Positions 1 through 64,000 of a DNA stretch of 64,000 bases are shown one piece after another. Origin of the DNA: Candidatus Moraniibacteriota bacterium (GTDB taxonomy: Bacteria > Patescibacteriota > Minisyncoccia > Moranbacterales > UBA1568); NCBI GenBank assembly GCA_016699875.1, contig CP064989.1, forward strand, positions 10,631 to 74,630, read 5' to 3'. How positions within the stretch are numbered: position 1 is the stretch's first letter; the number at the start of each line of letters is the position of its first letter. Below the pieces are notes generated by a model, which saw nothing but the letters and a program-made list of their open reading frames with translations, did no database searches and was not told the DNA's origin. Both the position numbers and the translations under genes were made by a program.

Positions 1-339
1 AAAACCGATCCGCTCTTGTTGGGACTTGTATCGCCGTTTCGTGCGTTCACAGGACACAAAGAGGCATGTGAGTCGGTGCCGGAAGGCGCGACGCTCTTGG
101 CGACATCGCCGACATGTCCGGTGCAGATGATTCGCGTGAAGCGCTCTGTATACGCGACGCAGTTTCATCCGGAGCTTGATCCGAAAGGTATTTGCGTGCG
201 TGTGGATGCGTACCGGCACCACGGTTACTTCGCACCCGAAGAGGCGGAGTCTCTCAAAGAGCGATGCCTCACCGAACAAGTAGTAGTTCCAATGGAAATT
301 CTTCGCCGTTTTGTCGAGCGGGCACGACAACTCTCGTAG
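1..339 (+). CDS. Class I glutamine amidotransferase-like protein, C-terminal fragment (5' end outside window)
   Basis: Open frame runs from position 1. Contains the '(Y)ATQFHPE' motif typical of the GATase-1 His/Glu region, followed by a C-terminal extension. No start codon inside the window. Confidence 0.45.
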   Translation, partial: KTDPLLLGLVSPFRAFTGHKEACESVPEGATLLATSPTCPVQMIRVKRSVYATQFHPELDPKGICVRVDAYRHHGYFAPEEAESLKERCLTEQVVVPMEILRRFVERARQLS

Positions 340-355
340 AGGGGTCTTGCAAAAT

Positions 356-3300
356 TCACGGCGTCCTCGGGTGAGAGAGCGCGGTGTGAAGATAGGGTGC
401 GGCCGGCCGAGGGAAGGGTTCTTTATCGATTGGCGGGATACCCTCATCAAGCACAAAGAGGGAATTTTGGACCAGGGGATGCGATTCGAAGAGACGGCTC
501 AAGAGTCGGTTGGAGAGGCAATTGCCGATCGCGGCAAGAATCATTCCTTGGTGGTGACTCATAAACATGTTGACCGGCGACCCGTGTCGTGAACGGTGGA
601 AGTCGATTGCTTCAATATAGCCATAGACGCCCCGGCCGCCATAGGTGGCGTAGGCGGCAAGATTCTTGAGTGTGGCGCGAGGGAAAGAGGATATCGACAT
701 GGCGATTCCATAAGCGGAGACGACGGAACGATCGTCAGCGGAAGGCGAGAGGGAGAGTGCGGGAAGTCCGAATGGTTTGTAGCGGAAGTTTCCGCCGCGG
801 TCGAGTTCGGCGTATCCGGATTCCGAGAGTCCCCATGCGGGGATATTTTTTTTCTTTGCGGAGTAGCGATTCATGAGGATGGCCGTTTGTATACTTCGGC
901 CAACCAGTGAATCTTTGTGTTCTTCAAGGAAAAGCGCTGGCATGAGGTATTCGAAGAGCGTGCCTGTCCAGGAAATGAGCGCGGGACCGGTACGGAGCGG
1001 TAAGACAGTGCGGTTCAATTTGTTCCATCCGCGGAAAGAGAGAGTGCCTTCGGCGAGTGCGAGCAGATTGGCGATTCGCGCCTCAGAGGCAAGCGTCTGG
1101 TAAAATCGATTTTCGAGGCGTTTTGTGGGCACGTGAAATCCGATAGAGATAAGAGAACGTTTGTTGGAGCGAAGAAAATCGAAACGCATTTCGGAAATGA
1201 TACTATCGAGTTTTCGTATGAGGTCAGAGTGCGAATTGTCTGTGTGTCCAGCAGTATTCGAAGAGACATTGGTTTGTTTGTTTGAGAGATGATATTGATA
1301 TTCGGAGATCGTGTCGCGCAGTTGTTCTCGAAGGAGTGCGAGTGTGTCGCGCACTTCTTCCGGGAGAGATTTTGGAATGGCGATATCGATCAGCGAAGTC
1401 TCGATGATTCGGAGTTGTTCAAATAAGCTCGATTCTTCATGGTTGAGCGGCAGGGTGTCAATCCGCGAGATGACTGTTTCCCAAATATCCGAGAACGATT
1501 GCATATCGAGCGTCTTCGGGATACGATCCCGGATAAGCTGCGCCATTGAATGAAGCCCTTTCTCGGTACGGTGAACAGACAACGTGGTTGTCTCATGCGC
1601 GAGCCATTGCCTTGTGACGATGAGTGCGGCACAGAGATTGCCGCTGTCAACGCTCGAGATAAAGAGTGGCGGTGCGGGGAGCGCTGTCTTCGTATGATAC
1701 CAGTTGTAAAAATGTCCCTGATAGCGCTCCATGCGTTCCAGTGAAGTGCATGTGCGCTCCAGTGAAGCATATGCTTTCTTTGTGGAGATAAATCCAAGCC
1801 GGTGCGCCACCAAAACCGATGTGAGGAAGAATCCTATATTGGTGATAGAGGTATACTCGGCCGTCTTCGGTGTAGGGCTGATTCGTATATAATCCGGCGG
1901 GAGGAAATGCGTTTCAGGTCCGACGGTTTGTTCAAAGAAACTCCAAGTTTCGAGCGCGTCTCGGCGGAGACCGTCTTCTTCCTGGCGCGAGAAATCATGC
2001 GCTTGCTTGTATGGTTTATTGAGTAGGAAGACGAGAATGGGAATACCGGTCCAGAGTACGAGCAGGAGTGCAAAGAGCGGATGTATGTTTCCCTCCGTAT
2101 GGAAATTCAACAGCACGATAAGCAGTGTGATACAGGGAAAGAGAAGTGGTATGCGCCCGGCTGGGTTTTCGAAATGCGCCGACGGCACCCACTCAAGCAT
2201 GTTCTTCTTGCTGATGAATCGACGGGAAATTGCCGTGATGATGGCATGCGTTGTATCAAGAGCGGCATAGGGGAGAGTGATGCACTCGAATGCTGCTTGC
2301 CGGCAAAGTCGGAAGCTCCGTGTTGCCGTACGCTTGAGTCGATACCCGATATGTTTCCATTTTCCGGTGAGCAGTTGATAACTCCAGCGGACCCAGTCGA
2401 TACACATATCGAGCAAGAAGAGATCGAGGAGAAATATGCTCCAGGCAAAAAGTAACAGGTGAGGATTGCCGACAATCCATGAGAGCACAGTGATGAGGAA
2501 TACGGCCGGGCGGAAGAGGCTTTGCAGGAGATTATCGGCAATTTTGAATCGATGAACAAATGCGAGTGTATTCTTGCGGACTCTGCCGGATTCGTCTCGC
2601 ACGGTCGGTGTGAGCCAATCGAGTATTTGCCAGTCGCCACGCGTCCAGCGGTGATTTCTTGCCAGCATGGCGCGGAGAGATTTTGGAAATTCATCAAAAA
2701 CATCAATATCCGCGGCATAGGCGGTTCGCGCGAGCGAACCTTCGAGCAGATCATGGCTCAGTATTTGGTCGGTTGGAAGCGCTCCGTCAAGCGCGGAGAG
2801 AAAAGCGTCTATATGAAAGGATCCCTTGCCGGCATAGCTTCCCTCAAGGAATATGTCCTGGTATATCTCCGGAAAAGTGGTGGAGTACGCGCTGAAGCGT
2901 TTTTCATCGAAGAAGATGCGAGGAAGGCGAAATCGGTGTCGATTCTTGAACCACTGTTTGACATGCGGCTGGATGAAAGTATAGCCGCGTATCAGCTCGC
3001 CGTTCGTATTAAGAATTGGCTTTTGGAGCGGATGCGAATGAATACCGAGCATGTCTTTGATGAAGTCCCGAGTAATAAAAGCGTCTTCATCAAGGGTGAT
3101 GATAAATTCCGCATGTGGAAGTCTCTTGGCGGATATGAAGAATGGCGATGAAGTTGCTTGCCCGCGAAGCGCTCTGGCGAAGTCAAGAAGCTTGCCGCGC
3201 TTGCGTTCCCATCCCATCCAGTGTCCCTGTCGGTTGGACCATGCGCGAGACCGAATAACGAAAGCAAACCGGTCTGTCTCGCCATAACGCTGATTGAGTT

Positions 3301-5521
3301 CGCGAAAGGCGTCTTTTGTTTCTTGGAGAAGCGAGGCGTCCTCCGGCATCGTCTCGCTTGCGGCATCGGTGTAGTCGAGCAAAAGATAGTATGAAATCGC
3401 ACTGGTTGTATTGCTGAGATAGGCGGTTTCGAGTTTGCCAAGGAGTGCGGAAAGGGTGTGTCGGTCTTTGAGAAGTGCGGGGATAACGAAGACAGCCGAG
3501 GCGGATTCGGGAATTCGCCGCCGAAAATTGAGACGAGGGAGGAATGTCGGCGGGACAACTCCGACAAACAGGCTGTCTATGAGATGTTTCGACGCCTTGT
3601 AGAGAATGGGGAAGGCGATGATCATGAGAAATCGGTAGTGGAGATAAAACACGGCAAAGACGCTCGCCGTGAAAAGAGAGAGTGAGAATATGAATCCGAA
3701 ATAGGCAACACGTAGTGCGGGAAGTTTTCGACGATCGTGATACCAATGCCACCAGGACATGTGCGTGCTGCCGGTCAATCGCTTGAGGAGCGCTGGAAGT
3801 CCGTCATCGACAAGATAAAACCCGACATGGCGCTGCGGGTCGCTGCTGTCTTTGTGTTCCTCGGCGAGGGCGAGGGCGGCTCGCGTGAATGTTTCTTCGG
3901 AAAGTCGGAGCGTCTTTGCTATCGAAGCCGCTTTCTTTCGGTACATCTCTTGGGAAAGTGAGGTCATCTGTTCGTAGATATCGGCAGGGTCTCGAACAAG
4001 GAGTCGGTGAAGGGCATTGGTTTTCCGGAGGAGCGCATTCCACTCGAATTCTCCCAGGAGGGGGAGCGAACGAAGCAAAACGCGAACCCTAGTGGCAAGT
4101 TCGCGTAAACTTTTTGCTTCGGCAGTCCTTGAAAACGATTTTACCGGTCGCTCCTCGTTTTTCTTGGAAGATGTCTCGCGGAATCGAGAGAGGGGATACA
4201 CTTCCTTGGAACGGCATTCTTCAAACGCATCGGCGAAAGCGTCGGCACAGAGAGGCCCGCGCTTTCTCCGAAGCGTATCGAGTAGCGTGTGATAGCGGGA
4301 GGAATTTGGCCCGAATTTATTGAAGTGTTTTCGCGCCAGTGCGCGAGATTTTTCGACATCGGACAGTCGAATGGCGACGGTTGAAAGCTTATCAAGCGAA
4401 AGAAGTCGCAGGATCGGTGAGATCGCTTCTGTCTCGGCGAGTGAGAGTGAAAAAGCGGCGGACTCTTGCCAGTCATTGAGCGTGCTGGCCAGTGTCTCTT
4501 CCGAGAAGCGGAAGGCTGTTTTTTCAACATACCCATTGAGGAGATATGTTGCGGCTATAAGGTTGGCAGGTGCCGTTTCATCGAAAGATACTTTGGAAAG
4601 CGTTGCCTCGAGCGAGCGGAACTCCGCCGCGATAGCCGCATGCTTCTTGAGAAGCCACCGCGTTGCGAGCAGGAGAGTGTCGGGAGGAATTGAAAGCGAA
4701 GACGTACCGGTATCTTCTCGAGATCGATTAAGCCAGGAAGTGTGCTTTTGGTAGGGGGTGTAGAAAGAAGAGAAACGCCGGTGGATTTCCCGCACTTTCC
4801 GCGAGAGATGTCTCTCGATGACACGCTGCCCCCGTCGAAGCGAGAGACTGGAAATAGCGGTTTCCATGTGTTCTAACCACTTTTCAGTAGGGATTTCCGG
4901 ATGATAGTGTTGCCTAAAAAGGCGGGAAAGTAACATAGAGACGAAGAAATACCAGGGGAATACTAAGCAGAGTATAGCAGGAAAGAAGGAAAAATGGCTA
5001 TACTGCGGTCTCGGATGCGAGCCCCTTTCAAAAGCAGGGGATATGGTGTACAGTATGGAACGTTTGATGGGGTTCGGAGAGTTTAAAACGCGAGTTGAGA
5101 GGATATCCGTTTGCATTATCATATGGAGCTGTCGGCATCTCATAAAAAACCTTTTGTAAAGGTATGCGTGCATCGGGATTGTTGCGAGAAGGGATCGGAT
5201 CGTCTCTATGCGAAGCTCTCGCATGAAGTCTCGTCTGATGAGGCGGATATTCAGAAAACCGAGGACTGCTTTCGATTTTGCAAAAAAGGGCCGAATATCG
5301 CCGTTGATGGCAATGTCTTGCACCATATGAATGAGCGAAATGTGGTATCGCGCGTTCGATCTGAGATTCGGCGTCCTTCTTTCAAAAAGGACGGCATTGG
5401 CACGCGCCCCATAGATGAACTCGACGATGTGCTTGACAATATCGGTGTATAGTCTGTTGTTTGTTGTCCGGAGGATGTTCTTGGTATTGTTTTCCATTGA
5501 AACGTGATATACTAATCGCAA
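356..5521 (-). CDS. Cyclic beta-1,2-glucan synthase-like giant membrane protein (GT84-like glycosyltransferase + GH94-like domain)
   Basis: Single 1721-aa ORF. 'ITLDEDAF' (DXD-like) and 'NHRWTRGDWQ' (QxxRW-like) motifs sit between hydrophobic segments. Downstream are 'GHFYNWYHT', 'EYLMPALFLEE' and 'SESGY', which resemble the GH94 / cyclic glucan synthase (NdvB/Cgs) catalytic region. The start is uncertain; an alternative in-frame ATG lies 24 nt downstream. Confidence 0.6.
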   Translation of the reverse strand: MRLVYHVSMENNTKNILRTTNNRLYTDIVKHIVEFIYGARANAVLFERRTPNLRSNARYHISLIHMVQDIAINGDIRPFFAKSKAVLGFLNIRLIRRDFMRELRIETIRSLLATIPMHAYLYKRFFMRCRQLHMIMQTDILSTRVLNSPNPIKRSILYTISPAFERGSHPRPQYSHFSFFPAILCLVFPWYFFVSMLLSRLFRQHYHPEIPTEKWLEHMETAISSLSLRRGQRVIERHLSRKVREIHRRFSSFYTPYQKHTSWLNRSREDTGTSSLSIPPDTLLLATRWLLKKHAAIAAEFRSLEATLSKVSFDETAPANLIAATYLLNGYVEKTAFRFSEETLASTLNDWQESAAFSLSLAETEAISPILRLLSLDKLSTVAIRLSDVEKSRALARKHFNKFGPNSSRYHTLLDTLRRKRGPLCADAFADAFEECRSKEVYPLSRFRETSSKKNEERPVKSFSRTAEAKSLRELATRVRVLLRSLPLLGEFEWNALLRKTNALHRLLVRDPADIYEQMTSLSQEMYRKKAASIAKTLRLSEETFTRAALALAEEHKDSSDPQRHVGFYLVDDGLPALLKRLTGSTHMSWWHWYHDRRKLPALRVAYFGFIFSLSLFTASVFAVFYLHYRFLMIIAFPILYKASKHLIDSLFVGVVPPTFLPRLNFRRRIPESASAVFVIPALLKDRHTLSALLGKLETAYLSNTTSAISYYLLLDYTDAASETMPEDASLLQETKDAFRELNQRYGETDRFAFVIRSRAWSNRQGHWMGWERKRGKLLDFARALRGQATSSPFFISAKRLPHAEFIITLDEDAFITRDFIKDMLGIHSHPLQKPILNTNGELIRGYTFIQPHVKQWFKNRHRFRLPRIFFDEKRFSAYSTTFPEIYQDIFLEGSYAGKGSFHIDAFLSALDGALPTDQILSHDLLEGSLARTAYAADIDVFDEFPKSLRAMLARNHRWTRGDWQILDWLTPTVRDESGRVRKNTLAFVHRFKIADNLLQSLFRPAVFLITVLSWIVGNPHLLLFAWSIFLLDLFLLDMCIDWVRWSYQLLTGKWKHIGYRLKRTATRSFRLCRQAAFECITLPYAALDTTHAIITAISRRFISKKNMLEWVPSAHFENPAGRIPLLFPCITLLIVLLNFHTEGNIHPLFALLLVLWTGIPILVFLLNKPYKQAHDFSRQEEDGLRRDALETWSFFEQTVGPETHFLPPDYIRISPTPKTAEYTSITNIGFFLTSVLVAHRLGFISTKKAYASLERTCTSLERMERYQGHFYNWYHTKTALPAPPLFISSVDSGNLCAALIVTRQWLAHETTTLSVHRTEKGLHSMAQLIRDRIPKTLDMQSFSDIWETVISRIDTLPLNHEESSLFEQLRIIETSLIDIAIPKSLPEEVRDTLALLREQLRDTISEYQYHLSNKQTNVSSNTAGHTDNSHSDLIRKLDSIISEMRFDFLRSNKRSLISIGFHVPTKRLENRFYQTLASEARIANLLALAEGTLSFRGWNKLNRTVLPLRTGPALISWTGTLFEYLMPALFLEEHKDSLVGRSIQTAILMNRYSAKKKNIPAWGLSESGYAELDRGGNFRYKPFGLPALSLSPSADDRSVVSAYGIAMSISSFPRATLKNLAAYATYGGRGVYGYIEAIDFHRSRHGSPVNMFMSHHQGMILAAIGNCLSNRLLSRLFESHPLVQNSLFVLDEGIPPIDKEPFPRPAAPYLHTALSHPRTP

Positions 5522-5551
5522 TCGTTTGTTTTAATGATGGGTAACCGTACA

Positions 5552-5558
5552 AGGAGGG
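5552..5558 (+). promoter_or_regulatory. Shine-Dalgarno-like site (AAGGAGG) for the 5574 CDS. Lies in the 52-bp divergent gap between the giant gene and the small gene.
   Basis: 'caaggagggg' about 15 nt upstream of the ATG at 5574. Confidence 0.4.
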
Positions 5559-5573
5559 GTACACATCGCATGT

Positions 5574-6032
5574 ATGGCGGAAGAACCGGTGACGAATGAC
5601 GAATTGTCCGAAGAGGAGGATGTGCCTATGAAGAGTCTTGGGGATCGTGCGCGAGAGTTTCGAAACAGTCTTCAGAAAAGGTTTGCTGAGGGGAGCGCGT
5701 TGACGCTTGTTTTGTTGTTTGTGCTCGGATTGCTGTTTGGTGCGGCTGCGAAGGCCGTTGCATCGAGAAGTATTTTAATCGGATATTGGGACTATACTAT
5801 TACCCCCAAAGAACGGGCCGCTGTGAATTTGAATGCTCTCCAAGAAGAGCTGGCCGCTCGTCAGAAGGAGGCGGCGAAGCCGCAAAATGCGGAAGATGCG
5901 ACCGCATCGCAGCCGGAGGATTCCGGAGGCGAATCAGTCTCAGGCCAAAGCTCATCGGAAGAAGAGTTGCCGCCATTGCCACCAACGCCAGAACCGCCAG
6001 CTTCTCCATCTCCGGAGGCGGAAAAAGAATAA
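5574..6032 (+). CDS. Hypothetical single-pass membrane protein with an acidic N-terminus and a Pro/Ser/Glu-rich C-terminus
   Basis: 152-aa ORF with RBS. Contains one hydrophobic helix (LTLVLLFVLGLLFGAAA). The C-terminus is low complexity (PPLPPTPEPPASPSPEAEKE). Confidence 0.5.
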   Translation: MAEEPVTNDELSEEEDVPMKSLGDRAREFRNSLQKRFAEGSALTLVLLFVLGLLFGAAAKAVASRSILIGYWDYTITPKERAAVNLNALQEELAARQKEAAKPQNAEDATASQPEDSGGESVSGQSSSEEELPPLPPTPEPPASPSPEAEKE

Positions 6033-6073
6033 GATACGCCTCTTTTTTCAGTTTTCATTAATATCGGATACTA

Positions 6074-7218
6074 TGGATTTTCTGAATAAAAAAGAATCGA
6101 ATGAGAAGGATGATGATCTCGAGTTGTCGTTTCTTGGTGATACCTCAGAGGATGCCGGCGATATGCCGGAGGAAACAGATAAAAATCGCGAACTTACCAA
6201 GAAGGTAAAGAATCTTACGGCGCTTTTGGTAATTGTCGGCGGGCTCTTTGTCGGGAGTCTCTATGTGGATTTCTCGCAATTGTTCACGAAATCCGGATTT
6301 TCTTCGCGGGCACTGAAAACAACCGATGTGGTCACGGCAGCGGGAAAAACCTGGGTTGCCTATGATCAGCCGATTGTGCATGTAACGGTGCTTTCGGAAG
6401 AATCGTGCAAAGAGTGCCAGACCGATGAGGCGGTTGTCTGGCTTCGCCGGATTTTGCCAACCGTATCGGTTGAAATACTCGATGTTTCAAAGGATTCGAA
6501 GGCGAAGGACATGGCAAAAGCCGCCAATGTGACGGCGATACCCGCTTTTATTTTCTCCAAAGAAGTGGCGGAAGTCCCGGTATACGAGCAGGCGCAACAG
6601 CTTTTCACGCCACTCAACGACAAGGACGGCCGATATATGCTCGATACGGCACAGGTTGGTATTCCGGTGGGGAAGTATCTCGAATTGCCTGAGGTGAACG
6701 ATGCGGACATTCAGTCGGGCTCGAAGGATGCGCCGGTTCGTGTGGTGGAGTTTACCGATTTCCAGTGCCCCTACTGCAAAGCGTTCCACGCAACACTCCA
6801 AGATACGCTCAAAGAGTATGGAGACAAAGTACTCTATGTCTACAAGAACTACCCGCTTCCGATTCACGCGCAAGCGGAGAATGCCGCGCTTGCTGGCGAG
6901 TGTGCCAATGAGCAGGGAAAGTTCGTGGAGTATGCGGACAATCTTTTTAACAAACAAGACGAGTGGGGCAAGACAACCGGCGTGCAAAAATTCAAAGACT
7001 ATGCGCGGACACTCAAACTTGATACGACTCAGTTCAACACTTGCTTGGATGACAAGAAGTATCAGGACCAAGTGACTGCCAGTCTTGATGAGGGGAAGAA
7101 ATTTGGCATCAGCGGCACGCCGGGAACCTTTGTGAATGGCACCTTCTTGAATGGCGCCGTTCCTCAAAGCGATCTCAAAGCCGCTATCGACGCGGAGATT
7201 GCCAGTGCTTCGAAGTAG
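6074..7218 (+). CDS. Membrane-anchored thiol:disulfide oxidoreductase with tandem thioredoxin-fold (DsbA-like) domains
   Basis: Start trimmed to 'MDFLNKK'. The upstream Arg-rich extension is an out-of-frame shadow of the 5574 gene. Has an N-terminal TM helix. The first domain carries a CKEC motif and the second a canonical DsbA 'FQCPYCKAF' motif. Confidence 0.7.
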
Positions 7219-7339
7219 CTTGCGGCAGTCGTTTGCCTTTGGCTCTCGGGTCGTCCCGTTGCGGCGGGACGACCCTTGTCTTTTTCCTGTAAGCGAGATA
7301 CACTGAAATTCAGTTTTAGTGCTTCCATTAGGCACTTCC

Positions 7340-7410
7340 GGGCCTGTAGTAAAGTGGTATTACGCAGCATTCGCATTGCTGAGTCGGGAGTTCGATTCTC
7401 CCCAGGTCCA
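7340..7410 (+). tRNA. tRNA-Ala (anticodon CGC)
   Basis: Cloverleaf: acceptor GGGCCTG/CAGGTCC with the G3:U70 Ala identity pair, D-stem GTAA/TTAC, anticodon stem CAGCA/TGCTG with loop TTCGCAT, and T-arm GGGAG-TTCGATT-CTCCC. CCA is not encoded. Confidence 0.85.
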
Positions 7411-7418
7411 CAGCAATT

Positions 7419-8135
7419 ATGAATAGACCATATACAACCCTTTTTTTACTTGTTTCCGTAGACGGTAAGATTTCCACAGGTGATGTGGATGCTATGGATG
7501 TTGATAAGGACTATCCAGAGATTGAAGGTCTCAAAGAAGGTCTGAAACAATACTATGACCTAGAAATGGAGACAGATCTTTTTTCTTTTAATACGGGTCG
7601 GGTATTTGCAAAAGTTGGAGTAAATGAAAAAACGGATGAACCTGAAAAGTTACCAGTCAGTTTTGTTGTTCTAGATAACGAACCACACCTGATCGATAAA
7701 GGAGTTGTCTATCTTGCAAAGAAGACAAAAAACCTTATCATTGCTACTACTAATGAGGACCATCCTGCTTTTGCATTGAAAGATAGTTTTGAAAATATCC
7801 ACGTTCTAAAATATGAGAACAAAATAGATTTTCGCGACTTATTTGAAAAAATCAGAGAACAATTTGGTGCTGAGAGAATGACAATTCAATCAGGCGGTAC
7901 GCTCAATGCTACCTTAGTAAGGGAGGGGCTTATTGACCGAGTGTTATTGGTGGTTGCACCTGCTTTGGTTGGCGGGAAAGACACGGCGACCTTGATGGAC
8001 GGAGAATCTCTTCATAACACAAGCGATCTCGGGAAGATTGTTACATTGGAGTTGGCACAAGCAAAACCATTACAAAACTCATACTTGCTTCTAGAATATA
8101 AGGTGAGACCTAGAGAGTCCGAGCCTGCTCAATAG
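7419..8135 (+). CDS. RibD C-terminal domain-like (dihydrofolate-reductase-like) reductase
   Basis: 'LFLLVSVDGKIS', 'TLMDGESL' and 'LLLEYKV' fit the RibD_C/DHFR-like fold. Starts 9 nt after the tRNA. Markedly AT-rich compared with its surroundings. Confidence 0.6.
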   Translation: MNRPYTTLFLLVSVDGKISTGDVDAMDVDKDYPEIEGLKEGLKQYYDLEMETDLFSFNTGRVFAKVGVNEKTDEPEKLPVSFVVLDNEPHLIDKGVVYLAKKTKNLIIATTNEDHPAFALKDSFENIHVLKYENKIDFRDLFEKIREQFGAERMTIQSGGTLNATLVREGLIDRVLLVVAPALVGGKDTATLMDGESLHNTSDLGKIVTLELAQAKPLQNSYLLLEYKVRPRESEPAQ

Positions 8136-8247
8136 CTATCCCGAGTTCCTGCCAAGCCCGGAGTTCTGCTGTGATAGAGTTCCAACTGTGTAGGAGGTAG
8201 TCCCAAAGATATAAAAAAGATGCCCATACAAGCATCTTTTTTATATC

Positions 8248-8404
8248 TTTGTGGGATATTCTGAATGTAGCGCGGACCCATTTTGAGAAAAATTGCTGAC
8301 GCAATTTTGCCAAATCTCTGAAATCCGCTCGGGCGCGGCGGAAGGAGGGGGTTGGGGGGAGGAATTCCGCCGCGCCCTCGCTCCGAAAAAGTTTGCGCCG
8401 ACAA
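8248..8404. repeat. Left copy of a 157-bp near-perfect inverted repeat pair (partner at 10358-10514). Carries an internal 13-bp-stem hairpin.
   Basis: ORFs 8129-8416(-) and 10358-10597(+) translate to the same 53 residues with one A/V difference, so the DNA copies are reverse complements with one mismatch. Inside is the palindrome gggcgcggcggaa...ttccgccgcgccc with a G-rich loop on this strand (ggagggggttggggggagg). Confidence 0.85.
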
Positions 8405-8449
8405 TTGCAAAAACAAATTCGATTAAATCTTAGCTGAAATAATTTACTT

Positions 8450-9187
8450 GGCTCTAGACTATCAGATTCACTCTGTATAGTCTGGAATTATGTATAACTA
8501 CGCCAAAATATCAACATACAAAATCGGAAAAATAATTTCACACTTTTGCGTTGATGTTACTGCTTCCAAAACCGCTGTCCTGTTGGACATGAATCGCAAT
8601 GCGATCAACCATTGGTATGGTATCTTTCGCAGAGCGATCTATGTTCATCAGACGAAAGAATGCAAGAAAATATTCGGTGAAGCAGAGCTAGATGAGAGTT
8701 ACTTTGGAGCTCGAAGAAAGCGCGGATACCATGGAAAACTCAAGCGAGGACGAGGAACATTCAAGCAACCGGTGTTTGGTATTCTGAAACGTAACGGACG
8801 GGTATACACTGAGATCATACCAAACTGTAAGAAAGCAACACTTTTGCCCATCATCAGGGGAAAAGTCGATCCATCGACGGTTATCTATTCCGATGGTTGG
8901 AGAGGATATGACGGACTGGTTGATGTAGGGTATGACAAACACTTCAGAATGAATCACGGTGAGAATGAGTTTGCCAAGAGAGGCACTGGAATTCACATCA
9001 ACGGGATTGAAAACTTCTGGAGCTTTACCAAACGAAGACTCTCAAAGTTCAATGGGGTCAAAACTCATTTTGAACTCCATCTCAAGGACTGCGAATGGCG
9101 GTATGGGAAGGAAGTCGCGGTACTTGAGACAGAGTTGAAAAGAATAGTTCGACGGTATTTGAATTGTTAAAGTGATAGTCTAGAGCC
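8450..9187 (+). mobile_element. IS1595-family insertion sequence (about 738 bp) with 15-bp perfect terminal inverted repeats GGCTCTAGACTATCA
   Basis: IRL at 8450-8464 and IRR at 9173-9187 (reverse complement). They bracket a single ISXO2-like DDE transposase ORF. No convincing target-site duplication was seen. Confidence 0.75.
8490..9170 (+). CDS. IS1595-family (ISXO2-like) DDE transposase
   Basis: 'DESYFGARRKRGYHGKLKRGRGTFKQPVFGILKRNGRVYTEIIPN', 'IYSDGWRGYDGL', 'HFRMNHGENEFAKRGTGIHINGIENFWSFTKRRL' and 'ELHLKDCEWRY' match the DDE_Tnp_IS1595 domain. No N-terminal zinc ribbon is present. Confidence 0.85.
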   Translation: MYNYAKISTYKIGKIISHFCVDVTASKTAVLLDMNRNAINHWYGIFRRAIYVHQTKECKKIFGEAELDESYFGARRKRGYHGKLKRGRGTFKQPVFGILKRNGRVYTEIIPNCKKATLLPIIRGKVDPSTVIYSDGWRGYDGLVDVGYDKHFRMNHGENEFAKRGTGIHINGIENFWSFTKRRLSKFNGVKTHFELHLKDCEWRYGKEVAVLETELKRIVRRYLNC

Positions 9188-9290
9188 TTTGTTTTTACAA
9201 TCAATCGTTCTTTGAATTTATGAAAAAGAAAAACGCACCAGAGGTCCGAAGACATGGCGCGTTGGTTGGGAAACGAGAGAAGTTGGCGGG

Positions 9291-10049
9291 TTAGGCAGTG
9301 AGGTCGGTGAGGACCTTGCCCCAGTCCTTCCGCTCGTGCACCGTAGTGTCGTGCGTCCCTTTGCCATTGCAGACGTGGCACGGTTTCGAATGCTCGGCGT
9401 CCTCTTTGGCATGGGGGCACTTCCCCTTGGCGTCCAACGGGGTTCGGCAGTAGCCGCAAGCGGTTCCACCGACGCAGTTGTAACACTCGACGCCGAGCGC
9501 CGGATCCTCCACAAACGGCGTGTGCACGAACATGACACGAGCGCCGTTGACCACGAAGTTGGGCTTGAAGCCGTGGTAGTACGCATCGCCGATATGGTCG
9601 ATGGCCGCGCTCATGGCACCCTGATGGTGATTGGTTTCCGTGACCATAGCCACGAACTTGGCGCCACACAGAGTCGCCTTGAGTGCGATGATGAAGCCGT
9701 AGGGCACCTGCTCGCCAGAGTTGAAAACTCCGGGGGCGAGTGTTTTCCTGCTCATCGGCATCATCATGTCCGTCAACACCACCTCGAACGGAAAGGGAAT
9801 TACCGACATGGCTCCCGCCTCGTCGTGAGCCTTCCAGTAAGCGCTCCACCGCTCCTTGTCCTTGGAGTCCGGCATCGTCGGGAAACCTGCCTCGACGAGA
9901 AGACGCTGAACGTTGTCCTTGTCGATCTTCTGCGACATGAGTTCCATCGCCTCGTCGAACGACTTGACGATGGTGAGCTCGTGCGCAGAAAGGGTTTCCT
10001 TGGCCGACTCGCGGTGAGACTGCTTGTCCTCGATAACCAGAATACGCAT
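9291..10049 (-). CDS. GC-rich passenger gene: atypical CheY-like receiver-fold protein with a C-terminal Cys-rich (4x CxxC-like) zinc-ribbon-like region
   Basis: 'MRILVIEDKQ' start is preceded by AAAGGAG 7 nt upstream. Contains 'VVLTDMMMP' (Asp-x-x-M-P phospho-acceptor-like) and 'CYNCVGGTACGYCRTPLDAKGKCPHAKEDAEHSKPCHVCNGKG'. GC is about 58%, against an AT-rich IS next door. Confidence 0.5.
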   Translation of the reverse strand: MRILVIEDKQSHRESAKETLSAHELTIVKSFDEAMELMSQKIDKDNVQRLLVEAGFPTMPDSKDKERWSAYWKAHDEAGAMSVIPFPFEVVLTDMMMPMSRKTLAPGVFNSGEQVPYGFIIALKATLCGAKFVAMVTETNHHQGAMSAAIDHIGDAYYHGFKPNFVVNGARVMFVHTPFVEDPALGVECYNCVGGTACGYCRTPLDAKGKCPHAKEDAEHSKPCHVCNGKGTHDTTVHERKDWGKVLTDLTA

Positions 10050-10095
10050 GGTAATTCTCCTTTCAGTTTGGTTCGTTTGATTTCGCCTACCCACA

Positions 10096-10140
10096 ATGAG
10101 TAGCGCACTAAATACCCAATTTAGACGTCCAATGCGCTAC
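10096..10140. promoter_or_regulatory. Palindromic candidate operator upstream of the GC-rich passenger gene
   Basis: 'gagtagcgcac' ... 'gtgcgctactc'-type inverted repeat (tgagtagcgcact / caatgcgctactcac) in the 5' region of the minus-strand gene. Confidence 0.3.
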
Positions 10141-10357
10141 TCACAGAGTAAGTAAGGAGAATTAACCGCTTCTTTTCTCTCGCTTATCAAAGAGCTATTT
10201 TCGCTAATTTTGGAGGAAGTATACCACCTCAAATTTCGCGTTAAGTGTAGCGTATTGTGTCTATTCTGTCAAGCCCAAACGCTATAATCAAAACTATGCC
10301 CAAAAACCAACAAAAAAAGCCCTTATTTCAAGGACAATTTCATATCTTCTTATTTGG

Positions 10358-10514
10358 TTGTCGGCGCAAACTTTTTCGGAGCGAGGGCGCGGCGGAATTC
10401 CTCCCCCCAACCCCCTCCTTCCGCCGCGCCCGAGCGGATTTCAGAGATTTGGCAAAATTGCGTCAGTAATTTTTCTCAAAATGGGTCCGCGCTACATTCA
10501 GAATATCCCACAAA
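10358..10514. repeat. Right copy of the 157-bp inverted repeat pair. Internal hairpin at about 10385-10431 with a C-rich loop on this strand.
   Basis: Reverse complement of 8248-8404 with one mismatch (gcaatt vs gtaatt). Both ends diverge sharply from the left copy outside the repeat. Confidence 0.85.
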
Positions 10515-10655
10515 ACACAAATTTTGAGGCTTTTCATAGCCTCTTTTTTGTATTGACACCGAGTCTAAAAAGGTGTACAATAATATGTTGTAAGTAAGAG
10601 CTTGCGACTGCCTCGATTCCCGGCATCCAGGGGATTTTCTTTGAAAAAGGAGATG

Positions 10656-11213
10656 GCGATGACGATTCAGTCGATCACGCAAGGCCAAGCAAATCAGAAG
10701 AAGCCCAGATCGCATTACCCGGTGCTTGCTGAAACCAGGCTCCTCAAACCTGTCGGCAAGTCAACTGTTCCAGTCAGGACGAATCCCTTCAATGCAGAAA
10801 AGTTCTACCAGACCGGCACCGGCCTTTACGTCTACGGCATGTTCCCAGGTCGCCTCAACTTGAGTTTTAGGCAGACAGTGGATTCGGCTCCCGAACGTCC
10901 CTACGTGGCTTTGCTCCTCAAGGAAAACGCCTACGACAGGAACATCCGCAAGAAACTGCCGGACATGCACCTGTCCACACTGGAAGACATCGCAGGCCTC
11001 ATTGAAGCACAGCCGGGCGGCAAGCCGGGCTTCCTGCTAAACAACGGCTACGCGAACATCTTCTACGTCGAGGAAAACAGTGAAGTCTTCGTCGTGGATG
11101 TCGGCTGGAAATTCGACCGCTGCGAGTGGGGCGTCGACGGCTGGAAGCTCGGCGAGGCTGGCCGCTGGCGCGTTGACACGCAGGTTCTCTGCCCAAGCAA
11201 CGCGGCGCTCTGA
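10656..11213 (+). CDS. Hypothetical protein (GC-rich, no recognisable domain)
   Basis: Start at 'MAMTIQS' with GGAG 8 nt upstream. About 55% GC. Followed by a hairpin plus T-run. Confidence 0.5.
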   Translation, partial: AMTIQSITQGQANQKKPRSHYPVLAETRLLKPVGKSTVPVRTNPFNAEKFYQTGTGLYVYGMFPGRLNLSFRQTVDSAPERPYVALLLKENAYDRNIRKKLPDMHLSTLEDIAGLIEAQPGGKPGFLLNNGYANIFYVEENSEVFVVDVGWKFDRCEWGVDGWKLGEAGRWRVDTQVLCPSNAAL

Positions 11214-11253
11214 CACCTTTTTAGTTCATTTGAACAAAAGACTTTTGTCTATT

Positions 11254-11300
11254 AAACCCTTGGAAGCTACAGTGTAACAACCAAGGGTTTTTTGTCTTTT
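11254..11300 (+). terminator. Rho-independent terminator candidate
   Basis: aaacccttgg-(17 nt loop)-ccaagggttt followed by ttttgtcttttttt. Confidence 0.5.
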
Positions 11301-11331
11301 TTTGTCTTGCCGAAAATAGGTACCAGAGAAG

Positions 11332-11544
11332 TCAGAACAAAATCTTTCCAATTGCGAAAAAAGCGATAATGGCCCAGAGAACATTCAGCACGCCTGGCTG
11401 ATATGTCTTCTTATGGAAGGAGATGGCGACGATACCGAGTGCGCCTGTTCCATTGAGAAGCTGGTACACAATACTCGTTGGTGTCAGGAATGAGAAACTT
11501 ATCAGGGCATAGGCGAGAGAATGATGGAGACTGTTCCGTACCAA
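11332..11544 (-). CDS. Small hydrophobic membrane protein, possibly one gene interrupted by a frameshift with an upstream 24-codon ORF
   Basis: The 70-aa ORF (TTG start) is almost entirely hydrophobic. An ATG ORF 'MNKDRLIALFGWYGTVSIILSPMP*' begins at 11579 in another frame and overlaps it. Confidence 0.3.
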   Translation of the reverse strand: MVRNSLHHSLAYALISFSFLTPTSIVYQLLNGTGALGIVAISFHKKTYQPGVLNVLWAIIAFFAIGKILF

Positions 11545-11579
11545 CCGAAAAGCGCAATGAGTCTATCTTTATTCATAGA

Positions 11580-11984
11580 TCAATCAATGAGATCTTTTGA
11601 TTTCAGATCATCGAAGATGAGTTGATCCACGGGCGATATCTCATTTCGTCTCGAGGAGTCAAACCAATCCATTTGTTCCACTTCAGCACTGGGCGCAAGC
11701 TTCCCTGAGTATTTTCCTTGGTAGCAAGTCATTCTTACGAGAGTTCCTTCCGGTTTTCCGTGAGCTTGTGCCTCAAAGGTTCCGTAGTGCTTGAGAGTTT
11801 CGGGAATGATGTCGATCTGCAGCTCCTCTTTCATTTCTCGCATCAGAGCTTCTTGATCGCTTTCATTATTCTCGCGTTTTCCTCCCGGAATGTACCAAGC
11901 GTCTTTTCCATAACTACGCGTCTCCAAGACTCTCCGGTTAAGAATTTCAATAAAGGCCAGTTTGTCGATGTATGTTGTTTCCAT
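11580..11984 (-). CDS. NUDIX hydrolase
   Basis: Nudix box 'GGKRENNESDQEALMREMKEELQI' (GX5EX7REUXEEXGU). Confidence 0.85.
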   Translation of the reverse strand: METTYIDKLAFIEILNRRVLETRSYGKDAWYIPGGKRENNESDQEALMREMKEELQIDIIPETLKHYGTFEAQAHGKPEGTLVRMTCYQGKYSGKLAPSAEVEQMDWFDSSRRNEISPVDQLIFDDLKSKDLID

Positions 11985-12017
11985 ATATATTGCATCTAAT
12001 GAGGAATGAGGGATGCT

Positions 12018-13721
12018 TTAAGAATCACTCCTCTCAGTTTCCGAGAGGAGAGCGTCTTTGTTTGCATCTTCAGAGAAAGTGACGGAATCTTTGGCGAAGC
12101 CGCTTGCTTGCATGTCTATGTTGTGTGAATCGGCTCCGGAGATCGTGAGACAGTCTTTGCGGACGAGAGGGCACTTGGTGTTTATGAACGAGAGATTGGC
12201 GCCATCCTTGATATCGAAGACCGTGCCCTTGGTGGGGACGGCAGTAACTCTGTCAAAAGTGATATATTCCGCCTTTTCTATTTGAGCGCCCCATTTCGAG
12301 GAAATTTTGACGTTCTTGAAAACAACGTCAATAATCGGCTGTTCCACGAGCCCGTTGATTTCTATTGAGCGATCGGTTTTCCCGACAGACATATCTTCGA
12401 TGGCGATGTTGCGAAAGAGGGGGATAGCGCCGCGGCCTTTGATAAAGGAGTTTTCATAGGCGGTTGTGAGTTGTACCGCAGCTATGGAGGCGTAGTCGAT
12501 ATTCACTATATTGGCGTGGATATTTTCTACGATTCCGCCGCGGCCCTTTGAGGACTTGATGCGGAACCCATACTGAACCATATTTGCGGAAAGGTTTTCA
12601 ATGAAAATATTGCGCACATCGCCGGACATCTCGCTCCCGATGGCGACAGCGGCATGCGCTTCGAGTATGGAATTATTTCTGATTAAGACATTTTCCGTTG
12701 GTTCTCGAACACGGAGACCGTCACTATTTCTTCCTGACTTGAGGACAATGGCATCATCGCCGGTACTGAAAACGTTATCCTCAATAAGGACATTTATTGA
12801 AGAGTCGAGTGCTACGCCATCGGTGCTTGGTCCGGCACTGGTCTCAATATGAACACCGCGAACAATGATATGTGTACTGTAGAGCGGATGAATCGTCCAC
12901 ATGGGACCGTTTTGTATGGTGACGCCCTCGACGAGTACGCGGTGGCAATTCATAAATTCGATGAATGCCGGGCGAAGAGCGTCTGCGACGGTTCCGAAAA
13001 CGCGCTCGGACACGGGTACATCGTCGTCGCCCATTCGGTAGAGATTTTTGATAGACTTGTTCCAGTCACGCATCGCTTCCCACCAAACGGCGCCTTGTCC
13101 ATCGAGCGTGCCTTCACCCGTAATGGCAACATTGAAAGCATTGGCAGTATAGATAGGAGCGGAATAGTTGTAATATTCAATGCCCTCGAAGCGAGAGAAA
13201 ACGACCGGCAGATACTCTTCAAAGTTCGTGCTGAAAAGAATGGTCGATCCCTTTTCGAGGTGAAGATTGATATTGCTTTTGAGATGTATCGCTCCGGTGA
13301 ACCAGGTGCCTTTGGGAACTTGGACGGTCCCGCCTCCGGTACTGGCGCAGTCCTCTATCGCTTTCCGAAACGCTTCAGTATCGGAGGTGATGCCATCACC
13401 CTTCGCACCGTAGTCGGCGATGGAACAAACTCTGTCCGGAAAACCCGTTTCCTCAATACTGAGCGAGCCACCGGAAAGTGTCTGAAGTGTGGCAATCGAT
13501 GTTGCCAGCGGAATGGATTGCGATATATCCGGGAATTCCCGAGGGATTTCCGGTTCGGTCGGCAGTGTTTCTTCGGGAGAAGCTTCTCTCGTAAAATCCT
13601 GTGATGATGAGAATATTGTTCGTATCCGGTCTCCGAACAGTTTCCAACCTCCAAGGATAACTCCGACAATGCAGAGAGCAAAAAGGAGGAGAAGAATGGC
13701 TGTTCGACGCTGCTGAATCAT
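12018..13721 (-). CDS. Membrane-anchored right-handed beta-helix glycoside hydrolase (GH28 / pectate-lyase-3 family)
   Basis: N-terminal TM helix. 'DYGAKGDGITSDTEAFRKAIEDCASTGGGTVQVPKGTWFTGAIHLKSNINLHL' is the hallmark of the Pectate_lyase_3/GH28 beta-helix. Paralogous to 23682-25217. Confidence 0.75.
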   Translation of the reverse strand: MIQQRRTAILLLLFALCIVGVILGGWKLFGDRIRTIFSSSQDFTREASPEETLPTEPEIPREFPDISQSIPLATSIATLQTLSGGSLSIEETGFPDRVCSIADYGAKGDGITSDTEAFRKAIEDCASTGGGTVQVPKGTWFTGAIHLKSNINLHLEKGSTILFSTNFEEYLPVVFSRFEGIEYYNYSAPIYTANAFNVAITGEGTLDGQGAVWWEAMRDWNKSIKNLYRMGDDDVPVSERVFGTVADALRPAFIEFMNCHRVLVEGVTIQNGPMWTIHPLYSTHIIVRGVHIETSAGPSTDGVALDSSINVLIEDNVFSTGDDAIVLKSGRNSDGLRVREPTENVLIRNNSILEAHAAVAIGSEMSGDVRNIFIENLSANMVQYGFRIKSSKGRGGIVENIHANIVNIDYASIAAVQLTTAYENSFIKGRGAIPLFRNIAIEDMSVGKTDRSIEINGLVEQPIIDVVFKNVKISSKWGAQIEKAEYITFDRVTAVPTKGTVFDIKDGANLSFINTKCPLVRKDCLTISGADSHNIDMQASGFAKDSVTFSEDANKDALLSETERSDS

Positions 13722-13737
13722 GGCGGACGAGAGTTAT

Positions 13738-15597
13738 TTATTCCGAGGATGGGTTTCCTAAAAGGAGTTGCTCGGCGGGAATCACTTTCACAAAATTTTC
13801 CGGGCGATTGCCGATAACGAACGTCTTTGAGGTCTCTTCGGTTGCATATGCTTTTTTGAAATCAATAGGATCGCTGCCGGGGTGAGAAAGCTTTGTGGTT
13901 CTGGATCGACGCCCGGACGAGACTACGACATAGTCAAAATGGAGATCTCGCAAATCTTTCTGACTGAGTCCGGTGCGGCACTCCCCGATAAAGACGGCGC
14001 AGACAGCCCCCTTATCCGCCCATATGGAGATTTCGCGGGGATTTGGCAGGTGGTTGAGAAAGTCGGCGGCTTCCCAACTTCCATCGCCCATATCCTTCAA
14101 ATTGACGAAATAGGGTTCCGGAAGAAGAGATGATGTGTAGGCGAAATAGTACGGCTTGACGGAGAAAAGGCTGATGAATGAAAGAAGTGCCACCGCTGAT
14201 ATTGCGGCAAGGGAGGTGTGGGAATGCTTACGAAGGCGTTCGGACTTGAGAAGAAAAGCAATGCCAAGAGCAGCTAGAATAAAAGCGAAAGGGAAGATGG
14301 TTATTTGGTAGCGTATGGTGGCAACTACGTGATTGACGGTTGACGCGACGTAGTAGAGAAGGATAAAGAGCGTGATAAAGAAAGCTATTTTTGTTTCTTG
14401 TGACGTTATATACTTTTTTGTTGAGCCAAAAACAAGCGCTACAACCAGAGTAATAAGCGCAAACGGCGAAATGCCGAACATAAGACTATATAAATCGGCA
14501 ACGACAGTGTCGGTAAAAATATACAAGCGTGAGCTGTCTCCTCCGGAGCCTTTCGGAGAGGCAAGCGAGGCATCGGTATTGAAGAGACTCATGCCGTTGA
14601 GCGTATTCAGTAAGACGAAAAGAATAGCAGCAATAAAGAATATGAAAACCATTCGAATAAAAAGTATTCGATATCGTGAGAGGGTGTGCAAAATAGCGGC
14701 AGTAAATTTGTTCTTGAATAAAACAGCGTCGAGCGCAATAAGCGCAATGATGCTTGCAAAAAGCGGCCAGGTGCTCTCGAAAGCCTTGCTAAGGAATGTC
14801 CCTTCGAAGACCATTTCCGGATGCTTCCATGTCGCAGGGAAAAGCGCAAAGAATGTCGCCAGAGAGATGCTCACCAAGATGAGGTAATGAAGAGCTGATT
14901 GTCTTATGTAGGTTCGAAGATCCGGTTTTTCCTGAGAGAGGATGTACTCCAAAAAGGGAAGTGCGAAGAAGAATATATAGAGAATATTGGCGACGTATTT
15001 GGTAAGAAGAGAGAGTCCGAGGAGCACTCCGCTTGCATAGAGGTACTTTTTTTCAGCGCTTTTCTGGAAAACAAAATAGCTCAGTGTCGAGAGCGGAAGA
15101 AATATCCAGAGAAGCGAGTCGGGGTTGATAATGAGCGAGATTCCGAGGAGGATCGGTGAGAATCCTATAAAAACAAAGGCGATGAGAGCGGTCGTTTCAT
15201 CGAAGAGTTTTTTAAGAAGAATGAAAAAGAATGGGAGAGAGAGGAGACAAAAAAGAAAAATGGGCAGACGGAAGAAGAAGTTGATATCATTTATGGCTTG
15301 AAACTCTTCATCGGTTTTTACGTTATCGCGCAGACCCTTGTAGGGAAGGGGGTCTATTGTAAGAAGTCCGGCGCCGGAGAGGATTGCGGTCGTGATGCCG
15401 GGTTTGTCATTGATATTGGTGGATCGCCATTTTCCTTCGGCGATCGCCTTCCAAAACTTCGGTGTTCGCTGGTATGTCCAGTAGGGCTCATCAACTGCCG
15501 AATACGACTCGAGACGCGACAGTCCGAGCGCTAAGTTTATGGCAAGTACGGCAACGATAACAAGCGGCGCGAAGCACTTTCGGCAATTGAGTTTCAT
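13738..15597 (-). CDS. GT-C fold membrane glycosyltransferase (GT39/GT83, ArnT/PMT-like) with canonical DE motif
   Basis: More than 10 predicted TM helices. First loop reads 'SAVDEPYWTY'. Has a C-terminal soluble domain. Diverges from the neighbouring paralog at 15722. Confidence 0.7.
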   Translation of the reverse strand: MKLNCRKCFAPLVIVAVLAINLALGLSRLESYSAVDEPYWTYQRTPKFWKAIAEGKWRSTNINDKPGITTAILSGAGLLTIDPLPYKGLRDNVKTDEEFQAINDINFFFRLPIFLFCLLSLPFFFILLKKLFDETTALIAFVFIGFSPILLGISLIINPDSLLWIFLPLSTLSYFVFQKSAEKKYLYASGVLLGLSLLTKYVANILYIFFFALPFLEYILSQEKPDLRTYIRQSALHYLILVSISLATFFALFPATWKHPEMVFEGTFLSKAFESTWPLFASIIALIALDAVLFKNKFTAAILHTLSRYRILFIRMVFIFFIAAILFVLLNTLNGMSLFNTDASLASPKGSGGDSSRLYIFTDTVVADLYSLMFGISPFALITLVVALVFGSTKKYITSQETKIAFFITLFILLYYVASTVNHVVATIRYQITIFPFAFILAALGIAFLLKSERLRKHSHTSLAAISAVALLSFISLFSVKPYYFAYTSSLLPEPYFVNLKDMGDGSWEAADFLNHLPNPREISIWADKGAVCAVFIGECRTGLSQKDLRDLHFDYVVVSSGRRSRTTKLSHPGSDPIDFKKAYATEETSKTFVIGNRPENFVKVIPAEQLLLGNPSSE

Positions 15598-15721
15598 GAA
15601 AAAATCGAGAAATTACACATTTGGCAATACCCGAATGATACAAGAAATTCCCTCGGCTTGCAAAAATTTCAGGCTTTCAGAGCATCTTTCGGCTTTACGA
15701 ACGACGGAGGAGAATGATAGA

Positions 15722-17512
15722 ATGTCTCATATTGCCGTACGCGTTTGTATGGATATTCTGAGACAGTACAGATGGACTCTTGCCTTGCTCGCCATACTTT
15801 TTGGCGCTATTTTCGTGCGGACCTATTCCTTGGACGAGTGGCTCTATTTCAAGATGGACCAAGCGCGAGATGCGCTTCTGATTACCGATATTCTCGAAAA
15901 TGGGCCGAGCAGTCTTCCTCTTCTCGGTCCCCGGGTCGGTGCGGTAGAACTCAAGAGCGGGTTTCTGCGCCTGGGTCCCATATACTACTACTTTCAGTAT
16001 CTTGCCGGCATCTTGTTCCATTCGTCGGAGCCATCGGTTTTTGCGTATCCGGATGTATTCTTCTCAATCGCGGCGATTCCTCTCCTGTACGCGTTTGCCC
16101 GCCTTTACTTTGAGAAACGCCATGCGCTCATGGTAACGGCGATGTACGCTTTCTCGTTTCTGGTGATTCAATACTCTCGCTTTGCATGGAATCCAAACTC
16201 GTTGCAATTTTTCATTCTATTGAGTTTCTATGGACTCCTGCGATTTCTCAATGAGGAGCGATTTTCATCAAAATGCCGCTGGCTAGCTCTTTGGGCTGTT
16301 GGCAGTGCTATCGGTTCACAACTCCATTTTTTCGGATTTTTTAGTTTACTGGGTATTTCAGGACTCCTCGTGCTCTTTCATGGGCGCATTTGGAGGAAAA
16401 CATCCTGGCAGACAATGTTTCACAGAGAATCCCTTCGACAGTTCGCCGTATTCTCAGCTATAGTTGTCGGGATATTCGCTTTTTTCTACACGCCGGTTGT
16501 ATTGAGTGACAGTCTTCGCGGCGGAGAAAATACCAGGAACTTCTTTGAAGCGCTCGGATCGAAAGCGGAAAAGAAACCCCTTGTTGAGAAACTTCAGAAG
16601 ACGGTGACAGAAAATCTGAAGTATTCCTGCCTGTTGCTCACATCGGAATGTTATGCCGGCGACGTCGATTCTCAAGAGAATGTGCCATTTATTGTTCTCA
16701 CGGCCACGATATTTCTTGTCGGAGCGATATTGGCAGTTCGAGGACTGAGAAGGGAGGATAATACTCTCCGCCGTGATTTTCTAGCGCTTGCACTTCTCTG
16801 GATCGGCGTTTTTGTCGTGCTCACGGAACCGGTTTCCTTTCAGCTTCGACCGCGCTTCTACATTGTGATTTTTGCGATCCCGTTTCTTTTTCTGGGATTT
16901 CTCTATGAATTTCTTGAAAGTCGATTTGGCAGGCGAGTGTTTCCCGTATCGATTTTACTGACACTAGGTATCGTAGCGCTCAATGCTCATGGCACATTCC
17001 TGTGGTTTAGAGAACAGGCGAAGGCGCAAACGAAAGCGATCCCGGTAAAGCGGACTCTTATTTTAAAAACCAAGGATGGCGTAACACTCGGGCAACTGCG
17101 AGGTGCGGCGGACTGGGCATATGCTCGCATGAAACCAGGAAATACGCTCTACTATTATGTGAAACCGGAGCATCAGCGCCCGATCAAGTTTCTTTTGCGC
17201 TCGCATGGAGACAGCTTGCTTCGCGTCGAATCGCTTACGATAAATGAGGATCCGACGGCGCAATTTTTCGCAATCACGCCAGCAAAGAACGGCAAGAAAG
17301 ATGTTGCCAAAAAACTGAAGTTGTCCGAAGGAGACTGTATCATTCTTGATTCAAAACAATTCGGTGAGCTTCTGGTATCGGAGATAAACTTCCCAAATCG
17401 TCATATTTCCGATACGTTCAAATATAAAGAGAATAAAGAGGTTGATCGGGAAGGCGAGGGCGACCGAAGTTATTGGAGGGATATTCTCCCGGCACTGTCC
17501 GGGGAAGAGTAA
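15722..17512 (+). CDS. ArnT/PMT-like GT-C membrane glycosyltransferase, paralog 1 of 4 (DQARD variant)
   Basis: Start set to 'MSHIAV' (GGAGGA 13 nt upstream). The longer ORF would overlap the divergent gene. Carries 'DQARDALL', 'LGPIYYYFQ', 'AYPDVFFS' and 'YSRFAWNPN', followed by a C-terminal extracytoplasmic domain. Confidence 0.7.
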   Translation: MSHIAVRVCMDILRQYRWTLALLAILFGAIFVRTYSLDEWLYFKMDQARDALLITDILENGPSSLPLLGPRVGAVELKSGFLRLGPIYYYFQYLAGILFHSSEPSVFAYPDVFFSIAAIPLLYAFARLYFEKRHALMVTAMYAFSFLVIQYSRFAWNPNSLQFFILLSFYGLLRFLNEERFSSKCRWLALWAVGSAIGSQLHFFGFFSLLGISGLLVLFHGRIWRKTSWQTMFHRESLRQFAVFSAIVVGIFAFFYTPVVLSDSLRGGENTRNFFEALGSKAEKKPLVEKLQKTVTENLKYSCLLLTSECYAGDVDSQENVPFIVLTATIFLVGAILAVRGLRREDNTLRRDFLALALLWIGVFVVLTEPVSFQLRPRFYIVIFAIPFLFLGFLYEFLESRFGRRVFPVSILLTLGIVALNAHGTFLWFREQAKAQTKAIPVKRTLILKTKDGVTLGQLRGAADWAYARMKPGNTLYYYVKPEHQRPIKFLLRSHGDSLLRVESLTINEDPTAQFFAITPAKNGKKDVAKKLKLSEGDCIILDSKQFGELLVSEINFPNRHISDTFKYKENKEVDREGEGDRSYWRDILPALSGEE

Positions 17513-17521
17513 ATCGAGAAT

Positions 17522-19174
17522 GTGAAGTGGATGAATTTCAGAGATCGATGTTTTATTATGTTTCGGAAGCCCTCAGCATTTCGAACTGCTTGGATTCTCT
17601 GTGGTATTGTGGTGGTCGGCATATTTATCCGCACATATCACTTTCGGGAGTGGCTTCACTTCGGATCGGATCAGGCTCGTGATGTTATGCTGGTGGGCGA
17701 CGTGGTGCATGGAGTGGAGCCTTGGCCACTGCTTGGTATGGAGGCGGGAAATACCCGGTTTGATCTCGGTCCCGTCTACTACTATTTCCAAATAGCATCG
17801 GCGCATATCTTTGGTGTGCGCCCCGATACGCTGGCCTATCCGGATCTTTTGTTTTCCATTCTGACGATTCCGCTCGCTTTCTTCTTGTTCCGAAAACTCT
17901 TTGAGACGAATCTCTCACTTGCACTTACCGGGCTTTACTCGATTTCTTTTTACATAGTCGAGTATTCCCGCTTTGCATGGAATCCGAATATGATCCCATT
18001 TTTTGTCGGGCTTTTCCTGCTTTCTCTCACAGAGTTCATGGAAGCGGACGAGAAGACCAAGTGGCGATGGATATTCGCACTCGGCATAGCGATCGGTATC
18101 GGAGTGCAGCTGCATACGATATTACTCTTCTTGTTCCCGGCAATGCTGCTTGGCATGTTCCTTATCTTTTCGAAAAAGAATATTGGGGCCATAGTGCGTC
18201 TCGTCAGCATTGTCGCCATAGCTTTCGCACTGAATATTCCTCAAGCTATCAGTGAAGTTCAGACTCATGGAAAAAATACCAAACTCTTCTTCAAGGCGCT
18301 CACTGATCGTTCGGGAAGTGGCAGCTCGCAATTTGCAGAAAGTCTCAAAACAGATATCCTCTGTCATGCACAGGCAAATTCACATATGCTTTCGGCACTT
18401 GGACATCACGGTAATTGCAATTTTCTCTCCCTCATTGACCATCCGGAGAGATTCTCAGGCGGTTTCTCTTTACTGCTTGCATATGGCAGCATCATGCTCA
18501 GTGTCATCTTTTCTGCGATAGGATATGGACTGCTAGCATTCCTTGTTTTCACTGAGGCGGATCCGAAGCGACGGAAATTTCTTCTCGTTATTTTCATCTA
18601 TACGGGACTTTCATTTCTCATTCTTTTTTCAGTTATCATAGGAGCGCCGCTTCGGTATTTTATTCATGCGACGTTCATTCCTTTTATTCTGCTTGGATTG
18701 ATTCTTGTGCGGATTCGGAAGTATTCTTTTCCTTTTGCTCGAACAGTTGTTTGGGCAGTTATTGCCACGTCAGCACTGCTCAATGTCCGAGCGATTGGCA
18801 TTGAGGCGTCTCAACTTGCATCGGGGACGCGTGGAAATCCGGGATTTGTCGTGCTTGGTGAAGCGGAACGCATGGTAGACTATATGAGAGAGCGTTCCGG
18901 ATCATGGACGGAGGCGAATCTTGCCGGAGGGACGGCTTACTTTTCAACGTATTATAAACCGCTCAAATATATTGCCGCACAGAAAGGTCTTGATATTCAT
19001 CTGGCCAAGCGAAAGCGGCCTCCGGTTTCGGAAATCCCTTATTTCTTCGTCTACCGGCCCTCTGATCGAAGAGACCCGTCTTTTGCCAAAGGATATGATG
19101 TGCTTGATTATCGAGATTTCGGGCAGATAGGCATATATCACTTGCAAAGCGTGAAGTACCGAGTGCAAGAATGA
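17522..19174 (+). CDS. ArnT/PMT-like GT-C membrane glycosyltransferase, paralog 2 of 4
   Basis: 'DQARDVML', 'LGPVYYYFQ', 'LAYPDLLFS' and 'YSRFAWNPN'. Multi-TM N-terminal domain plus a C-terminal soluble domain. Confidence 0.7.
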   Translation: MKWMNFRDRCFIMFRKPSAFRTAWILCGIVVVGIFIRTYHFREWLHFGSDQARDVMLVGDVVHGVEPWPLLGMEAGNTRFDLGPVYYYFQIASAHIFGVRPDTLAYPDLLFSILTIPLAFFLFRKLFETNLSLALTGLYSISFYIVEYSRFAWNPNMIPFFVGLFLLSLTEFMEADEKTKWRWIFALGIAIGIGVQLHTILLFLFPAMLLGMFLIFSKKNIGAIVRLVSIVAIAFALNIPQAISEVQTHGKNTKLFFKALTDRSGSGSSQFAESLKTDILCHAQANSHMLSALGHHGNCNFLSLIDHPERFSGGFSLLLAYGSIMLSVIFSAIGYGLLAFLVFTEADPKRRKFLLVIFIYTGLSFLILFSVIIGAPLRYFIHATFIPFILLGLILVRIRKYSFPFARTVVWAVIATSALLNVRAIGIEASQLASGTRGNPGFVVLGEAERMVDYMRERSGSWTEANLAGGTAYFSTYYKPLKYIAAQKGLDIHLAKRKRPPVSEIPYFFVYRPSDRRDPSFAKGYDVLDYRDFGQIGIYHLQSVKYRVQE

Positions 19175-19274
19175 GCGGTTATTGTCATCGCTGCTGATAC
19201 AGAGAGTTGAATTTGATATTCGCCAAACGGTACATGGGTAACGCAGGTCATTCACCACGAGCCTTTCTCTGACT

Positions 19275-20852
19275 ATGAATTCTTTTGTCAGTACATTTCG
19301 GAAAATTTCCCCATCCGTATTCGTCCTCGCGGCGATTTTCATCATCGGAATATTTTTGCGCACGTTTTATTTTCATGATTGGCTTCGATTCAATGCCGAT
19401 CAGTCAAGGGATGCCGGTATTGTGAGCGATGTTGTTGAAGGGAAAACGCCGGCTCCGCTCCTCGGTCCGAAAGCTGGCGGAACAGAGTTTCGTCTCGGGT
19501 CGGCATTTTATATTTTTCAAATTGCTTCTGCGAGTCTCTTCGGAAATCGGCCTGACACAATGGCGTATCCTGACCTCATAAGTTCTCTTCTTGCCATCCC
19601 GCTTCTCTACGCTTTCCTGCGTCTGTATTTCGAGAGAAAGACTGCGCTCTTCCTGACAGCTCTCTTTGCGGTTTCTTTCTATGGAGTGAAGTATTCTCGC
19701 TTTGCGTGGAATCCGAATTCATTGCCTTTCTGGACGCTGCTCTTTTTCTTTTCTTTGCATCGTCTTCTGGCATTTCCGGAAAAGGCCGGGGTGGTATGGA
19801 GCATCATTTTGGGAGTCGCGCTGGGTGTCGGTGTTCAATTGCACACGTTGACGCTCATATTGTTTCCTATAGCGGCCGCACTTACATTCGGATATCTCGC
19901 ATTCTTACGAAGAGAACGTCTCGGAAGAGTATTCCTGGTAGTCTCAACAGTGGCTGTTCTCCTGAATGCCGGACAGATACTGAGTGAGATTCGAACGGGC
20001 GGAGAAAATCTGTCGGCATTCTTTTCCGGGATTGATGCAAAAGAAGAGAAAGGATCCGGTTTTTCAAAGAACATCGTAAAAGACTCGGTTTGTTTCGTTC
20101 AGGGAAGCGTGTATATCCTAACTTCGCACGAGATTTCCGACACTTGCGATACGAAATCTATCAGAAATGGCTCTAATGGAATATTTTTTGCCGGAGGCAT
20201 TCTTCTTTTCTTTGGCGGGATAGCACTTGCTTTTCGGGCATTTTATCGTGAGCGAGAGGCGTCAAAACGATATTTTCTTATAATAAACATGGCGTTTCTT
20301 TTACTTTCATTTCTTTTGTTCATTCCGCTTGCCAATGAAATATCAATGCGATTCTTCCTCGTGACCGTATTTCTGCCCTTTATATTGCTCGGTCTCTGGT
20401 TTAACCTCTTTGTCGAGGTCTTTCCGCGTTGGGCATTTGTCGGAATAGCGGCTATTTCATCGATATTGATACTCGCCAATGTATATGCGGTACAGCAATC
20501 CTTTTCCGAATATGCCTCATACTTGGACAAACATTCCGAAGCGGGGATGGACAATGTCTTGCTTCGTGAAGTCGAAGAAGCTGCGGATTTTATCGTCAGC
20601 CGTTCGGGAGATTCGAATACAGTCTCGCTTGGAGGAGATTCGAGATATCTTTTCAAGGCATTGAAATCTATTCGGTACTTTACGGAAAAGCAGGGAATCG
20701 ATATTATCCAACAGAAGAATGGAAAAACAGATACTTTTCCTCAATTTATTGTTGACAACACAAAGCATGCCGATGATTTCCTCAAAGAAAACCCCGATGT
20801 GATAGACTGGAAAACAATCGGACGGTTTACTCTTTTCCAAGTACGTAGATGA
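19275..20852 (+). CDS. ArnT/PMT-like GT-C membrane glycosyltransferase, paralog 3 of 4
   Basis: 'DQSRDAGI', 'MAYPDLISS' and 'YSRFAWNPN'. Confidence 0.7.
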   Translation: MNSFVSTFRKISPSVFVLAAIFIIGIFLRTFYFHDWLRFNADQSRDAGIVSDVVEGKTPAPLLGPKAGGTEFRLGSAFYIFQIASASLFGNRPDTMAYPDLISSLLAIPLLYAFLRLYFERKTALFLTALFAVSFYGVKYSRFAWNPNSLPFWTLLFFFSLHRLLAFPEKAGVVWSIILGVALGVGVQLHTLTLILFPIAAALTFGYLAFLRRERLGRVFLVVSTVAVLLNAGQILSEIRTGGENLSAFFSGIDAKEEKGSGFSKNIVKDSVCFVQGSVYILTSHEISDTCDTKSIRNGSNGIFFAGGILLFFGGIALAFRAFYREREASKRYFLIINMAFLLLSFLLFIPLANEISMRFFLVTVFLPFILLGLWFNLFVEVFPRWAFVGIAAISSILILANVYAVQQSFSEYASYLDKHSEAGMDNVLLREVEEAADFIVSRSGDSNTVSLGGDSRYLFKALKSIRYFTEKQGIDIIQQKNGKTDTFPQFIVDNTKHADDFLKENPDVIDWKTIGRFTLFQVRR

Positions 20853-20903
20853 CGAAATTCCAAGCGTCAAGCGTATTGTCTCTATCTCATTTAGCGAGCA
20901 GTT

Positions 20904-21602
20904 ATGAAGAAGCAGTCAAACATGATCTTTGCCGCAGATGATTTCGGCATTAGTCAAAAAGCGAATGAGCGAATCTTGAAGCTTGCCGAGGCGGGAGTGC
21001 TTGATCGTGTAGCCGTTATGACAAAGGGAGGTGCAACCAAAGAATCTTTGGATCGTCTCGCGAGATCGGCCGTAAAAATCGATCTTCATGCCGAGCTTCG
21101 CGATGATATCGACCCCAATAGAAAACTTGCTGCGGGTGCATTCCGAAGAACTCTCACATTTATGAAGAACCTCTTTTTCGGAGAGAACCGACCGGCTCAG
21201 GTTGCTGCTCGCTGGGAAGCGCAGATTCTCGATTTCCATTCCATGTTTGGAAAGTATCCCGACGGATTGAACTCGCATGAACACACTCATTTCTTCCCGC
21301 CATACTTCAAGCATGCTCTCTATTTAGCGCGGAAATATCACATCTCGTTTATTCGATTTGGGAGAGAATCATTTCCGGGAGGCGCAGCGGTTTCATATAT
21401 TCTCAATACGCTTCGGCTGGTAGATAAGAGGTCATTCTCTCGAGCGAACATTGCCTCATCGGATATAATGGTCAGTTTCGATTGGATAAGATCACTCGAT
21501 GTTCTCAAAGGATATCCGAAAGAAAAATCCATTGAAATATTGTTTCACCCCGAGCGTGATGAAGAGATGATTTTTTTGGAAGAAAATTTTCTTGAGAAGT
21601 GA
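20904..21602 (+). CDS. YdjC/ChbG-family carbohydrate deacetylase
   Basis: 'IFAADDFGIS' near the N-terminus, and 'LNSHEHTHFFP' as the His-rich metal-site motif of the YdjC family. Confidence 0.75.
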   Translation: MKKQSNMIFAADDFGISQKANERILKLAEAGVLDRVAVMTKGGATKESLDRLARSAVKIDLHAELRDDIDPNRKLAAGAFRRTLTFMKNLFFGENRPAQVAARWEAQILDFHSMFGKYPDGLNSHEHTHFFPPYFKHALYLARKYHISFIRFGRESFPGGAAVSYILNTLRLVDKRSFSRANIASSDIMVSFDWIRSLDVLKGYPKEKSIEILFHPERDEEMIFLEENFLEK

Positions 21603-21652
21603 AAATTTTCGCAATGATGAGAAGTTGAACGAGTTATTTTTTTGAAAGTGAT

Positions 21653-23272
21653 ATGAGTGTCTGGAAAATATGGCAGGAAAAAATACGAAGCAGAAAGCGT
21701 ATCCAATATATACTCCTCGCCAGTATTGTTGTGCTTGGCCTGTTTCTTCGAACTTTCCACTTTCAATCATGGATGGAGTTCTCTCCGGATCAGGCGCGCG
21801 ATGCAGCACTTATCGATGATGTTCTCTCCGGAGAGAAGTCACTGCCGTTTCTCGGTGCCGAATCCGGAAACACAGGATTCAAGCTTGGCCCGATAGCGTA
21901 TCACTGGCAGTATCTTTCCAGCCTGCTTTTCGGGTCCGAACCGTACAATTTGGCATATCCGGATCTCCTCTTTTCGATATTTGCCATCCCTTTGTTTTTC
22001 TTGTTGATGCGGAAGTACTTTGCCGCTGAAATATCGCTCGTGCTTACTTTCTTCATGAGCTCATCGTTTTTTCTTGTGAAATACGCTCGCTTCGCTTGGA
22101 ATCCGAATGCCGCCCCATTTTTCTCAGCTCTCTTTCTCTTTTCGCTTCTTGAGGTGCTTGATCCCAAGAGGAAGGACAAGCTTCTCTGGCCGGCACTTTT
22201 GGGTATTTCAATGGGAATTGCCATTCAATTGCATACGCTCTTCATATTTATTCTTCCAGCTGTTGCCGGTGTCGGGTTTCTTATTTGGATCAAACGCAGA
22301 CTCTTCTCATGGCGAGGACTCGTACTGTTTGTTGCATGCTTCCTGGTTATGAATTGGGCGCAGATATATCGCGATGCAAATCACAACTATTCGAATGTCA
22401 ACCGCTTCCTCAAAGCTATTACAAAGACGTCATCAGGAGATGGCGAAAACATGTTGCTGAGAAATATGGATGAAGCAACTGCTTGTGAGGTGCAATCAAG
22501 CGCCTACATTGTTTCGTCATGGGGAAACCTTGGGAAATGCGAAGTCTGGGAATCTGTCTTGCGTCCACATGATACGGAGTTGCGAATAACTTTTATTCTT
22601 GGATTTATCCTGGTCTTTGGCGGGTATGTACTGCTCGGTTATTACTGGCAGCGGGAAGATAATGATAGACGGCGAGACTTTCTTTTCTTTGCGGGACTTT
22701 ACGCTCTGGTTGCTTTCATAATGAGTGTTCCCATAATCACACAAGTTTCCACGCGTTACTATATTACTTCTTTTTTCATTCCGTTTGTTCTCCTCGGGCT
22801 ATGGATGAAATTCCTTGGAGGGCAATCGGGAAGAATCAGTGTGATATTCAAGATACTACTGCTCGCCTTGATAATCATTCTTGTCGCGGGCAATACACGT
22901 TCAATTGTCTCATGGTCGGAAAAGCTCGCTCACGGTTCGGCAAGTGACTCGAAAACCGTATTTTATACCGAGGTACGAGATATGATGAGTTATATGGAAG
23001 AATCCTTGCCTCAACAAAGTATCGGCCTCCTTGGAAACAATGACTATATGTCTCGATTCTTGAAACCACTCAATTACTTCGCCGTGCGCGACAGCATCGA
23101 ATTGCTTGACCTTTCCAATAAACACCGGGATCCGGAGGGAAGATTCTTCTACATAGGCGGCGTCATCCCCGAATCAGAACTGCTTACACAATCAACATAC
23201 AAAGGGTACATCATTGAGAGTTATCGATTGTTTGGTCAGGTTATGATATTGATGCTTCGAACAAAAGAATGA
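21653..23272 (+). CDS. ArnT/PMT-like GT-C membrane glycosyltransferase, paralog 4 of 4
   Basis: 'DQARDAAL', 'LGPIAYHWQ', 'LAYPDLLFS' and 'YARFAWNPN'. Confidence 0.7.
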   Translation: MSVWKIWQEKIRSRKRIQYILLASIVVLGLFLRTFHFQSWMEFSPDQARDAALIDDVLSGEKSLPFLGAESGNTGFKLGPIAYHWQYLSSLLFGSEPYNLAYPDLLFSIFAIPLFFLLMRKYFAAEISLVLTFFMSSSFFLVKYARFAWNPNAAPFFSALFLFSLLEVLDPKRKDKLLWPALLGISMGIAIQLHTLFIFILPAVAGVGFLIWIKRRLFSWRGLVLFVACFLVMNWAQIYRDANHNYSNVNRFLKAITKTSSGDGENMLLRNMDEATACEVQSSAYIVSSWGNLGKCEVWESVLRPHDTELRITFILGFILVFGGYVLLGYYWQREDNDRRRDFLFFAGLYALVAFIMSVPIITQVSTRYYITSFFIPFVLLGLWMKFLGGQSGRISVIFKILLLALIIILVAGNTRSIVSWSEKLAHGSASDSKTVFYTEVRDMMSYMEESLPQQSIGLLGNNDYMSRFLKPLNYFAVRDSIELLDLSNKHRDPEGRFFYIGGVIPESELLTQSTYKGYIIESYRLFGQVMILMLRTKE

Positions 23273-23329
23273 TATTTTAGGATGTTCCACCATGGAAGCG
23301 CACGTGCTTTCCCGACTAAAAACGGAATG

Positions 23330-23650
23330 TGTCTCCGGTATCGCTCGCTTTTTCGTTTCAATGCGAACAGCACTCATTCTAGTGGGGATTACATGCGTTG
23401 GAATATGGAATTCCATATCGGACCGATTACACACTACTTCTCGTTTCTTTCGGGGTTAATCCTCGGTTGGACGCCGGCAGCGCTGGCGTACCCGGATCTT
23501 TTGTTTTCCGTGCTCACCATTCCATTGATGTATGTACTCATTGCGAAGATGTTTGGCAGAAACATGGCATTGGTCTTTCCAACGGCAATATCCGGATTCA
23601 TTGTAATAACCGAAATTAATGATCAAGAAATCATAAATCGCATTGCAAGT
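23330..23650 (+). pseudogene. Decayed internal fragment of a further GT-C paralog
   Basis: 'MEFHIGPITHYFSFLSGLILGWTPAALAYPDLLFSVLTIPLMYVLIAKMF' aligns to the 'LGPVYYYFQ...LAYPDLLFSILTIPLAFFLF' block of the paralogs. It lacks the N-terminal DQARD region and everything after the equivalent of TM4, and is only 136 codons in ORF context. Confidence 0.5.
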
Positions 23651-23681
23651 GGACGCGTCAGTATGTTTCAAATAAGGGAGT

Positions 23682-25217
23682 ATGGCAAATAAAAAACAAC
23701 TTCTCACTGTAGTGGCACTCTCCATCTCTGCACTCTTCCTAATTGGCGGAGCACTTTTCTTCAAGATCAATTTCATCGCTCACAAAAAGAATGACACGCT
23801 TTCGAAAGAAGCTGCGCGTGAGACAGTGAAGGGTGTTGATAGCAATACTCTGACAATCCCACAAACACTCTCTCTTTCGGAGCCTGTATTCCCCGATAGA
23901 GTATGCAATATCATGGATTTCGGGGCAATCGGAGATGGACAAACCATGAATACCGATGCTTTCCGAGAAGCTATTGCGGAATGCTCTCGACTCGGTGGCG
24001 GAAAGATAGTTGTTCCGAAAGGGGAATGGTTGACTGGTCCGATTGTTTTGCAGAACAATATATGGCTTTTCCTCGAACAGGATTCTGAGATCCTTTTTAG
24101 TGCTCAGAAAAACGATTACCTTCCTGTTGTCCGTTCGCGATTCGAAGGTGTTGAATACTACAATTATTCCCCGCCCCTCTCCGCGAGAAACGCGAAGAAC
24201 ATTGCAATTACCGGAAAGGGGACGCTGAACGGGCAAGCAGAGAAGTCATGGTGGACATCGGTGGATGATCCGAGAGTGGCGGCCTCTATGATGGAACTGT
24301 ACACAATGGGGCAAAACGGCACCCCTATTAACGATCGGGTCTTTGGAGGAGAGAAGGGGCTACGGCCGGCATTTATAGAGTTTTTCGAGTGTCAGACGGT
24401 GCTTATTGAGGGCGTTACTTTTGTAAACGGCCCCATGTGGACGATTCACCCGCTCTATAGCGATACCCTCACTATTCGCGATGTTTCTATTCGAACGCAT
24501 GATGGAAGAAATACGGACGGAATCGTCGTAGATTCTTCGCAAAACGTCGTCATCGAAGGCTCAAAATTTTCTACAGGAGACGATGCTATTGCCATAAAAT
24601 CAGGGAGAGACAACGATGGGATGCGCGTCGGGAGGCCATCAAAGAATATCCTCATAAAGAACTGTGCCGTTGAAGAGGCTCATGCAGCCATAGCTATTGG
24701 CAGCGAGGTTTCCGGCGGGATACAAGATGTTTTTGTAGATACGATGCATGTGAAAGAAGCTGATTTCGGCATTCGTATGAAATCGAGTCCCGGGAGAGGT
24801 GCTTCTGTCCATACGATCCGAATTCAAAATATGAACATTGAAAGTGCGCGGATTGCCGCAATCGAACTCGACCAGATGACTGGCGAAGCCGTATCAGTCG
24901 GGACGGATCTCACAGACTTTAGCGATATTCGTATTGCAAATATACGGTGCGATTGGACCAGAAAGCCCTTTCTACTGAATGGAGCCGCTGAAAACCCTCC
25001 GTACGACATAGAACTGAACAATCTTTCACTCTCCGCAAGCGGAACAGCGCTCCTGAAAAATGTTCAACAAATACTCCTTAAAGATATCACTTTCGCATCC
25101 TCAAGAAAGGGGAAGGAAGCCGGTCTTGAGGTGATTGACAGCAAAGATATCGTCATTGACCAAATAAACCTTCCGAAAGAAAGGATGCTCTGTGCAAAGG
25201 GATGTACTTACCGGTAG
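23682..25217 (+). CDS. Membrane-anchored beta-helix glycoside hydrolase (GH28 / pectate-lyase-3 family), paralog of 12018-13721
   Basis: N-terminal TM helix. 'DFGAIGDGQTMNTDAFREAIAECSRLGGGKIVVPKGEWLTGPIVLQNNIWLFL' is collinear with the first copy along its whole length. Confidence 0.75.
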   Translation: MANKKQLLTVVALSISALFLIGGALFFKINFIAHKKNDTLSKEAARETVKGVDSNTLTIPQTLSLSEPVFPDRVCNIMDFGAIGDGQTMNTDAFREAIAECSRLGGGKIVVPKGEWLTGPIVLQNNIWLFLEQDSEILFSAQKNDYLPVVRSRFEGVEYYNYSPPLSARNAKNIAITGKGTLNGQAEKSWWTSVDDPRVAASMMELYTMGQNGTPINDRVFGGEKGLRPAFIEFFECQTVLIEGVTFVNGPMWTIHPLYSDTLTIRDVSIRTHDGRNTDGIVVDSSQNVVIEGSKFSTGDDAIAIKSGRDNDGMRVGRPSKNILIKNCAVEEAHAAIAIGSEVSGGIQDVFVDTMHVKEADFGIRMKSSPGRGASVHTIRIQNMNIESARIAAIELDQMTGEAVSVGTDLTDFSDIRIANIRCDWTRKPFLLNGAAENPPYDIELNNLSLSASGTALLKNVQQILLKDITFASSRKGKEAGLEVIDSKDIVIDQINLPKERMLCAKGCTYR

Positions 25218-25290
25218 AAAATCGGGTAGATTCCTCAAGTGTAGCAGATGGTGGAATGAGCTATAGATGAAGAATGTCCCCACATGAGAA

Positions 25291-25322
25291 CTAAAAAACG
25301 AGGAATGAGCAGGGCATTCCTC
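25291..25322 (-). terminator. Rho-independent terminator for the minus-strand GT2 gene
   Basis: gaggaatg-agcaggg-cattcctc hairpin. The minus strand follows it with GTTTTTTAG. Confidence 0.5.
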
Positions 25323-25347
25323 TAGTGGCAAGCAATTACGAATACGG

Positions 25348-26286
25348 CTAAGATTTCCTCCGAATGATATATAAGGGACGACCGAGAACTTCCCGGTGAA
25401 TATTCTCAATATAAAGTGAGAGTAACCCAATAGACATAAGGAGAATGCCTACAAGAAAGACAATGAAGATGGCAAGATTTTCGGCATCAGAGAATGTCGA
25501 GGCGAAATGCCAGCGAAAGAAATATTTTCCAAGCAATATGTAGAAACCGGCAATGGAAGAAGTAGCCGTTATGAAAATGCCCAGATAACCAGCCAACCGA
25601 AGCGGGAGGAGACTCAGTGAGACAAAGCTGTTGAAAGCAAGTCGAGCCAATTTCCAAAAATTGTAACTCGCCGTCCCATGGAGTCGCTCATGAGCATCGA
25701 AGAATATATAGGTACGCTTAAATCCCATCCAATCGATAAGTCCGCGCGTCATTCGATTGACTTCGGTAAGTCGATTGAATTCATTGACCACCATCCGATC
25801 AAGAAGTCGAAAATCAGTTGAGTTTGGCACAACCTTTGTCTCAACAATTTTGTTGAGTATGGCGTAAAAAATGACGGATCCAACTTTCTTTATCCATGAA
25901 TCGCTCCGGCTTTTGTTCCGAATGCCCACTACAACTTCAAAACCGCGCTCCCACTGATTGACAAACTCAGGGATCAATTCGATTGGATGCTGAAGATCCG
26001 CATCTATAAGAATACATGCATTCCCGGAAGCATGGTGAAGTCCGGCAGTTGTCGCTATTTCTTTACCGAAATTTCTCGAGAAATCAATATATCGTATACG
26101 CGAGTCACGTGAAGACGCTTGTTTCAGAACCTCCAGCGTCTCATCGGTGCTTCCATCATTGACGAAGAGAATTTCGTAGGAGTATGCTTCACCAAGCGAC
26201 TCAAGTATTGGTTGCGCCCGCTCACAGAAAACAGGGATATTCTCCGCTTCATTGTGTGCAGGGACAATTATGGAGATAACCTTCAT
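25348..26286 (-). CDS. GT2 polyprenyl-phosphate glycosyltransferase (DPM1/GtrB/ArnC-like, lipid-linked sugar donor synthase)
   Basis: 'MKVISIIVPAHNEAENI', 'VNDGSTDET' and 'ILIDADLQHP' form a GT-A catalytic domain. Two C-terminal TM helices are typical of Dpm1/GtrB/ArnC. The longer upstream extension has no support. Confidence 0.8.
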   Translation of the reverse strand: MKVISIIVPAHNEAENIPVFCERAQPILESLGEAYSYEILFVNDGSTDETLEVLKQASSRDSRIRYIDFSRNFGKEIATTAGLHHASGNACILIDADLQHPIELIPEFVNQWERGFEVVVGIRNKSRSDSWIKKVGSVIFYAILNKIVETKVVPNSTDFRLLDRMVVNEFNRLTEVNRMTRGLIDWMGFKRTYIFFDAHERLHGTASYNFWKLARLAFNSFVSLSLLPLRLAGYLGIFITATSSIAGFYILLGKYFFRWHFASTFSDAENLAIFIVFLVGILLMSIGLLSLYIENIHREVLGRPLYIIRRKS

Positions 26287-26465
26287 AAGAGAGAATCGTG
26301 ACAAGCGAGATAAAAACAAGCCTTCTTTCTTTGAAGTATATCGTAAAAAAAGCATGAGTGTAAAGAGCAGAACACTCTATTATGGCTATTCCTTGCCATT
26401 TTAAAGATTCTCTGGTAGGCTAGTTGAGGCTACGAAAGAAGCTCTATTTTCTCTTAAAGATAAAC

Positions 26466-26542
26466 GGACAATTAGCTCAGCTGGTTAGAGCGCTGCATTC
26501 ACATTGCAGAGGTCGCTGGTTCGAGTCCAGCATTGTCCACCA
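26466..26542 (+). tRNA. tRNA-Val (anticodon CAC), CCA encoded
   Basis: Acceptor GGACAAT/ATTGTCC, D-arm GCTC-AGCTGGTTA-GAGC, anticodon stem CTGCA/TGCAG with loop TTCACAT, T-arm GCTGG-TTCGAGT-CCAGC, then ACCA. Confidence 0.9.
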
Positions 26543-26569
26543 ATCGAGATATTTTTTAGGTACATATTT

Positions 26570-27016
26570 ATGCAGACAAAGGTAGTCTTTACGAAGACGA
26601 TAGATGGCGTTGCCAAGGTGGGCGATATTCGCCTTGTTTCTGCCGGATATGCGAGGAATTTCCTTTTCCCTAAGAATCTTGCCGAGCCGGGAACAGAGCG
26701 GGCGCTTCTCAATGCCAAAAAGCGTCAGGCTGATGAGACGAAGAAGGAAAATGACATCATCACTAAAGTCAAGGAAGAGTCGCAGGCGCTCCGTGAACGA
26801 GAAGTTCGCATTGCGGTAAGAGAAAAAGATGGGACCATGTTCGGATCAGTAACCGCTAAAGATATTGTGAAAGCGCTCGAGAAGGACGGGGTGGTCATTT
26901 CGGAAAAAAATATCGTTCTGCCAAAGCCGCTCAAGACACTCGGCGAGCACGAACTCACTGCTGATTTTGGACATGGCATATCGGTGCCATTTGTGGTACT
27001 GTTGAAGGGAGAGTAA
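26570..27016 (+). CDS. rplI: 50S ribosomal protein L9
   Basis: 'MQTKVVFTKTIDGVAKVGDIRLVSAGYARNFLFPKNLA' matches the L9 N-domain consensus. Start trimmed so it does not overlap the tRNA. Confidence 0.85.
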   Translation: MQTKVVFTKTIDGVAKVGDIRLVSAGYARNFLFPKNLAEPGTERALLNAKKRQADETKKENDIITKVKEESQALREREVRIAVREKDGTMFGSVTAKDIVKALEKDGVVISEKNIVLPKPLKTLGEHELTADFGHGISVPFVVLLKGE

Positions 27017-27164
27017 AAAACGAAAGCACCTTTCAGAATATTTGGGGGAGTCGCTCTAATCGGGCGACTCTCTGTCTTTATGAAAGGATTCGTCGAGAGT
27101 GATAATAGGGAAGAGCTCGGGGTACATCTCGGTATTTATCCATAATCCGGTAGGCAGAATCTCT

Positions 27165-28823
27165 ATGGTAAAAACAAAGAAAATGCGGACGCGCTTCATT
27201 TTTGTAGTCGGCGGCGTAATGAGTGGTGTTGGAAAGGGAATAGCTTCTTCATCAATCGGGAAGATTCTTTCGTCGCGCGGCTTTAATGTGACGGCGCTGA
27301 AGATAGATCCGTACATCAATGTTGACGCCGGTACCATGAACCCCACGGAACACGGAGAAGTTTTCGTGCTCCAAGACGGTTATGAGACAGATCAGGATAT
27401 GGGGAACTATGAACGATTTCTTGGCAAGAGTCTTTCGCGAGAGAACTACATGACAACCGGGAGTGTTTATCAATCAGTCATAAACCGCGAGAGAAATCTG
27501 AAATATAATGGAGCCTGTGTCGAGGTAGTACCACATATTCCGCTCGAAGTGATATCGCGCATCAAACGTGCCGCTGAGAATGATCAGGCAGACATTGCCA
27601 TCATAGAAATCGGCGGGACTATCGGCGAATACCAAAATATCCTTTTCCTCGAAGCGGCTCGCATGATGAAAATCAACCACCCGGAAGATGTGCTCTTTGT
27701 GCTGGTGAGTTATCTGCCAGTCCCAAGCAAAATCGGTGAAATGAAAACGAAGCCAACGCAGTATGCCGCACGAACACTCAATAGTGCCGGCATCCAACCG
27801 GATATTATTGTTGCCAGGAGTGATCACTCGCTTGATGAAAAGAGAAAGGAAAAAATAGCTGTCTTTTGCAATGTAAAAAAGGAAGACGTCGTCAGTGCGC
27901 CGGATGTTGAAAGTATTTACGATGTCCCGGTAAACTTTGAGAAGGATAATCTCAGCACGCTTATTCTCAAGAAACTCAGCTTGCGCGCACGAATGAAAGA
28001 TATGAAACAGTGGAACAGTCTCGTTTCGCGCATTCACGGCCTTGAAGAAACCGTCAAGATTGGTATTGTCGGAAAATACTTCAAGACCGGAGATTTCGTC
28101 TTATCCGATGTCTACATTAGCGTGATTGAAGCGATTAAGCATGCTGCGTACTCGATTCGTCGAAAGCCGATAATCGAATGGCTCGAGAGCGGCACCTATG
28201 AAGGTGATCCCGCTTCCCTCAAAGAGCTGACCCGCTATGATGGCATCCTCATTCCCGGAGGTTTCGGCTCGCGCGGCATCGAGGGAAAGATTGCCGCTAT
28301 AGGGTTTTGTCGCGAGAAGAAAATTCCTTACTTCGGACTTTGCTATGGTATGCAGCTTGCTGTCATTGAATACGCACGAAACGGAGCCGGGTTGAAAGAT
28401 GCGAATACTGTGGAGATCGACAAACACGCGACATGCCCTGTTATCGATATTATGCCGGAACAAAAAGAGCGCCTCAAGAAAAAAGAATACGGCGCTACTA
28501 TGCGGCTCGGCGCCTATCCGGCAACTCTCAAAAAAGAAACGATAGCAAGAAATGCATATAATAGAAAAGACATCTCGGAACGACATCGTCATCGATACGA
28601 GGTCAATCCCGAGTACATTGAGCGACTGGAGAAAGCGGGGCTCATATTCTCAGGAACATCGCCCGATGGTAAGCTTATGGAAATCGCCGAGCTTCCACGA
28701 GAGAAACACCCGTTCTTCCTGGGAACTCAATTTCATCCGGAGTTCCAGTCGGCACCGCTTGCCCCACATCCGCTCTTTGTTGAATTCCTCAAAGCTTGTG
28801 TGGAAAAAGAAGCGAGCATCTAA
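27165..28823 (+). CDS. pyrG: CTP synthase
   Basis: 'FIFVVGGVMSGVGKGIASSSIG', 'GLCYGMQLAVIEYARN' (GATase Cys) and 'GTQFHPEF'. The start could instead be the ATG at 27183. Confidence 0.9.
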   Translation: MVKTKKMRTRFIFVVGGVMSGVGKGIASSSIGKILSSRGFNVTALKIDPYINVDAGTMNPTEHGEVFVLQDGYETDQDMGNYERFLGKSLSRENYMTTGSVYQSVINRERNLKYNGACVEVVPHIPLEVISRIKRAAENDQADIAIIEIGGTIGEYQNILFLEAARMMKINHPEDVLFVLVSYLPVPSKIGEMKTKPTQYAARTLNSAGIQPDIIVARSDHSLDEKRKEKIAVFCNVKKEDVVSAPDVESIYDVPVNFEKDNLSTLILKKLSLRARMKDMKQWNSLVSRIHGLEETVKIGIVGKYFKTGDFVLSDVYISVIEAIKHAAYSIRRKPIIEWLESGTYEGDPASLKELTRYDGILIPGGFGSRGIEGKIAAIGFCREKKIPYFGLCYGMQLAVIEYARNGAGLKDANTVEIDKHATCPVIDIMPEQKERLKKKEYGATMRLGAYPATLKKETIARNAYNRKDISERHRHRYEVNPEYIERLEKAGLIFSGTSPDGKLMEIAELPREKHPFFLGTQFHPEFQSAPLAPHPLFVEFLKACVEKEASI

Positions 28824-28833
28824 AACTAATGCA

Positions 28834-29280
28834 ATGCGTATGGAACTCTCCGAAAACATACCTCGCCAGGAAAGGAATCTGGCTATAGAAGAGAGAAAAC
28901 ATGAGGAGACTCTGAGCTGGTTCGATATGAATCTGCAAGTGTGCGCTATCGAAGAAATAGTCAGAAGAACAACGCCTGACAGTGAAAGTTTGGACCATCT
29001 CGACAGACAACAAAGAGGACAGTTGCGACTAGGGATTATTACAAGTGGATTCTCCACGTGGTATAGAGAAGAAAAAATTTCGCAGCGATTCACGGAAAAT
29101 TCAGAGACATTCTCAAAGATAGCGGCTCTGCATGAAAAACATCTCCAAACAAGCAAATCAAAAGGAGAGGGGAGTGATAACGCCCGGCTGATATTGGAAC
29201 AAGATTTCCTGGAATTCTCTAAAGAAGTAGCAGATTCCTGGCAATTGTTTCATCAATCGGAGAGCAGTATGCGACATTAG
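28834..29280 (+). CDS. Hypothetical charged/coiled-coil protein
   Basis: ORF trimmed to 'MRMELSENIP' to avoid overlapping pyrG. No recognisable motif. Confidence 0.4.
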   Translation: MRMELSENIPRQERNLAIEERKHEETLSWFDMNLQVCAIEEIVRRTTPDSESLDHLDRQQRGQLRLGIITSGFSTWYREEKISQRFTENSETFSKIAALHEKHLQTSKSKGEGSDNARLILEQDFLEFSKEVADSWQLFHQSESSMRH

Positions 29281-29373
29281 AATACTCACTGAAAAATTAT
29301 CAAAATACTATATGGAGGAGAAAGAGGGAAAAAGCGAGCAGATAGTGTCACGTTCTATTCTTTCCCAAGCCAG

Positions 29374-29410
29374 AAAACCCACCAATATTTGGTGGGTTTT
29401 CTCTTTTCTC
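29374..29410. terminator. Bidirectional rho-independent terminator between the convergent genes 28834-29280(+) and rpmA(-)
   Basis: cccaccaa-tat-ttggtggg hairpin flanked by an A-run (5') and a T-run (3'). Confidence 0.55.
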
Positions 29411-29451
29411 TTCGGAATTCCGGAGTAGTGTACAATGCCAGCTCTCTTTTG

Positions 29452-29733
29452 TTATGCTGACAGCTTCACGTGAACAAAAATTCGTTTCGCAAGTTTGCCT
29501 GTAAAAGCAAGCATTTTCTTGTGTTGAAAAGACACCTTCCCATCCGCAAGAGCAAAAAGAGTGTCATCCGCTCCTTTTTTTACATTCTGACCAGGGTGAA
29601 ATTTGGTACCCCGCTGACGGACAATAACTTCACCCGGGTGTACTGATTGACCGCCAAACCGCTTTACGCCGAGGCGTTTTGCGATGGAATCGCGGCCAAG
29701 ATCGGTAGATCCGCCTGCTTTACGATGCGCCAT
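29452..29733 (-). CDS. rpmA: 50S ribosomal protein L27 (with C-terminal extension)
   Basis: '[51 protein letters not shown]'. Confidence 0.85.
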
Positions 29734-29928
29734 AAACCTGAAATATAGGGATAGACAGATACGATAACAGGGAAATGGTATCGCTTTTTCATGATACTGT
29801 CAATATCCGATGGAAGACACTGGAAGAACATGATTTCTGCATATAAAACAAAAGAAATTGACCAAAAAAGAGATACAGCTTGCCTTTTTTGCCTCTAGAA
29901 GATACGATAGCGCCATTATACATACGGC

Positions 29929-30390
29929 ATGGGACCCTTTCTGAAAAAACCTTTTCGACATGCGAAAGAAACCGGAGCACAATGGTTTCAGGGGCACGGA
30001 CAAAGCCTGATACTCTTCGTCGGAGTCGCCGCTTCGCTAATGCTGGCTTTTGAGGGAGGTTTTCTCATTGGAAAAGATCGGCAATCCGCACCCATCTACG
30101 TAGAGAAACCAGCCGATCCATGCGTATGCACAACAGTACCCTCTGATCAGAGAGGGGAAGATACCCTCGTGCAAAACTCCCAGAACTCTGTGGGAACAGC
30201 AGCTGGAGATTCCGATAATTTAAAAGATATGGGTGATCAGGTCTGCGTATTTGTCGGGAGTCGGAATTCGGATAAGTATCATCTGCCCAAGTGCAGCTGG
30301 GCAAAACGGATCAAACCGGAAAACCGAATATGCTTCACGTCCGCTGCTGATGCCGAATCAAAAGGATATAAACCGGGGTGCATAGAATGA
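29929..30390 (+). CDS. Membrane-anchored protein with an Ada-type zinc-binding domain
   Basis: One TM helix (LILFVGVAASLMLAF), then 'CVFVGSRNSDKYHLPKCSWAKRIKPENRICFTSAADAESKGYKPGC'. This resembles the Ada_Zn_binding pattern (YH-P-C ... pen-rv-F-s-eeAe-aGyrPC). Confidence 0.5.
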   Translation: MGPFLKKPFRHAKETGAQWFQGHGQSLILFVGVAASLMLAFEGGFLIGKDRQSAPIYVEKPADPCVCTTVPSDQRGEDTLVQNSQNSVGTAAGDSDNLKDMGDQVCVFVGSRNSDKYHLPKCSWAKRIKPENRICFTSAADAESKGYKPGCIE

Positions 30391-30447
30391 TGCCAAAGCC
30401 ACAATAAACACTTCGACAGCTTCAGAGTTTTCTGTGATAATAAGAGC

Positions 30448-31719
30448 ATGTCAGAAGCTACGGAAAGTTCATTGCGGCATTCCGAACAATACGATTCTCT
30501 GCAAACGCGCCGACTCAGTGGCATAGCGTTTCTTTTTGGTTTTGCCGACTCATTTTTGGTCTACATCCTCTCAGCATACTTCTCGGAATCAATCGGGAGC
30601 GCCAATGTCAGCGCATTTTACTTCATCGCTTTTGGAATTATGCTTGCATTCCTCTTCTCTTTGCAAGCAGTTGTCCGATCAATTGGAGAAACATCGCTCT
30701 TTATGCTCTTCATCCTCGGTGTCATCGGGGTGCAGATACCACTTACTTTTCTGCCAACGTCAATTTCAGGGTCGATGCTTATCATGGGATACCTTGTTGC
30801 TACGGCGCTGGCTTGGGTCACATTGGATATGGTGCTTGAACGCTCTTCCGAAGACCGGCGATCAGGGAGGATACGCGGCATGAATCTTTCCGCAATGAAT
30901 CTCGGGATATTGTTCGCCCCATTTCTTTCCGCGACCATCCTCGGTCATTTCGGATTTTCCGGAGTATTTTTTGTCAGTCTTATTTTCTATTCGATCCTGT
31001 TTCTTCTTGCACTTCTTCTTTTGGCATCGTCAAAAAGACCGATTGAACGACAAGTTTCACCGGTCAATATTTTCAGAAAGGTGCGGCGCCGCACTGACAT
31101 CGCAAGAATCTATATTGTTTCATTCGCGCTCAATTTTTTCTACGCAACCATGATCGTCTACACATCGCTCCGCCTCCGAGAACTTGGTATGAGCTGGAAC
31201 CACATCGGAATTGTTTTCACAATTATGCTCATTCCCTTCGTCATCATTCAGTATCCGCTGGGCAATATTGCGGATCGACGGACTGGCGAAAAAGAGCTTC
31301 TTATTGGTTCATTGATTCTTTCAGCGCTCTCAACAGCTTCGCTTGTCTGGATAGAGAGTCCGAGCGTGGTGCTCTGGGCAACGCTGCTTTTTATAACTCG
31401 AGTTGGCATTGCCGGAGTCGAAGTTCTGAGTGATTCGTATTTCTACAAGCGTATTGACGGGAGCGATAATGATCTTATTGCCTTTTTTCGGACAGCTCGT
31501 CCGGTTGGTAATATTATCGCCGCACTCTTCCTTGGAACCTGGCTTATCTTCTTTCCGCTTTCAAGTATTTTCATTTTGCCCGCCATCATATTATTAGTCG
31601 CTCTCATCCCAGCTATCTCCCTCCAAGACAATCCGAGCGAACGCGAACAAGACTCAATCTTGCATGGAAATCAGCCGATCGAAGCACGTATTAATTCCTA
31701 TGGAACCGGAACTTTTTGA
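30448..31719 (+). CDS. MFS transporter
   Basis: About 12 hydrophobic helices arranged as two 6-helix halves. A 'GRIRGMNLSAMNLG' motif follows TM2. Confidence 0.75.
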   Translation: MSEATESSLRHSEQYDSLQTRRLSGIAFLFGFADSFLVYILSAYFSESIGSANVSAFYFIAFGIMLAFLFSLQAVVRSIGETSLFMLFILGVIGVQIPLTFLPTSISGSMLIMGYLVATALAWVTLDMVLERSSEDRRSGRIRGMNLSAMNLGILFAPFLSATILGHFGFSGVFFVSLIFYSILFLLALLLLASSKRPIERQVSPVNIFRKVRRRTDIARIYIVSFALNFFYATMIVYTSLRLRELGMSWNHIGIVFTIMLIPFVIIQYPLGNIADRRTGEKELLIGSLILSALSTASLVWIESPSVVLWATLLFITRVGIAGVEVLSDSYFYKRIDGSDNDLIAFFRTARPVGNIIAALFLGTWLIFFPLSSIFILPAIILLVALIPAISLQDNPSEREQDSILHGNQPIEARINSYGTGTF

Positions 31720-31900
31720 GAAAATACAGAACATCGAACAGAAAGTCGATCGGATGTTTGCAAGCGTCGAGAAGCTCCGGCGATATTTTCTTTGGACACT
31801 GATCATTACGCTGGTCACGGTGGTTCTCCCGATTATCGCCCTTATGTTCGCCATACCTTGGGCGTTTGGGATCCTTTCGAACGCCTACAATATTTCATAA
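31700..31900 (+). CDS. Small hypothetical membrane protein
   Basis: 'MEPELFEKIQNIEQKVDRMFASVEKLRRYFLWTLIITLVTVVLPIIALMF'. Overlaps the MFS stop by about 20 nt. Confidence 0.3.
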   Translation: MEPELFEKIQNIEQKVDRMFASVEKLRRYFLWTLIITLVTVVLPIIALMFAIPWAFGILSNAYNIS

Positions 31901-31908
31901 TCGTTTCT

Positions 31909-33024
31909 ATGGCTCGTTTACTGCAAGGCGTAATAGTTGTATGCGTTGTTTTAGGCATTCTCTCCGGAGCGCAATTTTTTGTATACTTTTCAATTGTACG
32001 GTTTTTCTCTGTTACTCATGAGACTGACAAATTACTGCTCTACATAAGCACGGCGGCCATACCAATTGCATTCATTCTCGCCTCCATACTCGGGAGAATG
32101 CGAGAAAATATATTCACAAAATCATTCTACATAGTGACTGGTATCCTTCTCGGCATAGGTGCGAATATCGTACTGGCATCTCTTGCTACATGGGGGATAC
32201 TGTTGTTTTTCAATAATTCGATAGTTGTCTCGCCAACCATCATCGCCGCAATATGCTTTGCTATGGCAATCTCTTTATCTGTCTACGGCGTCTGGAATGC
32301 GTCCCATCCGGTTGTCAAGCATATCGAGGTAACTATTCCAAATCTCCCAGATCTGTGGAAAGGGAAGCGAGTTGTCCAATTGTCAGATATTCATCTCGGA
32401 TATGTCTATCAGTTAAACTTCATGCGTCGAGTCGTTTCTCAGGTCAATACAATTCATCCGGAGGCCGTCTTCATTACCGGAGACCTTTTTGACGGTATGG
32501 ATGGCGATCTCGAGCATGCTGTGGATACACTCGGGGATATTCGCTCAAAGTACGGCGTATTTTTTGTGAACGGGAATCATGAGACATATTTCGGACTGGA
32601 GAAATCTTTCGCTCTTATCGGCAGAACCCCGGTCCGAATCCTTCGAGACGAAGTGATCGATATCGATGGTCTCAAGGTTATCGGTATTGGTTATCCGGAT
32701 CAAGGAGAGCGAAAAGATATCGTAGGCGTCGCAAGATCCCTTGAGAACTCTTGGAAGGGGAGCCCGAATATCCTTCTCTATCATGCGCCATCGCATATTC
32801 GAGGATTCCGAGAGGCGGGAATACATCTCCAACTCTCGGGACACACTCATAAGGGGCAGATGTTTCCCTTCGGACTCATCACAAAAATAGCGCACAAAGG
32901 GCATGACTACGGATTGTATACAAAAGGGGATTATACGCTCTATACAACAAGCGGCATCGGCACATGGGGACCGTCAATGCGACTTGGGAATCGCCCGGAA
33001 ATCGTCGCCATTACATTGCGGTAA
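31909..33024 (+). CDS. Membrane-bound metallophosphoesterase (calcineurin-like)
   Basis: Four N-terminal TM helices, then 'VVQLSDIHLG', 'ITGDLFDG', 'GNHETY' and 'SGHTHKG'. Start trimmed to 'MARLLQ'. Confidence 0.75.
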   Translation: MARLLQGVIVVCVVLGILSGAQFFVYFSIVRFFSVTHETDKLLLYISTAAIPIAFILASILGRMRENIFTKSFYIVTGILLGIGANIVLASLATWGILLFFNNSIVVSPTIIAAICFAMAISLSVYGVWNASHPVVKHIEVTIPNLPDLWKGKRVVQLSDIHLGYVYQLNFMRRVVSQVNTIHPEAVFITGDLFDGMDGDLEHAVDTLGDIRSKYGVFFVNGNHETYFGLEKSFALIGRTPVRILRDEVIDIDGLKVIGIGYPDQGERKDIVGVARSLENSWKGSPNILLYHAPSHIRGFREAGIHLQLSGHTHKGQMFPFGLITKIAHKGHDYGLYTKGDYTLYTTSGIGTWGPSMRLGNRPEIVAITLR

Positions 33025-33132
33025 ATCACACATGCCACAGATATCTTGTCAACGTTGACACAAAAAAGCGTTTCTCTTTACAATGGCGAAGTATGATCGT
33101 TTTTTATCCGGATTCTCCCTTTTCCTTCCTCT

Positions 33133-34059
33133 ATGATTACACTCAAGAATGTCACGAAGTATTTCGGAAGAGTGAAAGCGGTCAATGACCTGTCATTTTC
33201 AGTGAATTCAAGCGAGGTCATCGGATTTCTTGGGCCAAATGGCGCAGGAAAAACAACGACTCTGCGGATGATGACTGGATTTTTTTCGCCCGATCGAGGG
33301 TCGATCATCGTTGATGACATCAATATCGAGCGTGATCCGGTAGCGGTACAAAAAAAGATAGGCTACCTCCCCGAAAACAACCCGCTCTATACGAATATGC
33401 TGGTGTCGGAGTTTCTTGATCTCGCTGCGAGACTTCACCAAATATCGCCATCAGAGAGGAAAGAGGCTACTGGTCGCGTTGTGCACGCTGTTGGTATCGA
33501 AGAGATGTTCTATCGGCCGATACGAGAACTTTCAAAAGGATTCCGTCAGCGAGTCGGCATCGCTGCTGCGCTTATCCATAAGCCGGACATTATCATTCTT
33601 GATGAACCAACCGAAGGACTTGACCCGAATCAGCGAGGTGACATTCGAGCACTTATCAAAGATCTCGCAAAGAAACATACGGTCATCATGAGTACACACG
33701 TTATGCAAGAGGCTTCCGCGGTGTGTAGCCGGCTGCTCATATTGAACAAAGGGGGACTCGTCGCCGATGGAACGGTACAGGAACTTTCCGCCAAAGCGGA
33801 AGGGAAGCGAATGCTGTCAGTCGATATTGAAGGCGACGACGTAGAGCAGGAGCTTACACGTCTTGCTGGAGGAAGGGACACCTTTTCAGTAAAAGATCGG
33901 AAGAAAAATCGATTCTCTGCTACCCTCTCAATTGAAGAAAACCGGGAAATTCGTCCCGATATATCAAAACTCGCCTGGAAACACCACTGGATCTTGTGGG
34001 ATATGCATGAGGAAGAGCGAAAACTTGAAGATATTTTCCAAGAACTCACCAAGGAATAG
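33133..34059 (+). CDS. ABC transporter ATP-binding protein (GldA-like)
   Basis: Walker A 'GPNGAGKTT', signature 'LSKGFRQRVGIAAAL', Walker B 'IILDEPTEGLD'. Confidence 0.85.
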   Translation: MITLKNVTKYFGRVKAVNDLSFSVNSSEVIGFLGPNGAGKTTTLRMMTGFFSPDRGSIIVDDINIERDPVAVQKKIGYLPENNPLYTNMLVSEFLDLAARLHQISPSERKEATGRVVHAVGIEEMFYRPIRELSKGFRQRVGIAAALIHKPDIIILDEPTEGLDPNQRGDIRALIKDLAKKHTVIMSTHVMQEASAVCSRLLILNKGGLVADGTVQELSAKAEGKRMLSVDIEGDDVEQELTRLAGGRDTFSVKDRKKNRFSATLSIEENREIRPDISKLAWKHHWILWDMHEEERKLEDIFQELTKE

Positions 34060-34072
34060 ATTTCTACCACCT

Positions 34073-36385
34073 ATGAAAAACATTCTCACACTCATTCGAA
34101 AAGAATTGCAAGCTTTTTTTAATAACCCGACAGCCTACATTGTAATCGCCGCATTTCTTCTCCTCTGGGAATTTTTGTTCTTTCGCCAGGTGTTCCTTAT
34201 CGGAGAAATATCCGTCAGGGGACTGTTTGACTTTCTACCTTGGCTCCTTCTTCTGGTCATCCCAGCCCTTACTATGGGATCTCTCGCAGAAGAAAAAAGC
34301 GAGGGAACTCTTGAATTTCTCCTCACTCGACCAGTGCGGCCGATAGAGCTGATTCTTGGAAAGTTTTTCGGAATACTAGCTTTCTTTTCGATAGCTACCG
34401 CTTTTGTTTTCCCAATCGCCTGGAGCTTCCACTTTTTTGGCGCTGTTGATTGGGGTCAAACAATAGCGCAGTACTTGGGTGGAGTATTTCTTGCCGCTAT
34501 TTTAGCGAGCCTCGGTATAGCCATTTCGAGCCTGGCACGAAGCCAGATAACAGCTTTCGTCGTATCTGCTATTGCCAGTTTCTTTCTCATCATCTCCGGA
34601 ATGGAGATAGTCACATCGAGAATCCCTCTATCAATGGCGTCGTTCTTCGAACAATTTTCCGTCTTCAATCACTTCGTATCACTTGCCCGCGGGGTTATCG
34701 ATACTCGAGACATTTGGTATTTTATCTCCTTTACCTCCGTATTCTTGAGCGTCGCATTTCTCACGATTCTCCAATCAAAACTCGGGAAGCGCCGAAAATC
34801 CTACCAACAATACCGGCTCGCACTGGCAGTACTATTCGGTATCGCATTCTTCTCAAATATTGTCGGAGCAAGAATTCCCGGACGCATAGATCTTACCCGC
34901 AACCAAATATACACGCTCTCTTCGTCCGCAGATGCGATACTCGCATCGCTTCCTAATGATATTGTCAATATATCACTCTATGCTTCAGGGCAACTCCCGT
35001 CTGAATTCCAACCCGTCCTGCGTGATACAAAGGACATGCTTTCGGACTATCAACGAATTGCTGCCGGAAAGATTCAACTCACCACGAAGGATCCCTTATC
35101 TGATGAATCAATCGCCAGCGAAGCGCAATCCCTTGGTGTCCAGCCGGTGCGTTTCAATGTTGTCTCGCAAGAAGCATATCAAGTGAAGGAGGGTTACCTT
35201 GGAATTGTCATTTCATTTGGAGGTAAACATGAGACCATCCCTTTTGTTCAAAGTACCGACACCTTGGAATATCAACTCTCCAGCCTCCTCACCAAACTTA
35301 CAACCGATAAAAAACCGTCTGTTGGCATACTCTCCGGACATGGAGAGAAAAGTCTCTTCCGGGATTATTCCCGCATTGCCGATGAATGGGGGAAGCAATT
35401 TGACGTACATGAAATTGCCGCGGAAAGCGATGCCTCGACGGATTCAAATAACAGCAAAACAAATCCCGCTCAGAAATCACCAGAAGATGCTCCGGCAAAA
35501 CATTTCACTTTATCAGATGACCTGAAAGTGCTGATCGTTGCCGGACCAACTGAAAATTTCTCCGACGATGAAAAGAAAACAATTTCCGACTTTCTGAAAA
35601 GGGGAGGGAGCGCACTCTTTCTTGTCGATGGCGTAACAGCCTCACCAAGCACGATGAGCGCTTCAAAAAATGCCAGTAATTTCTCAGATTTCATTAGGGA
35701 TGAGCTCGGCGTAACTGTTCGGAAGGACATGGTCTATGATCTCCGCGCCAATGAGTCTGTTAGTTTTGGTGGGGGAAAGAATATGCAGTATATCTTGCCG
35801 TATCCGCTCTGGATTCGAGCGCAAAAATCTGAGAGCAACTCCCCACTCACGGCATCAATTAATGAAATTTCCCTCCCATGGACAAGCTCTATAGAAACTG
35901 ATAGTGACACCGTTCAGAAACAAGGATACGCACAGACAGCCCTTTTCGTCACAACGCCCTTTGCCGGGCAAGAAGAGACGGACCTTAACATAGCACCGGA
36001 TCAAGACTTTCCAAAAACTGACCTTGCAACGCACACCGTTGCTATCGAATTGACACGAGATCACGAAGAAACAAGCAATTTTGCATCCCACATTATCATT
36101 GTCGGGAATTCTGGATTTCTCACAGATCAGTTCGTTGGAAATAATCCATCAAACCTGTCTTTCGGTATCGGAGCGCTTGCATTCTTGGGACAGGAATCTT
36201 CCCTCGGATCGATAGCGGCCAAAAATGTCTCGGCGGAGAAATTTCATTTTACCAATGCCTCCGAACCAACTATTCTGAAGTTTGGTAATATAGCATTCGC
36301 TCTCTCCCTCACTCTCGGATATGGCATGTTCCGACTTATTCGAAGAAACAGAAAACGACGATTCTCCTATGAAGAAGATATCTAA
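34073..36385 (+). CDS. Fused ABC-2 permease (GldF-like) and GldG-like auxiliary domain protein
   Basis: N-terminal six TM helices of the ABC-2 type. A roughly 480-aa extracytoplasmic domain follows, ending in a C-terminal TM anchor (IAFALSLTLGYGMF...RRNRKRR), as in GldG/ABC_transp_aux proteins. Start trimmed to 'MKNILTL'. Confidence 0.65.
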   Translation: MKNILTLIRKELQAFFNNPTAYIVIAAFLLLWEFLFFRQVFLIGEISVRGLFDFLPWLLLLVIPALTMGSLAEEKSEGTLEFLLTRPVRPIELILGKFFGILAFFSIATAFVFPIAWSFHFFGAVDWGQTIAQYLGGVFLAAILASLGIAISSLARSQITAFVVSAIASFFLIISGMEIVTSRIPLSMASFFEQFSVFNHFVSLARGVIDTRDIWYFISFTSVFLSVAFLTILQSKLGKRRKSYQQYRLALAVLFGIAFFSNIVGARIPGRIDLTRNQIYTLSSSADAILASLPNDIVNISLYASGQLPSEFQPVLRDTKDMLSDYQRIAAGKIQLTTKDPLSDESIASEAQSLGVQPVRFNVVSQEAYQVKEGYLGIVISFGGKHETIPFVQSTDTLEYQLSSLLTKLTTDKKPSVGILSGHGEKSLFRDYSRIADEWGKQFDVHEIAAESDASTDSNNSKTNPAQKSPEDAPAKHFTLSDDLKVLIVAGPTENFSDDEKKTISDFLKRGGSALFLVDGVTASPSTMSASKNASNFSDFIRDELGVTVRKDMVYDLRANESVSFGGGKNMQYILPYPLWIRAQKSESNSPLTASINEISLPWTSSIETDSDTVQKQGYAQTALFVTTPFAGQEETDLNIAPDQDFPKTDLATHTVAIELTRDHEETSNFASHIIIVGNSGFLTDQFVGNNPSNLSFGIGALAFLGQESSLGSIAAKNVSAEKFHFTNASEPTILKFGNIAFALSLTLGYGMFRLIRRNRKRRFSYEEDI

Positions 36386-36406
36386 AACTGTGACTCGAGC
36401 ACCTCT

Positions 36407-37036
36407 ATGAAAAATATTTCCTTTCTCAAGATCGCTTCCATTATTCTAGTCGGACTCTTCCTTATAGCTATAATCCCATGGATCAGCAACGTACTTTCAT
36501 CGAAGGAAGATGTTGATATTGATATAAAGAATATCGCTCCAAGTATTAACCTCTCGTCGTTTACAGAAAATACTGTTACCTCCATAAAGATAACCAGGAA
36601 AGATGCTGATGATGTTGTTTTAGAGAAAAAAGGTGGCGCGTGGAAAATAGGTGCGGACGACGCCGACACTACAAAAGTAACCGCTCTTTTCCAGTCATTT
36701 GAGACGCTCGTACCACATGAAATAGTCTCGAAAAACGAAGATAATTTCAGTAAATTCGGCGTCACAAAAGACGATGGAATCCGGCTCGAAATCAGCACGA
36801 GCGGAAATCCCTCCGTGTTTTATATAGGAGCTGATAGCGATGTTCCTCAAGAATTCTATCTTCGAAAAGACGGGATAAAGAATACCTACTCCGCAAGAGG
36901 AACTCTCCGGAACCTCCTCACACAAAGCGTTTCCTACTGGAAGAAAGTCCCCACAGAGGAGAAGGCTAGTGATAACGCATCTGCCGATAAAATAAATGAC
37001 AACGCGGGGAGTTTCTCGAAAGAAGCAGGGGAGTAG
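36407..37036 (+). CDS. Hypothetical N-terminally anchored secreted protein (DUF4340-like position next to the GldG-like gene)
   Basis: N-terminal TM helix. Context only; no strong motif. Confidence 0.4.
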   Translation: MKNISFLKIASIILVGLFLIAIIPWISNVLSSKEDVDIDIKNIAPSINLSSFTENTVTSIKITRKDADDVVLEKKGGAWKIGADDADTTKVTALFQSFETLVPHEIVSKNEDNFSKFGVTKDDGIRLEISTSGNPSVFYIGADSDVPQEFYLRKDGIKNTYSARGTLRNLLTQSVSYWKKVPTEEKASDNASADKINDNAGSFSKEAGE

Positions 37037-37151
37037 TGTATACTCCTGAAAGATGAAAGATGTGAAAAAAGATGACAAAAAAATAGCGAGAAGAACAACT
37101 TCTTCTTTGGTAAATTAAATAAAGAAAAATTGATAAATAATAACTAACTAT

Positions 37152-37505
37152 ATGTCAGATATTCAAAGCATCTTTGATCATTTGAGTGAAATGAAGAAAG
37201 AGCAAAAAGAAATAAAAAAAGAGTACCGGGACATACTTGCGCAAAACCTCGATTACGAAAAAGCAATTGAAGAGCTCGAAAAAACTCGAGAAAAAAAGTC
37301 TACCCTCGAACAAAAAGCCAAAGATTCTCTCGGCAAGCGCTACGAACGATACGAGGAACTCGCAGATGAAATCAAAGCTAATCAAGAAATGTTGTCAGAT
37401 ATGGCTATGACAACGCTTATGGATGGAAAAACAGTTGAAGCTGTCGATGAGTACGGCAACAAATACGAACCAATTTTTGCAGTTCGCTTCAAGAAGCAGG
37501 GATAG
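37152..37505 (+). CDS. Hypothetical charged coiled-coil protein
   Basis: 117 aa, rich in K/E. Confidence 0.4.
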   Translation: MSDIQSIFDHLSEMKKEQKEIKKEYRDILAQNLDYEKAIEELEKTREKKSTLEQKAKDSLGKRYERYEELADEIKANQEMLSDMAMTTLMDGKTVEAVDEYGNKYEPIFAVRFKKQG

Positions 37506-37829
37506 GGATAGGGGGAAATTCCCAACTCCTTCAAAAGGTGTAAGATGTAGCGCACCAGTTACTTTTATATTAAGTATGTCGCATAATGTAAGTTATGCGA
37601 CATATACATAACAAACAGCTGCTTCAAAAATCTAAGTCCTTTATATATATCACGCTTCTCTACTACCAAACTACCAACTTTCCTGGATTTTCTTGGATTT
37701 TTTTTAGATACACAACAAAAACAAGAACAAGCCTCTCTGTAAATCTGTAAATACTGTAAATAAATGAGTAAACGACTTGTTGGCGATATTTTTTTGTGCA
37801 TCTTTTCTTCTGGTTTCTTCGGTGTATAT

Positions 37830-37869
37830 ACGCAAGGGAAGACCTCTCCCAGGGTATAATGTTATAATA
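37830..37869 (+). promoter_or_regulatory. Candidate promoter with tandem TATAAT boxes, 8-17 nt upstream of the 37878 start (short-leader or leaderless)
   Basis: 'cagggtataatgttataatatcgggtat ATG'. Confidence 0.35.
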
Positions 37870-37877
37870 TCGGGTAT

Positions 37878-39710
37878 ATGGTGGACATACATGAGAAGAA
37901 ACAGACAACCTCTTCCCCGCTTTTATTGTCCGAATCAGACGCCTCAATCGTTGAGCGAATTTCAGGAGCTTGGATAGCATTTCTCTTCGGAGCATTCCTT
38001 TTGGCTATAGGCGGGAAATTCACCGATAATACAATTCTTTTTCTTTCTCTTGCTGTAGTGACAGGCGCACTTATAGCGCTCCGGAAACTACGCCCATCGA
38101 AGAAATTCGCACTGGTCAGTGTAGCGATCTTTTTCTTCATCTTCAGTACCTCTTTTTCGCCCTCCCCTTCCGCATCTGTTTTTTCGGGACGTGACCAAGG
38201 ATCGTATGCAGAAGCAGCTATTCGACTTGCACACGAACATTCATTGCACTCATATACCCCCTCTGTTGAAAGAAACTTCTTCCGCCTCTACGGAACTGGG
38301 AAGGCTCTCAATTTCCCGGGATTTTTCTTCGCTCCGGATGGGTCACTCGTTACGCAATTTCCGCTTGGAAATATCGCTTGGTTTGGAGCAAACATTTCAC
38401 TGTTCGGCATAGCTGGACTCTCCATTGCCAATGCGTTTACGCTTTTCATATCACTTCTCGTCCTTTTTACCCTCCTATGGAGATTCTTGCCATTCCAATT
38501 CGCCGTCGGAGGAGTGGCTATTGCCGCACTTTCGTTCCCCTTCATATGGATACAAGAGCAGACATTGAGTGAAAATCTCGCACTCCCTCTCTTCCTCATA
38601 CTCTCCTTCTGTGCCGTCTTATTCCTGAATCAACCGAGACGATGGACATACTTGCTGGCCCTATCGTCATCGGTATTTCTTTGCCTGACCCGCATAGAAG
38701 GTTTTGCGATTCTCGTGGCCGTGGCAACCCTCTTTCTTTCCCGGGGAAGCTCTCGGAAATACATCCTCACACATTGGCCCACAACAATCCTGTTTGCACT
38801 AGTCGTAACCGGAGCCGTTATTGGTGTGGATATTTTCTTTAACACACCCTTCTATAAAACAATAGGAAAAGCCGCTACCGAATCATCCGCCAATACTTCG
38901 CAGGTGATCCCCTCATTTATTTCCTCGGCATTACATTCGATTGTACACGTATCAAGTGTATTCTGGACATACGGGATAATCTCAGTAACATCGCTTTCGC
39001 TCCTCGGCATCGTGTTTCTTTTCAAAAAACGGGAGCATCTCAAGCTCGTACCCTTCTGGTTGGCACTGCCGACATTTGCCTACATTTTCAGTCCCCAGAT
39101 ATCCTCGGACCATCCCTGGATGCTCCGGCGATTTGTATTTGCATTCTGGCCGACTGTTGTCATATTAGCTATCTTCGCACTCGCGCAGTTGCAAAGATAC
39201 TTCAAGAATCGCTACCCGGAGAAAATTATATTCAGGCCGACCATTTTCTCGGCTCTATTCAGTACACTCCTCATTCTCCCTGCAATCCCTGCGACCGCGC
39301 CAAGACTTTTTTTTGCTGAGAATAGAAATTTACTCGCCGATGTCGAAACGCTTTCAAACAACTTCTCCGATCATGATCTTGTGCTTGTTGATCGTATGTC
39401 ATCCGGAGATCCATTCTCAATTATTGCCGACCCCATGAGTACTTTGTTTGGGAAGAATGCTGTGTACTTCTTTAATCCGAGTGATCTCTCGAACATTGAC
39501 ACGGATCAATTCGAACATATATACCTCATTGCCCGAGATGGAGATGAGATAGCATATCAGACAGCTTTTAAACACCGGTTCGAATTACAAAAGATTCATC
39601 CGTATACACTGCGGACATCCCTCTTCAGTCGCGAAACCGACTCCTCTCGATTATCAGTTCGAAATGATGCCATCGTATCAGGATCGATATTTCTTGTTGT
39701 GCCAAAATGA
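37878..39710 (+). CDS. Multi-TM membrane protein, putative GT-C fold glycosyltransferase (ArnT-like motif 'RDQGSYAEAAIRLA')
   Basis: More than 10 TM helices. The first loop holds 'SGRDQGSYAEAAIRLA', which resembles the ArnT DEXRYAE motif with E->Q as in the 15722-23272 paralogs. Followed by 'QFPLGN'. Confidence 0.5.
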   Translation: MVDIHEKKQTTSSPLLLSESDASIVERISGAWIAFLFGAFLLAIGGKFTDNTILFLSLAVVTGALIALRKLRPSKKFALVSVAIFFFIFSTSFSPSPSASVFSGRDQGSYAEAAIRLAHEHSLHSYTPSVERNFFRLYGTGKALNFPGFFFAPDGSLVTQFPLGNIAWFGANISLFGIAGLSIANAFTLFISLLVLFTLLWRFLPFQFAVGGVAIAALSFPFIWIQEQTLSENLALPLFLILSFCAVLFLNQPRRWTYLLALSSSVFLCLTRIEGFAILVAVATLFLSRGSSRKYILTHWPTTILFALVVTGAVIGVDIFFNTPFYKTIGKAATESSANTSQVIPSFISSALHSIVHVSSVFWTYGIISVTSLSLLGIVFLFKKREHLKLVPFWLALPTFAYIFSPQISSDHPWMLRRFVFAFWPTVVILAIFALAQLQRYFKNRYPEKIIFRPTIFSALFSTLLILPAIPATAPRLFFAENRNLLADVETLSNNFSDHDLVLVDRMSSGDPFSIIADPMSTLFGKNAVYFFNPSDLSNIDTDQFEHIYLIARDGDEIAYQTAFKHRFELQKIHPYTLRTSLFSRETDSSRLSVRNDAIVSGSIFLVVPK

Positions 39711-39770
39711 GCAATGAGCGTCTCGCCGTTTAGTCCGCGAGTATGCGGAAAAGAACTATAATAAAACTTT

Positions 39771-41126
39771 ATGTTAAAGAATCGTCTTGGAAAGCCCTGG
39801 AAAAGGCTCTACATGGCTCTTCGCGCAATGTTGTGGGGAGCTTTTCTCGCAAGTATGGCACTATTCGCTTTTTCGATACTTTTCCCATCGCAAGACCTCT
39901 CCTATACTTTCTCGGATTCTAAAACCGGAGGTAATGAAATTGAACGACCGCGGACAGATGCCGGAGATACTCGAGAGAGTGGGCGCCTCCGCAAAGGAGA
40001 GACTCTCGTTTTAGATGCATCGGTTCTTGGTGATTTTTCCCATGCAAGAGTAAGCATTTCCGGGAAAGACACTTCTGATAATCAAGCAATGGAAAATATT
40101 CGTATTACAGCAAAACGCTCGCAGCAAGCATTTTTTTACCCAAAAGGACCCTCGGCAACCTTCCCTTCGGGAACACTCATGAAACACCATGAGGAAATAT
40201 TTCTTGTAGGATCCGACGGATTGAGACATCGATTCGATTCAGAGAAAGACGCTGCGTTATGGGGATACGATACGAGTACGTTCCTCTCGGTTTCCGACGA
40301 AGAGCTCCTTGCCAATTCGGAAGGAGATGCCCTGCCCAGTCCTCTTCACACAGGCATCGACGAATCATTACCCGATGGGGCATTTATTCGATCAGACGAC
40401 ACCTACTATGCTTGGAAGAACGGTATGCTCTATCCATTTGTTAGCACTGGCGCATTCCTCGAGCAATTCCCGGAGAAGTGGGCGCTCATCCGAGAGAACA
40501 CCTTCATAAAGAACCACGCCATCTCCGATGAATGGATTGGCTATCCAAGCGGATCTTTGCTCGCTTGGGGAGACGGTGTTTTCATTATGGACGGTTCTTC
40601 GCCACGACCCGTTCTTGGAGCAGATATCTTTCTCTCCTTGGGTTACTCTTGGGATGATGTCCGTACGGTAAGCGATGAGGAGATTAGTCTGGAACAAAAA
40701 GGGAAATTTGTTGATATAAGTGTTCCACAACCGGATGGAACTGTCTTCATGGACACGGACGAGCATCGCTACTTCCTCGTCCAAGGCGAGACACTCCGGG
40801 AAATACATGGGGAATCGATGCTTCATATGTGGCTTGGCAAAAGACACCCCGTACTTGTTTCTTCCAAGGACTCTGGTAGGAATGCTTCTTGCACACTAAC
40901 CAAAGCGTCGATCTTTTCTACAAGTACGATGGCGTGCTCGATCCCACTTGAGAGTTTTGCTAATATACGCGGAGATACCTATGAACTCTCCTTTTTAACA
41001 AACAAAGAAATTGCTCTTGATCGAATGGACATTGTCTTCGAGAGTTCCCTAAAAGAACAAACTCTCGTCACAACTCTTTCAAAACTCAAATCAAGAATAC
41101 TCTCACGATACCTTCCCTCTCAATAA
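39771..41126 (+). CDS. Hypothetical N-terminally anchored extracytoplasmic protein
   Basis: A TM/signal-anchor segment, then a 400-aa domain without recognisable motifs. Confidence 0.45.
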   Translation: MLKNRLGKPWKRLYMALRAMLWGAFLASMALFAFSILFPSQDLSYTFSDSKTGGNEIERPRTDAGDTRESGRLRKGETLVLDASVLGDFSHARVSISGKDTSDNQAMENIRITAKRSQQAFFYPKGPSATFPSGTLMKHHEEIFLVGSDGLRHRFDSEKDAALWGYDTSTFLSVSDEELLANSEGDALPSPLHTGIDESLPDGAFIRSDDTYYAWKNGMLYPFVSTGAFLEQFPEKWALIRENTFIKNHAISDEWIGYPSGSLLAWGDGVFIMDGSSPRPVLGADIFLSLGYSWDDVRTVSDEEISLEQKGKFVDISVPQPDGTVFMDTDEHRYFLVQGETLREIHGESMLHMWLGKRHPVLVSSKDSGRNASCTLTKASIFSTSTMACSIPLESFANIRGDTYELSFLTNKEIALDRMDIVFESSLKEQTLVTTLSKLKSRILSRYLPSQ

Positions 41127-41198
41127 AATAAAAATGCGCGGAAAGGCAAGAAGAACACATATACAAGAGTGAAATTCTAAGAATTCAACGAAAGAATT

Positions 41199-41705
41199 AT
41201 GGGTGGCGAAAAAAACACAAAGAGAAAAGATATGGCAGATACAACATTGCTCTCTTTGGTAAAAAAAATAATTAAAAAAGAAGAGCTTCGAATAATAGTT
41301 GTGTTGCTCCTACGCGAGACAATTGCACTCTCCCTCTTTTCACTTGCCATTCTTCTTTCACTGGAAAGTCTTCTCCCGGGAACTGTCTCCCTTCGAGAAA
41401 GCATGTTGCTCTTTATCATCGGAATAGCCGGAACACTTCTCGTAGAACGAAAACTCTCCTCTATTCTCAAGCCAGTGTCATCGAGCCGTGAAGGCACATC
41501 TCATCAACTGCCTACTCAAAAAAAACAAACCTTCTTATTCCGGGGATTCATTATCTGGTCAGCATTTCTTCTGGGAAATGCGCTCTTTGGATTCCATCCG
41601 GCCATTATCCTCATTCTTCTCATCATAACCACTCCGCTTCTTGCCATTTTTTTCGATATCACATTTGGAAAAACCGGGAAAATCAGTGAAATGCTCCCGA
41701 AATAA
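41199..41705 (+). CDS. Hypothetical small membrane protein (3-4 TM)
   Basis: Hydropathy only. Confidence 0.4.
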   Translation: MGGEKNTKRKDMADTTLLSLVKKIIKKEELRIIVVLLLRETIALSLFSLAILLSLESLLPGTVSLRESMLLFIIGIAGTLLVERKLSSILKPVSSSREGTSHQLPTQKKQTFLFRGFIIWSAFLLGNALFGFHPAIILILLIITTPLLAIFFDITFGKTGKISEMLPK

Positions 41706-41797
41706 TCCAATTAGATTAAACGAGATACAATTTTCCCTCCCTATCTCTCTTCTCTGACACTTGTTCGCATCTGGTTTAGAAATTTTCGAGAAAAGTG

Positions 41798-42928
41798 CTA
41801 CCGGATAATCCATTCTGCCGTCTCCTGAGCGCACTGATCCCAAGAAAATTTTCGGAGTTGGCCCTTCCCCTTCTCGATAAGAGATTCTCGCTCCTGTTCA
41901 TTGGACCAGAGCTGAGAAAACGCATCTGCCAACGCATCGCATCGAGCAGATTCAAAGAATCGGGCGGCGTTGCCGGCCACTTCCGGAAGGCTTGAATTGT
42001 TAGCACATACGACAGGCACACCAAAAGAAAACGCTTCCAATATTGGAAGTCCGAATCCCTCATACAATGATGGGTAGGCGAATATTTTCGCGTGCCTGTA
42101 AAGTGCAGACCGCTCTTCAAAAGACACTTGGCCAGTCATAATGATACGATCACGAAAGGTATGCTGCTCCCTTGCCAGGAATATCGGCTCGCTCATCCAT
42201 GCCGCCTCGCCAGCAAGAACAAGCTTTACCGAAAGGTGTTCCCTTCCGAATACTTCGAATGCATCCATCAAACAAAGGAGATTTTTTCTTGGCTGAAGGG
42301 CGCCGACATATAGAATATATTCTCCGGAAGAGAGATGAAATCTTTCCAGGGTACTCGCACCTCTGTTTATTCCATCATCGTCACGTGCTGCTACGCCACT
42401 CTGCATCGCATTGTCAAAGCCGTGATGAATAACGCGGATTTTCTGTTCGGAAACTTGCGGATACCAGCGAATAATATCTCGTTTCGTTGATTCTGAGATA
42501 GCGATAAGCCGCGTCGAATTCCGAACAGCAAAATCCGTCAGCCAATTCAGCTTCCGAACATCGCGGGGCGGGAAATGTTCCGGAAATAGCTTGAAAGCAA
42601 GATCATGAATCGTCACTACCGATTCAACTCCTCGCGGACGAAAAACCGGAAGCGCCTGCACGGGCATAAACAGGCGATCGGGACGAAATCGGAATATCTC
42701 CCATGCGAAACGCGTATGTGTCCAGGCGATCGGAAAAGGAACAGCATGAATATGGTAGTTCCCAAATAACGGTGGGACTAGATTCACATTGAAGTCAGCG
42801 CGATGAAAGAGGTGCCATATCTCATCTGGGAACATCAATCCGAAACGCTCGAGAAGTCGCAGAATATAAACTCGCGTCCCATCAATGCGTTCAGCATCAA
42901 GGTCAGCCGCCTGAATGGCAATCCGCAT
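41798..42928 (-). CDS. GT4 family glycosyltransferase
   Basis: 'YEGFGLPILEAFSFGVPVVCANNSSLPEV' is the GT4 (EX7E) motif region. Confidence 0.8.
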   Translation of the reverse strand: MRIAIQAADLDAERIDGTRVYILRLLERFGLMFPDEIWHLFHRADFNVNLVPPLFGNYHIHAVPFPIAWTHTRFAWEIFRFRPDRLFMPVQALPVFRPRGVESVVTIHDLAFKLFPEHFPPRDVRKLNWLTDFAVRNSTRLIAISESTKRDIIRWYPQVSEQKIRVIHHGFDNAMQSGVAARDDDGINRGASTLERFHLSSGEYILYVGALQPRKNLLCLMDAFEVFGREHLSVKLVLAGEAAWMSEPIFLAREQHTFRDRIIMTGQVSFEERSALYRHAKIFAYPSLYEGFGLPILEAFSFGVPVVCANNSSLPEVAGNAARFFESARCDALADAFSQLWSNEQERESLIEKGKGQLRKFSWDQCAQETAEWIIR

Positions 42929-42943
42929 AGAGGAGAGTCTTTA

Positions 42944-43648
42944 TCATCGGATCGTTGTACCAATAAAATCCCCACCGAGAAAATATCGTTCAAGATTGCC
43001 GATATCCAAACCATTCATAACGACAACAGAGAATCCTTCTTCCTCAGCAAGTTTCGAAGCAACCGGATCAAAAGGCGCGCTCATGCCCGGACTCCACGTA
43101 TCTCCTACCAGCCCGCGAAACACCGGCCATGTGAGATGATTAAAGCGTTGCGCATCAGCATTCTCTCGAGGATCAGCATTGTAGACTCCATCCGTATTTG
43201 AGAGGTTGATAATCGTCTTGAAGTCGAGATATTTTGCCAAGACAGTTGCAATATAATCCGTGGAAAATCCCGGCCTCCATCCACCAGCCACAATAATCGG
43301 CTCTTTCACCTGGTAAAAGTCTTCGAGATCATGCGGATTGGTATTGATGCGCGGATGCGCCCACTCACGGAAAATCGTGCGCAGGAAATGCGCATTCATA
43401 CGTGTCGCATGGATGCCAAGCCAGTCTTGGTCATCATTTTCAATGGAGTGAACTCTCGAAGCGGCTTCGATATAGTTGCGCGCAGTTCGTCCGCCGCCAA
43501 CGACCAATATAAACGAATAGCCCTCTTGTACTCGATCCACAATACAATCATGAAACCGCTTGACAAAATCCGTATCAATACCGCCATCAGGAACAACGAG
43601 TGATCCGCCGACAGAGATGAGAAATCGTTTCGATTGATCGTGTTTCAT
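42944..43648 (-). CDS. pyrH: UMP kinase (archaeal-type uridylate kinase)
   Basis: 'FLISVGGS', 'LVVGGGRTARNYIE', 'VAGGWRPGFSTDYIATVLA' and 'NTDGVYNADPR'. The start overlaps the proS stop by 4 nt. Confidence 0.7.
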   Translation of the reverse strand: MKHDQSKRFLISVGGSLVVPDGGIDTDFVKRFHDCIVDRVQEGYSFILVVGGGRTARNYIEAASRVHSIENDDQDWLGIHATRMNAHFLRTIFREWAHPRINTNPHDLEDFYQVKEPIIVAGGWRPGFSTDYIATVLAKYLDFKTIINLSNTDGVYNADPRENADAQRFNHLTWPVFRGLVGDTWSPGMSAPFDPVASKLAEEEGFSVVVMNGLDIGNLERYFLGGDFIGTTIR

Positions 43649-44937
43649 GCTCGTGTTGTATTGTGAACAAACATGCTCAGAGCTTTTTCAAGAGAAAGAA
43701 CGGTTGTTTCCTCATCTGTCCGCCGCTTCATTTCCGCGCCGCCATGCTCAAGCGATCGCTTCGAAACTACCAACCGATACGGCATGCCCAGCAAGTCGCT
43801 GTCACCGAATTTCTCACCAGCGCTTACATCGCGATCATCGTACAGTATATCGATGCCATGGGCAGTAAGTTTTTCATACCACTCGCCTGCTTCTTTGTTC
43901 GCTCCAAGCGAAATAAGGTGCACCCGAAACGGCGCCACACTCTCCGGCCAGACAATTCCTTTCTCATCGGAGAGCAACTCAACAATCGTTCCCAAGAGTC
44001 GGGTTGGCCCAATGCCATAACTTCCCATTACAACCGGCTTTGAGATACCGTTCTCATCGATATACAACAGGCCCAATGCTTCAGAAAATCGAGTGCCAAG
44101 TTTAAAGATATTTCCTACTTCAATGGATTTTACCTGCTCAAGATCATCCTTCTGAAGACCGAGATCGCGCAGCACTTCTTCCGTATATACCTCTTCATTC
44201 ACCGCTATACCTTTTGCTTTCGACAAATAAATAGTATCTTCACCGGCATCGCTTACAGCCTGGAACTCATGGCTGTATTTGGAAAACACTCCGCCGCTCG
44301 CAAATGTCTTGAATGTTAAACTGCCAATGCCGACTCGTGCGAATATTTTCGCATACGATTCAGCGCATCGACCATAGAATATATCGAGGTCCTCCTCTGT
44401 TGCACTAAAAGAATACAGGTCCTTCATTAAGAACTCTCGTCCGCGCATGATGCCGCTCTTTGCTCGTTCCTCGTTCCGAAATTTTGTCTGAATCTGATAC
44501 GGATACGCCGGGAGATCGCGATAGGACGAAATATGCTGTCTCATAATCGCCGTGATCGCTTCTTCGTGGGTAAAGCCAAGTCCAAGTTCCGATCCACTCC
44601 TCAGCGTTGTCTTAAACCAATTGTCCACGATGGCATCATCCCATCGTTGTGTCTTCTGCCATAATTCCGGATTTTGAAGTGCTGTCAGAAGCACTTCGCG
44701 ACCGCCGATCATCTCTATCTCATCTCGGATAATCTGCTCGATATTTCGAAGAGTCCGCAAACCAAGTGGCAGAAACGAATATACGCCTGCCATTTCTTTG
44801 TGAACAAACCCGGCACGAATCAAAAGTTGCGCATTACGACTCACTTCGTCCGCTGGGTTCTCTTTGCGGGTCTTCGTAAAAAGTTCAGAGTGTCTCATAG
44901 GTGTAGAAAACGCTTTCATATCCCCTGTTCTTCCCAA
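43645..44937 (-). CDS. proS: Proline--tRNA ligase, short bacterial-type form without the INS editing domain
   Basis: 'QLLIRAGFVHKEMAGVYSFLPLG' and 'QIQTKFRNEERAKSGIMRGREFLMKDLYSF' (class II motif 2), plus a C-terminal anticodon-binding domain. Confidence 0.8.
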   Translation of the reverse strand: MGRTGDMKAFSTPMRHSELFTKTRKENPADEVSRNAQLLIRAGFVHKEMAGVYSFLPLGLRTLRNIEQIIRDEIEMIGGREVLLTALQNPELWQKTQRWDDAIVDNWFKTTLRSGSELGLGFTHEEAITAIMRQHISSYRDLPAYPYQIQTKFRNEERAKSGIMRGREFLMKDLYSFSATEEDLDIFYGRCAESYAKIFARVGIGSLTFKTFASGGVFSKYSHEFQAVSDAGEDTIYLSKAKGIAVNEEVYTEEVLRDLGLQKDDLEQVKSIEVGNIFKLGTRFSEALGLLYIDENGISKPVVMGSYGIGPTRLLGTIVELLSDEKGIVWPESVAPFRVHLISLGANKEAGEWYEKLTAHGIDILYDDRDVSAGEKFGDSDLLGMPYRLVVSKRSLEHGGAEMKRRTDEETTVLSLEKALSMFVHNTTRA

Positions 44938-45019
44938 GAGTACACTAATTATGGTACACTGGCAATCTCCTCTGCTTTTGATTTTTCATGCTCGAATTAT
45001 TTACAACGCCAAAAAAATT

Positions 45020-45934
45020 ATGGCTATCATTTCCGTACAGCATCTCTCAAAAACATACGATTCCGGACTTCACGCACTTCGAGATGTCTCGATTGATATC
45101 CGTTCTGGAGAAATCTTTGCCCTCCTCGGACCAAATGGCGCCGGGAAAACCACGCTTATCGGTATCATCACCGGACTCGTCACTAAAACATCAGGCAGCG
45201 TATTAGTCGATGGCAAAGATATCGAAAAAGACTATCGCTACACACGGAGTCTCATCGGATTCGTCCCGCAAGAAATCTCTCTCGATATTTTCCTCTCCGT
45301 CGAGCAAATTCTCAAAAACCAACGCGGCTTCTATGGGAAACCGGCAAACCCAGCACTCCTCGAGCGCATCATGCGCGATCTCTCGCTCTGGGACAAGCGC
45401 CACGCGGAAGTCCGCTCGCTTTCCGGTGGTATGAAGCGACGAGTACTTATTGCCAAAGCACTTACGAATGAGCCAAAAATTCTCTTTCTTGATGAGCCGA
45501 CCGCTGGCGTCGATGTCGATCTTCGCAAAGATATGTGGGAGCAAGTGCAAAAGCTCCGCGCATCCGGCACCACCATCATTCTCACGACACACTATATCGA
45601 AGAAGCTGAACTCCTCGCCGATCGAATTGGCGTCATCAACGAAGGCAAGCTCATATTGGTCGAAGAAAAAGAAACACTCATGAAAAAAATGGGTGAAAAG
45701 ACGCTTATTGTCCAGCTTAAAAAACCACTGGAAGCTATTCCGCCCACAATTGTCAGCCCTCGACTCTCACTTTCCGAGGACAGACGATCCCTCTCATTGC
45801 AGTATTCCTCCGAAGAGCCGACTGTCTTCCCTTTTCTGCAAGCACTCGAAAAACACAGTATTTCCGCATCCGATATAACCACAACCGAAACTTCACTCGA
45901 AGAAATATTCGTCACACTCATTGAAAAAAAATAA
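45020..45934 (+). CDS. ABC transporter ATP-binding protein (ABC-2 exporter type)
   Basis: 'GPNGAGKTT', 'LSGGMKRRVLIAKAL', 'LFLDEPTAGVD'. Start trimmed to 'MAIISVQH'. Confidence 0.85.
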   Translation: MAIISVQHLSKTYDSGLHALRDVSIDIRSGEIFALLGPNGAGKTTLIGIITGLVTKTSGSVLVDGKDIEKDYRYTRSLIGFVPQEISLDIFLSVEQILKNQRGFYGKPANPALLERIMRDLSLWDKRHAEVRSLSGGMKRRVLIAKALTNEPKILFLDEPTAGVDVDLRKDMWEQVQKLRASGTTIILTTHYIEEAELLADRIGVINEGKLILVEEKETLMKKMGEKTLIVQLKKPLEAIPPTIVSPRLSLSEDRRSLSLQYSSEEPTVFPFLQALEKHSISASDITTTETSLEEIFVTLIEKK

Positions 45935-45947
45935 CATCCATATTATG

Positions 45948-46706
45948 AATTGGATCGGATTCAAAACTATCTTCATGAAAGAAGTTGGGAGATCGAAAGA
46001 TGTTCTCGTCCAAGCGTTTCTCTCACCAGTCATCACGACGCTTCTCTATTTTCTCGTCTTCGGCAGCGCGATCGGCGGCAATATCAAACCGATTCACGGC
46101 GTGCCCTACGATCACTTCATCGTACCGGGACTCATCATGATGGCACTTCTCATGAACTCTCTCATGGCGGCATCGAGTGGCATCTATTTCCCTCGCTTCA
46201 TTGGCACCATGAGCGATCTTCTGACTTCCCCTCTCTCCTATCTCGAGATCGTGATGGGATTTGCACTTTCCGCAGCCGCCCGCGCACTCGCCATTGGCAT
46301 CACCATATTCGTCATCTCCTGGATTATTACCGGCATCACGGTCGCTCATGTTGTTTTCACTCTCATCTTCGGACTCCTCACCGCGCTCACGTTTGCCCTA
46401 CTCGGACTCGTCCTTGGCATTTGGGCGAAGGACTTCGAACAGCTCAGCATGGTCCCGACACTCCTCCTCACCCCGCTCACTTTTTTGGGCGGCATCTTCT
46501 ATTCGGCAAACATGCTTCCGCCGATGTGGCAAAACGTCACAAAGGCGAATCCGGTTTTCTACATGATTGACGGCTTGCGATGGGGCTTCTTCGGCGTCTC
46601 CGACACCGATCCGATCATAAGCCTCGTCATCACCGGCGCCGTCCTCACGCTCTCCATACTCATCCTTCGCCGAATGTTCCAAACCGGCTATCGACTGAAA
46701 TCGTAA
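45948..46706 (+). CDS. ABC-2 family transporter permease
   Basis: Six TM helices. Directly follows the ATPase. Confidence 0.75.
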   Translation, partial: NWIGFKTIFMKEVGRSKDVLVQAFLSPVITTLLYFLVFGSAIGGNIKPIHGVPYDHFIVPGLIMMALLMNSLMAASSGIYFPRFIGTMSDLLTSPLSYLEIVMGFALSAAARALAIGITIFVISWIITGITVAHVVFTLIFGLLTALTFALLGLVLGIWAKDFEQLSMVPTLLLTPLTFLGGIFYSANMLPPMWQNVTKANPVFYMIDGLRWGFFGVSDTDPIISLVITGAVLTLSILILRRMFQTGYRLKS

Positions 46707-46756
46707 ACTTGAGAGAGATATCTACCCCTCATTCCTGGAAAGATTTCAATCTTTCG

Positions 46757-46870
46757 GAAGGGGGTTCTATTTCACCAATTCGTGTTCGCTGCTGGCGAAG
46801 ACGCGGTTAGTAATGAGTGCGTCGCCAACGAGGGCGCCATCCACGATAGTATAATGATAGCAGAGACAAA
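46757..46870 (-). pseudogene. Remnant 3' end of a MacB/LolD-like ATPase gene (encodes '...LSVDGALVGDALITNRVFASSEHELVK*')
   Basis: About 73-85 bp with roughly 93% identity to the 3' end of the intact ATPase gene at 47524-47600. The differences are mostly synonymous. No upstream body remains. Confidence 0.6.
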
Positions 46871-46892
46871 AACCGATCCTCATCAGAGGATT

Positions 46893-47453
46893 TTAATAGC
46901 AGACAGCAATAATAAAGCTGATTGGTAAAGACCACAAGGTATACTTGAAGGTGTTCAGCAACACCGAGTACCATTTACCGGTCAAGCTGTTTTTAATCCA
47001 TAAAAAAATTAACCCGTTAACGGGTTTCACGCCCACTTGACCAACTCCAATGTTCTTAATAGTTGGATATGTAATGCCAGTTATTTCCTGAATAGGTGCT
47101 AAGCAGGCAATAGCAACAAATGTTCCAGCAAGTCCAATCATTACAATAAGCGATAACATTTTTAGAGAACTAAACGCCAATATCGCGTAAAATGTTGTAT
47201 AAAACCCAAACGCAACTCCTAAAAGAGAAAGAAAAGTTAAAATAAATAATGAAATAAGCTCAACTACTACAAAGGATCTCCGTTTATCGAGTCGCCAGTT
47301 TGGCGTATAGAGTGACACAATAGATTGATGCCATTCGAGCCTTTTAATAATGAGGATTTTAAAATATATGATTAAATCAAAGATTAAAATTAATGAAAGT
47401 ATATACAAAAGAACTTCAATGTGGATTGTAAAGATCCGTAATGATAATGACAT
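46893..47453 (-). CDS. Very AT-rich (about 28% GC) hypothetical four-TM membrane protein, probably foreign
   Basis: 186-aa ORF with four hydrophobic segments. Compositional outlier. Sits between the two homologous ATPase 3' ends. Confidence 0.45.
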   Translation of the reverse strand: MSLSLRIFTIHIEVLLYILSLILIFDLIIYFKILIIKRLEWHQSIVSLYTPNWRLDKRRSFVVVELISLFILTFLSLLGVAFGFYTTFYAILAFSSLKMLSLIVMIGLAGTFVAIACLAPIQEITGITYPTIKNIGVGQVGVKPVNGLIFLWIKNSLTGKWYSVLLNTFKYTLWSLPISFIIAVCY

Positions 47454-47523
47454 AACCGTGATATTTTTTAATGCCTAGTTTCAAACTATCAAGATGAAGT
47501 TCCAAAATATCTATCCGCGTCAT

Positions 47524-48366
47524 TCACTTCACCAATTCGTGTTCGCTGCTGGCGAAGACGCGGTTGGTAATGGGCGCGTCGCCAACGAGGGCGCCGTCCA
47601 CAAGGGAGAGCATGCGCTTCCCATGGCGAGCAGTAGTCGATTCGTGCGTCACCAGCACAATCGTCTTTCCTTCGTCGTTCAGCTTCTGCAAAATCGCCAT
47701 AACGGCAAGTCCGGACTTCGAATCAAGATTGCCCGTCGGCTCATCGGCAAAAATAATATCCGGATTATTCACGAGCGCACGGGCAATCGCAACTCGCTGC
47801 ATTTCCCCGCCGGAAAGCTGATTGGTAAAGTAATCGGCACGATGCTCCATTCCAACCGAATGCAGCGCCGCCATAACCCGCTCGCGGTGCGCTGCTTGCC
47901 CCATACCCGCCCAGGCAGAACCCAGGGAGGCAACCATGCTCTTAAGTCCGCCCGACTTCCATACGCCGCGAAAGGTTCGCCGATGAATACCGTATACATC
48001 GTAGAGCATCGGAAGCTCGACATTCTCAAAGACGCTCGTTCGCGGAAGAAGATTGAACGATTGAAAGACGAATCCGAGGCTTTTATTGCGTATCTCGGCA
48101 AGTCGGTCCGTCAGAAGTCGGCTCGTATCCTCGCCAGAGAGAAGGTACTGTCCCGATGTCGGCCGATCCAAGAGTCCCAGCAGATGCATTAGCGTGGACT
48201 TTCCCGATCCGGACGGTCCCATGAGCGCCACAAATTCGCCTCGATCAATCGAAAACGTCGCGCCACGAAGTGCGATGGTCTGCACATTCTCCTCGGATGT
48301 ATATGTTTTCGAAAGATCGCGACAAACAATAAGCGCTCCCATACGTACGCAGTTCAGAAATTTCAC
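47524..48366 (-). CDS. MacB/LolD-family ABC ATP-binding protein (with an insertion of about 30 aa before the signature motif)
   Basis: 'GPSGSGKSTLMHLL', 'FVFQSFNLLP', 'LSGGEMQRVAIARAL', 'IFADEPTGNLD'. The start overlaps the upstream HlyD stop by 4 nt. Confidence 0.8.
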   Translation of the reverse strand: MKFLNCVRMGALIVCRDLSKTYTSEENVQTIALRGATFSIDRGEFVALMGPSGSGKSTLMHLLGLLDRPTSGQYLLSGEDTSRLLTDRLAEIRNKSLGFVFQSFNLLPRTSVFENVELPMLYDVYGIHRRTFRGVWKSGGLKSMVASLGSAWAGMGQAAHRERVMAALHSVGMEHRADYFTNQLSGGEMQRVAIARALVNNPDIIFADEPTGNLDSKSGLAVMAILQKLNDEGKTIVLVTHESTTARHGKRMLSLVDGALVGDAPITNRVFASSEHELVK

Positions 48367-49673
48367 GAAGCATTCGACACCACCTTCTCCCCTTCGGAGA
48401 GTCCCGAACGAATCTCGATCTGACCATCATCACCTCGGAGACCCACGCTTACTTCACGATCTTTGACCGAACCGTCCGGCGTCAACACTCTGGCAAAGTA
48501 TGCGCCATTTTCTTCGCGCAAGAGCCTCGAGGGAATTTCAAGAACATTTTTTTGTTCATCGATATGAATGTCGGAATCGCCACTCATTCCCGGCTTGAGA
48601 CGCGGGTCAACCGATGTAAGACGGAGTTTCACAATATAGTACACAACATCCTGAATCACTGTCGAATCCGGTTTGATTTCAATCACCTCAGCGGGGAGTA
48701 TATCGTTCGAGTCGAAAGCATCGAAAGATATGCCGGCAGACTGTCCAAGCTTTACCTTGGTAATATCCGATTCCGGAACCTTCGCTTCAAGCAAGAGATC
48801 ATACGAAAGCAATTTCCCGAAAGCGCCGGATATTGCCGTCCCGACAACCTCGCCCTTTGAAAAATTCACTTTGGTAACCAGTCCATTGACTGGCGCGACG
48901 ATATCCGCCTTCCTGGCATTGGCCTGCGCGATCGCGAGTGCCGCATCTGCCGATCGTATGGCGCTCGTCTCAATAGTCGTTTGTGCCGAAGACTCGAGCG
49001 TCTCGGTTCTTTCTCGAGCCGCATCCCATGAGTTTTTCGCATATCGAATCGCCGTATCACGATTCTTCTGCGCCGTGTCACGCGCTTCATTTGCCGCCTT
49101 CCGCGCATTGGTTGCGGCGGTGAATGTTAGCTTTGCACTCTTTGCTGTCGAGCTCGATGCACCACTCTCCGATACGACCTGATTGTAATACGACTCCGCA
49201 TCGTCTTCGTAGTCCTTGGCGCTCTCATAAGCGGCATCTGCCGCGCTCACCTTTTGATTCTCCGCCTCTTGCACGGTATCATAGTACGTTTTCAAATCCT
49301 TTTCACTTGCCTGCGCCTCACGAAGCGCATGATCGCTCATGCTCGCATCAGCCCGCGCCCGTTCCAAAGCCGCACTCGCCCGATCCACTTCTCCTTCCAG
49401 AGTTGCCGATTCAAGAGAGGCAATCGCCTCACCGGCTGCTACCTTTTGCCCCTCGGAAACCGCGATCGACTTGATACGTCCGGCTATTTCAAAATTCAAA
49501 TCGATTTCATCCGACGCAACCAGTGAAACGCTTGCCGAGACTGTTTCCGTCACATCGCCTCTCACCACCGATGCGGTTTCGTAATTCGGTGTCGCCGAAG
49601 ATTTCTTCCAATACCAAAACCCGCCTCCGAGAGCTATGATGACAATGATAACAAGCCACTGTTTCAACTTCAT
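48363..49673 (-). CDS. HlyD-family periplasmic adaptor / membrane fusion protein (MacA-like)
   Basis: N-terminal TM helix, biotin-lipoyl-like 'VVRGDVTETVSASVSLVASDEIDLNFEIAGRIKSI', a long Ala/Glu-rich coiled coil, and a C-terminal beta-barrel. Confidence 0.8.
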   Translation of the reverse strand: MKLKQWLVIIVIIALGGGFWYWKKSSATPNYETASVVRGDVTETVSASVSLVASDEIDLNFEIAGRIKSIAVSEGQKVAAGEAIASLESATLEGEVDRASAALERARADASMSDHALREAQASEKDLKTYYDTVQEAENQKVSAADAAYESAKDYEDDAESYYNQVVSESGASSSTAKSAKLTFTAATNARKAANEARDTAQKNRDTAIRYAKNSWDAARERTETLESSAQTTIETSAIRSADAALAIAQANARKADIVAPVNGLVTKVNFSKGEVVGTAISGAFGKLLSYDLLLEAKVPESDITKVKLGQSAGISFDAFDSNDILPAEVIEIKPDSTVIQDVVYYIVKLRLTSVDPRLKPGMSGDSDIHIDEQKNVLEIPSRLLREENGAYFARVLTPDGSVKDREVSVGLRGDDGQIEIRSGLSEGEKVVSNAS

Positions 49674-49686
49674 AGAAAAACGAAGG

Positions 49687-50106
49687 CTATCTTCTTACTG
49701 TCGCTTTGTCCAAAGCCTCATTCACCATATGATCCGCCTCGGTATTTTCCTCTCGCGGAACATGATGAAAACTTACCTTGCCAAACTTTGGAACCTCCTG
49801 CTGTATAAGCGAAAACCAATGCTTCATATGCGGATGCTTTACGCGGTAGCGCCCGGTGAGCTGCCGCATCGCCAGTTCGCTATCCATCCGACATTCGAGA
49901 TGCGTTTCTTTTGCGCGCGCCGTTCCAATAATTTCAATCGTTCGCTTCATACCGGAAAGAATCGCCGCATATTCCGCTTCATTGTTCGTGCCCGTCCCGA
50001 GAAACTCGCCAAACCGAACATCAAGCGTTTCCAAGAACACTCCCAACGCCGACGGTCCCGGATTCCCCCTCGATCCCCCATCCGTATACATCACAATCGT
50101 TTCCAT
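49687..50106 (-). CDS. rnhA: Ribonuclease HI
   Basis: 'MYTDGGSRGNPGPSALG', 'NNEAEYAAIL', 'HVPREENTEADHMVNEA'. Confidence 0.85.
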   Translation of the reverse strand: METIVMYTDGGSRGNPGPSALGVFLETLDVRFGEFLGTGTNNEAEYAAILSGMKRTIEIIGTARAKETHLECRMDSELAMRQLTGRYRVKHPHMKHWFSLIQQEVPKFGKVSFHHVPREENTEADHMVNEALDKATVRR

Positions 50107-50271
50107 CTCAGACAGTACAGGAAATTATTCAAGCACCATTTTTTAAAGTATACCATTTTTCCATTCTAAAAGAAAAACGCCGCGCACTATTTTCTTGGTA
50201 GTTGCGCGGCCAGAGTAATATTCAACAGCGATCTCAATCATGAGAAATTTCCTCGTATCCCTCTCATCTGT

Positions 50272-50871
50272 CTAACGGGAAAGGTGCAAGTGAAAGTCGG
50301 TATTGCTCAATGAAAAGAACCGACGACGAAACCAATCCATCCTTCCCGTCACATAATCATAATCGCCTGCATGTCTCCACGCTATAAAGAACTGAAGCAA
50401 CACATACGCCTCAGGGTGAATAGGGATGTGACCCTGTTTTTTGTAGTGTTCCCTTAGGATTGGGAATTCTTTCAAGAGAGCATGGAGACCTCCGTGGAGA
50501 CAAAACCAACCAACTAGGATAGCCTGTCCATAATCGTGGTGGCTGGGATCCAGTGACAGGTTGACAGCAGTGAAATACCGGTTCACCGGATCAAACATCT
50601 GTTCCGCCATACGACGGCAAAATTCCGCCTCCTGGCACTTCAACGCCTGTTGTTTACGATATTGCGTGAGGAACAGTATTTCCCATGGCTCCATCTCTCG
50701 GAAAGCCTGGCAAGGGTACGTTAGCATATTTCCCTCCTCGAGCTTTGCTCTTTTCGGGTTTTTTGAGTAACAAAAAACCACCTCTACGGGGGCATGTTCA
50801 TCGGTCGGACATGTCGGTCGTATGGTGATTCCCAGATTGTGAAGGAACGAAACCCCTTCACGTTCTATCAT
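50272..50871 (-). CDS. Hypothetical protein
   Basis: About 200-aa ORF immediately downstream of recJ. His/Cys/Trp-rich, no recognisable motif. Start chosen to avoid overlapping recJ. Confidence 0.4.
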   Translation of the reverse strand: MIEREGVSFLHNLGITIRPTCPTDEHAPVEVVFCYSKNPKRAKLEEGNMLTYPCQAFREMEPWEILFLTQYRKQQALKCQEAEFCRRMAEQMFDPVNRYFTAVNLSLDPSHHDYGQAILVGWFCLHGGLHALLKEFPILREHYKKQGHIPIHPEAYVLLQFFIAWRHAGDYDYVTGRMDWFRRRFFSLSNTDFHLHLSR

Positions 50872-50875
50872 CGTT

Positions 50876-52582
50876 TTAGCGCTTCTTTCGAGATATGTCA
50901 AGAAGCCTCAACTCCAGCTTGGTTGAGCCATTCCATCGGTTTTCTTCGAGGTGAAACACCACATCTATTCGTTCGCCTTTCCGGAGATTCCCCCACTCCG
51001 CTCCCATGCCGAATCCGATTGCGCCGAAGGTGCCCTTTTCGGTGGCAAGAGAAAGTTTGAGGTGCTTTTCCCCATTCCCGACAAGACGAGCTTCATCTAC
51101 CGAAACATCGCGGATGAGAAATGTCGGCTCCGGATTCCCAATACCGAAGGGCCCGAGCTTTTTAAGACGATTCGAGAAGTCCCGTGTGATATGGAATGGG
51201 GATATTTCAAGGTCGATATCCAGCCGCACCGTCATATCCGTCTCGGCAAGTTTCCGATTTACTATTCCCTCGAGCCTCTCGGCGAATGTGCCGAGTTTTT
51301 CATTGCGAATGGTCGCGCCCGCCGCCTGGCTATGTCCGCCGAAACGCACCAAAAGATCGGAGCATTCCTCTATCGCTTCGATAATGCTGAGCGCTGGAAT
51401 ACTCCGAAACGATCCGGTGCTTTCCGTTTCGGCCCGATGAAAAACAGCCGTAGGTTTTCCAAGCTCATGCGCGATTTTTCCGGCAACAAGACCGGCAACG
51501 CCCAGAGGAAATTGCTCCCCCGCAGCAAAGATAAGCTTTCGATCGCGATACGCCGTCTCGGCAAGCGCGCGCACATCGTTTGCCGCCGCTTCGCTTACTT
51601 TCTGTCGAGCACGATTCTGTTCCTCAAGTTCGAGAGCGAGCATTCTCCCTTCCGTCCGTTGCTCGGTCATCAAAAGTTCATGAGCCGTCTTTGCATGTGC
51701 CATGCGGCTCGCCGCATTGATACGCGGAGCAATCTGAAAGGCAATCGTCTGCGCCGTCGGAACATGATCCTCATCAATCGGGATTTTCCCAACCGCAAAC
51801 ATCTCCTGGAGACCGATATGTCGAGTCTTTGAAAGCACGATAAGTCCGTATTTTACCAGCACGCGATTCTCTCCAAGAAGCGGCATACAATCCGCTACCG
51901 TACCGATCGCCGCGATATCGAGAAGCCATTTGAGTTCATCCGCCTTCTCCGGAAGAAAAGTTTGGTAGAGAGCGCGCGCCACCGTAAAGGTCGTACCCGC
52001 ACCACAGAGTTCATCGAAAGGATATTTCGATCCTGGCAATTTCGGATTTACAATGGCAAACGCCGCCGGAAGTTCCTCCGGCACATGATGGTGATCGATA
52101 ACGATAACCTCCATGTCGCGCGTCACCGCTTCACGTATTTCAGCATGATTCATCATGCCGCAATCAACCGTAAATAAAAGTTTTACCCCCGCTTCACCAA
52201 AAGCGTTGAGCGCATTGACATGAAGTCCGTGTCCTTCGGTCAATTTGTCGGGAATATACGGAACAACCGCCAGCCCGAGTCGTTCCAATACGCGCCGCAA
52301 GATCACTGACGACGTAACGCCATCCGCATCGTAATCTCCAAAAACGCCGACTGTCTCCTTCCGATCAAGCGCCAATCGAATCCGATCGACCAGCTTCTGC
52401 ATATCGGCAAAAAGGAAGGGATCGTGAAGATCCGCATCATAATTCGGCATCAGAAATTTCTTCCGATCGTCTTCGGTTGCAATGCCGCGGAGTTCAAGCA
52501 GCATCTCAACCGGATCATGAGCCGCCAAACTACTGTCCGCTCTGCTCGAAAGCGAACCCCGTATATTCCACGTATGCTTCAT
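50876..52582 (-). CDS. recJ: Single-stranded-DNA-specific exonuclease RecJ
   Basis: DHH motifs 'VGVFGDYDADGVTSS' and 'VIVIDHHH', and DHHA1 'GGHSQAAGATI'. Confidence 0.85.
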   Translation of the reverse strand: MKHTWNIRGSLSSRADSSLAAHDPVEMLLELRGIATEDDRKKFLMPNYDADLHDPFLFADMQKLVDRIRLALDRKETVGVFGDYDADGVTSSVILRRVLERLGLAVVPYIPDKLTEGHGLHVNALNAFGEAGVKLLFTVDCGMMNHAEIREAVTRDMEVIVIDHHHVPEELPAAFAIVNPKLPGSKYPFDELCGAGTTFTVARALYQTFLPEKADELKWLLDIAAIGTVADCMPLLGENRVLVKYGLIVLSKTRHIGLQEMFAVGKIPIDEDHVPTAQTIAFQIAPRINAASRMAHAKTAHELLMTEQRTEGRMLALELEEQNRARQKVSEAAANDVRALAETAYRDRKLIFAAGEQFPLGVAGLVAGKIAHELGKPTAVFHRAETESTGSFRSIPALSIIEAIEECSDLLVRFGGHSQAAGATIRNEKLGTFAERLEGIVNRKLAETDMTVRLDIDLEISPFHITRDFSNRLKKLGPFGIGNPEPTFLIRDVSVDEARLVGNGEKHLKLSLATEKGTFGAIGFGMGAEWGNLRKGERIDVVFHLEENRWNGSTKLELRLLDISRKKR

Positions 52583-52606
52583 ATCCCAAAGAAAGAGAGA
52601 AGGTTT

Positions 52607-52960
52607 TCAAAACCGGGCACTCTTGTCCAGCGTGAGTTTCTTCTTAATACTCCGCGCACCGCGACGGGCAAGTGAACCCTCGCGATCTTTTGTCTCGGTA
52701 ATCTGTCGTTCGATATCATCAACAACCGCATCGGTTGACGCCTCAACGCTCTCGCTCGTTTCTTCCGAACGAAAAAGTTTTTGCTTCGGCACATCAACCA
52801 TAACTTCGACACGGAATTTCCCTGCTTTGTTCCGGTTGACTTCCACCTCGAGTTTCGAGGTTTCTGGCACAAGTTTTTCAACACGAAGCAAACGCTTCGC
52901 CACATATTGCATCGTCTTTCCGCTCAACTCCACGCCCTGAAACAGAAATCGCGTTTTCAT
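52607..52960 (-). CDS. hpf: Ribosome hibernation promoting factor (RaiA/HPF family)
   Basis: 'MKTRFLFQGVELSGKTMQYVAKRLLRVEKLV...LEVEVNRNKAGKFRVEVMVDVPKQ'. Confidence 0.75.
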   Translation of the reverse strand: MKTRFLFQGVELSGKTMQYVAKRLLRVEKLVPETSKLEVEVNRNKAGKFRVEVMVDVPKQKLFRSEETSESVEASTDAVVDDIERQITETKDREGSLARRGARSIKKKLTLDKSARF

Positions 52961-53041
52961 AGATTCAAGCCTTACCGAATTATCTTTCCTCCTTGGGAAT
53001 ACAGTATAGCACGGCACCCAAAACACATCGAGGGAACCGGC

Positions 53042-53977
53042 TCAAAATCCAACCATCTGAACTTCTTCCCGAAGACGAACATTCGCCTCGGTGCGGACCT
53101 TCTGTTTGATAATACTGGTCAATATAAGGATACTTTCCGCCGTCGCCGTTCCGGTATTGATGATATAGTTCGGGTGGATATCGCTCACTTTGGCGCCGCC
53201 AACCTCCTTGCCACGCAACCCAACATGATCAATCACCCACCCGGCAGGCAATTTATCATCCTTGACCGGCATACCCGTATCGAGTTCAAATTCCCTGCGG
53301 AGCGACGCATCGGAAACAACCGGATTCATAAAAAATGAACCGGCGCACAAGAGGCGCTGCGGATGTTTTGTCTCGCGCGTCGCTATGGTTTCGCGCATAG
53401 TTTTCTCCAAATCATCGGGAGACTGCCCGGGAGCCAGCGACAAAACAGCTGATAAGACAACAAGCTCCGGATGTTTTTTGAAAATGCTCATGCGATAAGA
53501 GAACTCGCATTCCTCCCGCGAGTATTCTCGAACCCGGAACGTCTCGCGATCCAGCGCTCGAACCGATGTCACTGCCGACGCTGTTTCCGCGCCGAAAGCG
53601 CCGGCATTGCCGCGCACTGCGCCACCGATAGTCCCCGGTATTCCGGCAAGCCGCTCAATACCGCCATAGCCGTGGTCCTTCGCACATTCCACGGCCGAAT
53701 GAAGGAGAGTGCCTGCACCGACTCGGAGCCGTCCTTCGCCCATATCAGCAAGATCGCAGAGCTCGATTTTGATCACGAGTCCATCCCACCCGCTATCCGA
53801 GAAGAGCACATTGCTTCCGCCTCCCAAGACGAATACCTTCGTACTCCGATCTTTTGCCCACCGAAGCGCTTCGCAGATATCTTCCTCGGTCTTCGCCTCA
53901 ACAAAATACCGAGCCTTCCCACCGACGCGAAATGTCGTAAGCGGGTGCAAATCCACATATTCTTGCGGAGTCATCAT
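53042..53977 (-). CDS. murB: UDP-N-acetylenolpyruvoylglucosamine reductase
   Basis: FAD-binding 'TTFRVGGKARYF' and 'VFVLGGGSNVLFSD', plus a C-terminal MurB domain. Confidence 0.85.
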   Translation of the reverse strand: MMTPQEYVDLHPLTTFRVGGKARYFVEAKTEEDICEALRWAKDRSTKVFVLGGGSNVLFSDSGWDGLVIKIELCDLADMGEGRLRVGAGTLLHSAVECAKDHGYGGIERLAGIPGTIGGAVRGNAGAFGAETASAVTSVRALDRETFRVREYSREECEFSYRMSIFKKHPELVVLSAVLSLAPGQSPDDLEKTMRETIATRETKHPQRLLCAGSFFMNPVVSDASLRREFELDTGMPVKDDKLPAGWVIDHVGLRGKEVGGAKVSDIHPNYIINTGTATAESILILTSIIKQKVRTEANVRLREEVQMVGF

Positions 53978-54081
53978 AAGAGTTTGTTATATTTCCAAAG
54001 ACGAGATCTGAATGCTCTGCCGCCAAAATCCGAGGGTCGAAACAGAATACGGATATAGCGAACGCGCTCCCGGAATATCCT

Positions 54082-55479
54082 TCACGACAAGACGCCCCGA
54101 CCGACTCGCCACACATCGCCGGCACCCAGAGTCACCAAGAGATCATTGGCTCTGAGGGTCTCTTTGAGAACACGAATCGCCTCTTCCGAAGTCGGAATAT
54201 GCACGGCTCGGTCTGGGCGATATCGATTCATCAGAGCAACCAAATCAGCCGAAGAAACACCCCCAATGCTCTCACGAGCGCTCCCATAGATATCAAGCAC
54301 GATCACGCGATCAGCCGCATCGAAACTCTGTGCAAAATCCTCAAGCAATGCTTTAGTTCGCGAAAACGTATGCGGATGGAAAACAGCAACGATATCTCTC
54401 TCCGGAAAAAGTTCGCGGAAAGCCGAAAGTGTTGCACGGATTTCCTCGGGATGATGAGCGTAGTCGTCATAGACAAGCGCGCCTCGATACTCCCCTACCC
54501 GCTCAAAGCGTCGAACCGTTCCAAAGAAATGCTCCATGCCTCGGCGAATATCATCGACATCGAATTTGAGCTCCAAGAGAAACGCGATAACCGCCGCCGC
54601 ATTCTGCGCATTATGTTTTCCAGCCAATCGGAGACGAAACAAGCCGAGATCTCTCTCTCCTTCGAAAAGACGGAATTGCTGATAAAACGGTCCTTCGCGA
54701 AGAGGCTCGTAATCAGCAATACGAATGTCATTCTCCGACAGAAACCCGTACGAACGTTTCTGTGCACGCGCAGAAGCTGCCACATCGGCAACCGCCGCGC
54801 TATCCCCACAGAAGATCAAGAAACCGTGCGGCGGAATACGGCGAAGGAGCGCGCGAAAAGTCTCGGCATACGACTCCGCATCGGGGAAAAAATCCGGATG
54901 ATCCCAATCAAGACTCGTAAGAAAAACACTCCAGGGTTTATAGTAACGGAATTTGTTTTGATATTCATCCGCCTCCAACACGAAATATTTCCCCGATCCC
55001 AAGAGTGCGTTGCCGCCCCAATTTGAAATGGAACTCCCAACCAAGGCAAGCGGATCGGCATGCAGCGCCTTCAGCGTCTCAGCGAGCAACGCGCTGGTTG
55101 TCGTCTTCCCGTGCGTCCCCGAAACCAGCACGGAGAGCCGCTCTCGCGAGATCGCGCCCACGGCTTCCGGATAGCTCATGAGACAGATGTCCGACTTCCG
55201 AGCACGATCGAAAGCAGCCGCGAGTTCGCGATTGTTCTCGGGCGTATAGGCGGTTGAGTACACGATGCCATCGGCGTCCTCCGGAATATTGTCCGGAGAA
55301 AATCCTTCCGCGTATCGGATACCTCGCCGTCGAAGCACATCATCCGTAAAGAAATGTTCGCTCGTATCGGATCCGCCGACGGAGATATGGCGACCAGAGA
55401 GAATCTCCGCAAGCGCCGCCATTCCGGCGCCTTTAATACCTATCATGTGCACCCGTTTCGTCTCGGCAAGAGATTTCAT
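54082..55479 (-). CDS. murC: UDP-N-acetylmuramate--L-alanine ligase
   Basis: 'VHMIGIKGAGMAALAEIL' and 'VSGTHGKTTTSALLAETL'. Confidence 0.85.
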   Translation of the reverse strand: MKSLAETKRVHMIGIKGAGMAALAEILSGRHISVGGSDTSEHFFTDDVLRRRGIRYAEGFSPDNIPEDADGIVYSTAYTPENNRELAAAFDRARKSDICLMSYPEAVGAISRERLSVLVSGTHGKTTTSALLAETLKALHADPLALVGSSISNWGGNALLGSGKYFVLEADEYQNKFRYYKPWSVFLTSLDWDHPDFFPDAESYAETFRALLRRIPPHGFLIFCGDSAAVADVAASARAQKRSYGFLSENDIRIADYEPLREGPFYQQFRLFEGERDLGLFRLRLAGKHNAQNAAAVIAFLLELKFDVDDIRRGMEHFFGTVRRFERVGEYRGALVYDDYAHHPEEIRATLSAFRELFPERDIVAVFHPHTFSRTKALLEDFAQSFDAADRVIVLDIYGSARESIGGVSSADLVALMNRYRPDRAVHIPTSEEAIRVLKETLRANDLLVTLGAGDVWRVGRGVLS

Positions 55480-55533
55480 AAAAACTGCGGTTCATCCATT
55501 CGAACAAATCCAAATTCCATCGAATACCACGCT

Positions 55534-56706
55534 CTACCGACGGAAAAAAGAAACGATACGGTCGATTAATGTGACACGACTCTCCCGATCGCGGATAAGT
55601 GTTACCAAAGATTCTGCAATTCTTGCCGAAGCATCGGCATGATAGAAACCGCGAATCGAATCAGTCATTCTCTGGCGCAGCACGGCATCATTCAAGAGCT
55701 CTTCTATTTTCCCCGCGAGAAGATTCTCGCCAAGGTTGCTTTCTTCCAAAACAAGGGCGCCGCCGGCACGCGCGATTTCATAGGCATTCATACGCTGTTC
55801 ATCATTCGCGGCCGAAGGAAGCGGGATGAGTATGGAGGGTTTACCAACAGCGGCGATCTCGGAAATCGTATTGGCGCCCGCTCGCGACACAATCAAGCCA
55901 GCGAGAGCGAAAGCATCGGACAACTCACCGGTATCAAAGAACGGCGCCATATGGAGTTTCCCGGTCGTATCGCCGAGAGCATGCTCTTCCAAACGAGAAT
56001 GCGCCTCCTCATAATTCGCTTGTCCGGTCTGGTGGATCACAAAAAAGCGTTCAAGAAGACGCGGAAGAATCCGAACTATAGCTCGATTAATCGCCTGTGA
56101 CCCAAGACTTCCCCCAAGCACCAATAGAGCCAACTTTTCCGGTGGACATCCGAACCGTCCGCGCGCGCGGTCAACATTCCCGAGGAGTAGCCCTTCGCGT
56201 ATCGGATTCCCCGTAATAGCCACCCGGGAAGGCTCGAAAAATCTGGTCGCCGACGGATATGCGACAGCGATACGATCAGCGAACTTCCCCATAATTCGAT
56301 TGGCGACACCCGGTGTCGCATCGGAATCCTGCGTCAGTATCGGGATACGGTACACCCACGCCGCCAAGACAACCGGCACTGCCGCATAGGCGCCCTTGGA
56401 GAACACTGCGTCCGGCATATACCGGTACAGATAGTACAGCGACTGAAAAAAACCGGCGATATTCCTAAAGATATCGCTCACATTACGCAGATCGAAATAG
56501 CGCCGCCACTTGCCGCTCAAGATGCGGATCGATGCGATTCCCGCCTCGCTGATGATTTTCTTTTCCAATTCTCCGGTCGGTCCGAAATACAAAAGTTCGG
56601 TATCATCTCCGAGTTGCGCGCGAAGCTCTTTGGCGACGGGAACCAGCGGGAAAATATGCCCCCCTGTCCCTCCGCCCGCAAGCACAATACGGTATTTTTT
56701 CCCCAT
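55534..56706 (-). CDS. murG: Undecaprenyldiphospho-muramoylpentapeptide beta-N-acetylglucosaminyltransferase
   Basis: 'IVLAGGGTGGHIFPLVPVAKEL' with GT28 N- and C-terminal domains. Confidence 0.85.
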   Translation of the reverse strand: MGKKYRIVLAGGGTGGHIFPLVPVAKELRAQLGDDTELLYFGPTGELEKKIISEAGIASIRILSGKWRRYFDLRNVSDIFRNIAGFFQSLYYLYRYMPDAVFSKGAYAAVPVVLAAWVYRIPILTQDSDATPGVANRIMGKFADRIAVAYPSATRFFEPSRVAITGNPIREGLLLGNVDRARGRFGCPPEKLALLVLGGSLGSQAINRAIVRILPRLLERFFVIHQTGQANYEEAHSRLEEHALGDTTGKLHMAPFFDTGELSDAFALAGLIVSRAGANTISEIAAVGKPSILIPLPSAANDEQRMNAYEIARAGGALVLEESNLGENLLAGKIEELLNDAVLRQRMTDSIRGFYHADASARIAESLVTLIRDRESRVTLIDRIVSFFRR

Positions 56707-56717
56707 AGAAATAGACT

Positions 56718-57845
56718 CTATTGTCCTTTCAGTGTAGAATCTTTCCCGATTCGTATCAAGATGCCCATAGCCGCCATCAGGAATACGATAGATGTGCCGC
56801 CATAGCTTACAAACGGAAGCGGAATACCGGTAAGAGGAATGAGTGCCGTCGCCGCCGCAATATTGATAAACGCCTGAAAGATAACCCAGGACACAATACC
56901 CGCCGCCGCATACCGCCCAAAGTCATCCGGCGCAAGCCGCGCGATGCGAAGCCCTTGCCACGCAATAAACACGAAGAGCCCAATCAGCAGAACCGATACA
57001 AAGAATCCCCACTCTTCCGAGAAAATAGCGAAAATGGAATCCGTCACCGGTTCGGGAAGATAATTGAACTTCTGCCGGCTGAGTCCGAGTCCGAGTCCGA
57101 AGAGCCCGCCACTCCCGATCGCGATAAGCGCCTGATTTATCTGATACCCCGCTCCCTTCGGATCGAAGTCCGGATTCATAAATACCATGAAGCGCTGAAG
57201 CCGATAGGGAGCCAGCTTAATAAGGAGTGCGAGCATAGCCAGTCCGGAAACGAAGAGTCCGAAGAGATGGGAAATCTTCGCTCCCGCAATAAAATAGACC
57301 GATACCGCCATGAGAAAGATGAGTCCGAATGTCCCCGTATCGGGCTGTTTCATAATGAGGAATCCGACCACCCCCAAAACCACGAGAAACGGCACGAGGT
57401 CTTCAAGAAAGTCGCCGACCAGCTTTCTCTCTTTTCGCGAGAACCACGCCGCAAGGTAGAGCACAAATGAGAACTTCGCCATCTCAGACGGCTGAAAAGA
57501 AAACGGCCCGATCGAAAGCCAGCGGCTCGCTCCATACACACGATCGCCGACACCGGGAATAAGCACGGCAATGAGCGCCAAAACCGTCGCCACAAACAGC
57601 GGAAAAGCAAGTCGGCGCCATACATGATAGTCGAGCTGCTGGAAAGCGAAAAGTGCTATCAACCCGATACCGACACCGAGAAGCTGCCGTTTCAGAAAAA
57701 AGTAGTCATCACCGAATCGCGTCTCGCCATAAAAAACACCGGCACTCGCAATGGTCACGAGCCCGATGACCACAAGAGCCAAGACCGAGAAAAAGAGGCT
57801 TCGACTATGAAATGAAGATGAGGAAGAATGAGCATCGGATCGCAC
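56718..57845 (-). CDS. ftsW: SEDS-family peptidoglycan glycosyltransferase / lipid II flippase (FtsW/RodA)
   Basis: 10-TM SEDS architecture. 'QPSEMAKF' and 'DSIFAIFSEEWGF' motifs. Confidence 0.75.
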   Translation of the reverse strand: MRSDAHSSSSSFHSRSLFFSVLALVVIGLVTIASAGVFYGETRFGDDYFFLKRQLLGVGIGLIALFAFQQLDYHVWRRLAFPLFVATVLALIAVLIPGVGDRVYGASRWLSIGPFSFQPSEMAKFSFVLYLAAWFSRKERKLVGDFLEDLVPFLVVLGVVGFLIMKQPDTGTFGLIFLMAVSVYFIAGAKISHLFGLFVSGLAMLALLIKLAPYRLQRFMVFMNPDFDPKGAGYQINQALIAIGSGGLFGLGLGLSRQKFNYLPEPVTDSIFAIFSEEWGFFVSVLLIGLFVFIAWQGLRIARLAPDDFGRYAAAGIVSWVIFQAFINIAAATALIPLTGIPLPFVSYGGTSIVFLMAAMGILIRIGKDSTLKGQ

Positions 57846-57905
57846 AGCGTTTTGTTGACAATTTGTATATTGATATACCCCTCCAACAGCAGATCCCGAA
57901 ACCCG

Positions 57906-58562
57906 TTACCGTCTCTCTGAGGAATGTTCCTGTCGCCACCGATCGATATCGGCATGATTTCCGGAGAGCAAGACCTCCGGAACCTTCCACCCATTGAATA
58001 CTTCCGGTTTCGTATACTGAGGATGTTCGAGATACCCCGGTTCACGATGTGATTCCGTGTCCGCGCTCGTCTCATTGCCGAGCACTCCCGGCACAAGACG
58101 CGCCACCGCATCGATCACCGTGAGCGCCGGCAACTCGCCGCCCGTCAGCACAAAGTCTCCAATCGAAAGTTCTTCGTCCGCTATATGTTCCGCCACGCGC
58201 TCATCCACTCCTTCATAGCGCCCGCAAATAAAGATGAGCTGTTCATACGCCGACAGTCTCCGCACATCTTCTTGTCGGAACGCCTTCCCCTTTGCCGACA
58301 GCAAGATGACGCGACGCGATGCTGCAGGCTGCATTCTCAATGATTCAACCGCCTTCCAAATAGGCTCCGCCTTCATCACCATGCCTGCTCCTCCGCCATA
58401 GGGCGTATCATCGGTTTTGTGATGTTTGTCAGCGGTAAAGTCGCGAATATTGTGCGTCGCAATCGAGATATGCCCCGCCTCCTGCGCGCGCTTCAAAATA
58501 GACTCGCCGATATAGGAGTCAAACATGCGAGGAAAGAGTGTGAGAATATCGAAACGCATCAT
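57906..58562 (-). CDS. trmD: tRNA (guanine37-N1)-methyltransferase
   Basis: '[14 protein letters not shown]', '[10 protein letters not shown]', '[12 protein letters not shown]'. Confidence 0.85.
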
Positions 58563-58737
58563 ACATTGGTGATAAGCAAGCAAATGAATAATAGCACGCC
58601 GAAAATGATGAAAAAAGCCGGCTTACTTTCAAAAGGCAAAGCGATAAAAAAACAAACCGCCTCTTCTCCTCCTTATTATTCGGAGAACAGGCGGTCAAAC
58701 AAAACAATCGACTCTATTATCTGTCGCGAGAACTCAC

Positions 58738-59064
58738 TTAGTAACACCCGTACGCATTTCTCTGATTGCGACAGCGCCGTGGTGGCGGTCCGGGATCGTC
58801 ATGATGCCGATGTCTGCCATACCGATAATACGGAGGCGGACCCGGATCATATCCGCGACGAGAGGGCTTGCCCGACATACGTCCAAGAGCAAACCAAACA
58901 AAAGCTCCAACAGCAGCACCTACAATAGCAGCGCCCTCATTATTGCTGTCCACTTGCTGACGAGGCACATTCCGAGAGGAACCATAGTTCTGTGGCGGAT
59001 TGGCACATCCAAAAAGGAGTGACGCAGCCAGCAAGAACACGATGCCATTCCGAGAGCCTTTCAT
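58738..59064 (-). CDS. Putative lipoprotein with a glycine-zipper segment and a Pro/Arg/His-rich tail
   Basis: 'MKGSRNGIVFLLAASLLFGC' (signal peptide plus lipobox-like LFGC), 'GAAIVGAAVGAFVWFALG', then 'PGPPPYYRYGRHRHHDDPGPPPRR'. Confidence 0.45.
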   Translation of the reverse strand: MKGSRNGIVFLLAASLLFGCANPPQNYGSSRNVPRQQVDSNNEGAAIVGAAVGAFVWFALGRMSGKPSRRGYDPGPPPYYRYGRHRHHDDPGPPPRRCRNQRNAYGCY

Positions 59065-59179
59065 AGCAATCTCCTTCCCCGATCGTATCGGGCGCAGTTT
59101 GAAGAGAAAAAATGAACTACAGACAAGCCACTCTTTTGTAGCACAGAAACAGCTATCTGTCCAGAGCATTCATCTCGAT

Positions 59180-59929
59180 CTATCGACAATATCGCTCCGC
59201 GCGCTTGAGTTGATCAGGGTCATTGATGCCGAGAGCTTCGTGCGTATCCCGCACAGCAAGAGCCACGACGCGCTCTCCGCTCTCGCGGGCAATACGCACA
59301 AGGTCGGTCAGGTAGTATTCTCGAGCGGCATTGTCTCGAGAGAGCGCCCCGATATGCGCGCGGAGCCACTTCGCATCGAAGGCATAGTAGCTCGTATTCA
59401 CCTCGCGAATATCCCGTTCGCTCTCGGACGCATCCTTCCACTCAACAATGCTTTCCACATCCCCCGCCTCATTTCGAAGAATACGCCCGTAGTGCAAAAA
59501 GGTCGCGTTCTCCCCGTCAAAGTCCGGCACTACCGCCGTCACCAGCGCAATACGTGCGGCCGTCTCTTTCTGAAACGCGAGAAGTCTCTCAATCGTCTCC
59601 CGACTGATAAGCGGGTGGTCCCCCGGCACCACGACGACTCGCTCTATTTCCTCGTCCGGAAGCATATCCATCGCTGAGCGCACCGCATCCCCCGTCCCGA
59701 GCGGCTCCGCCTGCACCGCATACAAGAGCTCCTCGCCCAGCGCGCGCCGCACTTCTTCCCCTTTGTACCCGATCGTCACAACCGGTTTCGGGAAGATCGG
59801 CGTGAGCGCATCAAGCAATCGCCGTACGATCGGCACGCCGTTCACCAAGTGCAATACCTTCGGCATCTCCGACCGCATCCGCGTCCCCTTCCCCCCGGCA
59901 AGAATAATGAGTTGATCCATATCCCCCAT
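59180..59929 (-). CDS. Sugar-1-phosphate nucleotidyltransferase (GlmU N-terminal uridyltransferase-like, no acetyltransferase domain)
   Basis: 'LAGGKGTRMRSEMPKVLH' and 'LGTGDAV'. Ends without the left-handed beta-helix hexapeptide domain. Confidence 0.7.
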   Translation of the reverse strand: MGDMDQLIILAGGKGTRMRSEMPKVLHLVNGVPIVRRLLDALTPIFPKPVVTIGYKGEEVRRALGEELLYAVQAEPLGTGDAVRSAMDMLPDEEIERVVVVPGDHPLISRETIERLLAFQKETAARIALVTAVVPDFDGENATFLHYGRILRNEAGDVESIVEWKDASESERDIREVNTSYYAFDAKWLRAHIGALSRDNAAREYYLTDLVRIARESGERVVALAVRDTHEALGINDPDQLKRAERYCR

Positions 59930-60057
59930 ACTACTCTGGTTTCCAAAAACTTTTCAAGCGCCCGCCAAACATCTACCTAAAATAAAAACCCTCGGAAGCA
60001 TGCGGCGGTTACCGCTTTATTCCGAGGGTGTATTAACTTCAATTTCACAGGCAGATA

Positions 60058-60525
60058 CTACTGCCCGGTATCCTTTTTGTAGCGATCTATCGCCTCTCGC
60101 AGATCCCTAGCTGTCGAGACAAGATCAAGGAAATACAGGGTCATAACCTGTCGCATCATGTCCGGATCAGACATGACGGATGACACATCTGCCAAACAAG
60201 TGCCTCCCGAGAGTCTCCCTACTTCTTTCAGCACTTCAGAGACGAGATTCTCTGACGGCGACCCCAAGGGGATCTTCTCGAATTCTTGAAGAGCCTTATT
60301 TGTCAAATCTTCAAGGCGCTTCTTTTCATCGGATCCCTTGGCAAAGTCGAGATCATGGACATGAACCAAGCATTGCTGCTCAGCAGAGTTGGGAACATCT
60401 GTTCTTTCACTGGAAACTACTGATGAAATTCCAATCAAACCCAGCAAAACAAGAGCTGCCGGATTCTGAAACAACACATGAATCAGCGCTGTGCAGCAAG
60501 ACGTTAACGATGCGGGAGCATACAT
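60058..60525 (-). CDS. Hypothetical exported protein
   Basis: N-terminal hydrophobic segment. No motif. Confidence 0.35.
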   Translation of the reverse strand: MYAPASLTSCCTALIHVLFQNPAALVLLGLIGISSVVSSERTDVPNSAEQQCLVHVHDLDFAKGSDEKKRLEDLTNKALQEFEKIPLGSPSENLVSEVLKEVGRLSGGTCLADVSSVMSDPDMMRQVMTLYFLDLVSTARDLREAIDRYKKDTGQ

Positions 60526-60540
60526 GGCAATAACACTCCT

Positions 60541-60984
60541 CTACCAGTTTGGACCGCCAGCTGAAATGCCGATATAGACGGAAACAATGGATTCATTGTC
60601 CCCGCCATCGAAGTACATATATCGACCGGCACGAACGCCCACAGACACATCTCCCCATTTCCCATTTCCGAGATCAATCGGTTTTCTCGCTTCAATGCCA
60701 AGCCACGGCTCCGCCCGATTATTCCAAGGTTCGTCCGAGTGCTCCGAAGCTTTGATGCCGGCAGCTACGTAGGGCACGAGAAACCATCCATTTCCCAAAT
60801 TCGAAACGACATACCCTTGCTTGAAATAGCCGTCGAATTTGAATCCAGACTCCTCGCTGGAACTGGAATCGGTATAACTTCCTTCGCCCCAGCCAATCCA
60901 TGGCGTATCGCCCCGTTCAAGAGCAAATACCGGCGAAATAGAAATCATGCTCAGCAATGCCCCAACAACGATAGAACTTTTCAT
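60541..60984 (-). CDS. Hypothetical secreted protein (Gly/Trp/Tyr-rich, beta-rich)
   Basis: Signal peptide 'MKSSIVVGALLSMISISPVFA'. Confidence 0.4.
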   Translation of the reverse strand: MKSSIVVGALLSMISISPVFALERGDTPWIGWGEGSYTDSSSSEESGFKFDGYFKQGYVVSNLGNGWFLVPYVAAGIKASEHSDEPWNNRAEPWLGIEARKPIDLGNGKWGDVSVGVRAGRYMYFDGGDNESIVSVYIGISAGGPNW

Positions 60985-61046
60985 TAGTTCACCTCATTAC
61001 GAGAGTTGGAAAGACAGATAAAAGATGTAGCCAGATTATCCACAAC

Positions 61047-61880
61047 CTACTTTTGCCGAATCCTTTCAGCAATTTCCTGAACACCTCCTGAAATAGTGAC
61101 ACATCGAAGCTTTCCCAGATCGCGAAGCCCCGACACCCTCCTCAAGAACAAGTCGAAATCGCCCCTCTTCACCGTAAATCTGTCAACCGGATCAGCGGAG
61201 CTCTCTGTCGATATCGCTATCTTATGAAAAACGATAACGACAAGCCCCTGAGTACCCAGCACTTTTTGGAGAATGGACTCCATGGAGTCATACGAAGTTC
61301 CGACATGCGAAAGATCGAATACCGGAATCGCTCGAACATCAAGATTCTCAGGAAGAATGACGCTTTCTCCCCATGCCATACGGTTGGTTGAGAAACGCAT
61401 CATAACGACCGATTGAATATCACGAGTAAATTCTCCGTAGGGAGCGGCAAACGATGTCGCTCGTATGCCGTGGCGTTCCAAATCTCTCGAAGATTGTTCG
61501 ATTTCATCGACAACCGACGCAATAGGTATCTTTGTCAGGTTCGCATGAGTCGCCGAATGATTGGCTATTTCCCAGCCGCTATCTCGTGCTCTCTCGATAT
61601 CCTTCCATGTCGCATGAAAATCATACGCGCCGATAAGCCTTGTCGGAACATAGACCGTCCCAACCAACCCTTCGCGATGCATACGGTCTATAGCATACGG
61701 GAACGATCGATGAGCATCATCAAAAACAATGGCCACCAGCGGAAAACGATCGCCATTGACAGCCGCCAAAGAAGGCGGAAGTAATGATGAGAACAGTCCG
61801 GATATACAGAATATTGCCAAGAACAATCTCCGAACAGCAAAAGACACTTTCTCTGCATATTTCACATTGCATCTCCTCAT
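61047..61880 (-). CDS. Polysaccharide deacetylase (CE4 / NodB homology domain)
   Basis: 'VAIVFDDAHRSF' and 'WEIANHSATHANLT' (CE4 motifs 1 and 2). Has a signal anchor. Its start overlaps the upstream GT2 gene. Confidence 0.8.
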   Translation of the reverse strand: MRRCNVKYAEKVSFAVRRLFLAIFCISGLFSSLLPPSLAAVNGDRFPLVAIVFDDAHRSFPYAIDRMHREGLVGTVYVPTRLIGAYDFHATWKDIERARDSGWEIANHSATHANLTKIPIASVVDEIEQSSRDLERHGIRATSFAAPYGEFTRDIQSVVMMRFSTNRMAWGESVILPENLDVRAIPVFDLSHVGTSYDSMESILQKVLGTQGLVVIVFHKIAISTESSADPVDRFTVKRGDFDLFLRRVSGLRDLGKLRCVTISGGVQEIAERIRQK

Positions 61881-61900
61881 TTCTGTCACACCATGGCACT

Positions 61901-63046
61901 TCAATGCCCCTTCTGCCATTTTCCAAGATTTCTTCCGAGAATTATTTCAAGCCATAACGCCCTCCACAGTACACAAGCATTGATGATCAGGATAGGGAAA
62001 TAACAGAAGAAAGACACGAGAACCGTCCGCAGTCTTCCCATCATGAATCCTTTTACGGAACACACGGAAAAGAGCAGCAAGACCTGCAAAAGCAATGCTA
62101 TGCTGCCGCCCCGAAACAGACTTCCCGTATAGAGAGACAGTCCGACAACAAACGTTACCCAGCCGAACATGAAATCCAGAATATACCAGTAAGCCAAGAG
62201 ACCGAGCTTCCAATTCCGAAATCGACCCCGTCGGACCTTCATACACTGGAGATAGCCGCAATACCATCGGTTTAGCTGAGCAACAAGTATCGAGAAGCTC
62301 GGAGGATCGACTGGGTAGCACATCGCCTCCCCGACAAAAGCAACTTCTTTTCCTTTATCGAGCAGCTCCCAAGTAAGATCCATGTCTTCGGCTATAGTCC
62401 GCTCTCGAAACAATCCCGCGCCGTCGATAGCGCTTTTCCGAAAAAGCGCAAAACACCCGCTGCAAACGAAGACTGCTCCGATGTGATTCTGAGCGCGCTT
62501 ATAAATCGCTATACCAACGATATATTCGATAAACCTCGCCCGCTCCCAAAAGGATTTGATTCTCTGAGGAACAACATATCCACAAGCTGCTACCACCTTT
62601 TCGATATGAAATGCCGGAAGCACTTTCTCCAAAGCATCTCTCTCGAGAATCGTATCTCCATCAACAATACAGACAAATTCCGATTGAATTCTTCTCAAGG
62701 CGTAATTCAGAGCCTGGGACTTCGTCCCTGAATTTCTTGGAGTACGAAGTACTGTTACACCAAACCGCTGGGCTATCTCGCCGGTTCCATCCGTTGAACA
62801 GTCGTCAACAACGATAATTTCCCGAACGGGGAAAGTTTGTCGCTGAATACTCAACACTGTCATTCCAATAGATTTTGCTTCATTAAAAGCCGGGATGACC
62901 ACTGTCACCTCCCACGTCTTTCGAGGCGCCACCTTCATATGTTTTGGAGGAAGACCAAACCACCAATGCCAGTCAGTCAAACGATTCCAGGCTTTGTTGT
63001 ACGCCGTCACCTCCGCACCTTCTCCTACACCATCTTTCACTTTCAT
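61901..63046 (-). CDS. Processive family-2 glycosyltransferase (PgaC/IcaA/NodC-like N-acetylglucosaminyltransferase type)
   Basis: 'VVIPAFNEAKSI', 'VVDDCSTDGT', 'CIVDGDTILE' and 'QLNRWYCGY' (QxxRW), with C-terminal TM helices. Confidence 0.75.
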   Translation of the reverse strand: MKVKDGVGEGAEVTAYNKAWNRLTDWHWWFGLPPKHMKVAPRKTWEVTVVIPAFNEAKSIGMTVLSIQRQTFPVREIIVVDDCSTDGTGEIAQRFGVTVLRTPRNSGTKSQALNYALRRIQSEFVCIVDGDTILERDALEKVLPAFHIEKVVAACGYVVPQRIKSFWERARFIEYIVGIAIYKRAQNHIGAVFVCSGCFALFRKSAIDGAGLFRERTIAEDMDLTWELLDKGKEVAFVGEAMCYPVDPPSFSILVAQLNRWYCGYLQCMKVRRGRFRNWKLGLLAYWYILDFMFGWVTFVVGLSLYTGSLFRGGSIALLLQVLLLFSVCSVKGFMMGRLRTVLVSFFCYFPILIINACVLWRALWLEIILGRNLGKWQKGH

Positions 63047-63244
63047 TGCATTCTCTCCTTCGCAAGGATTGCATATTTCATACTTACAAATTGTCAATGA
63101 GCAGAAAGTTCAGTATGTACAATGATAGCTTTCCTGTCAAGTGGAAATGCGTCTGTGTTTGACAGTAGAGGATATATATGGTTAATTCCATACGTATACA
63201 TCTTCTAGCTCATTCACAACACGTCAATCGGAGCGATCGATACC

Positions 63245-63814
63245 ATGTACTATTCCAGAAAGTATACGAAGTATGCATTAGGCGCACTTCTTGCAATCTT
63301 TGTCTCCATTTCCTCATTCCTAGCGAGAGATGCCTTGTGCGACGAACACTCCCAGCAAAAGCATGAGCCGAAAATTATCGTTGACCTCAATCGATTTGAA
63401 CTGAAGTATTACGACAATTCCGGAAAACTTCGCCTTCAATCGATAGCAACAGGTGGAGCCCGTTGGTGCAACGACATCAACCGCTCATGCCAGACGCCTT
63501 CCGGTACATATCGCATCGTAAGAAAATATGGAGATAATTACCGGTCTAAAAGCTACCCGATTTCTTGTTTTCAGCCTTGCAATAAAAGTGGTAGCTGCGT
63601 AAGAAGCCGAATTTGTGGAGCAAAAATGCCCTATTACATGGAGCTATCTGAGAAATATGCATTTGGAATCCACGGAGGATTCGTGCCACGAGAGCCGCTT
63701 GCACACGTAACACATGCCTGCATACGCATACCCTGGGGAAAAGCGCGAGAAATTTCTCAGCTCGCCCCCGAAGGTACCCTTGTCATTGTGTTGCCGTACA
63801 TGCCAAACTTCTAG
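63245..63814 (+). CDS. L,D-transpeptidase (YkuD family)
   Basis: Signal peptide. Catalytic 'GIHGGFVPREPLAHVTHACIRIP' (H...SHGC[IV]R motif). Confidence 0.8.
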   Translation: MYYSRKYTKYALGALLAIFVSISSFLARDALCDEHSQQKHEPKIIVDLNRFELKYYDNSGKLRLQSIATGGARWCNDINRSCQTPSGTYRIVRKYGDNYRSKSYPISCFQPCNKSGSCVRSRICGAKMPYYMELSEKYAFGIHGGFVPREPLAHVTHACIRIPWGKAREISQLAPEGTLVIVLPYMPNF

Positions 63815-63844
63815 TGGAAAGATATCCACATAGGCAATAACCGA

Positions 63845-63898
63845 AAAACGACCCCTTCCAACATTGCTTGGAACTCGGGTCGTTTTTTCTATTTTTTC
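63845..63898 (+). terminator. Rho-independent terminator after the L,D-transpeptidase gene
   Basis: aaaacgaccc-(loop)-gggtcgtttt followed by tctattttttc. Confidence 0.55.
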
Positions 63899-63920
63899 AA
63901 CACATCAATCCTAAATCTTC

Positions 63921-64000
63921 TTATTCCTTGCGGGAATCAGCGCCAGTAGTTTGTTCCTTCACATCGATTGTCCCAGCATTATTATCGTGCACATGTACCA
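63921..64000 (-). CDS. 3' end of an unidentified minus-strand CDS (extends beyond window)
   Basis: Open frame ending '...VHVHDNNAGTIDVKEQTTGADSRKE*' with stop at 63921-63923. Too short to classify. Confidence 0.25.
   Translation of the reverse strand, partial: VHVHDNNAGTIDVKEQTTGADSRKE

Follow-up and report, generated by a model that had tools for sequence, protein, structure and literature searches.

A variable gene slot beside a Moranbacteria tRNA-Ala gene holds a cassette framed by inverted copies of a structured repeat

The stretch of DNA analysed here, referred to as the window, comprises 64,000 nucleotides (64 kb) of the tiny 1.09-Mb genome of Candidatus Moraniibacteriota bacterium, a member of the CPR. 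A plus-strand tRNA-Ala(CGC) gene occupies positions 7340-7411 (ARAGORN; Rfam, 65.8 bits). Eight nucleotides past it begins a low-GC gene for a RibD_C-family reductase (7419-8135, plus strand; Pfam RibD_C, E = 1.8e-19), which NCBI names ‘dihydrofolate reductase family protein’ (QQS15760.1) and for which an obvious ribosome-binding site was not found. Farther along lie an IS1595-family insertion sequence (IS; 8450-9187, plus strand), two GC-rich genes termed gene A (IPK84_00120; 9291-10049, minus strand) and gene B (IPK84_00125; 10656-11213, plus strand), and a minus-strand segment (11332-11984) with a 70-amino-acid ORF (11332-11544) and a NUDIX hydrolase gene (11580-11984; Pfam NUDIX, 1.3e-10). 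Pfam assigns the RibD_C, IS1595 transposase and NUDIX products among the ORFs of 7412-12043, and leaves three genes with no match above cut-off. Between gene B and the 70-amino-acid ORF, repeat search and the sequence itself reveal a hairpin with T-runs (11254-11290), as had been predicted for positions 11254-11300.

The original prediction described an island at 7340-11300. Comparison with related genomes, using blastn breakpoints and the relatives' gene tables, supports the island but not its borders. Similarity of four relatives (L047, L050, L051 and L052) to the window stops at 7411-7412, within 1-2 bases of the tRNA end, so that the final base of the tRNA gene marks the left edge, and restarts at 12044-12063 in a GH28-family gene (12018-13721, minus strand; Pfam), the first gene of the conserved right flank. 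In three related Moranbacteria lineages both the left block (glycoamylase-DsbA-tRNA-Ala) and the right block (GH28-PMT) are kept, and the genes between them differ in each, as the proposed comparison with relatives had envisaged. The slot contents of L047 span 1.44 kb and those of L050 span 1.15 kb, and L052 carries 3.3 kb of other genes after the tRNA. Because similarity ends at the tRNA 3' end and restarts near 12044 with different contents in between, the island corresponds to 7412 through approximately 12043 (4.6 kb), which places its right edge about 740 bp beyond the position first proposed. The 70-amino-acid ORF and NUDIX gene, which have no blastn match in the syntenic relatives, still fall inside. 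This segment, bracketed by two conserved blocks, is a hot spot of gene exchange and a genuine mosaic, built here from the RibD_C gene at the tRNA end, a 2.27-kb cassette, a gene B module with its own promoter, and the 70-amino-acid ORF plus NUDIX gene.

Variation that begins 1-2 bases from the tRNA end in four relatives, together with a slot whose composition in the window, L047 and L050 departs from that of its flanks, favors a classical tRNA-targeted island. In such a scenario, one or more tyrosine-integrase elements, perhaps in tandem, inserted into the tRNA-Ala gene at its 3' end, and both the integrase and the distal att repeat were lost afterwards. The slot does resemble tRNA-associated islands in that a variable, compositionally distinct segment whose cargo differs among relatives starts at a tRNA 3' end. 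However, the integration signature that had been anticipated is missing. A 21-mer of the tRNA 3' end, allowing up to three mismatches, matches only the tRNA itself in the 64 kb, and a blastn-short search of 7427-13000 for a direct repeat of this end yields nothing longer than 9 nucleotides, so that neither the distal boundary nor the previously suggested site near 11300 carries such a repeat; an att-like repeat is also lacking. As originally noted, no integrase is present, and examination of ORFs, Pfam matches and tblastn results across the 64 kb gives no integrase or other recombinase beyond the IS transposase, nor any pseudogene-sized ORF with an integrase domain. An integrase is likewise absent from all three alternative slot fillings. 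We consider this explanation unlikely. Given also the small size of the fillings (1-5 kb), exchange seems more likely to proceed via the conserved flanks, and the slot is probably refilled by recombination within them rather than by a tRNA-specific integrase.

The cassette is delimited by an inverted repeat of 157 nucleotides (8248-8404 and 10358-10514; 99% identical, arms 1953 nucleotides apart) that encloses the IS and gene A. Both arms are single copies of a structured unit 150-330 nucleotides in length. The left copy lies on the minus strand (complementarity to 10358-10514; nhmmer, E = 8e-42) and the right copy on the plus strand (nhmmer, E = 1.3e-41), and the conserved 3' ends (...CAGAATATCCCAC) of both face outward. 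Elsewhere, the units closest to the right copy are those of L167 (94.9%) and L101 (92.4%). Adjoining the left unit at its outer (3') end is a perfect palindrome (8204-8251; repeat search, fold and terminator scan), formed by a 20-bp stem and an 8-nucleotide loop, that resembles a bidirectional terminator.

Between the units are a promoter and leader region (ext-2), gene A as GC-rich cargo, the conserved cargo terminator, and a second conserved region (ext-1), all on the minus strand. Ext-2 (10050-10357) was delineated by a promoter and terminator scan and by similarity to other loci. It contains a predicted cargo promoter (TTGACA-17-TACACT, 10272-10244), a leader of ~195 nucleotides with a hairpin (GAGTAGCGC...GCGCTACTC, ~10098-10144), and a predicted inward-facing terminator (10335-10319). 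Positions 10096-10356 are 73-81% identical to regions in L148, L137, L029, L101 and L074, where they precede other GC-rich genes. On the far side of gene A, the segment at 9188-9290 combines the conserved cargo terminator (~9224-9265) with the distal half of ext-1 (9188-9230), and has blastn matches in L029, L101, L122, L167, L044 and L020. It is also 89% identical over 38 nucleotides to the region downstream of a Falkowbacteria gene A homologue. In L122, the terminator stem has changed in sequence with complementarity kept. In other CPR bacteria, as these comparisons indicate, the same scaffold bears unrelated genes of high GC content. Outside the right unit, the plus-strand segment at 10515-10655 was found by the same type of scan to hold a terminator-like hairpin (10526-10543) with a T-run, a predicted gene B promoter (TTGACA-17-TACAAT, 10553-10581) and a leader, whose 10579-10634 portion shares 73% identity with the sequence preceding the gene B homologue in L003. 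The original prediction had overlooked the 157-nucleotide repeat.

The unit-proximal half of ext-1 (8405-8449) is separated from its distal half by the IS, which is 738 bp long and was recognized by its Pfam match and inverted repeats. Its transposase gene (8490-9170) encodes 226 amino acids, is named ‘IS1595 family transposase’ by NCBI, and matches DDE_Tnp_IS1595 (PF12762) with E = 1.6e-26 (93.6 bits versus a cut-off of 27). The terminal inverted repeats (GGCTCTAGACTATCA) at 8450-8471 and 9166-9187 are 86% complementary over 22 nucleotides, and the outer 15 nucleotides are identical; the limits of the element are corrected here accordingly. IS1595-family elements typically generate a target-site duplication of about 8 bp. 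Relative to the uninterrupted ext-1 of L167, L101, L122 and L029, the IS flanks carry 7-8 extra bases that form an imperfect, degenerate duplicate (AAAACAAA^IS^AAGTAAA(T)). Thus, the element resembles the IS1016-size group of the IS1595 family in its DDE_Tnp_IS1595 transposase and GG-tipped terminal inverted repeats, but differs in having only a degenerate flanking duplication of 7-8 bp. Ext-1 is unbroken in eight other loci (the four just named plus L020, L038, L042 and L044), which indicates that the IS entered ext-1 after the scaffold had formed. The original proposal of at least two acquisitions therefore holds insofar as the IS interrupts the scaffold, and the locus was assembled in multiple steps. 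Its derivation from base composition does not hold, since high GC is a family trait of the genes concerned (see below).

Copies of the unit are widespread. An exact 35-nucleotide core occurs in 39 genome stretches, in which it frequently sits at a contig end and is paired in inverted orientation. By record title, the stretches come from over 15 named CPR lineages, to which are added four from two contigs assigned to Bdellovibrionales bins. A search with an independent pattern for the 3' motif found the unit on more than 120 metagenome contigs. The unit is absent from the corresponding slots of the Moranbacteria relatives. Inverted-pair geometry recurs in L026, L029, L039, L063, L066, L069, L072, L087, L100 and L112, and the partners in seven inverted pairs are 98.6-100% identical, compared with 75-95% between loci. 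In Rfam searches, only tRNAs exceed the gathering threshold in the window. When 8100-10700 was searched at E values up to 10, the conserved core of the unit remained uncovered, with only chance-level overlaps at its edges that score far below gathering. The cassette and its unit family appear to be undescribed so far.

Long inverted termini of the form 5'-(T)GTGGGATATTC...GAATATCCCAC(A)-3', the frequent position of units at contig ends, which suggests multiple copies, and the transposase gene inside the window's cassette might together be taken to mean that the repeats are termini of a non-autonomous or composite DDE transposon, perhaps moved by the internal IS1595 transposase. This is very improbable. 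The IS has inverted repeats of its own and interrupts the scaffold, and a homologue of its transposase is present in none of the other unit-bearing loci. No transposase-like ORF was noted among the pairs for which ORFs were listed, and no target-site duplication borders the paired units of the window, L026, L029 or L039. The IS is best regarded as a passenger of the cassette and not as its mobility engine.

Gene A and gene B were evaluated through their homologues and structure models. The gene A product is predicted to combine a CheY-like receiver domain, interrupted by an insertion, with a C-terminal part that is rich in Cys and contains a CXXCXGXG motif. Its AlphaFold model (pLDDT 92.1) has receiver domains as top Foldseek matches, albeit weak ones (E = 2e-3 and weaker; TM ~0.5-0.65 on the target), and the Pfam Response_reg score is 17 bits, under the cut-off of 30. 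Of its 139 homologues, the named ones are all from CPR bacteria except for one named Diapherotrites archaeon. D94 is invariant and E7 and D8 are nearly so, consistent with an acidic pocket. Gene B has 140 homologues (53-75% identity), is conserved in Moranbacteria, and adjoins Rrf2-suf in L001 and L003. A Pfam search with gene B gave no match, and its structure model is poor (pLDDT 45).

The alternating base composition that was originally reported next to tRNA-Ala is real, as judged by sliding GC and by per-gene GC3 relative to 48 other ORFs in the window (GC 0.482 ± 0.041; GC3 0.503 ± 0.063). Sliding GC is 0.375-0.395 at 7401-8000, 0.395-0.415 at 8201-8800, 0.58-0.595 at 9201-10000, 0.54-0.588 at 10601-11200, and 0.425-0.45 past 11200. 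The RibD_C gene (GC 0.396, GC3 0.339) is a low outlier (GC3 about -2.6 SD), the IS transposase gene has a GC of 0.427, and gene A (GC 0.592, GC3 0.794) and gene B (GC 0.573, GC3 0.731) have the top two GC3 values of the 64 kb (about +4.6 and +3.6 SD). Further outlier genes exist, for example at 46893-47453 (GC 0.34) and 59180-59929 (GC 0.595), and therefore such swings are rare in the window but not unique.

These additional outliers, a window GC that drifts from 0.42 to 0.56 per kb, and a high GC3 that runs in the families of genes A and B would fit a locus with nothing mobile, where ordinary compositional heterogeneity or the codon bias of highly expressed genes affects a conserved region. 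For the slot, this reading is refuted by genes that differ in every relative between conserved flanks. Moreover, the units and scaffold are common to distant CPR lineages at 80-95% nucleotide identity, and the remaining high-GC3 genes in the window do not belong to the classes that are typically highly expressed. It is the least credible explanation considered. Homologues of gene A have a GC3 of 0.70-0.80 in hosts of 0.44-0.51 GC, and those of gene B a GC3 of 0.72-0.78 in hosts of 0.46-0.55 GC. Unrelated cargo genes of the same scaffold are likewise GC-rich (L029, L101, L137, L148 and L074), with a GC3 of 0.76-0.91 versus flanks of 0.32-0.47 GC. Since these homologues and cargo genes are GC-rich in every host examined, no single donor is indicated, and, on these comparisons, high GC in genes A and B reflects a GC-rich accessory gene pool common to CPR bacteria.

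The unit has features of a structured nucleic acid. The hairpin-1 stem occurs in approximately ten different sequence versions that pair without mismatch and in two further versions with one mismatch. RNAalifold reports five pairs with compensatory changes in the unit, and fold z-scores range from -3.8 to -5.4. Such z-scores, the covariation of hairpins 1 and 2, and a predicted enclosing helix whose four G-U pairs are workable on one strand only raise the possibility that the units are mainly structured RNA genes. They could be sRNAs with a downstream terminator or 5' leaders of a recombinase mRNA, with duplication giving rise incidentally to the inverted pair and with the C-rich loop binding G-rich, Shine-Dalgarno-like sequences. 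A terminator-like hairpin, unrelated in sequence between loci, follows within 30 nucleotides on the unit's own strand in 21 of 119 contexts (1.2 at random), and a recombinase gene lies at a constant distance on the same strand (see below). However, 14 of the 119 downstream segments have such a hairpin on the opposite strand, and thus some of these terminators may belong to a neighboring gene. Relative to the remainder of the unit, the loop is also found in either orientation, so that an RNA loop rich in C would in the flipped form be rich in G. Furthermore, the same end of each paired unit always points toward the cargo, partners are homogenized, and no Rfam family matches. We regard an RNA gene as a tentative explanation, less probable than a role in recombination.

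That role is suggested by the neighbors of the unit in related loci, where a gene for a large serine recombinase (LSR; Pfam Resolvase, Recombinase and Zn_ribbon_recom) recurs. An LSR gene starts on the same strand within 450 nucleotides downstream of 21 of 124 units (17%), with distances clustering at ~150-215 nucleotides, and an LSR N-terminus is present in 24 loci. By tblastn, an LSR is absent from the 64-kb window. Near-identical DNA (99.6-100%) exists in both orientations in L008 versus L039, L066 and L116, in L067 versus L114, and in L113 versus L131. The two orientations were observed in separate short-read assemblies, and an assembler may orient a segment between inverted repeats of ~150 nucleotides arbitrarily, so that inversion in these loci is not proven. 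Nevertheless, LSR adjacency, near-identical partners and both orientations make an LSR-dependent invertible, exchangeable module the most likely identity of the cassette. The units would serve as recombination substrates, with the LSR gene 150-215 nucleotides past a unit's outer end in related loci, and the window's cassette would be an orphan on which any LSR would have to act in trans. Because the cargo has its own promoter, inversion would bring no obvious regulatory pay-off. The mobilization mechanism, originally described as unclear, is thereby narrowed: the IS and gene A sit in an inverted-repeat cassette whose relatives adjoin LSR genes. Overall, we favor, with a probability of roughly 0.55, a swappable slot holding an IS-interrupted cassette between inverted units, for which we infer an LSR-dependent mechanism and a shared gene pool as the source of high GC. 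The structured repeat itself appears to be undescribed and recurs in many CPR lineages, often beside a recombinase gene.

Several known systems share parts of this architecture. Din-type invertible segments (the Mu Gin/G segment, the P1 Cin/C segment and e14 Pin) have an invertase of ~190 amino acids, sites of ~26-34 bp and alternative gene ends as cargo. The similarity lies in a segment bounded by inverted repeats, a serine recombinase gene just outside one repeat in related loci, and both orientations in near-identical DNA of those loci, subject to possible assembly ambiguity at the repeats. In contrast, the recombinase of the CPR loci is an LSR of 470-560 amino acids, the repeats are structured units of 150-330 nucleotides, the cargo consists of whole genes with their own promoter, unit-bearing loci are many and span many lineages, and the window has no recombinase gene. 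Integron cassettes are also interchangeable single-gene modules with hairpin-forming repeats whose structure is better conserved than their sequence, with accessory or defence cargo and a recombinase gene beside some arrays. They lack promoters, each end in a single directly oriented attC, and come with an IntI tyrosine recombinase and attI. The window differs in lacking an IntI tyrosine recombinase, in having inverted rather than direct units, and in a cassette with its own promoter, leader and terminator. Finally, REP/BIME elements and MITEs (Correia/RUP) are similarly short, hairpin-rich, non-coding repeats that often lie by terminators and break assemblies. The units described here have neither internal terminal inverted repeats nor target duplications, and they stay near-identical from one CPR phylum to another, are paired around cargo, and are linked to a recombinase gene.

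The sharply alternating base composition that the original prediction described downstream of tRNA-Ala is real. The window derives from a Candidatus Moraniibacteriota (CPR/Patescibacteria) MAG that consists of one 1,088,644-bp contig. Sliding GC values are 0.375-0.395 across the RibD_C gene (7419-8135, + strand), whose product Pfam assigns to the RibD C-terminal reductase family, and 0.395-0.415 across the adjoining IS; they reach 0.58-0.595 at 9201-10000 and 0.54-0.588 at 10601-11200, and afterwards go down to 0.425-0.45. Per-gene GC and GC3 values are 0.396 and 0.339 for RibD_C, 0.592 and 0.794 for gene A (IPK84_00120; 9291-10049, - strand), and 0.573 and 0.731 for gene B (IPK84_00125; 10656-11213, + strand), compared with 0.482±0.041 and 0.503±0.063 for the 48 other ORFs in the window. 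Genes A and B have the top two GC3 values within the 64 kb, and no classic highly expressed genes are found among the remaining high-GC3 genes. Because the window holds a few other outliers (46893-47453, GC 0.34; 59180-59929, GC 0.595), such composition swings are unusual here but not unique.

Synteny with relatives rules out ordinary compositional noise. Relatives were found by a search with the DsbA-like protein encoded just upstream of tRNA-Ala(cgc) (7340-7411), and contigs from three progressively more distant lineages (DsbA-like protein identity of 90%, 78% and 69%) were compared. The left flank, comprising a glycoamylase gene, two small genes, DsbA and tRNA-Ala(cgc), is kept in all three relatives, and the right flank of GH28 followed by four PMT-family genes is kept in the two closer lineages. 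In all relatives, blastn similarity to the window breaks off at 7411, the last base of tRNA-Ala, and it returns at the GH28 3' end (12044-12063). The slot between these edges is 4.6 kb long in the window and carries RibD_C, a repeat-bounded cassette, gene B, a 70-aa ORF and a NUDIX gene. Its counterparts hold a UCP032817-like gene and a TehB-like methyltransferase gene (1.44 kb, L047), a DUF5655 gene (1.15 kb, L050/L051), or nucleotidyltransferase, ParA/CbiA-like and other genes (3.3 kb, L052, with the right edge taken from the gene table and not from blastn). Slot GC is also lower than flank GC in L047 and L050.

Gene order thus differs among the relatives rather than being common to all of them, so the proposed island at tRNA-Ala stands, with different genes in each relative. 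It is larger than claimed: it also takes in the 70-aa ORF and the NUDIX gene (11332-11984), and synteny places its right edge near 12043 instead of at 11300. The absence of an integrase from the island, as first noted, was borne out by ORF and Pfam analysis, and none is present in the alternative slot fillings of L047, L050/L051 and L052. No repeat of the tRNA-Ala 3' end occurs within the island or the 64-kb window, and no serine recombinase is detectable in the 64 kb. With neither an integrase nor a repeat of the tRNA 3' end, a tRNA-integration model is unsupported. The sharp edges at two conserved blocks instead suggest that slot contents are replaced through recombination in the flanks. The locus is a precise gene-swap slot next to a tRNA that operates without the usual integrase signature. 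At its left edge, the RibD_C start codon lies 8 nt past the tRNA-Ala 3' end (7412-7421). As there is no Shine-Dalgarno sequence or promoter between the two, RibD_C may be co-transcribed with the tRNA and translated from a near-leaderless mRNA after tRNA processing.

At least two acquisitions had been proposed on the basis of composition. The locus is indeed a multi-step mosaic at a tRNA-flanked hot spot, but the argument from composition is unsupported, because homologues of genes A and B are GC-rich in other hosts too. GC3 values of gene A homologues are 0.70 in L005-7, 0.80 in L174 and 0.70 in L175 (host or locus GC of 0.44, 0.48 and 0.51, respectively), and those of gene B homologues are 0.78 in L001, 0.72 in L003 and 0.78 in L176 (0.46, 0.50 and 0.55). 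Given these values in the hosts examined, high GC is a trait of the CPR-restricted gene A and B families and of the cassette gene pool, and not a donor signature. It could have arisen either through codon selection or through a mutational bias peculiar to a mobile pool. A GC-rich gene in an AT-richer genome is accordingly not necessarily a recent import from a GC-rich donor.

The predicted structure of gene A is confident (pLDDT 92.1), and its best structural matches are receiver domains, found weakly (E 2e-3). D94 is invariant, E7 and D8 are nearly invariant, and the Cys-rich C-terminal part carries a CXXCXGXG motif. On this model, gene A probably encodes an atypical single-domain response regulator. 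The gene B model is poor (pLDDT 45) and the protein has no Pfam match. Sequence searches of the PDB with genes A and B gave no match, and exact protein look-ups with gene A and RibD_C among contigs on record gave none. In L174 (Komeilibacteria), the gene A homologue is one of five small genes, all with GC3 of 0.75-0.87, that form a 3-kb run (3855-6774) in a genome of about 0.45-0.48 GC, with no units of the repeat described below and no recombinase nearby. In L175 the homologue is within a run of small genes without known function that ends at a large serine recombinase (LSR) gene. Gene B adjoins the Rrf2-suf operon in two other Moranbacteria. On the Moranbacteria contig L001, next to the gene B homologue lies a reverse transcriptase gene (RVT_1, 363 aa; 11498-12589) that seems to interrupt a SufD gene.

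The IS and gene A are enclosed by a 157-nt inverted repeat (8248-8404 and 10358-10514) that is 99% identical between its arms and was missed in the original prediction. We call each arm a unit, and the stretch they bound (8248-10514) the cassette; these are the only two copies in the window. An assembly artefact was rejected, as the source is one 1.09-Mb contig and the arms differ by one base. Within each arm, a 13-bp GC stem (GGGCGCGGCGGAA / TTCCGCCGCGCCC) closes a C-rich loop of 21 nt and is accompanied by a second hairpin; the arms fold much more strongly than shuffled sequences (z of -3.8 and -5.4). An exact 35-nt core of the unit occurs in 39 stretches among species-representative genomes, spanning, according to record titles, Vogel-, Nealson-, Harrison-, Blackburn-, Moran-, Yonath-, Yanofsky-, Azam-, Falkow-, Lipton-, Roizman-, Sungii- and Gracilibacteria, Saccharibacteria and Microgenomates. 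Core matches frequently lie at contig ends and as inverted pairs with 1.5-6 kb spacing, and a separate pattern from the unit 3' end is present on at least >120 metagenome contigs. Four of the core stretches are on two contigs from MAGs binned as Bdellovibrionales. Units and a unit-adjacent LSR gene occur on 62-67-kb contigs labelled 'uncultured Bdellovibrionales' (L016/L017, L032/L034), representing either mis-binned CPR DNA or spread of the element beyond CPR.

In alignments, units measure about 150-330 nt and consist of a conserved 5' end (GTCGGCGCAAA), hairpin 1, a variable middle that often forms a hairpin 2 with a GTCA loop, and a conserved 3' end (CAAAATGGGTTCG..TTCAGAATATCCCAC). The heptamer GCGAAGC, which folds into a DNA mini-hairpin of exceptional stability, is found in this middle part in many units (e.g. 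L008/L039, class B units). Among hairpin 1 stems, about 10 distinct sequences pair over their full length and two others have one mismatch, and RNAalifold identifies compensatory changes in 5 pairs. The main rival to a role in DNA recombination is that the units have an RNA role, which is compatible with their also being recombination sites. By inspection, G-U versus A-C mismatches in hairpin 1 indicate no transcribed strand. A terminator-like hairpin begins within 30 nt past the unit in 21 of 119 distinct contexts, versus 1.2 at random positions; these hairpins are unrelated in sequence, and both window copies are among the 21. Rfam searches, at the gathering threshold and with E up to 10, yielded no family for the unit, viral contigs carry no unit core, 3' motif or gene A or B relatives, and literature searches on CPR, serine recombinases, invertons and repeats yielded nothing relevant.

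Nearly all pairs of units examined have their 5' ends (GTCGGCGC) toward the cargo and their 3' ends (CCCAC) outward, the exceptions being L077 (3' ends inward) and L123 (direct orientation). The cargo includes C5-methyltransferase/restriction systems, type III-like restriction-modification genes, a SMODS protein, XRE/LexA-type regulators, an ABC transporter, a symporter and an S41 peptidase. A tblastn search of all unit-bearing loci matched neither gene A nor gene B, RibD_C, the IS transposase or NUDIX, so none of these five is recurrent cargo. LSRs adjacent to units have Resolvase, Recombinase and Zn_ribbon_recom domains (Pfam), and an LSR N-terminus is present in 24 loci. For 21 of 124 units, a same-strand LSR gene starts within 450 nt of the unit 3' end, mostly at about 150-215 nt. 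Identity between partner units is 98.6-100% in seven inverted pairs and likewise in the direct pair of L123, against 75-95% for units of different loci. No target-site duplication was found outside the inverted repeats of the window, L026, L029 and L039 pairs. Loci L008 and L039 share 2.7 kb at 100% identity, with the ABC-transporter cargo between the units inverted relative to the shared right flank, and similar isomer pairs (L008/L066, L008/L116, L067/L114 and L113/L131) are 99.6-100% identical. The two orientations would fit the product of recombination between inverted units or an arbitrary choice by the assembler, as these contigs come from separate short-read assemblies in which a segment may be oriented arbitrarily.

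Our best inference, to which we assign a probability of roughly 55%, is that the units act as sites of recombination leading to inversion or exchange. The cassette apparently belongs to a CPR-wide family of structured units associated with LSRs that, so far as database and literature searches reach, has not been described before. It is a more speculative and rather improbable proposal that the unit represents a new class of structured element acting with LSRs, either as an unusually large structured site for recombination or as an RNA, produced immediately upstream of the recombinase gene, that serves as cofactor or guide. This proposal draws on the covarying GC-rich hairpin, the pyrimidine-only and often mirror-symmetric loop, and the flipped loops. 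If it is true, the units would mark out a CPR-wide system that shuffles defence genes and self-contained, GC-rich expression cassettes and spreads them from phylum to phylum. CPR genomes are tiny, and to our knowledge little is known of gene exchange among these bacteria. Across many CPR phyla, near-identical units enclose restriction-modification, SMODS and transporter genes as well as small GC-rich genes, and they keep a fixed distance from LSR genes. If this link to LSRs is functional, a third of bacterial diversity would have a new route for shuffling gene cassettes and spreading them horizontally, and the system could be a source of recombinase/site pairs for genome engineering.

In units of the window (8331-8377 and 10385-10431) and of L054-L173, the hairpin-1 loop is nearly pure pyrimidine with a central purine, and its 3' half includes the anti-Shine-Dalgarno-like sequence CCTCCTT. 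Loops are often mirror-symmetric, as in TTCCTCCCCCC-AA-CCCCCTCCTT and CCTTTCCCCC-TCA-CCCCCTTTCC. Pyrimidine mirror sequences can form triplexes (H-DNA or clamp-type), and this loop has the sequence layout expected of a triplex 'clamp' directed at a purine tract such as AAGGAGGGGG. Mirror symmetry is a lead and not a finding, since it is above 95% of composition-preserving shuffles in only 8 of 19 distinct loops. In some copies (L010, L036, L037, L077, L079, L142 and L169, together with every 'class B' unit, e.g. L028, L035, L045) the rest of the unit keeps its orientation but the loop is reversed and G-rich. One strand can thus carry the roughly 21-nt loop in its C-rich or its G-rich form, as though the spacer between the stem arms flips.

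Between its units, the window cassette has a scaffold of conserved segments. One of these, ext-2 (10050-10357), includes a promoter (TTGACA-17-TACACT), a leader with a hairpin (GAGTAGCGC...GCGCTACTC) and a terminator, facing inward; its stretch 10096-10356, which holds them, is 73-81% identical to L029, L101, L137, L148 and L074. About 20 loci share the cargo terminator and the other segment, ext-1 (8405-8449 plus 9188-9290 for the two). Scaffold cargo elsewhere consists of unrelated genes that are all GC-rich (GC3 of 0.76-0.91 versus flank GC of 0.32-0.47). In L029 and L101, an LSR gene lies beyond the unit on the ext-2 side, a place taken by gene B in the window. Searches around the remaining homologues of genes A and B (L001-L007, L174-L176) found neither units nor the leader. 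A segment of ~35-70 nt, reading as an ORF ..THQFHAHGHRPRARKQEDDM, is shared before each GC-rich cargo gene in L029 (1938-2006), L148, L137, L101 and L074. Its recurrence before the second gene of two-gene cassettes suggests that cargo may be assembled from a modular 'leader + ORF' building block.

The IS (8450-9187, 738 bp) encodes a DDE_Tnp_IS1595 transposase, has its own inverted repeats and splits ext-1, both sides of which are contiguous in L029, L020, L038, L042, L044, L167, L101 and L122. Its junction in the window is marked by an imperfect 7-8-bp duplication. Judged from these alignments, the interruption argues that the IS is a later, independent insertion and not what brought in the GC-rich genes. 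Uninterrupted ext-1 copies carry a promoter-like sequence (TTGCGA-17-TATTCT) directed into the unit. In the window (8405-8449 / 9188-9201), the IS lies between the matching -35 and -10 hexamers, and may hence have shut off transcription of the left unit.

A second compositional mosaic is present at 45900-48200. Here, the gene at 46893-47453 (- strand, GC 0.34), which has no Pfam match, is flanked by an ABC-2 permease gene (GC3 0.67) and by a gene without known function (47494-48192, GC3 0.63). Cumulative GC skew peaks near 29-33 kb and falls thereafter (~29000-48000), and genes are oriented mostly on the + strand at 15.5-41.7 kb and mostly on the - strand past 48 kb. Together, the skew peak and the change in orientation suggest that the window may include a replication terminus-like switch.

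Follow-up and report, generated by a model that had tools for sequence, protein, structure and literature searches.

Inverted copies of a structured Patescibacteria repeat around unrelated genes point to an undescribed form of gene packaging

Several ways of packaging bacterial genes or small repeats between recognizable boundary sequences have been described. Each cassette of an integron has one attC at its 3' end (R''/L''-L'/R' cores), all cassettes share the same orientation, and the enzyme is a tyrosine integrase, IntI. REP sequences are about 20-40 nt long, number in the hundreds per genome and are associated with RAYTs; in REPINs, inverted REP doublets enclose tens of bases, not genes. 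Classical invertons of the Hin/Gin type have 10-30-bp inverted repeats and part a promoter from its gene. A mic is defined by inverted repeats on its two sides and by the lack of a transposase gene in its vicinity; the ends of MICs and MITEs are short (about 20-50 bp) and imperfect, come from known IS, and are usually accompanied by a target-site duplication (PMC3913671). The pdif modules of Acinetobacter have inversely oriented sites and are found in different contexts, with neither transposase nor target duplication, and a host-type site-specific recombinase is presumed to act on them; in a pdif site, which is 28 bp long, a 6-bp spacer separates two inverted arms of 11 bp (PMC6449649). Long repeats can also recombine with each other: ectopic recombination between the long terminal inverted repeats of an IS has been reported (PMC3004938).

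The block considered here comes from a Candidatus Moraniibacteriota bacterium and lies in a 64-kb stretch of DNA, the whole of which is referred to as the window. A sequence-only reading had described 157-bp inverted repeats 1.95 kb apart with a one-base difference, and an inverted-repeat search confirms them: two arms of 157 nt each, at 8248-8404 and 10358-10514, are separated by 1953 nt and are complementary at 156/157 positions (99%). The sole mismatch, G8295 versus the complement of T10467, falls within a small AT hairpin. The left arm (8248..8404, + strand) is one copy of a repeat unit with its box end facing outward, to the left; its parts, defined by repeat search, folding, family alignment and covariation, are a terminal box (~8252-8287), the AT hairpin (8289-8308), a GC hairpin (8331-8377) and an inner end, ...GTTTGCGCCGACAA. 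The right arm (10358..10514, - strand) is the second copy, inverted and identical at 156/157 positions (the difference being at 10467), with its box end outward, to the right, and its GC hairpin at 10385-10431. In each arm the GC hairpin spans 47 nt, with a 13-bp stem (GGGCGCGGCGGAA/TTCCGCCGCGCCC) and a 21-nt purine-rich loop, as had been claimed; folding the C-rich strand of the unit returns exactly this stem-loop. The hairpin occurs exactly twice in the window, at 8331-8377 (+) and 10385-10431 (-), and is absent from 100 dinucleotide shuffles; sequence searches of the rest of the 64 kb yield no third copy of the unit or of any of its modules. Both arms carry a private substitution, GCGCGG.

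Alignment identifies the two arms as copies of one member of a Patescibacteria-wide, modular, hairpin-rich repeat family, and demonstrates that this family exists and is conserved across Patescibacteria classes. The sequence-only reading had suggested a search for further copies, and these are indeed found in other genomes and metagenomes (none more in the window): approximately 25 other Patescibacteria loci, from Saccharibacteria, Vogelbacteria, unclassified MAGs and metagenomes, have the family. Full-length homologues of the unit at 67-97% identity were confirmed with blastn and nhmmer; units of different loci are 54-97% identical. (A technical note on probes: an exact 20-mer from the terminal box matches 5 other Patescibacteria MAGs and 19 metagenome contigs; L004, from Hormoscilla, and L017 were rejected as family members because they are chance 20-mer matches; a 27-mer taken from the unit's variable middle part matched nothing in a metagenome scan; a protein search with the unit's spurious ORF gave three matches, two of them useful.) The plan common to the units begins with a nearly invariant terminal box of ~35 nt, (T)GGGATATTCTGAATGTAGCGCGAACCCATTTTGAG; an AT hairpin may or may not follow, and then come a GC hairpin whose loop is rich in purines and an inner end that varies. 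Double compensatory changes in 4/12 GC-hairpin pairs and 4/10 AT-hairpin pairs of the family alignment show that these hairpins have been maintained through compensatory change; the GC hairpin is 96% paired in the family versus ~50% when its partner is slid. The further proposal that the loop is G-quadruplex-capable has little support: two-tetrad arrangements are possible, but the G-tract pattern is not kept across the family, and some members (L013, L021, L036) have the loop the other way round, on the C-rich strand.

Neither papers nor Rfam, nor plasmid and phage records, gave a match to the unit. PLSDB, INPHARED and IMG/VR contain no match to it, and a phage or plasmid origin is rejected on that basis (the lone IMG/VR match, L001, was to the bare hairpin pattern and reflects a chance likeness between GC-rich sequences). 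Other identities for the unit have also been considered and rejected: 1) a promoter or leader element, since its orientation to neighbouring genes is mixed and no sigma-70-like site lies within it; 2) a tRNA mimic, since no cloverleaf is apparent by eye in the reverse strand ending ...CCCACCA and ARAGORN found nothing there; 3) Tn7-like ends (TGTGGG... terminus, 5-bp duplication), since there is no 5-bp duplication and TGT is not conserved; 4) a Xer/dif-like site, since the box has no dyad.

What do the arms enclose? The cargo gene, IPK84_00120 (9291..10049, - strand), encodes a protein of 252 aa with a weak CheY-like receiver signature and a Cys-rich C-terminal region. At 59.2% GC versus a window mean of 48.0% it is the most GC-rich gene-sized segment, at the 99.8th percentile of same-sized windows; as a candidate defence gene it has no PADLOC or NCBIfam match, and its homologues elsewhere stand in ordinary contexts, with no units. 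The block between the arms is probably imported DNA. Upstream of the gene, an AT-rich leader/promoter region (10050..10357, -) contains a predicted sigma-70-like promoter (10272-10244); a hairpin with a T-run (10335-10319), which lies in this region close to the inner edge of the right arm, resembles a terminator and would stop inward transcription. Downstream lie a conserved spacer and intrinsic terminator (9202..9290, -), with a stem-loop at 9233-9262 followed by a minus-strand U-run. The predicted cargo transcript begins and ends between the arms, so that both are excluded from the mRNA, which suggests that the arms act at the level of DNA.

The remainder of the interior is taken up by a third hairpin and an interruption of it. 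Hairpin 3 has its 5' arm and loop at 8404..8449 (+; ATTGCAAAAACAAAT...) and its 3' arm at 9188..9201 (+; TTTGTTTTTACAAT); between them lies an IS1595-family insertion sequence of 738 bp (8450..9187, +; inverted repeats 8450-8471/9166-9187, the first 15 nt perfect) with its transposase gene at 8490-9170 (Pfam PF12762, E=1.6e-26; NCBIfam NF033547, 149.7 bits, cutoff 75). The IS is flanked by TTTACTT and TTTGTTT, possibly a decayed 7-bp target duplication. The hairpin 3 module comes next after the unit in L009, L010, L014, L018, L019 and L034; in the window the conserved sequence of the left copy extends past 8404 into it, and the left module therefore reaches to ~9290. At L034 the left-end module (unit, hairpin 3, terminator) is found at 85-97% identity beside a different ORF; the spacer/terminator at 9202-9290 is 85% identical to its L034 counterpart, and homology stops at the stop codon. 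In all, the left-end module is seen in three contexts (the window, L034 and L019), and because its homologues in L034 and L019 are free of the IS, the comparison shows the IS1595 element to be a later insertion into the hairpin 3 loop. The view that the arms are distinct from IS1595 terminal repeats is borne out: the IS has separate inverted repeats of its own (GGCTCTAGACTATCA...), with no similarity to the arms or the box, and together with the IS-free homologues this leads us to reject the arms as IS1595 ends or as a derived MITE.

Outside the left arm, at 8204..8251, a perfect 20-bp hairpin, the terminator of the RibD_C gene at 7419-8135, abuts the box and shares its final 4 nt with the inverted repeat as reported. 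On the right, native DNA (10522..10653, +) contains a terminator hairpin (10526-10543) and a promoter (10553-10581), and within it lies the 5' UTR of the conserved Moranbacteria gene IPK84_00125. The segment 10522-10653 aligns to the region upstream of the IPK84_00125 homologue in L033, and the alignment shows native DNA resuming no more than 7 nt beyond the right arm. No empty site for the block was found, the homologues of the downstream gene being distant (61-73% identity) and without conserved gene order. The suggestion that the arms are the ends of a larger composite element consequently survives in part: they mark the ends of a foreign block, with native sequence within 7 nt of the right one, but the IS was no part of the original design.

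A search for the unit beside other cargo had also been suggested, and boxes-outward pairs with unrelated cargo inside are present at three further loci: L003 (arms of 154 nt, 100% identical, enclosing an SSF symporter gene), L035, from Vogelbacteria (arms of 153 nt, 99% identical, enclosing a 3-gene ABC-transporter operon) and L024 (mosaic arms enclosing an unknown ORF). Arm identity within the pair is 99-100% in 3/4 pairs (the window, L003, L035), and all 4/4 are boxes-outward, for which the chance under random orientation is ~0.004. In L003, L024 and L035 the arms lie no more than 26 nt from the start and stop codons of the cargo, or overlap them. Both arms of a pair end at an identical inner point, which indicates that a single discrete unit, defined at either end, is present twice; the two L035 arms have a private substitution, GAACCTAGCGCGAACAC, in common. 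Direct repeats of 2-10 bp at the outer ends are absent, on reading the sequence, from the window, L003 and L035, and the lack of a target-site duplication argues against ordinary DDE transposition. Genes for large serine recombinases stand beside the L003 pair, themselves inside long inverted repeats, one of them divergently upstream; homologues of these enzymes, or of an IS110 transposase also seen in related loci, are lacking in the window. About 35 related loci include no autonomous element with these ends, and among the loci compared no identical arm-cargo-arm block occupies two genomic contexts. (A separate note on arm identity: near-identity of the two arms is equally explicable by a recent in-situ inverted duplication.)

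The reading that we favour, with a rough probability of 0.45, is that the window block is a non-autonomous gene cassette bounded by inverted repeats, its arms kept identical by recombination. The arms, boxes outward, would be the terminal inverted repeats of a ~2.27-kb cassette lodged between two native terminator hairpins. The cassette would be complete for expression, comprising an insulating terminator, a promoter and leader, the GC-rich receiver-like gene with its terminator, and hairpin 3; the IS1595 element was inserted into it later. It may have been gained or exchanged whole via its ends: a putative enzyme supplied in trans would read the box and leave no target duplication, a site-specific recombinase being one option; alternatively, once DNA had been taken up, the 150-nt arms might have served host homologous recombination. 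Exchange between the two arms, through recombination or gene conversion, would hold them at 99-100% identity, and could also invert the block.

Such a cassette is like MICs (MIC231, mic-qnrD) and MITE-bounded composites (IMUs, TIME-COMPs) in having variable cargo between inverted repeats with no transposase of its own, mobilisation in trans being presumed; the only transposase inside the window pair belongs to a separate IS with different ends. It is unlike them in that no flanking direct target-site duplication is found in the window, L003 or L035, and in that the arms are ~150 nt long, 99-100% identical within the pair, provided with covarying hairpins, and without a match to any known IS end. 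A MITE-like structured repeat, one of the explanations first offered, holds good as far as a structured dispersed family is concerned, but a classical MITE is disfavoured by the want of a target-site duplication in any pair, and by a single unit having no terminal inverted repeats of its own. Like pdif/dif modules, these are discrete gene modules bounded by inverted sites, with no transposase and no target duplication; unlike pdif, the box offers no dyad better than 7/11 (P=0.34 vs shuffles), its arms exceed a pdif site fivefold in length, and the host replicon is the chromosome of a CPR bacterium. The units share with REP/REPIN the character of hairpin-forming intergenic repeats, single or in inverted doublets, and may like them be recognised as DNA structures, but the unit is ~150 nt long, is present in two copies in the 64-kb window, and no RAYT is seen there. 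The apparently promoterless ORFs that are flush with hairpin-forming boundaries in L003, L024 and L035, and the L003 recombinase gene divergently upstream, recall integron cassettes; in contrast to these, identical inverted boundaries are present at both ends, the enzymes neighbouring L003 are large serine recombinases, and no attC core or attI has been identified. Lastly, DNA between inverted repeats is able to flip, as in invertible segments, but the window cargo, unlike that of classical invertons, has its predicted promoter inside the segment.

Might the unit rather than the cassette be what moves? It could be a small REP/MITE-like mobile repeat that copies itself and lands beside stem-loops, box towards the stem-loop; the arms would then be two separate insertions from one active master copy on the inner sides of neighbouring terminator hairpins, and the cassette would be incidental. 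(A variant, one-step duplicative inversion from a single resident unit, is rejected: the shifted inverted target copy that it predicts is absent from the window and L003 sequences.) Units do exist singly and in both orientations relative to neighbouring genes: about five loci with at least 1.9 kb of inner sequence (L008, L013, L018, L021, L025) have a single unit with no partner, and the GC-rich cassette of L014 is bordered by a unit at one side and not at the other, so that pairing is not obligatory. The identical inner end of both arms of a pair also fits a discrete mobile unit, as does the composition of the left end: in L034 and L019 hairpin 3 and the terminator accompany the left unit, while the right arm is without them. 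A hairpin or long palindrome lies within ~15 nt outside the box in ~17/27 copies, both window arms included, and the outer-flank MFE is below that of shuffles (P=0.016); compared with nearby control windows, however, the association of the box end with hairpins is suggestive and not significant (P=0.18), and only two copies occur in 64 kb. The uniformly outward boxes of the four pairs speak against independent landings, and so does the closeness of arms to cargo codons in L003, L024 and L035, where two independent insertions would likely harm expression; a single unit, moreover, has no terminal inverted repeats, and no target duplication was found. Autonomous movement of the unit is on balance unlikely, if a serious contender.

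On an improbable reading, the segment undergoes programmed inversion (phase variation), with the arms as its recombination sites and either RecA or a dedicated invertase doing the flipping. Certainly 157 nt at 99% identity is ample for homologous recombination; the contrast between arms at 99-100% in three pairs and units at 54-97% between loci suggests ongoing exchange, the mosaic arms of L024 resemble partial conversion, and L003 has its serine recombinase genes enclosed by long inverted repeats. What would flipping accomplish? The sequence-only reading had envisaged a switch turning the gene relative to flanking promoters, but this has no obvious logic here: the predicted promoter and terminator of the cargo lie inside the arms and terminators insulate both arms, so that a flip would not part the gene from its promoter. 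In addition, a recombinase homologue was not found in the window, single units cannot invert, and known invertons have short inverted repeats.

A role for the unit as structured RNA is more improbable still, whether as an sRNA whose C-rich loop resembles an anti-Shine-Dalgarno sequence or as 5'/3' UTR elements that pair into a processing stem. The covarying hairpins would suit it, as would the C-rich strand, which folds better than shuffles (z=-2.46) and has CCUCC motifs in its loop, and a canonical terminator stands downstream of the right copy on the plus strand; but that terminator is native, being conserved in L033 where there is no unit. Rfam models at gathering and permissive thresholds bring only tRNAs to threshold in the window and 8 related loci, no conserved promoter lies in or beside the unit, orientation to genes is mixed, the loop is flipped in L013, L021 and L036, G.U-type mismatches occur on either strand (L003 vs L035), and neither arm is part of the cargo mRNA as predicted. 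An assembly artefact, in which the inverted duplication is chimeric or wrongly joined in the MAG, can be practically discounted: many related contigs end at the unit (L006, L007, L009, L023-L026), and assemblers are known to be misled by inverted repeats that exceed the k-mer in length, but three unrelated data sets (L003, L024, L035) yielded this architecture in separate assemblies, one base distinguishes the two arms, the inner segment makes sense as a gene equipped with its promoter and terminator, and the flanks are ordinary.

If the pairing of units were only incidental, the family would still be an unreported structured repeat with clear covariation. One can carry the cassette reading further, and suppose a dedicated Patescibacteria system in which structured boundary repeats bracket exchangeable ORFs and operons, at tRNA-gene hot spots that accumulate long palindromes (the tRNA 3' end included) and large serine recombinase genes in palindrome apices; it would parallel integrons and pdif modules, but with other sites, other enzymes and homogenised inverted arms. 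We offer this as a speculation, with the odds well against it. The Patescibacteria/CPR have tiny genomes and are mostly uncultured, and their routes of gene acquisition and exchange are little known. For this repeat family no earlier description was found, and its pairing around different genes points to an undescribed way in which these bacteria package, and probably move, genes. Its units recur in different classes of the group, the inverted pairs that enclose unrelated genes are perfectly homogenised and in many cases directly adjoin the ORFs, and the family clusters next to genes for tRNAs and serine recombinases. Such cassettes and their recombinase could be sought by means of the invariant box, which might also serve to mark assembly breaks in CPR MAGs. 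If the reading is true, the cassettes would be a new vehicle of horizontal gene flow for a large fraction of bacterial diversity.

The inverted repeats noticed at 8248-8404 (plus strand) and 10358-10514 (minus strand) are as the sequence-only reading described them: 157 nt long, 99% complementary, 1953 nt apart, different at one base (8295 versus 10467), and each furnished with a 13-bp GC stem closing a 21-nt loop, which dominates the fold of the C-rich strand. The window contains exactly two instances of the 47-nt GC hairpin (none in 100 shuffles), and sensitive searches of the 64 kb detected no additional copies of the repeat unit or its sub-modules. (Direct-repeat families of 50-74 nt, 60-95% identical and spaced 0.76-3.9 kb apart, lie at 16149-23523 and 46771-47601; these probably represent stretches conserved among tandem paralogous genes.) We favor, at a probability of about 0.45, the interpretation that the two arms bound a non-autonomous cassette with cargo, serve as its terminal inverted repeats, and come from a repeat family specific to Patescibacteria.

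On the outer left, the terminal "box" of the unit borders directly on a 20-bp hairpin, the terminator of the RibD_C gene. On the outer right, positions 10522-10653, comprising a terminator hairpin and the promoter and 5' UTR of IPK84_00125, a conserved Moranbacteria gene (promoter and terminator being consensus predictions), align with sequence upstream of the IPK84_00125 homologue at L033, one of the loci compared here (L-numbers) in MAGs and metagenome contigs; native DNA therefore resumes at most 7 nt past the right arm. The 5' UTR (10602-10653) contains a hairpin at 10615-10636 (GATTCCCGG...CCAGGGGATT) that is kept together with the promoter in the 73%-identical L033 homologue (counterpart at about 2490-2540) and may be a cis-regulatory leader. 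In another Moranbacteria genome (L031/L032), an RVT_1 reverse-transcriptase gene (8498-9589) sits some 800 nt downstream from the IPK84_00125 homologue and interrupts a suf operon region. Some 20 kb from the element, the cumulative GC skew of the window passes through a maximum (about 29000-33000) and then declines, and so marks a strand-composition switch: either a terminus or origin of replication, or a point where gene orientation changes.

The unit is not confined to this genome: homologues turned up in other Patescibacteria MAGs and in metagenome contigs. The census was made with a single exact 20-mer from the outer end of the unit, GGGATATTCTGAATGTAGCG, and consequently under-samples other box variants; within the GTDB species representatives it picked up five other Patescibacteria MAGs (three of Saccharibacteria, one listed as "Patescibacteria group", one unclassified), and beyond these 19 metagenome contigs. 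Two more loci were gained by protein search with the unit's spurious ORF, and L004 and L017 were discarded as chance 20-mer matches. Full-length homologues, confirmed with blastn and nhmmer, are 67-97% identical to the window copies. The unit has no match in Rfam, IMG/VR, PLSDB or INPHARED, and no earlier description of the family was found in the literature searched.

Aligned, the units resolve into a near-invariant terminal box of ~35 nt, (T)GGGATATTCTGAATGTAGCGCGAACCCATTTTGAG, with a second variant in L024b and L022b; an optional AT hairpin; the GC hairpin; and a variable inner end. Across the alignment, pairing in the GC hairpin is 96%; double changes affect 4 of its 12 pairs and 4 of the 10 pairs in the AT hairpin. 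Pairing over the structure as a whole is 92% but falls to 47-56% on sliding the 3' partners, and none of 500 shuffles matches the observed covariation. Compensatory change in the aligned sequences thus shows these hairpins to be maintained. In what capacity? G.U-type mismatches fall on either strand (L003 versus L035), the hairpin loop is on the opposite strand in L013, L021 and L036, and orientation relative to neighboring genes is mixed; the structure is therefore read as acting at the level of DNA and not of RNA. The GC hairpin with its poly-C/poly-G loop also appears alone in other repeat mosaics, beside XRE-type HTH genes (L036, 40-110; L003, 5860-5900), so that sub-modules evidently reassort.

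That the unit might flank other cargo also proved correct. In L003 (MAG WY2.bin82), 154-nt arms (2290-2443/3813-3966, 100% identical) enclose a sodium:solute symporter gene (2456-3799); in L035 (Ca. Vogelbacteria), 153-nt arms (3390-3542/6038-6190, 99% identical) enclose a three-gene ABC-transporter operon; in L024, mosaic arms (74-234/about 1403-1540), about 95% alike over the inner ~83 nt with two different box variants outside, enclose an unknown ORF. In these three, cargo ORFs and arms either overlap slightly, by a few bases, or are separated by at most 26 nt. The boxes face outward in all four pairs, the window's included. Private substitutions are common to both arms of a pair (GCGCGG in the window, GAACCTAGCGCGAACAC in L035), while unit identity between loci ranges from 54 to 97%. 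The outer ends of the window, L003 and L035 pairs, read directly, bear no direct target duplication. Beside the L013 unit (1-14113), blocks of 0.5-1.5 kb with about 33-38% GC take turns with blocks of 53-55%, a pattern that suggests a patchwork of genes with different origins. In L026, an IS110-family IS (31-1591; 421-aa transposase at 107-1369, minus strand, DEDD-type by sequence pattern) splits a unit directly after the terminal box, the remainder resuming from about 1592.

A doubtful though still serious competitor is that the unit alone is mobile, landing beside stem-loops with fixed polarity or duplicating in inversion, the pair being a by-product. Single units do exist: about five loci (L008, L013, L018, L021, L025) have only one despite enough inner sequence, and a GC-rich cassette in L014 has a unit at one side only. 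(Contigs often end at a unit, the expected outcome when short reads are assembled across a repeat or an inverted pair.) Just beyond the box, about 17 of 27 copies also have a hairpin or long palindrome, but compared with local controls this association falls short of significance; the uniformly outward boxes tell against independent landings, and flush ORF boundaries would be hard to get from two separate hits.

The cargo gene (IPK84_00120, a hypothetical protein of this MAG on a contig of 1.09 Mb; 9291-10049, minus strand) has 59.2% GC against 48.0 +/- 3.8% in windows of the same size (99.8th percentile). Domain search gives its product a weak receiver-domain signal, and by eye it appears to have an acceptor-Asp motif (...VVLTDMMMP...) and a Cys-rich tail; homologues 63-66% identical in other genomes reside in ordinary contexts without the unit. 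The left copy extends past 8404 into hairpin 3 (ATTGCAAAAACAAAT ... ATTTGTTTTTGCAAT), which the right arm does not have, and then a spacer and terminator module reaching the cargo stop codon. The block of unit, hairpin 3 and terminator recurs in L019 and in L034, where the unit is 97% and the terminator module 85% identical; in L034 it follows a different ORF, and homology stops exactly at the stop codon. An IS1595-family element with its own inverted repeats does lie between the arms as claimed (8450-9187; transposase Pfam E=1.6e-26; NCBIfam 149.7 bits, cutoff 75). Both L034 and L019 versions are without it, and it was therefore inserted later, into the loop of hairpin 3. Its flanks, TTTACTT (8443-8449) and TTTGTTT (9188-9194), match at 5 of 7 positions and are probably a decayed 7-bp target duplication, because the IS-free homologues have one TTTGTTT. 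If so, their divergence (2 of 7, against 1 of 157 for the arms) is a weak hint of arm homogenization.

Inward of the right arm come a terminator-like hairpin with T-run (10335-10319), a sigma-70-like promoter (10272-10244), a ~190-nt leader, the cargo and its intrinsic terminator (9262-9233 plus U-run, minus strand), the promoter and terminators again being consensus predictions. The leader has a 10-bp inverted repeat, GAGTAGCGCA...TGCGCTACTC, at 10085-10160 (minus strand), upstream of the ribosome-binding site. On these predictions the cargo transcript stays entirely between the arms, which speaks against the suggestion that inversion flips the cargo relative to flanking promoters; a programmed switch with the arms as inversion sites is accordingly improbable. 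The same prediction speaks against the arms pairing as UTRs, and that the unit works as an RNA is more improbable again. We give almost no credence to an assembly artefact.

Several members of the family sit near tRNA genes. The box abuts one shared long palindrome at six loci or more (L002, L003, L022, L024, L025, L035); in L002, L003 and L022 this palindrome starts in the tRNA-Ala 3' end (...CCACCA) and ends with its reverse complement, an arrangement seen for two isoacceptors, GGC and CGC. Long palindromes directly follow tRNA-Ala (GGC, CGC) and tRNA-Lys in L022 (4294-4438, 430-532; arms of 50-56 nt) and L002 (about 1497-1613); they take in the tRNA 3' end, (C)CACCA, together with an inverted copy of it, and each is adjoined at its far end by a unit. 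The apex of the tRNA-Ala palindrome in L003 is occupied by a large serine recombinase gene, and a second such gene lies in an analogous structure after tRNA-Ser (both Resolvase+Recombinase+Zn_ribbon_recom): the enclosing repeats (604-735/2162-2293 and 4096-4217/5617-5738) are near-perfect, 122-132 nt long, and run from within the tRNA 3' ends (Ala-GGC, Ser-TGA) to the reverse complement of these. The outer part of the first occurs as an "empty" palindrome after tRNA-Ala in L002 and L022; in L008 a truncated recombinase separates tRNA-Ala from a unit. The window's tRNA-Ala(CGC) precedes the pair by 840 nt (region 7340-7419); it ends at 7411 with CCA not encoded, and the RibD_C-domain gene begins 8 nt on. 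tRNA-Ala is a neighbor of the family in several other genomes. Taken together, these features are a hint of a tRNA-anchored cassette platform, a reading that is conceivable if on balance unlikely.

Functionally, the closest analogues are mobile insertion cassettes (MICs) and MITE-bounded composites, and the pdif modules of Acinetobacter. MICs are bracketed by inverted repeats and lack a transposase, target duplication being usual (PMC3913671), whereas the window element has no target duplication, and no parent IS with such ends turned up in about 35 related loci; pdif modules are flanked by Xer sites of 28 bp in inverse orientation (PMC6449649), whereas the box has no dif-like dyad. REP/REPIN elements differ from the unit in length and in copy number (two in the 64 kb), and integron cassettes in polarity, attC and IntI being absent here. 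As each of these departs from the element in a tested defining feature, no named family is assigned, and the element is filed as an inverted-repeat-bounded non-autonomous cassette, a variant outside every named family. Such a cassette would be moved or exchanged through its ends by a trans-acting enzyme that leaves no duplication or, by an alternative route, through homologous recombination on its 150-nt arms following DNA uptake; recombination between the arms would homogenize them, and would permit inversion as well.

Follow-up and report, generated by a model that had tools for sequence, protein, structure and literature searches.

An atypical stand-alone receiver protein with an inserted DnaJ-like cysteine-rich module from a Patescibacteria-restricted family

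The gene analyzed here, from a 64,000-nucleotide stretch of a Candidatus Moraniibacteriota contig (the window), encodes a stand-alone protein whose core is modeled as a divergent, CheY-like (βα)5 receiver (REC) fold, and it belongs to a family that is large, uncharacterized and essentially restricted to Patescibacteria (CPR). The family comprises at least 1,178 representative clusters at 50% identity, nearly all from Patescibacteria, and 139 homologues of the window protein were found at E<=1e-3. It has no Pfam model of its own and we found no description of it in the literature, in keeping with the initial annotation, which had called the function unknown. We give roughly even odds to the reading that the protein is an atypical receiver acting as a switch through a partner protein, with a TrmB-type regulator as the ancestral partner or controller. 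The 252-aa product is 100% identical to IPK84_00120, a hypothetical protein of a Candidatus Moraniibacteriota MAG, while exact-sequence look-ups of the window REC protein and of the neighboring transposase gave no match. Table 1 lists the features discussed.

Table 1. Features of the REC gene, its product and its surroundings, in window coordinates
Feature	Position	Strand	Basis
CDS, 252-aa atypical stand-alone receiver (REC-like) protein	9291-10049	-	ORF list and translation; stop codon 9291-9293
β1-α1-β2-α2, residues 1-37; acidic pocket E7-D8, family-conserved H12 and H23	9939-10049	-	Pfam, hhalign, conservation
Lineage-variable helical insertion, residues 38-87, α2-β3 junction	9789-9938	-	AF2 helices 44-53, 65-81
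β3, FEVVLTDMMMP, residues 88-98; putative phospho-acceptor D94 and D-x3-P motif	9756-9788	-	hhalign, conservation
Conserved 'lid' loop, residues 99-117, β3-α3 junction, ending P116-Y117-G118	9699-9755	-	AF2, conservation
Residues 137-142, T-E-T-N-H-H: β4 Thr, then near-invariant His-His in β4-α4 loop	9624-9641	-	Conservation, AF2
β5, residues 169-179, ARVMFVH-T-PF	9513-9545	-	AF2 strand 170-176
Putative DnaJ-type zinc-knuckle module, residues 189-231: CYNC, CGYC, C-P-H, CHVCNGKG	9357-9485	-	Cys positions, AF2
Last helix α5, residues 241-252, K-D-W-G-K-V-L-T-D-L-T-A	9294-9329	-	Conservation; AF2 helix 243-251
Shine-Dalgarno AAAGGAG	10057-10063	-	Read from sequence; 7 nt to ATG
Predicted structured 5′ leader	10050-10165	-	RNA fold; anti-SD 10152-10165 pairs with SD region
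Predicted leader hairpin, ~17 bp	10092-10148	-	Core is palindrome 10097-10107 / 10133-10143
Promoter-like site TTGACA-17-TACACT	10244-10272	-	Consensus scan, 10/12 matches; pattern match alone
Terminator-like hairpin and U-run, just past stop codon	9222-9263	-	RNA fold
IS1595-family element	8450-9187	+	Transposase CDS 8490-9170; 22-nt terminal inverted repeats; REC gene outside
157-nt inverted repeat, left arm	8248-8404	.	99% identical pair
157-nt inverted repeat, right arm	10358-10514	.	99% identical pair

The receiver core and its insertions

The fold assignment comes from predicted models and structure searches. The AF2 model of the window protein has a pLDDT of 92.7 and a pTM of 0.86, and its top Foldseek matches in the PDB are receiver domains at a probability of ~0.99. 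A minimal family member of 157 aa was modeled at a pLDDT of 92.2, and its top 50 PDB matches were almost all REC domains (E-values down to 3.2e-5, probability 1.0), with TM-scores by target of 0.6-0.73 against PDB receivers. Models and searches that return almost only REC domains uphold the receiver-like fold proposed in the initial annotation. A PDB match to phage antiterminator Q (E 0.18) and a Pfam match to T6SS_FHA_C (18.7 bits, below cutoff) were taken as noise.

At the level of sequence the resemblance is partial. Pfam Response_reg (PF00072) matches the window protein over residues 3-58 only, at 17.1 bits against a gathering cutoff of 30.2; among 62 relatives, 34 match at E<=0.01 (best 5.2e-6), and one distant homologue reaches 31.4 bits. 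With hhalign, residues 1-40 align to the PhoB REC at 84% probability, which places the E7-D8 segment opposite PhoB E9-D10, and the window β3 pairs with YGFVISDWNMP of CheY, with D94 opposite CheY D57. The receiver-like character ascribed earlier to the N-terminus and to the D94 motif agrees with these alignments and with the partial Response_reg match.

Conservation across 238 relatives follows the same pattern. D8, in the acidic pair at the end of β1 (the Mg2+ site in REC domains), is kept in 225 of them, D94 in 235 and P98 in 232. Position 137, at which strand β4 (132-137) ends in the AF2 model, is T in 222 and S in 14, and each of the two histidines that follow, H141 and H142, is kept in 230. 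At the end of β5 the window protein reads V-M-F-V-H176-T177-P178-F179, so that H176/T177 occupy the canonical Lys-Pro place; a canonical β5 Lys was found at neither candidate position in any of the 238 sequences, and H176 itself is present in 179. Of the downstream Thr and Lys hallmarks that had been read from the sequence, the Thr is conserved as T137 and the canonical β5 Lys is absent. Since this Lys is missing (H176-T-P-F in place of K-P-F), phosphorylation competence is not assured. In the last helix, K241 is kept in 229 and W243 in 233 of the relatives, and the distance from the end of β5 to K241 varies from ~65 residues in the window protein to 9 in short forms. K241 may stand in for the absent Lys. 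From the topology of the models we infer the spatial roles of H141, H142 and K241, as well as the zinc geometry.

As modeled, the receiver core is interrupted at three points, by a helical insert, a lid loop and a zinc-knuckle hairpin. The helical insert, between α2 and β3, is the counterpart of the ~40-residue insertion ahead of the phospho-acceptor Asp that had been noticed before; it is 50 residues long here (residues 38-87), and its length is bimodal (present or absent) across the 238 relatives. The lid forms a short β-hairpin in the AF2 model and is found in the minimal family member too. The third insertion caps a long β-hairpin (strands 179-188 and 232-241) placed between β5 and α5, with an AF2 pLDDT of 75-87 across the Cys-rich region. 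Sequence features point to a Cys-rich, DnaJ-like, putative zinc-binding module in this region. The initial annotation had described it as a C-terminal tail with four CxxC motifs; its Cys-rich, DnaJ-like nature holds, its position is that of an insertion before the last helix, and the count is three CxxC (C189/192, C198/201, C224/227) and one C211-P-H213. The repeats of the window copy are CYNCVGGT, CGYCRTPL, C-P-H and CHVCNGKG, of which one alone is a full CxxCxGxG.

Among the 238 relatives, 102 have no CxxC, 41 have two, 23 have three and 66 have four, and two or more CxxCxGxG motifs occur in 59. The Pfam DnaJ_CXXCXGXG model (PF00684) matches two of 62 relatives (best E 8.6e-5) and does not match the window protein. 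The conserved last helix, R-K241-D-W243-G-x-V-L, is kept even in members that lack the Cys module, and the helical insert and the knuckle hairpin have been gained or lost independently of each other within the family.

TrmB pairing and the proposed switch

A gene for a TrmB-family winged-helix regulator lies directly upstream of the REC gene, on the opposite strand, in 13 of ~28 distinct loci, and at one further locus (L014, with L024 counted as the same locus) a convergent TrmB gene lies downstream. These neighbors were identified by BLAST clustering, Pfam TrmB (PF01978) and precomputed annotations, and their Pfam TrmB scores are 41-64 bits against a cutoff of 25.6. The proposal of a single-gene module is not supported, given this pairing with a divergent TrmB-family gene in about half of the loci. 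Most homologues are found among ribosomal, replication or cell-wall genes, or beside TrmB. In the case of two distant homologues from MAGs labeled Gammaproteobacteria (L017 and L021), the neighbors were uninformative.

The window copy is an orphan, in that neither a TrmB nor a kinase gene was found in the 64 kb. A tblastn search of the window with 14 TrmB neighbors gave nothing at E<=0.75 or better. The divergent gene upstream encodes a Moranbacteria-specific 186-aa hypothetical protein, not TrmB, and the nearest relatives of the window copy (57-63% identity) are likewise without an adjacent TrmB gene. The earlier remark that no cognate kinase is nearby proved correct: HisKA, HATPase_c and Hpt were found in none of the long ORFs of the window, and no kinase gene was seen adjoining the REC gene in any homologue locus with annotated neighbors.

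In the switch reading, the protein would be a molecular switch that carries no output domain. Changes at the D94 pocket would reach a partner protein via the α4-β5-α5 face, which carries the HH and KDW residues, and via the zinc-knuckle arm. The trigger could be phosphorylation, either from a distant kinase or from a small phosphodonor; K241 or H176 would then take the place of the missing Lys. A TrmB-type regulator would be the ancestral partner or controller, and REC and TrmB together could form a two-polypeptide 'split response regulator', as has been proposed for archaeal REC-only genes with winged-helix-turn-helix neighbors. Several observations weigh against parts of this scheme. For the switch, classical receiver chemistry does not explain the near-invariant H23, H141 and H142, for which metal or ligand binding or catalysis is conceivable, the window protein falls below the Response_reg gathering threshold and has no β5 Lys, and no kinase gene was seen beside the REC gene at any locus with annotated neighbors. 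For the partner, divergent pairs of a transcription factor gene and another gene often reflect a factor that regulates its neighbor and not a protein interaction, and the closest relatives have no TrmB gene beside them.

Unlikely, though the strongest of the alternatives, is a phosphorylation-independent pseudo-receiver that senses metal, redox state or a small ligand, with a partner, for instance TrmB, reading the conformational change. Its sensing site would be the pocket (D8, D94, the lid, H141-H142 and H176), the Cys-rich knuckles, or both. The canonical Lys has been lost and several near-invariant His have been gained, the models place a conserved lid loop over the Asp pocket, and no kinase adjoins the gene in annotated loci, all of which would suit such a sensor. 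Knuckles of the DnaJ CxxC type have redox activity in certain other proteins, which also counts in its favor. However, D8, D94-x3-P98 and T137 show 93-99% conservation, as is seen at a functional phosphorylation site, for which a pure pseudo-receiver would have no need. In addition, 102 of 238 members lack the zinc module, which therefore cannot be the core sensor.

Improbable in our assessment is an enzyme built on the receiver scaffold, for example a phosphatase or phosphotransferase with D94 as nucleophile and H141, H142 and K241 as catalytic residues, whose expression TrmB would merely regulate. H141, H142, D151, K241 and W243 are near-invariant in the 238 sequences, more in the manner of catalytic than of docking residues, and the arrangement of the TrmB and REC genes is the layout of a divergent transcription factor and its target. 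Against it, the confident structural neighbors are all signaling receivers with no enzyme among them, no enzyme-family profile matched, and we found no conserved substrate-related genes near the family loci.

Expression signals, composition and genomic setting

The ORF at 9291-10049 with a GC-rich composition is indeed present as annotated, on the minus strand (252 aa, GC 0.592), and it is predicted to be a self-contained transcription unit with a promoter-like site, a leader and a terminator. The strong ribosome-binding site among weaker neighbors is also as first described: AAAGGAG stands 7 nt from the ATG, and AAGGAG was found for two of 27 window genes checked, the REC gene and its divergent 186-aa neighbor. 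The palindrome reported upstream is a perfect 11-nt inverted repeat and forms the core of a larger predicted leader structure. The RNA fold of 10050-10240 has an energy of -60.4 kcal/mol (z = -4.7), and the mean unpaired probability of the Shine-Dalgarno region is 0.21. With a strong Shine-Dalgarno base-paired in a stable predicted leader, translation of the window copy is probably gated by it. A homologous leader, with three compensatory pairs, precedes a Falkowbacteria homologue; a covariance model found no further copies in 30 sources, so leader conservation rests on two independent sequences. Neither the leader nor the 157-nt repeat matched a known RNA family in Rfam. At the other end of the gene, the minus-strand fold of 9205-9293 gives a 9-bp GC-rich stem followed by UUUUUCUUUUU (z = -2.6).

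A broader proposal, which we regard as doubtful, would make the family a kinase-independent signaling device of CPR, in which a receiver-derived Asp-pocket sensor with an optional zinc arm controls TrmB by binding it and the orphan subfamily is leader-gated. If it were true, a two-polypeptide REC/TrmB regulator would replace classical two-component systems in reduced CPR genomes, and the remodeled Asp pocket (lid, His-His and relocated Lys) would detect a metal, redox or small-molecule cue together with the zinc arm. Expression of the orphan subfamily would then also be gated by a conserved leader RNA that sequesters the Shine-Dalgarno and travels with the gene.

The composition of the REC gene is unusual, with a GC3 of 0.794, the highest among ~54 window ORFs. 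The GC3 excess is a trait of the REC family in many genomes, in most of which the GC3 of the gene lies far above that of the host, and the divergent 186-aa neighbor, which is conserved in Moranbacteria, has it as well. Since the excess is common to the family and to this neighbor, the inference of recent import is weakened; of the foreign composition that had been put forward, the unusual GC and GC3 stand, and their value as proof of import does not. Codon bias from high expression was considered and set aside, as ribosomal-protein and EF-P genes at the same loci are not GC3-rich.

Directly downstream of the REC gene lies an IS1595 element, whose transposase matches NCBIfam transpos_IS1595 at 1e-43 and Pfam DDE_Tnp_IS1595 at 1.6e-26. 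Its terminal repeats (8450-8471 / 9166-9187, with possible extensions at 8404-8417 / 9188-9201) enclose the transposase gene only, and no 8-bp direct repeat was seen by eye to flank the element. A 157-nt inverted repeat, which occurs only twice in the window, brackets the element and the REC gene together in a unit of 2.27 kb (8248-10514). By eye, its arms show no target-site duplication, as the left flank ...TTTATATC differs from the right flank ACACAAAT... The right arm and the hairpin that follows it fold on the plus strand with z = -3.6. To the left of the IS region lie a tRNA-Ala and a low-GC RibD_C gene, in a mosaic of composition, and the neighbors in the window encode glycosyltransferases, GH28, DsbA-like, RibD_C and NUDIX proteins. 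The homologue L009 is part of a block that is flanked by tRNA and closed by a serine recombinase gene.

The initial annotation had suggested a mobile context and a defence association. Very improbable on the present evidence is that the REC gene is mobile-element cargo, a 157-nt-bracketed segment moved by the IS1595 transposase, and a stand-alone defence or addiction-type module. The adjoining element, the 99% identity of the repeat around it and the gene, the mosaic composition to the left, the family's GC3 and the recombinase-closed block of L009 would all suit such cargo. However, the IS repeats exclude the gene, the 157-nt arms lack a target-site duplication, and six close homologues have no long inverted repeats around them. 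A PADLOC scan gave a best match of just 12 bits (E 0.033), a PHROGs scan gave only noise at the receiver-like N-terminus, a search of IMG/VR viral contigs yielded no relatives, and most homologues sit amid the housekeeping or TrmB neighbors described above. We accordingly rejected a passenger or composite-transposon origin as well as a defence or phage origin. The neighborhood of an IS1595 transposase thus remains from the mobile-context claim; the cargo part does not, given the repeats and the gene's own transcription signals, and neither does the defence association. Nothing marks the REC gene as a defence gene or transposon cargo, and from the sequence the adjacent IS1595 appears to be its neighbor, not its vehicle.

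There is next to no chance that the plus-strand ORF at 9336-10103 is the real gene and the minus-strand reading spurious: it is long (255 aa), and comparable antisense ORFs exist at 10 other loci, but it is the codon-aligned reverse frame of the REC gene and is open because the sense gene has zero TTA, CTA and TCA codons, and the sense product is modeled confidently as a REC domain. Third positions of the sense frame are conserved least (0.28-0.55 against 0.62-0.81 at positions 1 and 2), and amino-acid identity is higher in sense than in antisense in 9 of 9 comparisons. On this codon-position conservation the antisense gene was ruled out; as had been expected, the substitution pattern shows coding constraint on the minus-strand frame only.

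Significance and comparison with known systems

Much of bacterial diversity belongs to Patescibacteria, whose genomes are tiny and whose gene regulation is poorly understood. The family offers a concrete, testable candidate for lineage-specific signaling, being CPR-restricted, with the phospho-Asp machinery kept, the Lys lost and a His pair gained, and the pairing, in about half of the loci, with a TrmB regulator of archaeal type is part of that candidacy. It is also a target for Pfam-style curation, as a separate REC subfamily into which a putative zinc module of DnaJ type has been inserted, and a possible cis-regulatory leader RNA is flagged.

Like the single-domain response regulators CheY, Spo0F and DivK (PF00072), the family has a predicted (βα)5 fold, an acidic pair at β1, the Asp-x3-Pro of β3, the Thr at the end of β4 and an aromatic residue in β5. 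As in these proteins there is no output domain, so signaling must use protein-protein contacts. Unlike them, it has H-T-P-F at the end of β5, the three insertions, a CPR-only distribution, near-invariant H23, H141-H142 and K241-D-W243, and no kinase beside the gene in annotated loci.

The Cys-rich domain of DnaJ/Hsp40 (PF00684) has four CxxCxGxG repeats that hold two zinc ions in a V-shaped hairpin. The outer repeats bind one zinc and the inner repeats the other. Relatives with four CxxC, often CxxCxGxG, on an extended β-hairpin resemble it, and the steps of 0, 2 and 4 CxxC within the family fit this nested pairing. In contrast to DnaJ, the family has neither a J domain nor the DnaJ C-terminal domains, the module sits inside a receiver domain, and in the window copy the third knuckle is degenerate (C-P-H) and zinc binding is putative.

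In the IS1595 subgroups ISPna2+ and ISNwi1+ (ISfinder), the terminal repeats of the IS enclose the passenger genes. The window resembles them in having an IS1595-type DDE transposase gene beside an unrelated gene, and differs in that the REC gene lies outside the terminal repeats, with its own promoter-like site and terminator.

Pseudo-receivers (the aspartate-less receivers, ChxR, HP1043, FrzS and the KaiA N-domain) share with the family a non-canonical catalytic quintet and possibly independence from a kinase. Whereas they have as a rule lost the Asp or the acidic pocket, the CPR family keeps the Asp, the pocket and the Thr and loses the Lys alone.

Parallels in gene arrangement and domain content come from archaea, in which REC-only genes divergent from ArsR-type HTH genes have been described, along with REC-TackOD1 proteins, in which REC is fused to a Cys-rich, double-zinc-ribbon-like output (Galperin et al. 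2018, PMC5847659). The CPR family differs from these archaeal receivers in its TrmB partner in place of ArsR, in its hosts, in a Cys module within the REC fold and not appended to it, and in lacking the Lys that the archaeal receivers retain as Lys109 (PMC5847659). It shares with the archaeal REC-only genes a stand-alone REC gene divergent from a winged-helix gene and a proposed mode of signaling via protein-protein interaction, and with REC-TackOD1 the joining of a REC domain to a multi-CxxC module (PMC5847659).

Receiver fold and active-site residues

The AlphaFold2 model of the REC protein (pLDDT 92.7, pTM 0.86; 62-sequence alignment) is summarized with the other features in the table below. 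Foldseek matched this model to receiver domains in the PDB (CKI1, RpfC, CheB, DrrD, PhoB and others) at a probability of ~0.99, with weak E-values of 3e-3 to 5e-2 that are explained by the insertions. For P0108, a natural minimal member of 157 aa that is free of the two large inserts (model pLDDT 92.2), the top 50 PDB matches were nearly all receiver domains, with E-values down to 3.2e-5, a probability of 1.00 and target-normalised TM of 0.6-0.73. The Pfam Response_reg profile scored 17.1 bits against the REC protein (cutoff 30.2; residues 3-58 only) and matched 34 of 62 relatives at E<=0.01, while hhalign aligned residues 1-40 with PhoB and placed FEVVLTD94MMMP opposite CheY YGFVISD57WNMP. 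The models, structural matches and profiles thus support the receiver-like fold proposed in the initial annotation.

Features of the REC gene, its protein and its surroundings (nucleotide positions are those of the window; structural elements are from the AlphaFold2 model; fractions are conservation among 238 family members)
Feature	Position	Strand	Detail
REC gene CDS	9291-10049	-	ORF, 252 aa
Shine-Dalgarno AAAGGAG	10057-10063	-	7-nt spacer to ATG of REC gene
Promoter-like TTGACA-17-TACACT	10272-10244	-	upstream of REC gene
Inverted repeat, perfect 11-nt arms	10097-10107 / 10133-10143		REC-gene leader
GC-rich hairpin and U-run	9263-9222	-	3' of REC-gene stop codon
Near-consensus promoter TTGACA-17-TACAAT	10553-10581	+	IPK84_00125
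IS1595-family transposase	8490-9170		immediately downstream of REC gene; NCBIfam 1e-43
IS1595 terminal repeats	8450-8471 / 9166-9187		22 nt
157-nt inverted repeat	8248-8404 / 10358-10514		99% identical; brackets IS1595 and REC gene, 1,953-bp segment
beta1	residues 2-6		alpha1 next
beta2	residues 24-28		alpha2 next
Two extra helices	residues 44-53, 65-81		after alpha2
beta3	residues 90-94		small hairpin loop next
alpha3	residues 118-127		after hairpin loop
beta4	residues 132-137		alpha4 next
beta5	residues 170-176		after alpha4
Long beta-hairpin	residues 179-188 and 232-241		between beta5 and alpha5; Cys-rich segment at tip
alpha5	residues 243-251		after beta-hairpin
Acidic pocket	D8		225/238
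Family-specific, near-invariant	H23		228/238
Phospho-acceptor position	D94		235/238
Phospho-acceptor motif	P98		232/238
Receiver Thr	T137		T 222/238, S 14/238
beta4-alpha4 loop, directly after T137	H141		230/238
beta4-alpha4 loop	H142		230/238
Family-specific, near-invariant	D151		218/238
beta5 end, moderately conserved only	H176		179/238
Start of alpha5	K241		229/238
Start of alpha5	W243		233/238

Across the 238 members, the acidic pocket, phospho-acceptor and Thr of a receiver are intact (D8, D94, P98, T137). Beta5 does not end in the canonical Lys-Pro but reads VMFVH176-T-P178-F, and the family has a near-invariant set of its own: H23, H141-H142, D151 and K241-D-W243. In the P0108 model the K241 equivalent forms a beta-bridge with the Phe after the beta5 Pro, which brings the Lys back to the top of beta5, and K241 may replace the canonical receiver Lys. 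By topology, the new invariant His-His and Lys-Asp-Trp flank the alpha4-beta5-alpha5 face, and the optional putative zinc-knuckle arm comes off this same face.

We infer that the REC protein would be a switch with no output domain, in which a change at D94 would be passed to a partner via the alpha4-beta5-alpha5 face and the arm. The change would most likely be phosphorylation, with K241 or H176 making up for the lost Lys. Rival readings are a metal, redox or ligand sensor that works independently of phosphorylation, or an enzyme on a receiver scaffold.

A variable family in CPR bacteria

The expected Cys-rich module is present, but it is not a C-terminal tail, since a conserved R-K-D-W-G-x-V-L-x-D-L helix comes after it; this helix is kept even in members without any Cys-rich module. 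Instead of the four CxxC motifs first read, the REC protein has three plus one CxH (C189-x2-C192, C198-x2-C201, C211-P-H213 and C224-x2-C227, the last within CHVCNGKG). The number of CxxC motifs in this segment is 0 in 102 of the 238 members, 1 in 6, 2 in 41, 3 in 23 and 4 in 66. At least one CxxCxGxG was counted in 110 members, and Pfam DnaJ_CXXCXGXG was matched by two relatives (best E 8.6e-5). Steps of 0, 2 and 4 CxxC on a beta-hairpin match the DnaJ cysteine-rich domain, in which two zinc sites are nested. The presence of the helical insert (residues 38-87) is independent of that of the zinc module (both in 81 members, helical only in 72, zinc only in 49, neither in 36), which argues that the core function lies in the receiver-like body. 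As a curiosity only, the best PDB sequence match of the family profile was 7ubj, the zinc-binding region of phage antitermination protein Q (E = 0.18, not significant), over REC-protein residues 205-248 (CRDCHGTGRAVD...KLWGRVV against CkkCkGT...rkdWGkvL).

A word-indexed search returned 139 homologues, named, if at all, as hypothetical or 'CheY-like' proteins, from Moranbacteria, Falkowbacteria, Komeilibacteria, Uhrbacteria, Parcubacteria and similar groups, with one contig labelled as a Diapherotrites archaeon. An exhaustive profile search extended this to 1,178 clusters (50% identity representatives) at E<=1e-3, or 844 at E<=1e-10. IMG/VR viral contigs yielded no relatives, the family is not captured by any Pfam, NCBIfam or PDB entry, and literature searches turned up no account of it. 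Members of a deeper branch (P0211, P0213, P0226, P0239, P0241) carry an extra N-terminal domain of ~130-200 aa that resembles a degenerate receiver/flavodoxin-like unit; they retain the T-D-L-N-H-H and K-D-W motifs, which underlines these as the family signature. The family is a variant of the very well known receiver domain and not a new kind of system; it is a sizeable, lineage-defining and testable candidate signalling family in CPR bacteria.

Expression signals, leader RNA and composition

In a Candidatus Moraniibacteriota MAG (1.09-Mb contig), hypothetical protein IPK84_00120 has the same sequence as the REC protein (100% identity). The strong ribosome-binding site of the REC gene was read exactly as initially described, and in a census of 27 window genes AAGGAG-type sites were found only here and at the divergent neighbour (start 10659). 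Most other window genes have no recognisable Shine-Dalgarno or AAGGAG-type site, and several have a TATAAT-like box only ~8-12 nt 5' of the start codon (e.g. 37878, 39771, 43645-44937), a pattern suggesting that leaderless or non-SD initiation is widespread in this Moranbacteria genome.

With its own promoter-like site, leader and downstream hairpin, the REC gene appears monocistronic and self-contained. The leader of ~190 nt (10050-10240, minus strand) folds at -60.4 kcal/mol (z = -4.7 against shuffled controls). The upstream palindrome noticed at first reading is indeed there, as the core of a 17-bp hairpin around which an outer stem pairs GGUUAAUUCUCCUU (10152-10165) with the SD region (mean unpaired probability 0.21). 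The leader of the Falkowbacteria homologue L003 (7868-8003; 62-64% protein identity, varying with the alignment) is recognisably homologous, having GTGAnTAGCGCATTGGA...TGGGTATnTAnTGC in common, and likewise sequesters the SD, with a different anti-SD sequence. Three pairs are changed on both sides between these leaders, which are two independent sequences only, and no more copies turned up when the other loci were scanned with a covariance model. We regard gated translation by a candidate cis-regulatory leader RNA as a lead, not a result.

The plus-strand ORF 9336-10103, the codon-for-codon reverse frame of the REC gene, was rejected as coding, in line with initial expectation. Across nine codon alignments, each pairing the gene with one homologue, third positions of the sense frame were the least conserved (0.28-0.55 versus 0.62-0.81 at positions 1 and 2), and amino acid identity was higher in the sense frame (0.49-0.65) than in the antisense frame (0.18-0.45) in every comparison. 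The REC gene has no TTA, CTA or TCA codons, which would be opposite-strand stops (~3.4 expected from window codon usage). Antisense ORFs are present in 10 other loci as well and, given this sense-frame pattern, are a by-product of GC3-rich codon usage.

At a GC of 0.592 and the top GC3 (0.794) among ~54 window ORFs, the REC gene stands out from the window (overall GC 0.48; mean GC3 0.53 over 46 ATG-started ORFs of at least 200 aa). This excess belongs to the family as a whole: of 19 loci, 16 have the gene above the remainder of the locus in GC, 12 of them by at least 0.05 (e.g. 0.540 vs 0.368 in L020, 0.603 vs 0.467 in L004, 0.579 vs 0.435 in L003), and GC and GC3 are much higher than the surroundings in homologue loci L003, L004, L014, L016, L019, L020, L032 and L034 and in the window. 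It also exceeds its own TrmB neighbour in five of six pairs compared, by 0.027 (L007) to 0.175 (L020: 0.540 vs 0.365); L033 is the exception, its adjacent TrmB gene being left out. Unusual GC is therefore confirmed, but its reading as 'foreign' is not, since the excess is family-wide and the SD-led, Moranbacteria-conserved 186-aa neighbour is GC3-rich too (0.716), which calls for caution in judging by GC alone. Ordinary expression-linked codon bias does not account for the excess, because ribosomal-protein and EF-P genes of the same loci are not GC3-rich. Repeated lateral exchange of gene and leader among CPR lineages is a possible source, as is selection on the mRNA.

Genomic setting and pairing with TrmB

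The initial annotation placed the gene as cargo in a mobile, possibly defence-associated context. The REC gene lies outside the terminal repeats of the adjacent IS1595 element, no target-site duplication was found at the outer ends of the 157-nt arms, no long inverted repeats surround six close homologues, and PADLOC and PHROGs scans gave nothing meaningful. The site as a whole is rearranged and IS-touched, and the data give no evidence for a cargo or defence role of the gene. The 157-nt repeat occurs in the window as these two copies only, and its left arm runs up to precisely the position at which the extended IS end starts (8404), which is more suggestive of a rearrangement associated with the IS than of a transposon whose ends are 157 nt long. 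A hairpin follows each arm, read outward (right arm, plus strand, z = -3.6), and no Rfam family matched; the repeat could be a duplicated small-RNA gene, a scar left by a rearrangement that the IS mediated, or a site for inversion of the segment.

The transposase itself (226 aa) is apparently intact. A second 14-nt inverted repeat flanks the element (8404-8417 / 9188-9201), set off by a 32-nt spacer at the left but not at the right, and no 8-bp target duplication was seen. To the left, a tRNA-Ala (7340-7411) and a low-GC RibD_C gene (GC 0.396) make the region compositionally mosaic. In L009, the homologue (59% identical) sits inside a ~12-kb block (3461-15707) of mostly small unannotated ORFs, with a TrmB gene at one end. 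The block, which looks like an integrated element, has two tRNA-Ser genes on one side and, on the other, a large serine recombinase gene adjoining tRNA-Arg.

The divergent neighbour IPK84_00125 (10659-11213, plus strand; 184-186 aa) is the one other gene nearby that is both SD-led and GC3-rich. Its family of conserved hypothetical proteins (138 homologues, the named ones all Moranbacteria/Moraniibacteriota) has several invariant Trp residues, a C-terminal VLCPGNAAL motif and no Pfam domain. Further away, five paralogous PMT-type (dolichyl-phosphate-mannose-like) glycosyltransferase genes with common internal DNA repeats (13738-23272) are flanked by two oppositely oriented GH28 pectinase-like genes (12018-13721 / 23682-25217), which are connected through a 101-nt inverted repeat (73% identity; 12877-12977 / 24360-24460). 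A minus-strand ORF (356-5521) encodes a 1,721-aa protein, unusually large for a ~1.1-Mb genome, in which a putative glucoamylase domain lies at the C-terminus and GT2 is matched weakly.

Essentially every long window ORF was scanned with Pfam; the matches were to glycosyltransferases, GH28 enzymes, ABC transporters, Mur/FtsW genes and the like, with no HisKA, HATPase_c or Hpt, which bears out the initial view that no cognate kinase is nearby, and no histidine kinase gene adjoins the family gene in any locus with annotated neighbours. Clustering of all neighbouring ORFs in 35 loci (~28 distinct) gave a single recurrent neighbour, a TrmB-family protein of ~240-300 aa confirmed by Pfam (41-64 bits, cutoff 25.6). 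In a tblastn census, 13 loci had TrmB immediately upstream, on the opposite strand and no more than ~1.1 kb away (L007, L012, L013, L015, L018, L019, L020, L023, L025, L026, L029, L031, L032). In L014 (and L024, treated as one locus with it) TrmB is downstream and convergent, and in L009 it lies 2.6 kb upstream. Loci with no TrmB neighbour include the window, where tblastn found no TrmB gene at all, and its nearest relatives at 57-63% identity (L003, L004, L005, L034, L035), in which the gene is a lone unit among housekeeping neighbours such as NusB, RNase III, RF1, L25, TopA, DprA and GreA. Divergent pairing with a TrmB-family regulator gene is thus frequent, and this regulator may be the ancestral partner or controller of the proposed switch.

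Galperin and colleagues (PMC5847659) describe REC fused to a Cys-rich TackOD1 domain, as well as archaeal REC-only genes that often adjoin and diverge from wHTH genes, with interaction still unproven. These archaeal pairs are the closest published analogy to the divergent REC/TrmB pairs of this family.
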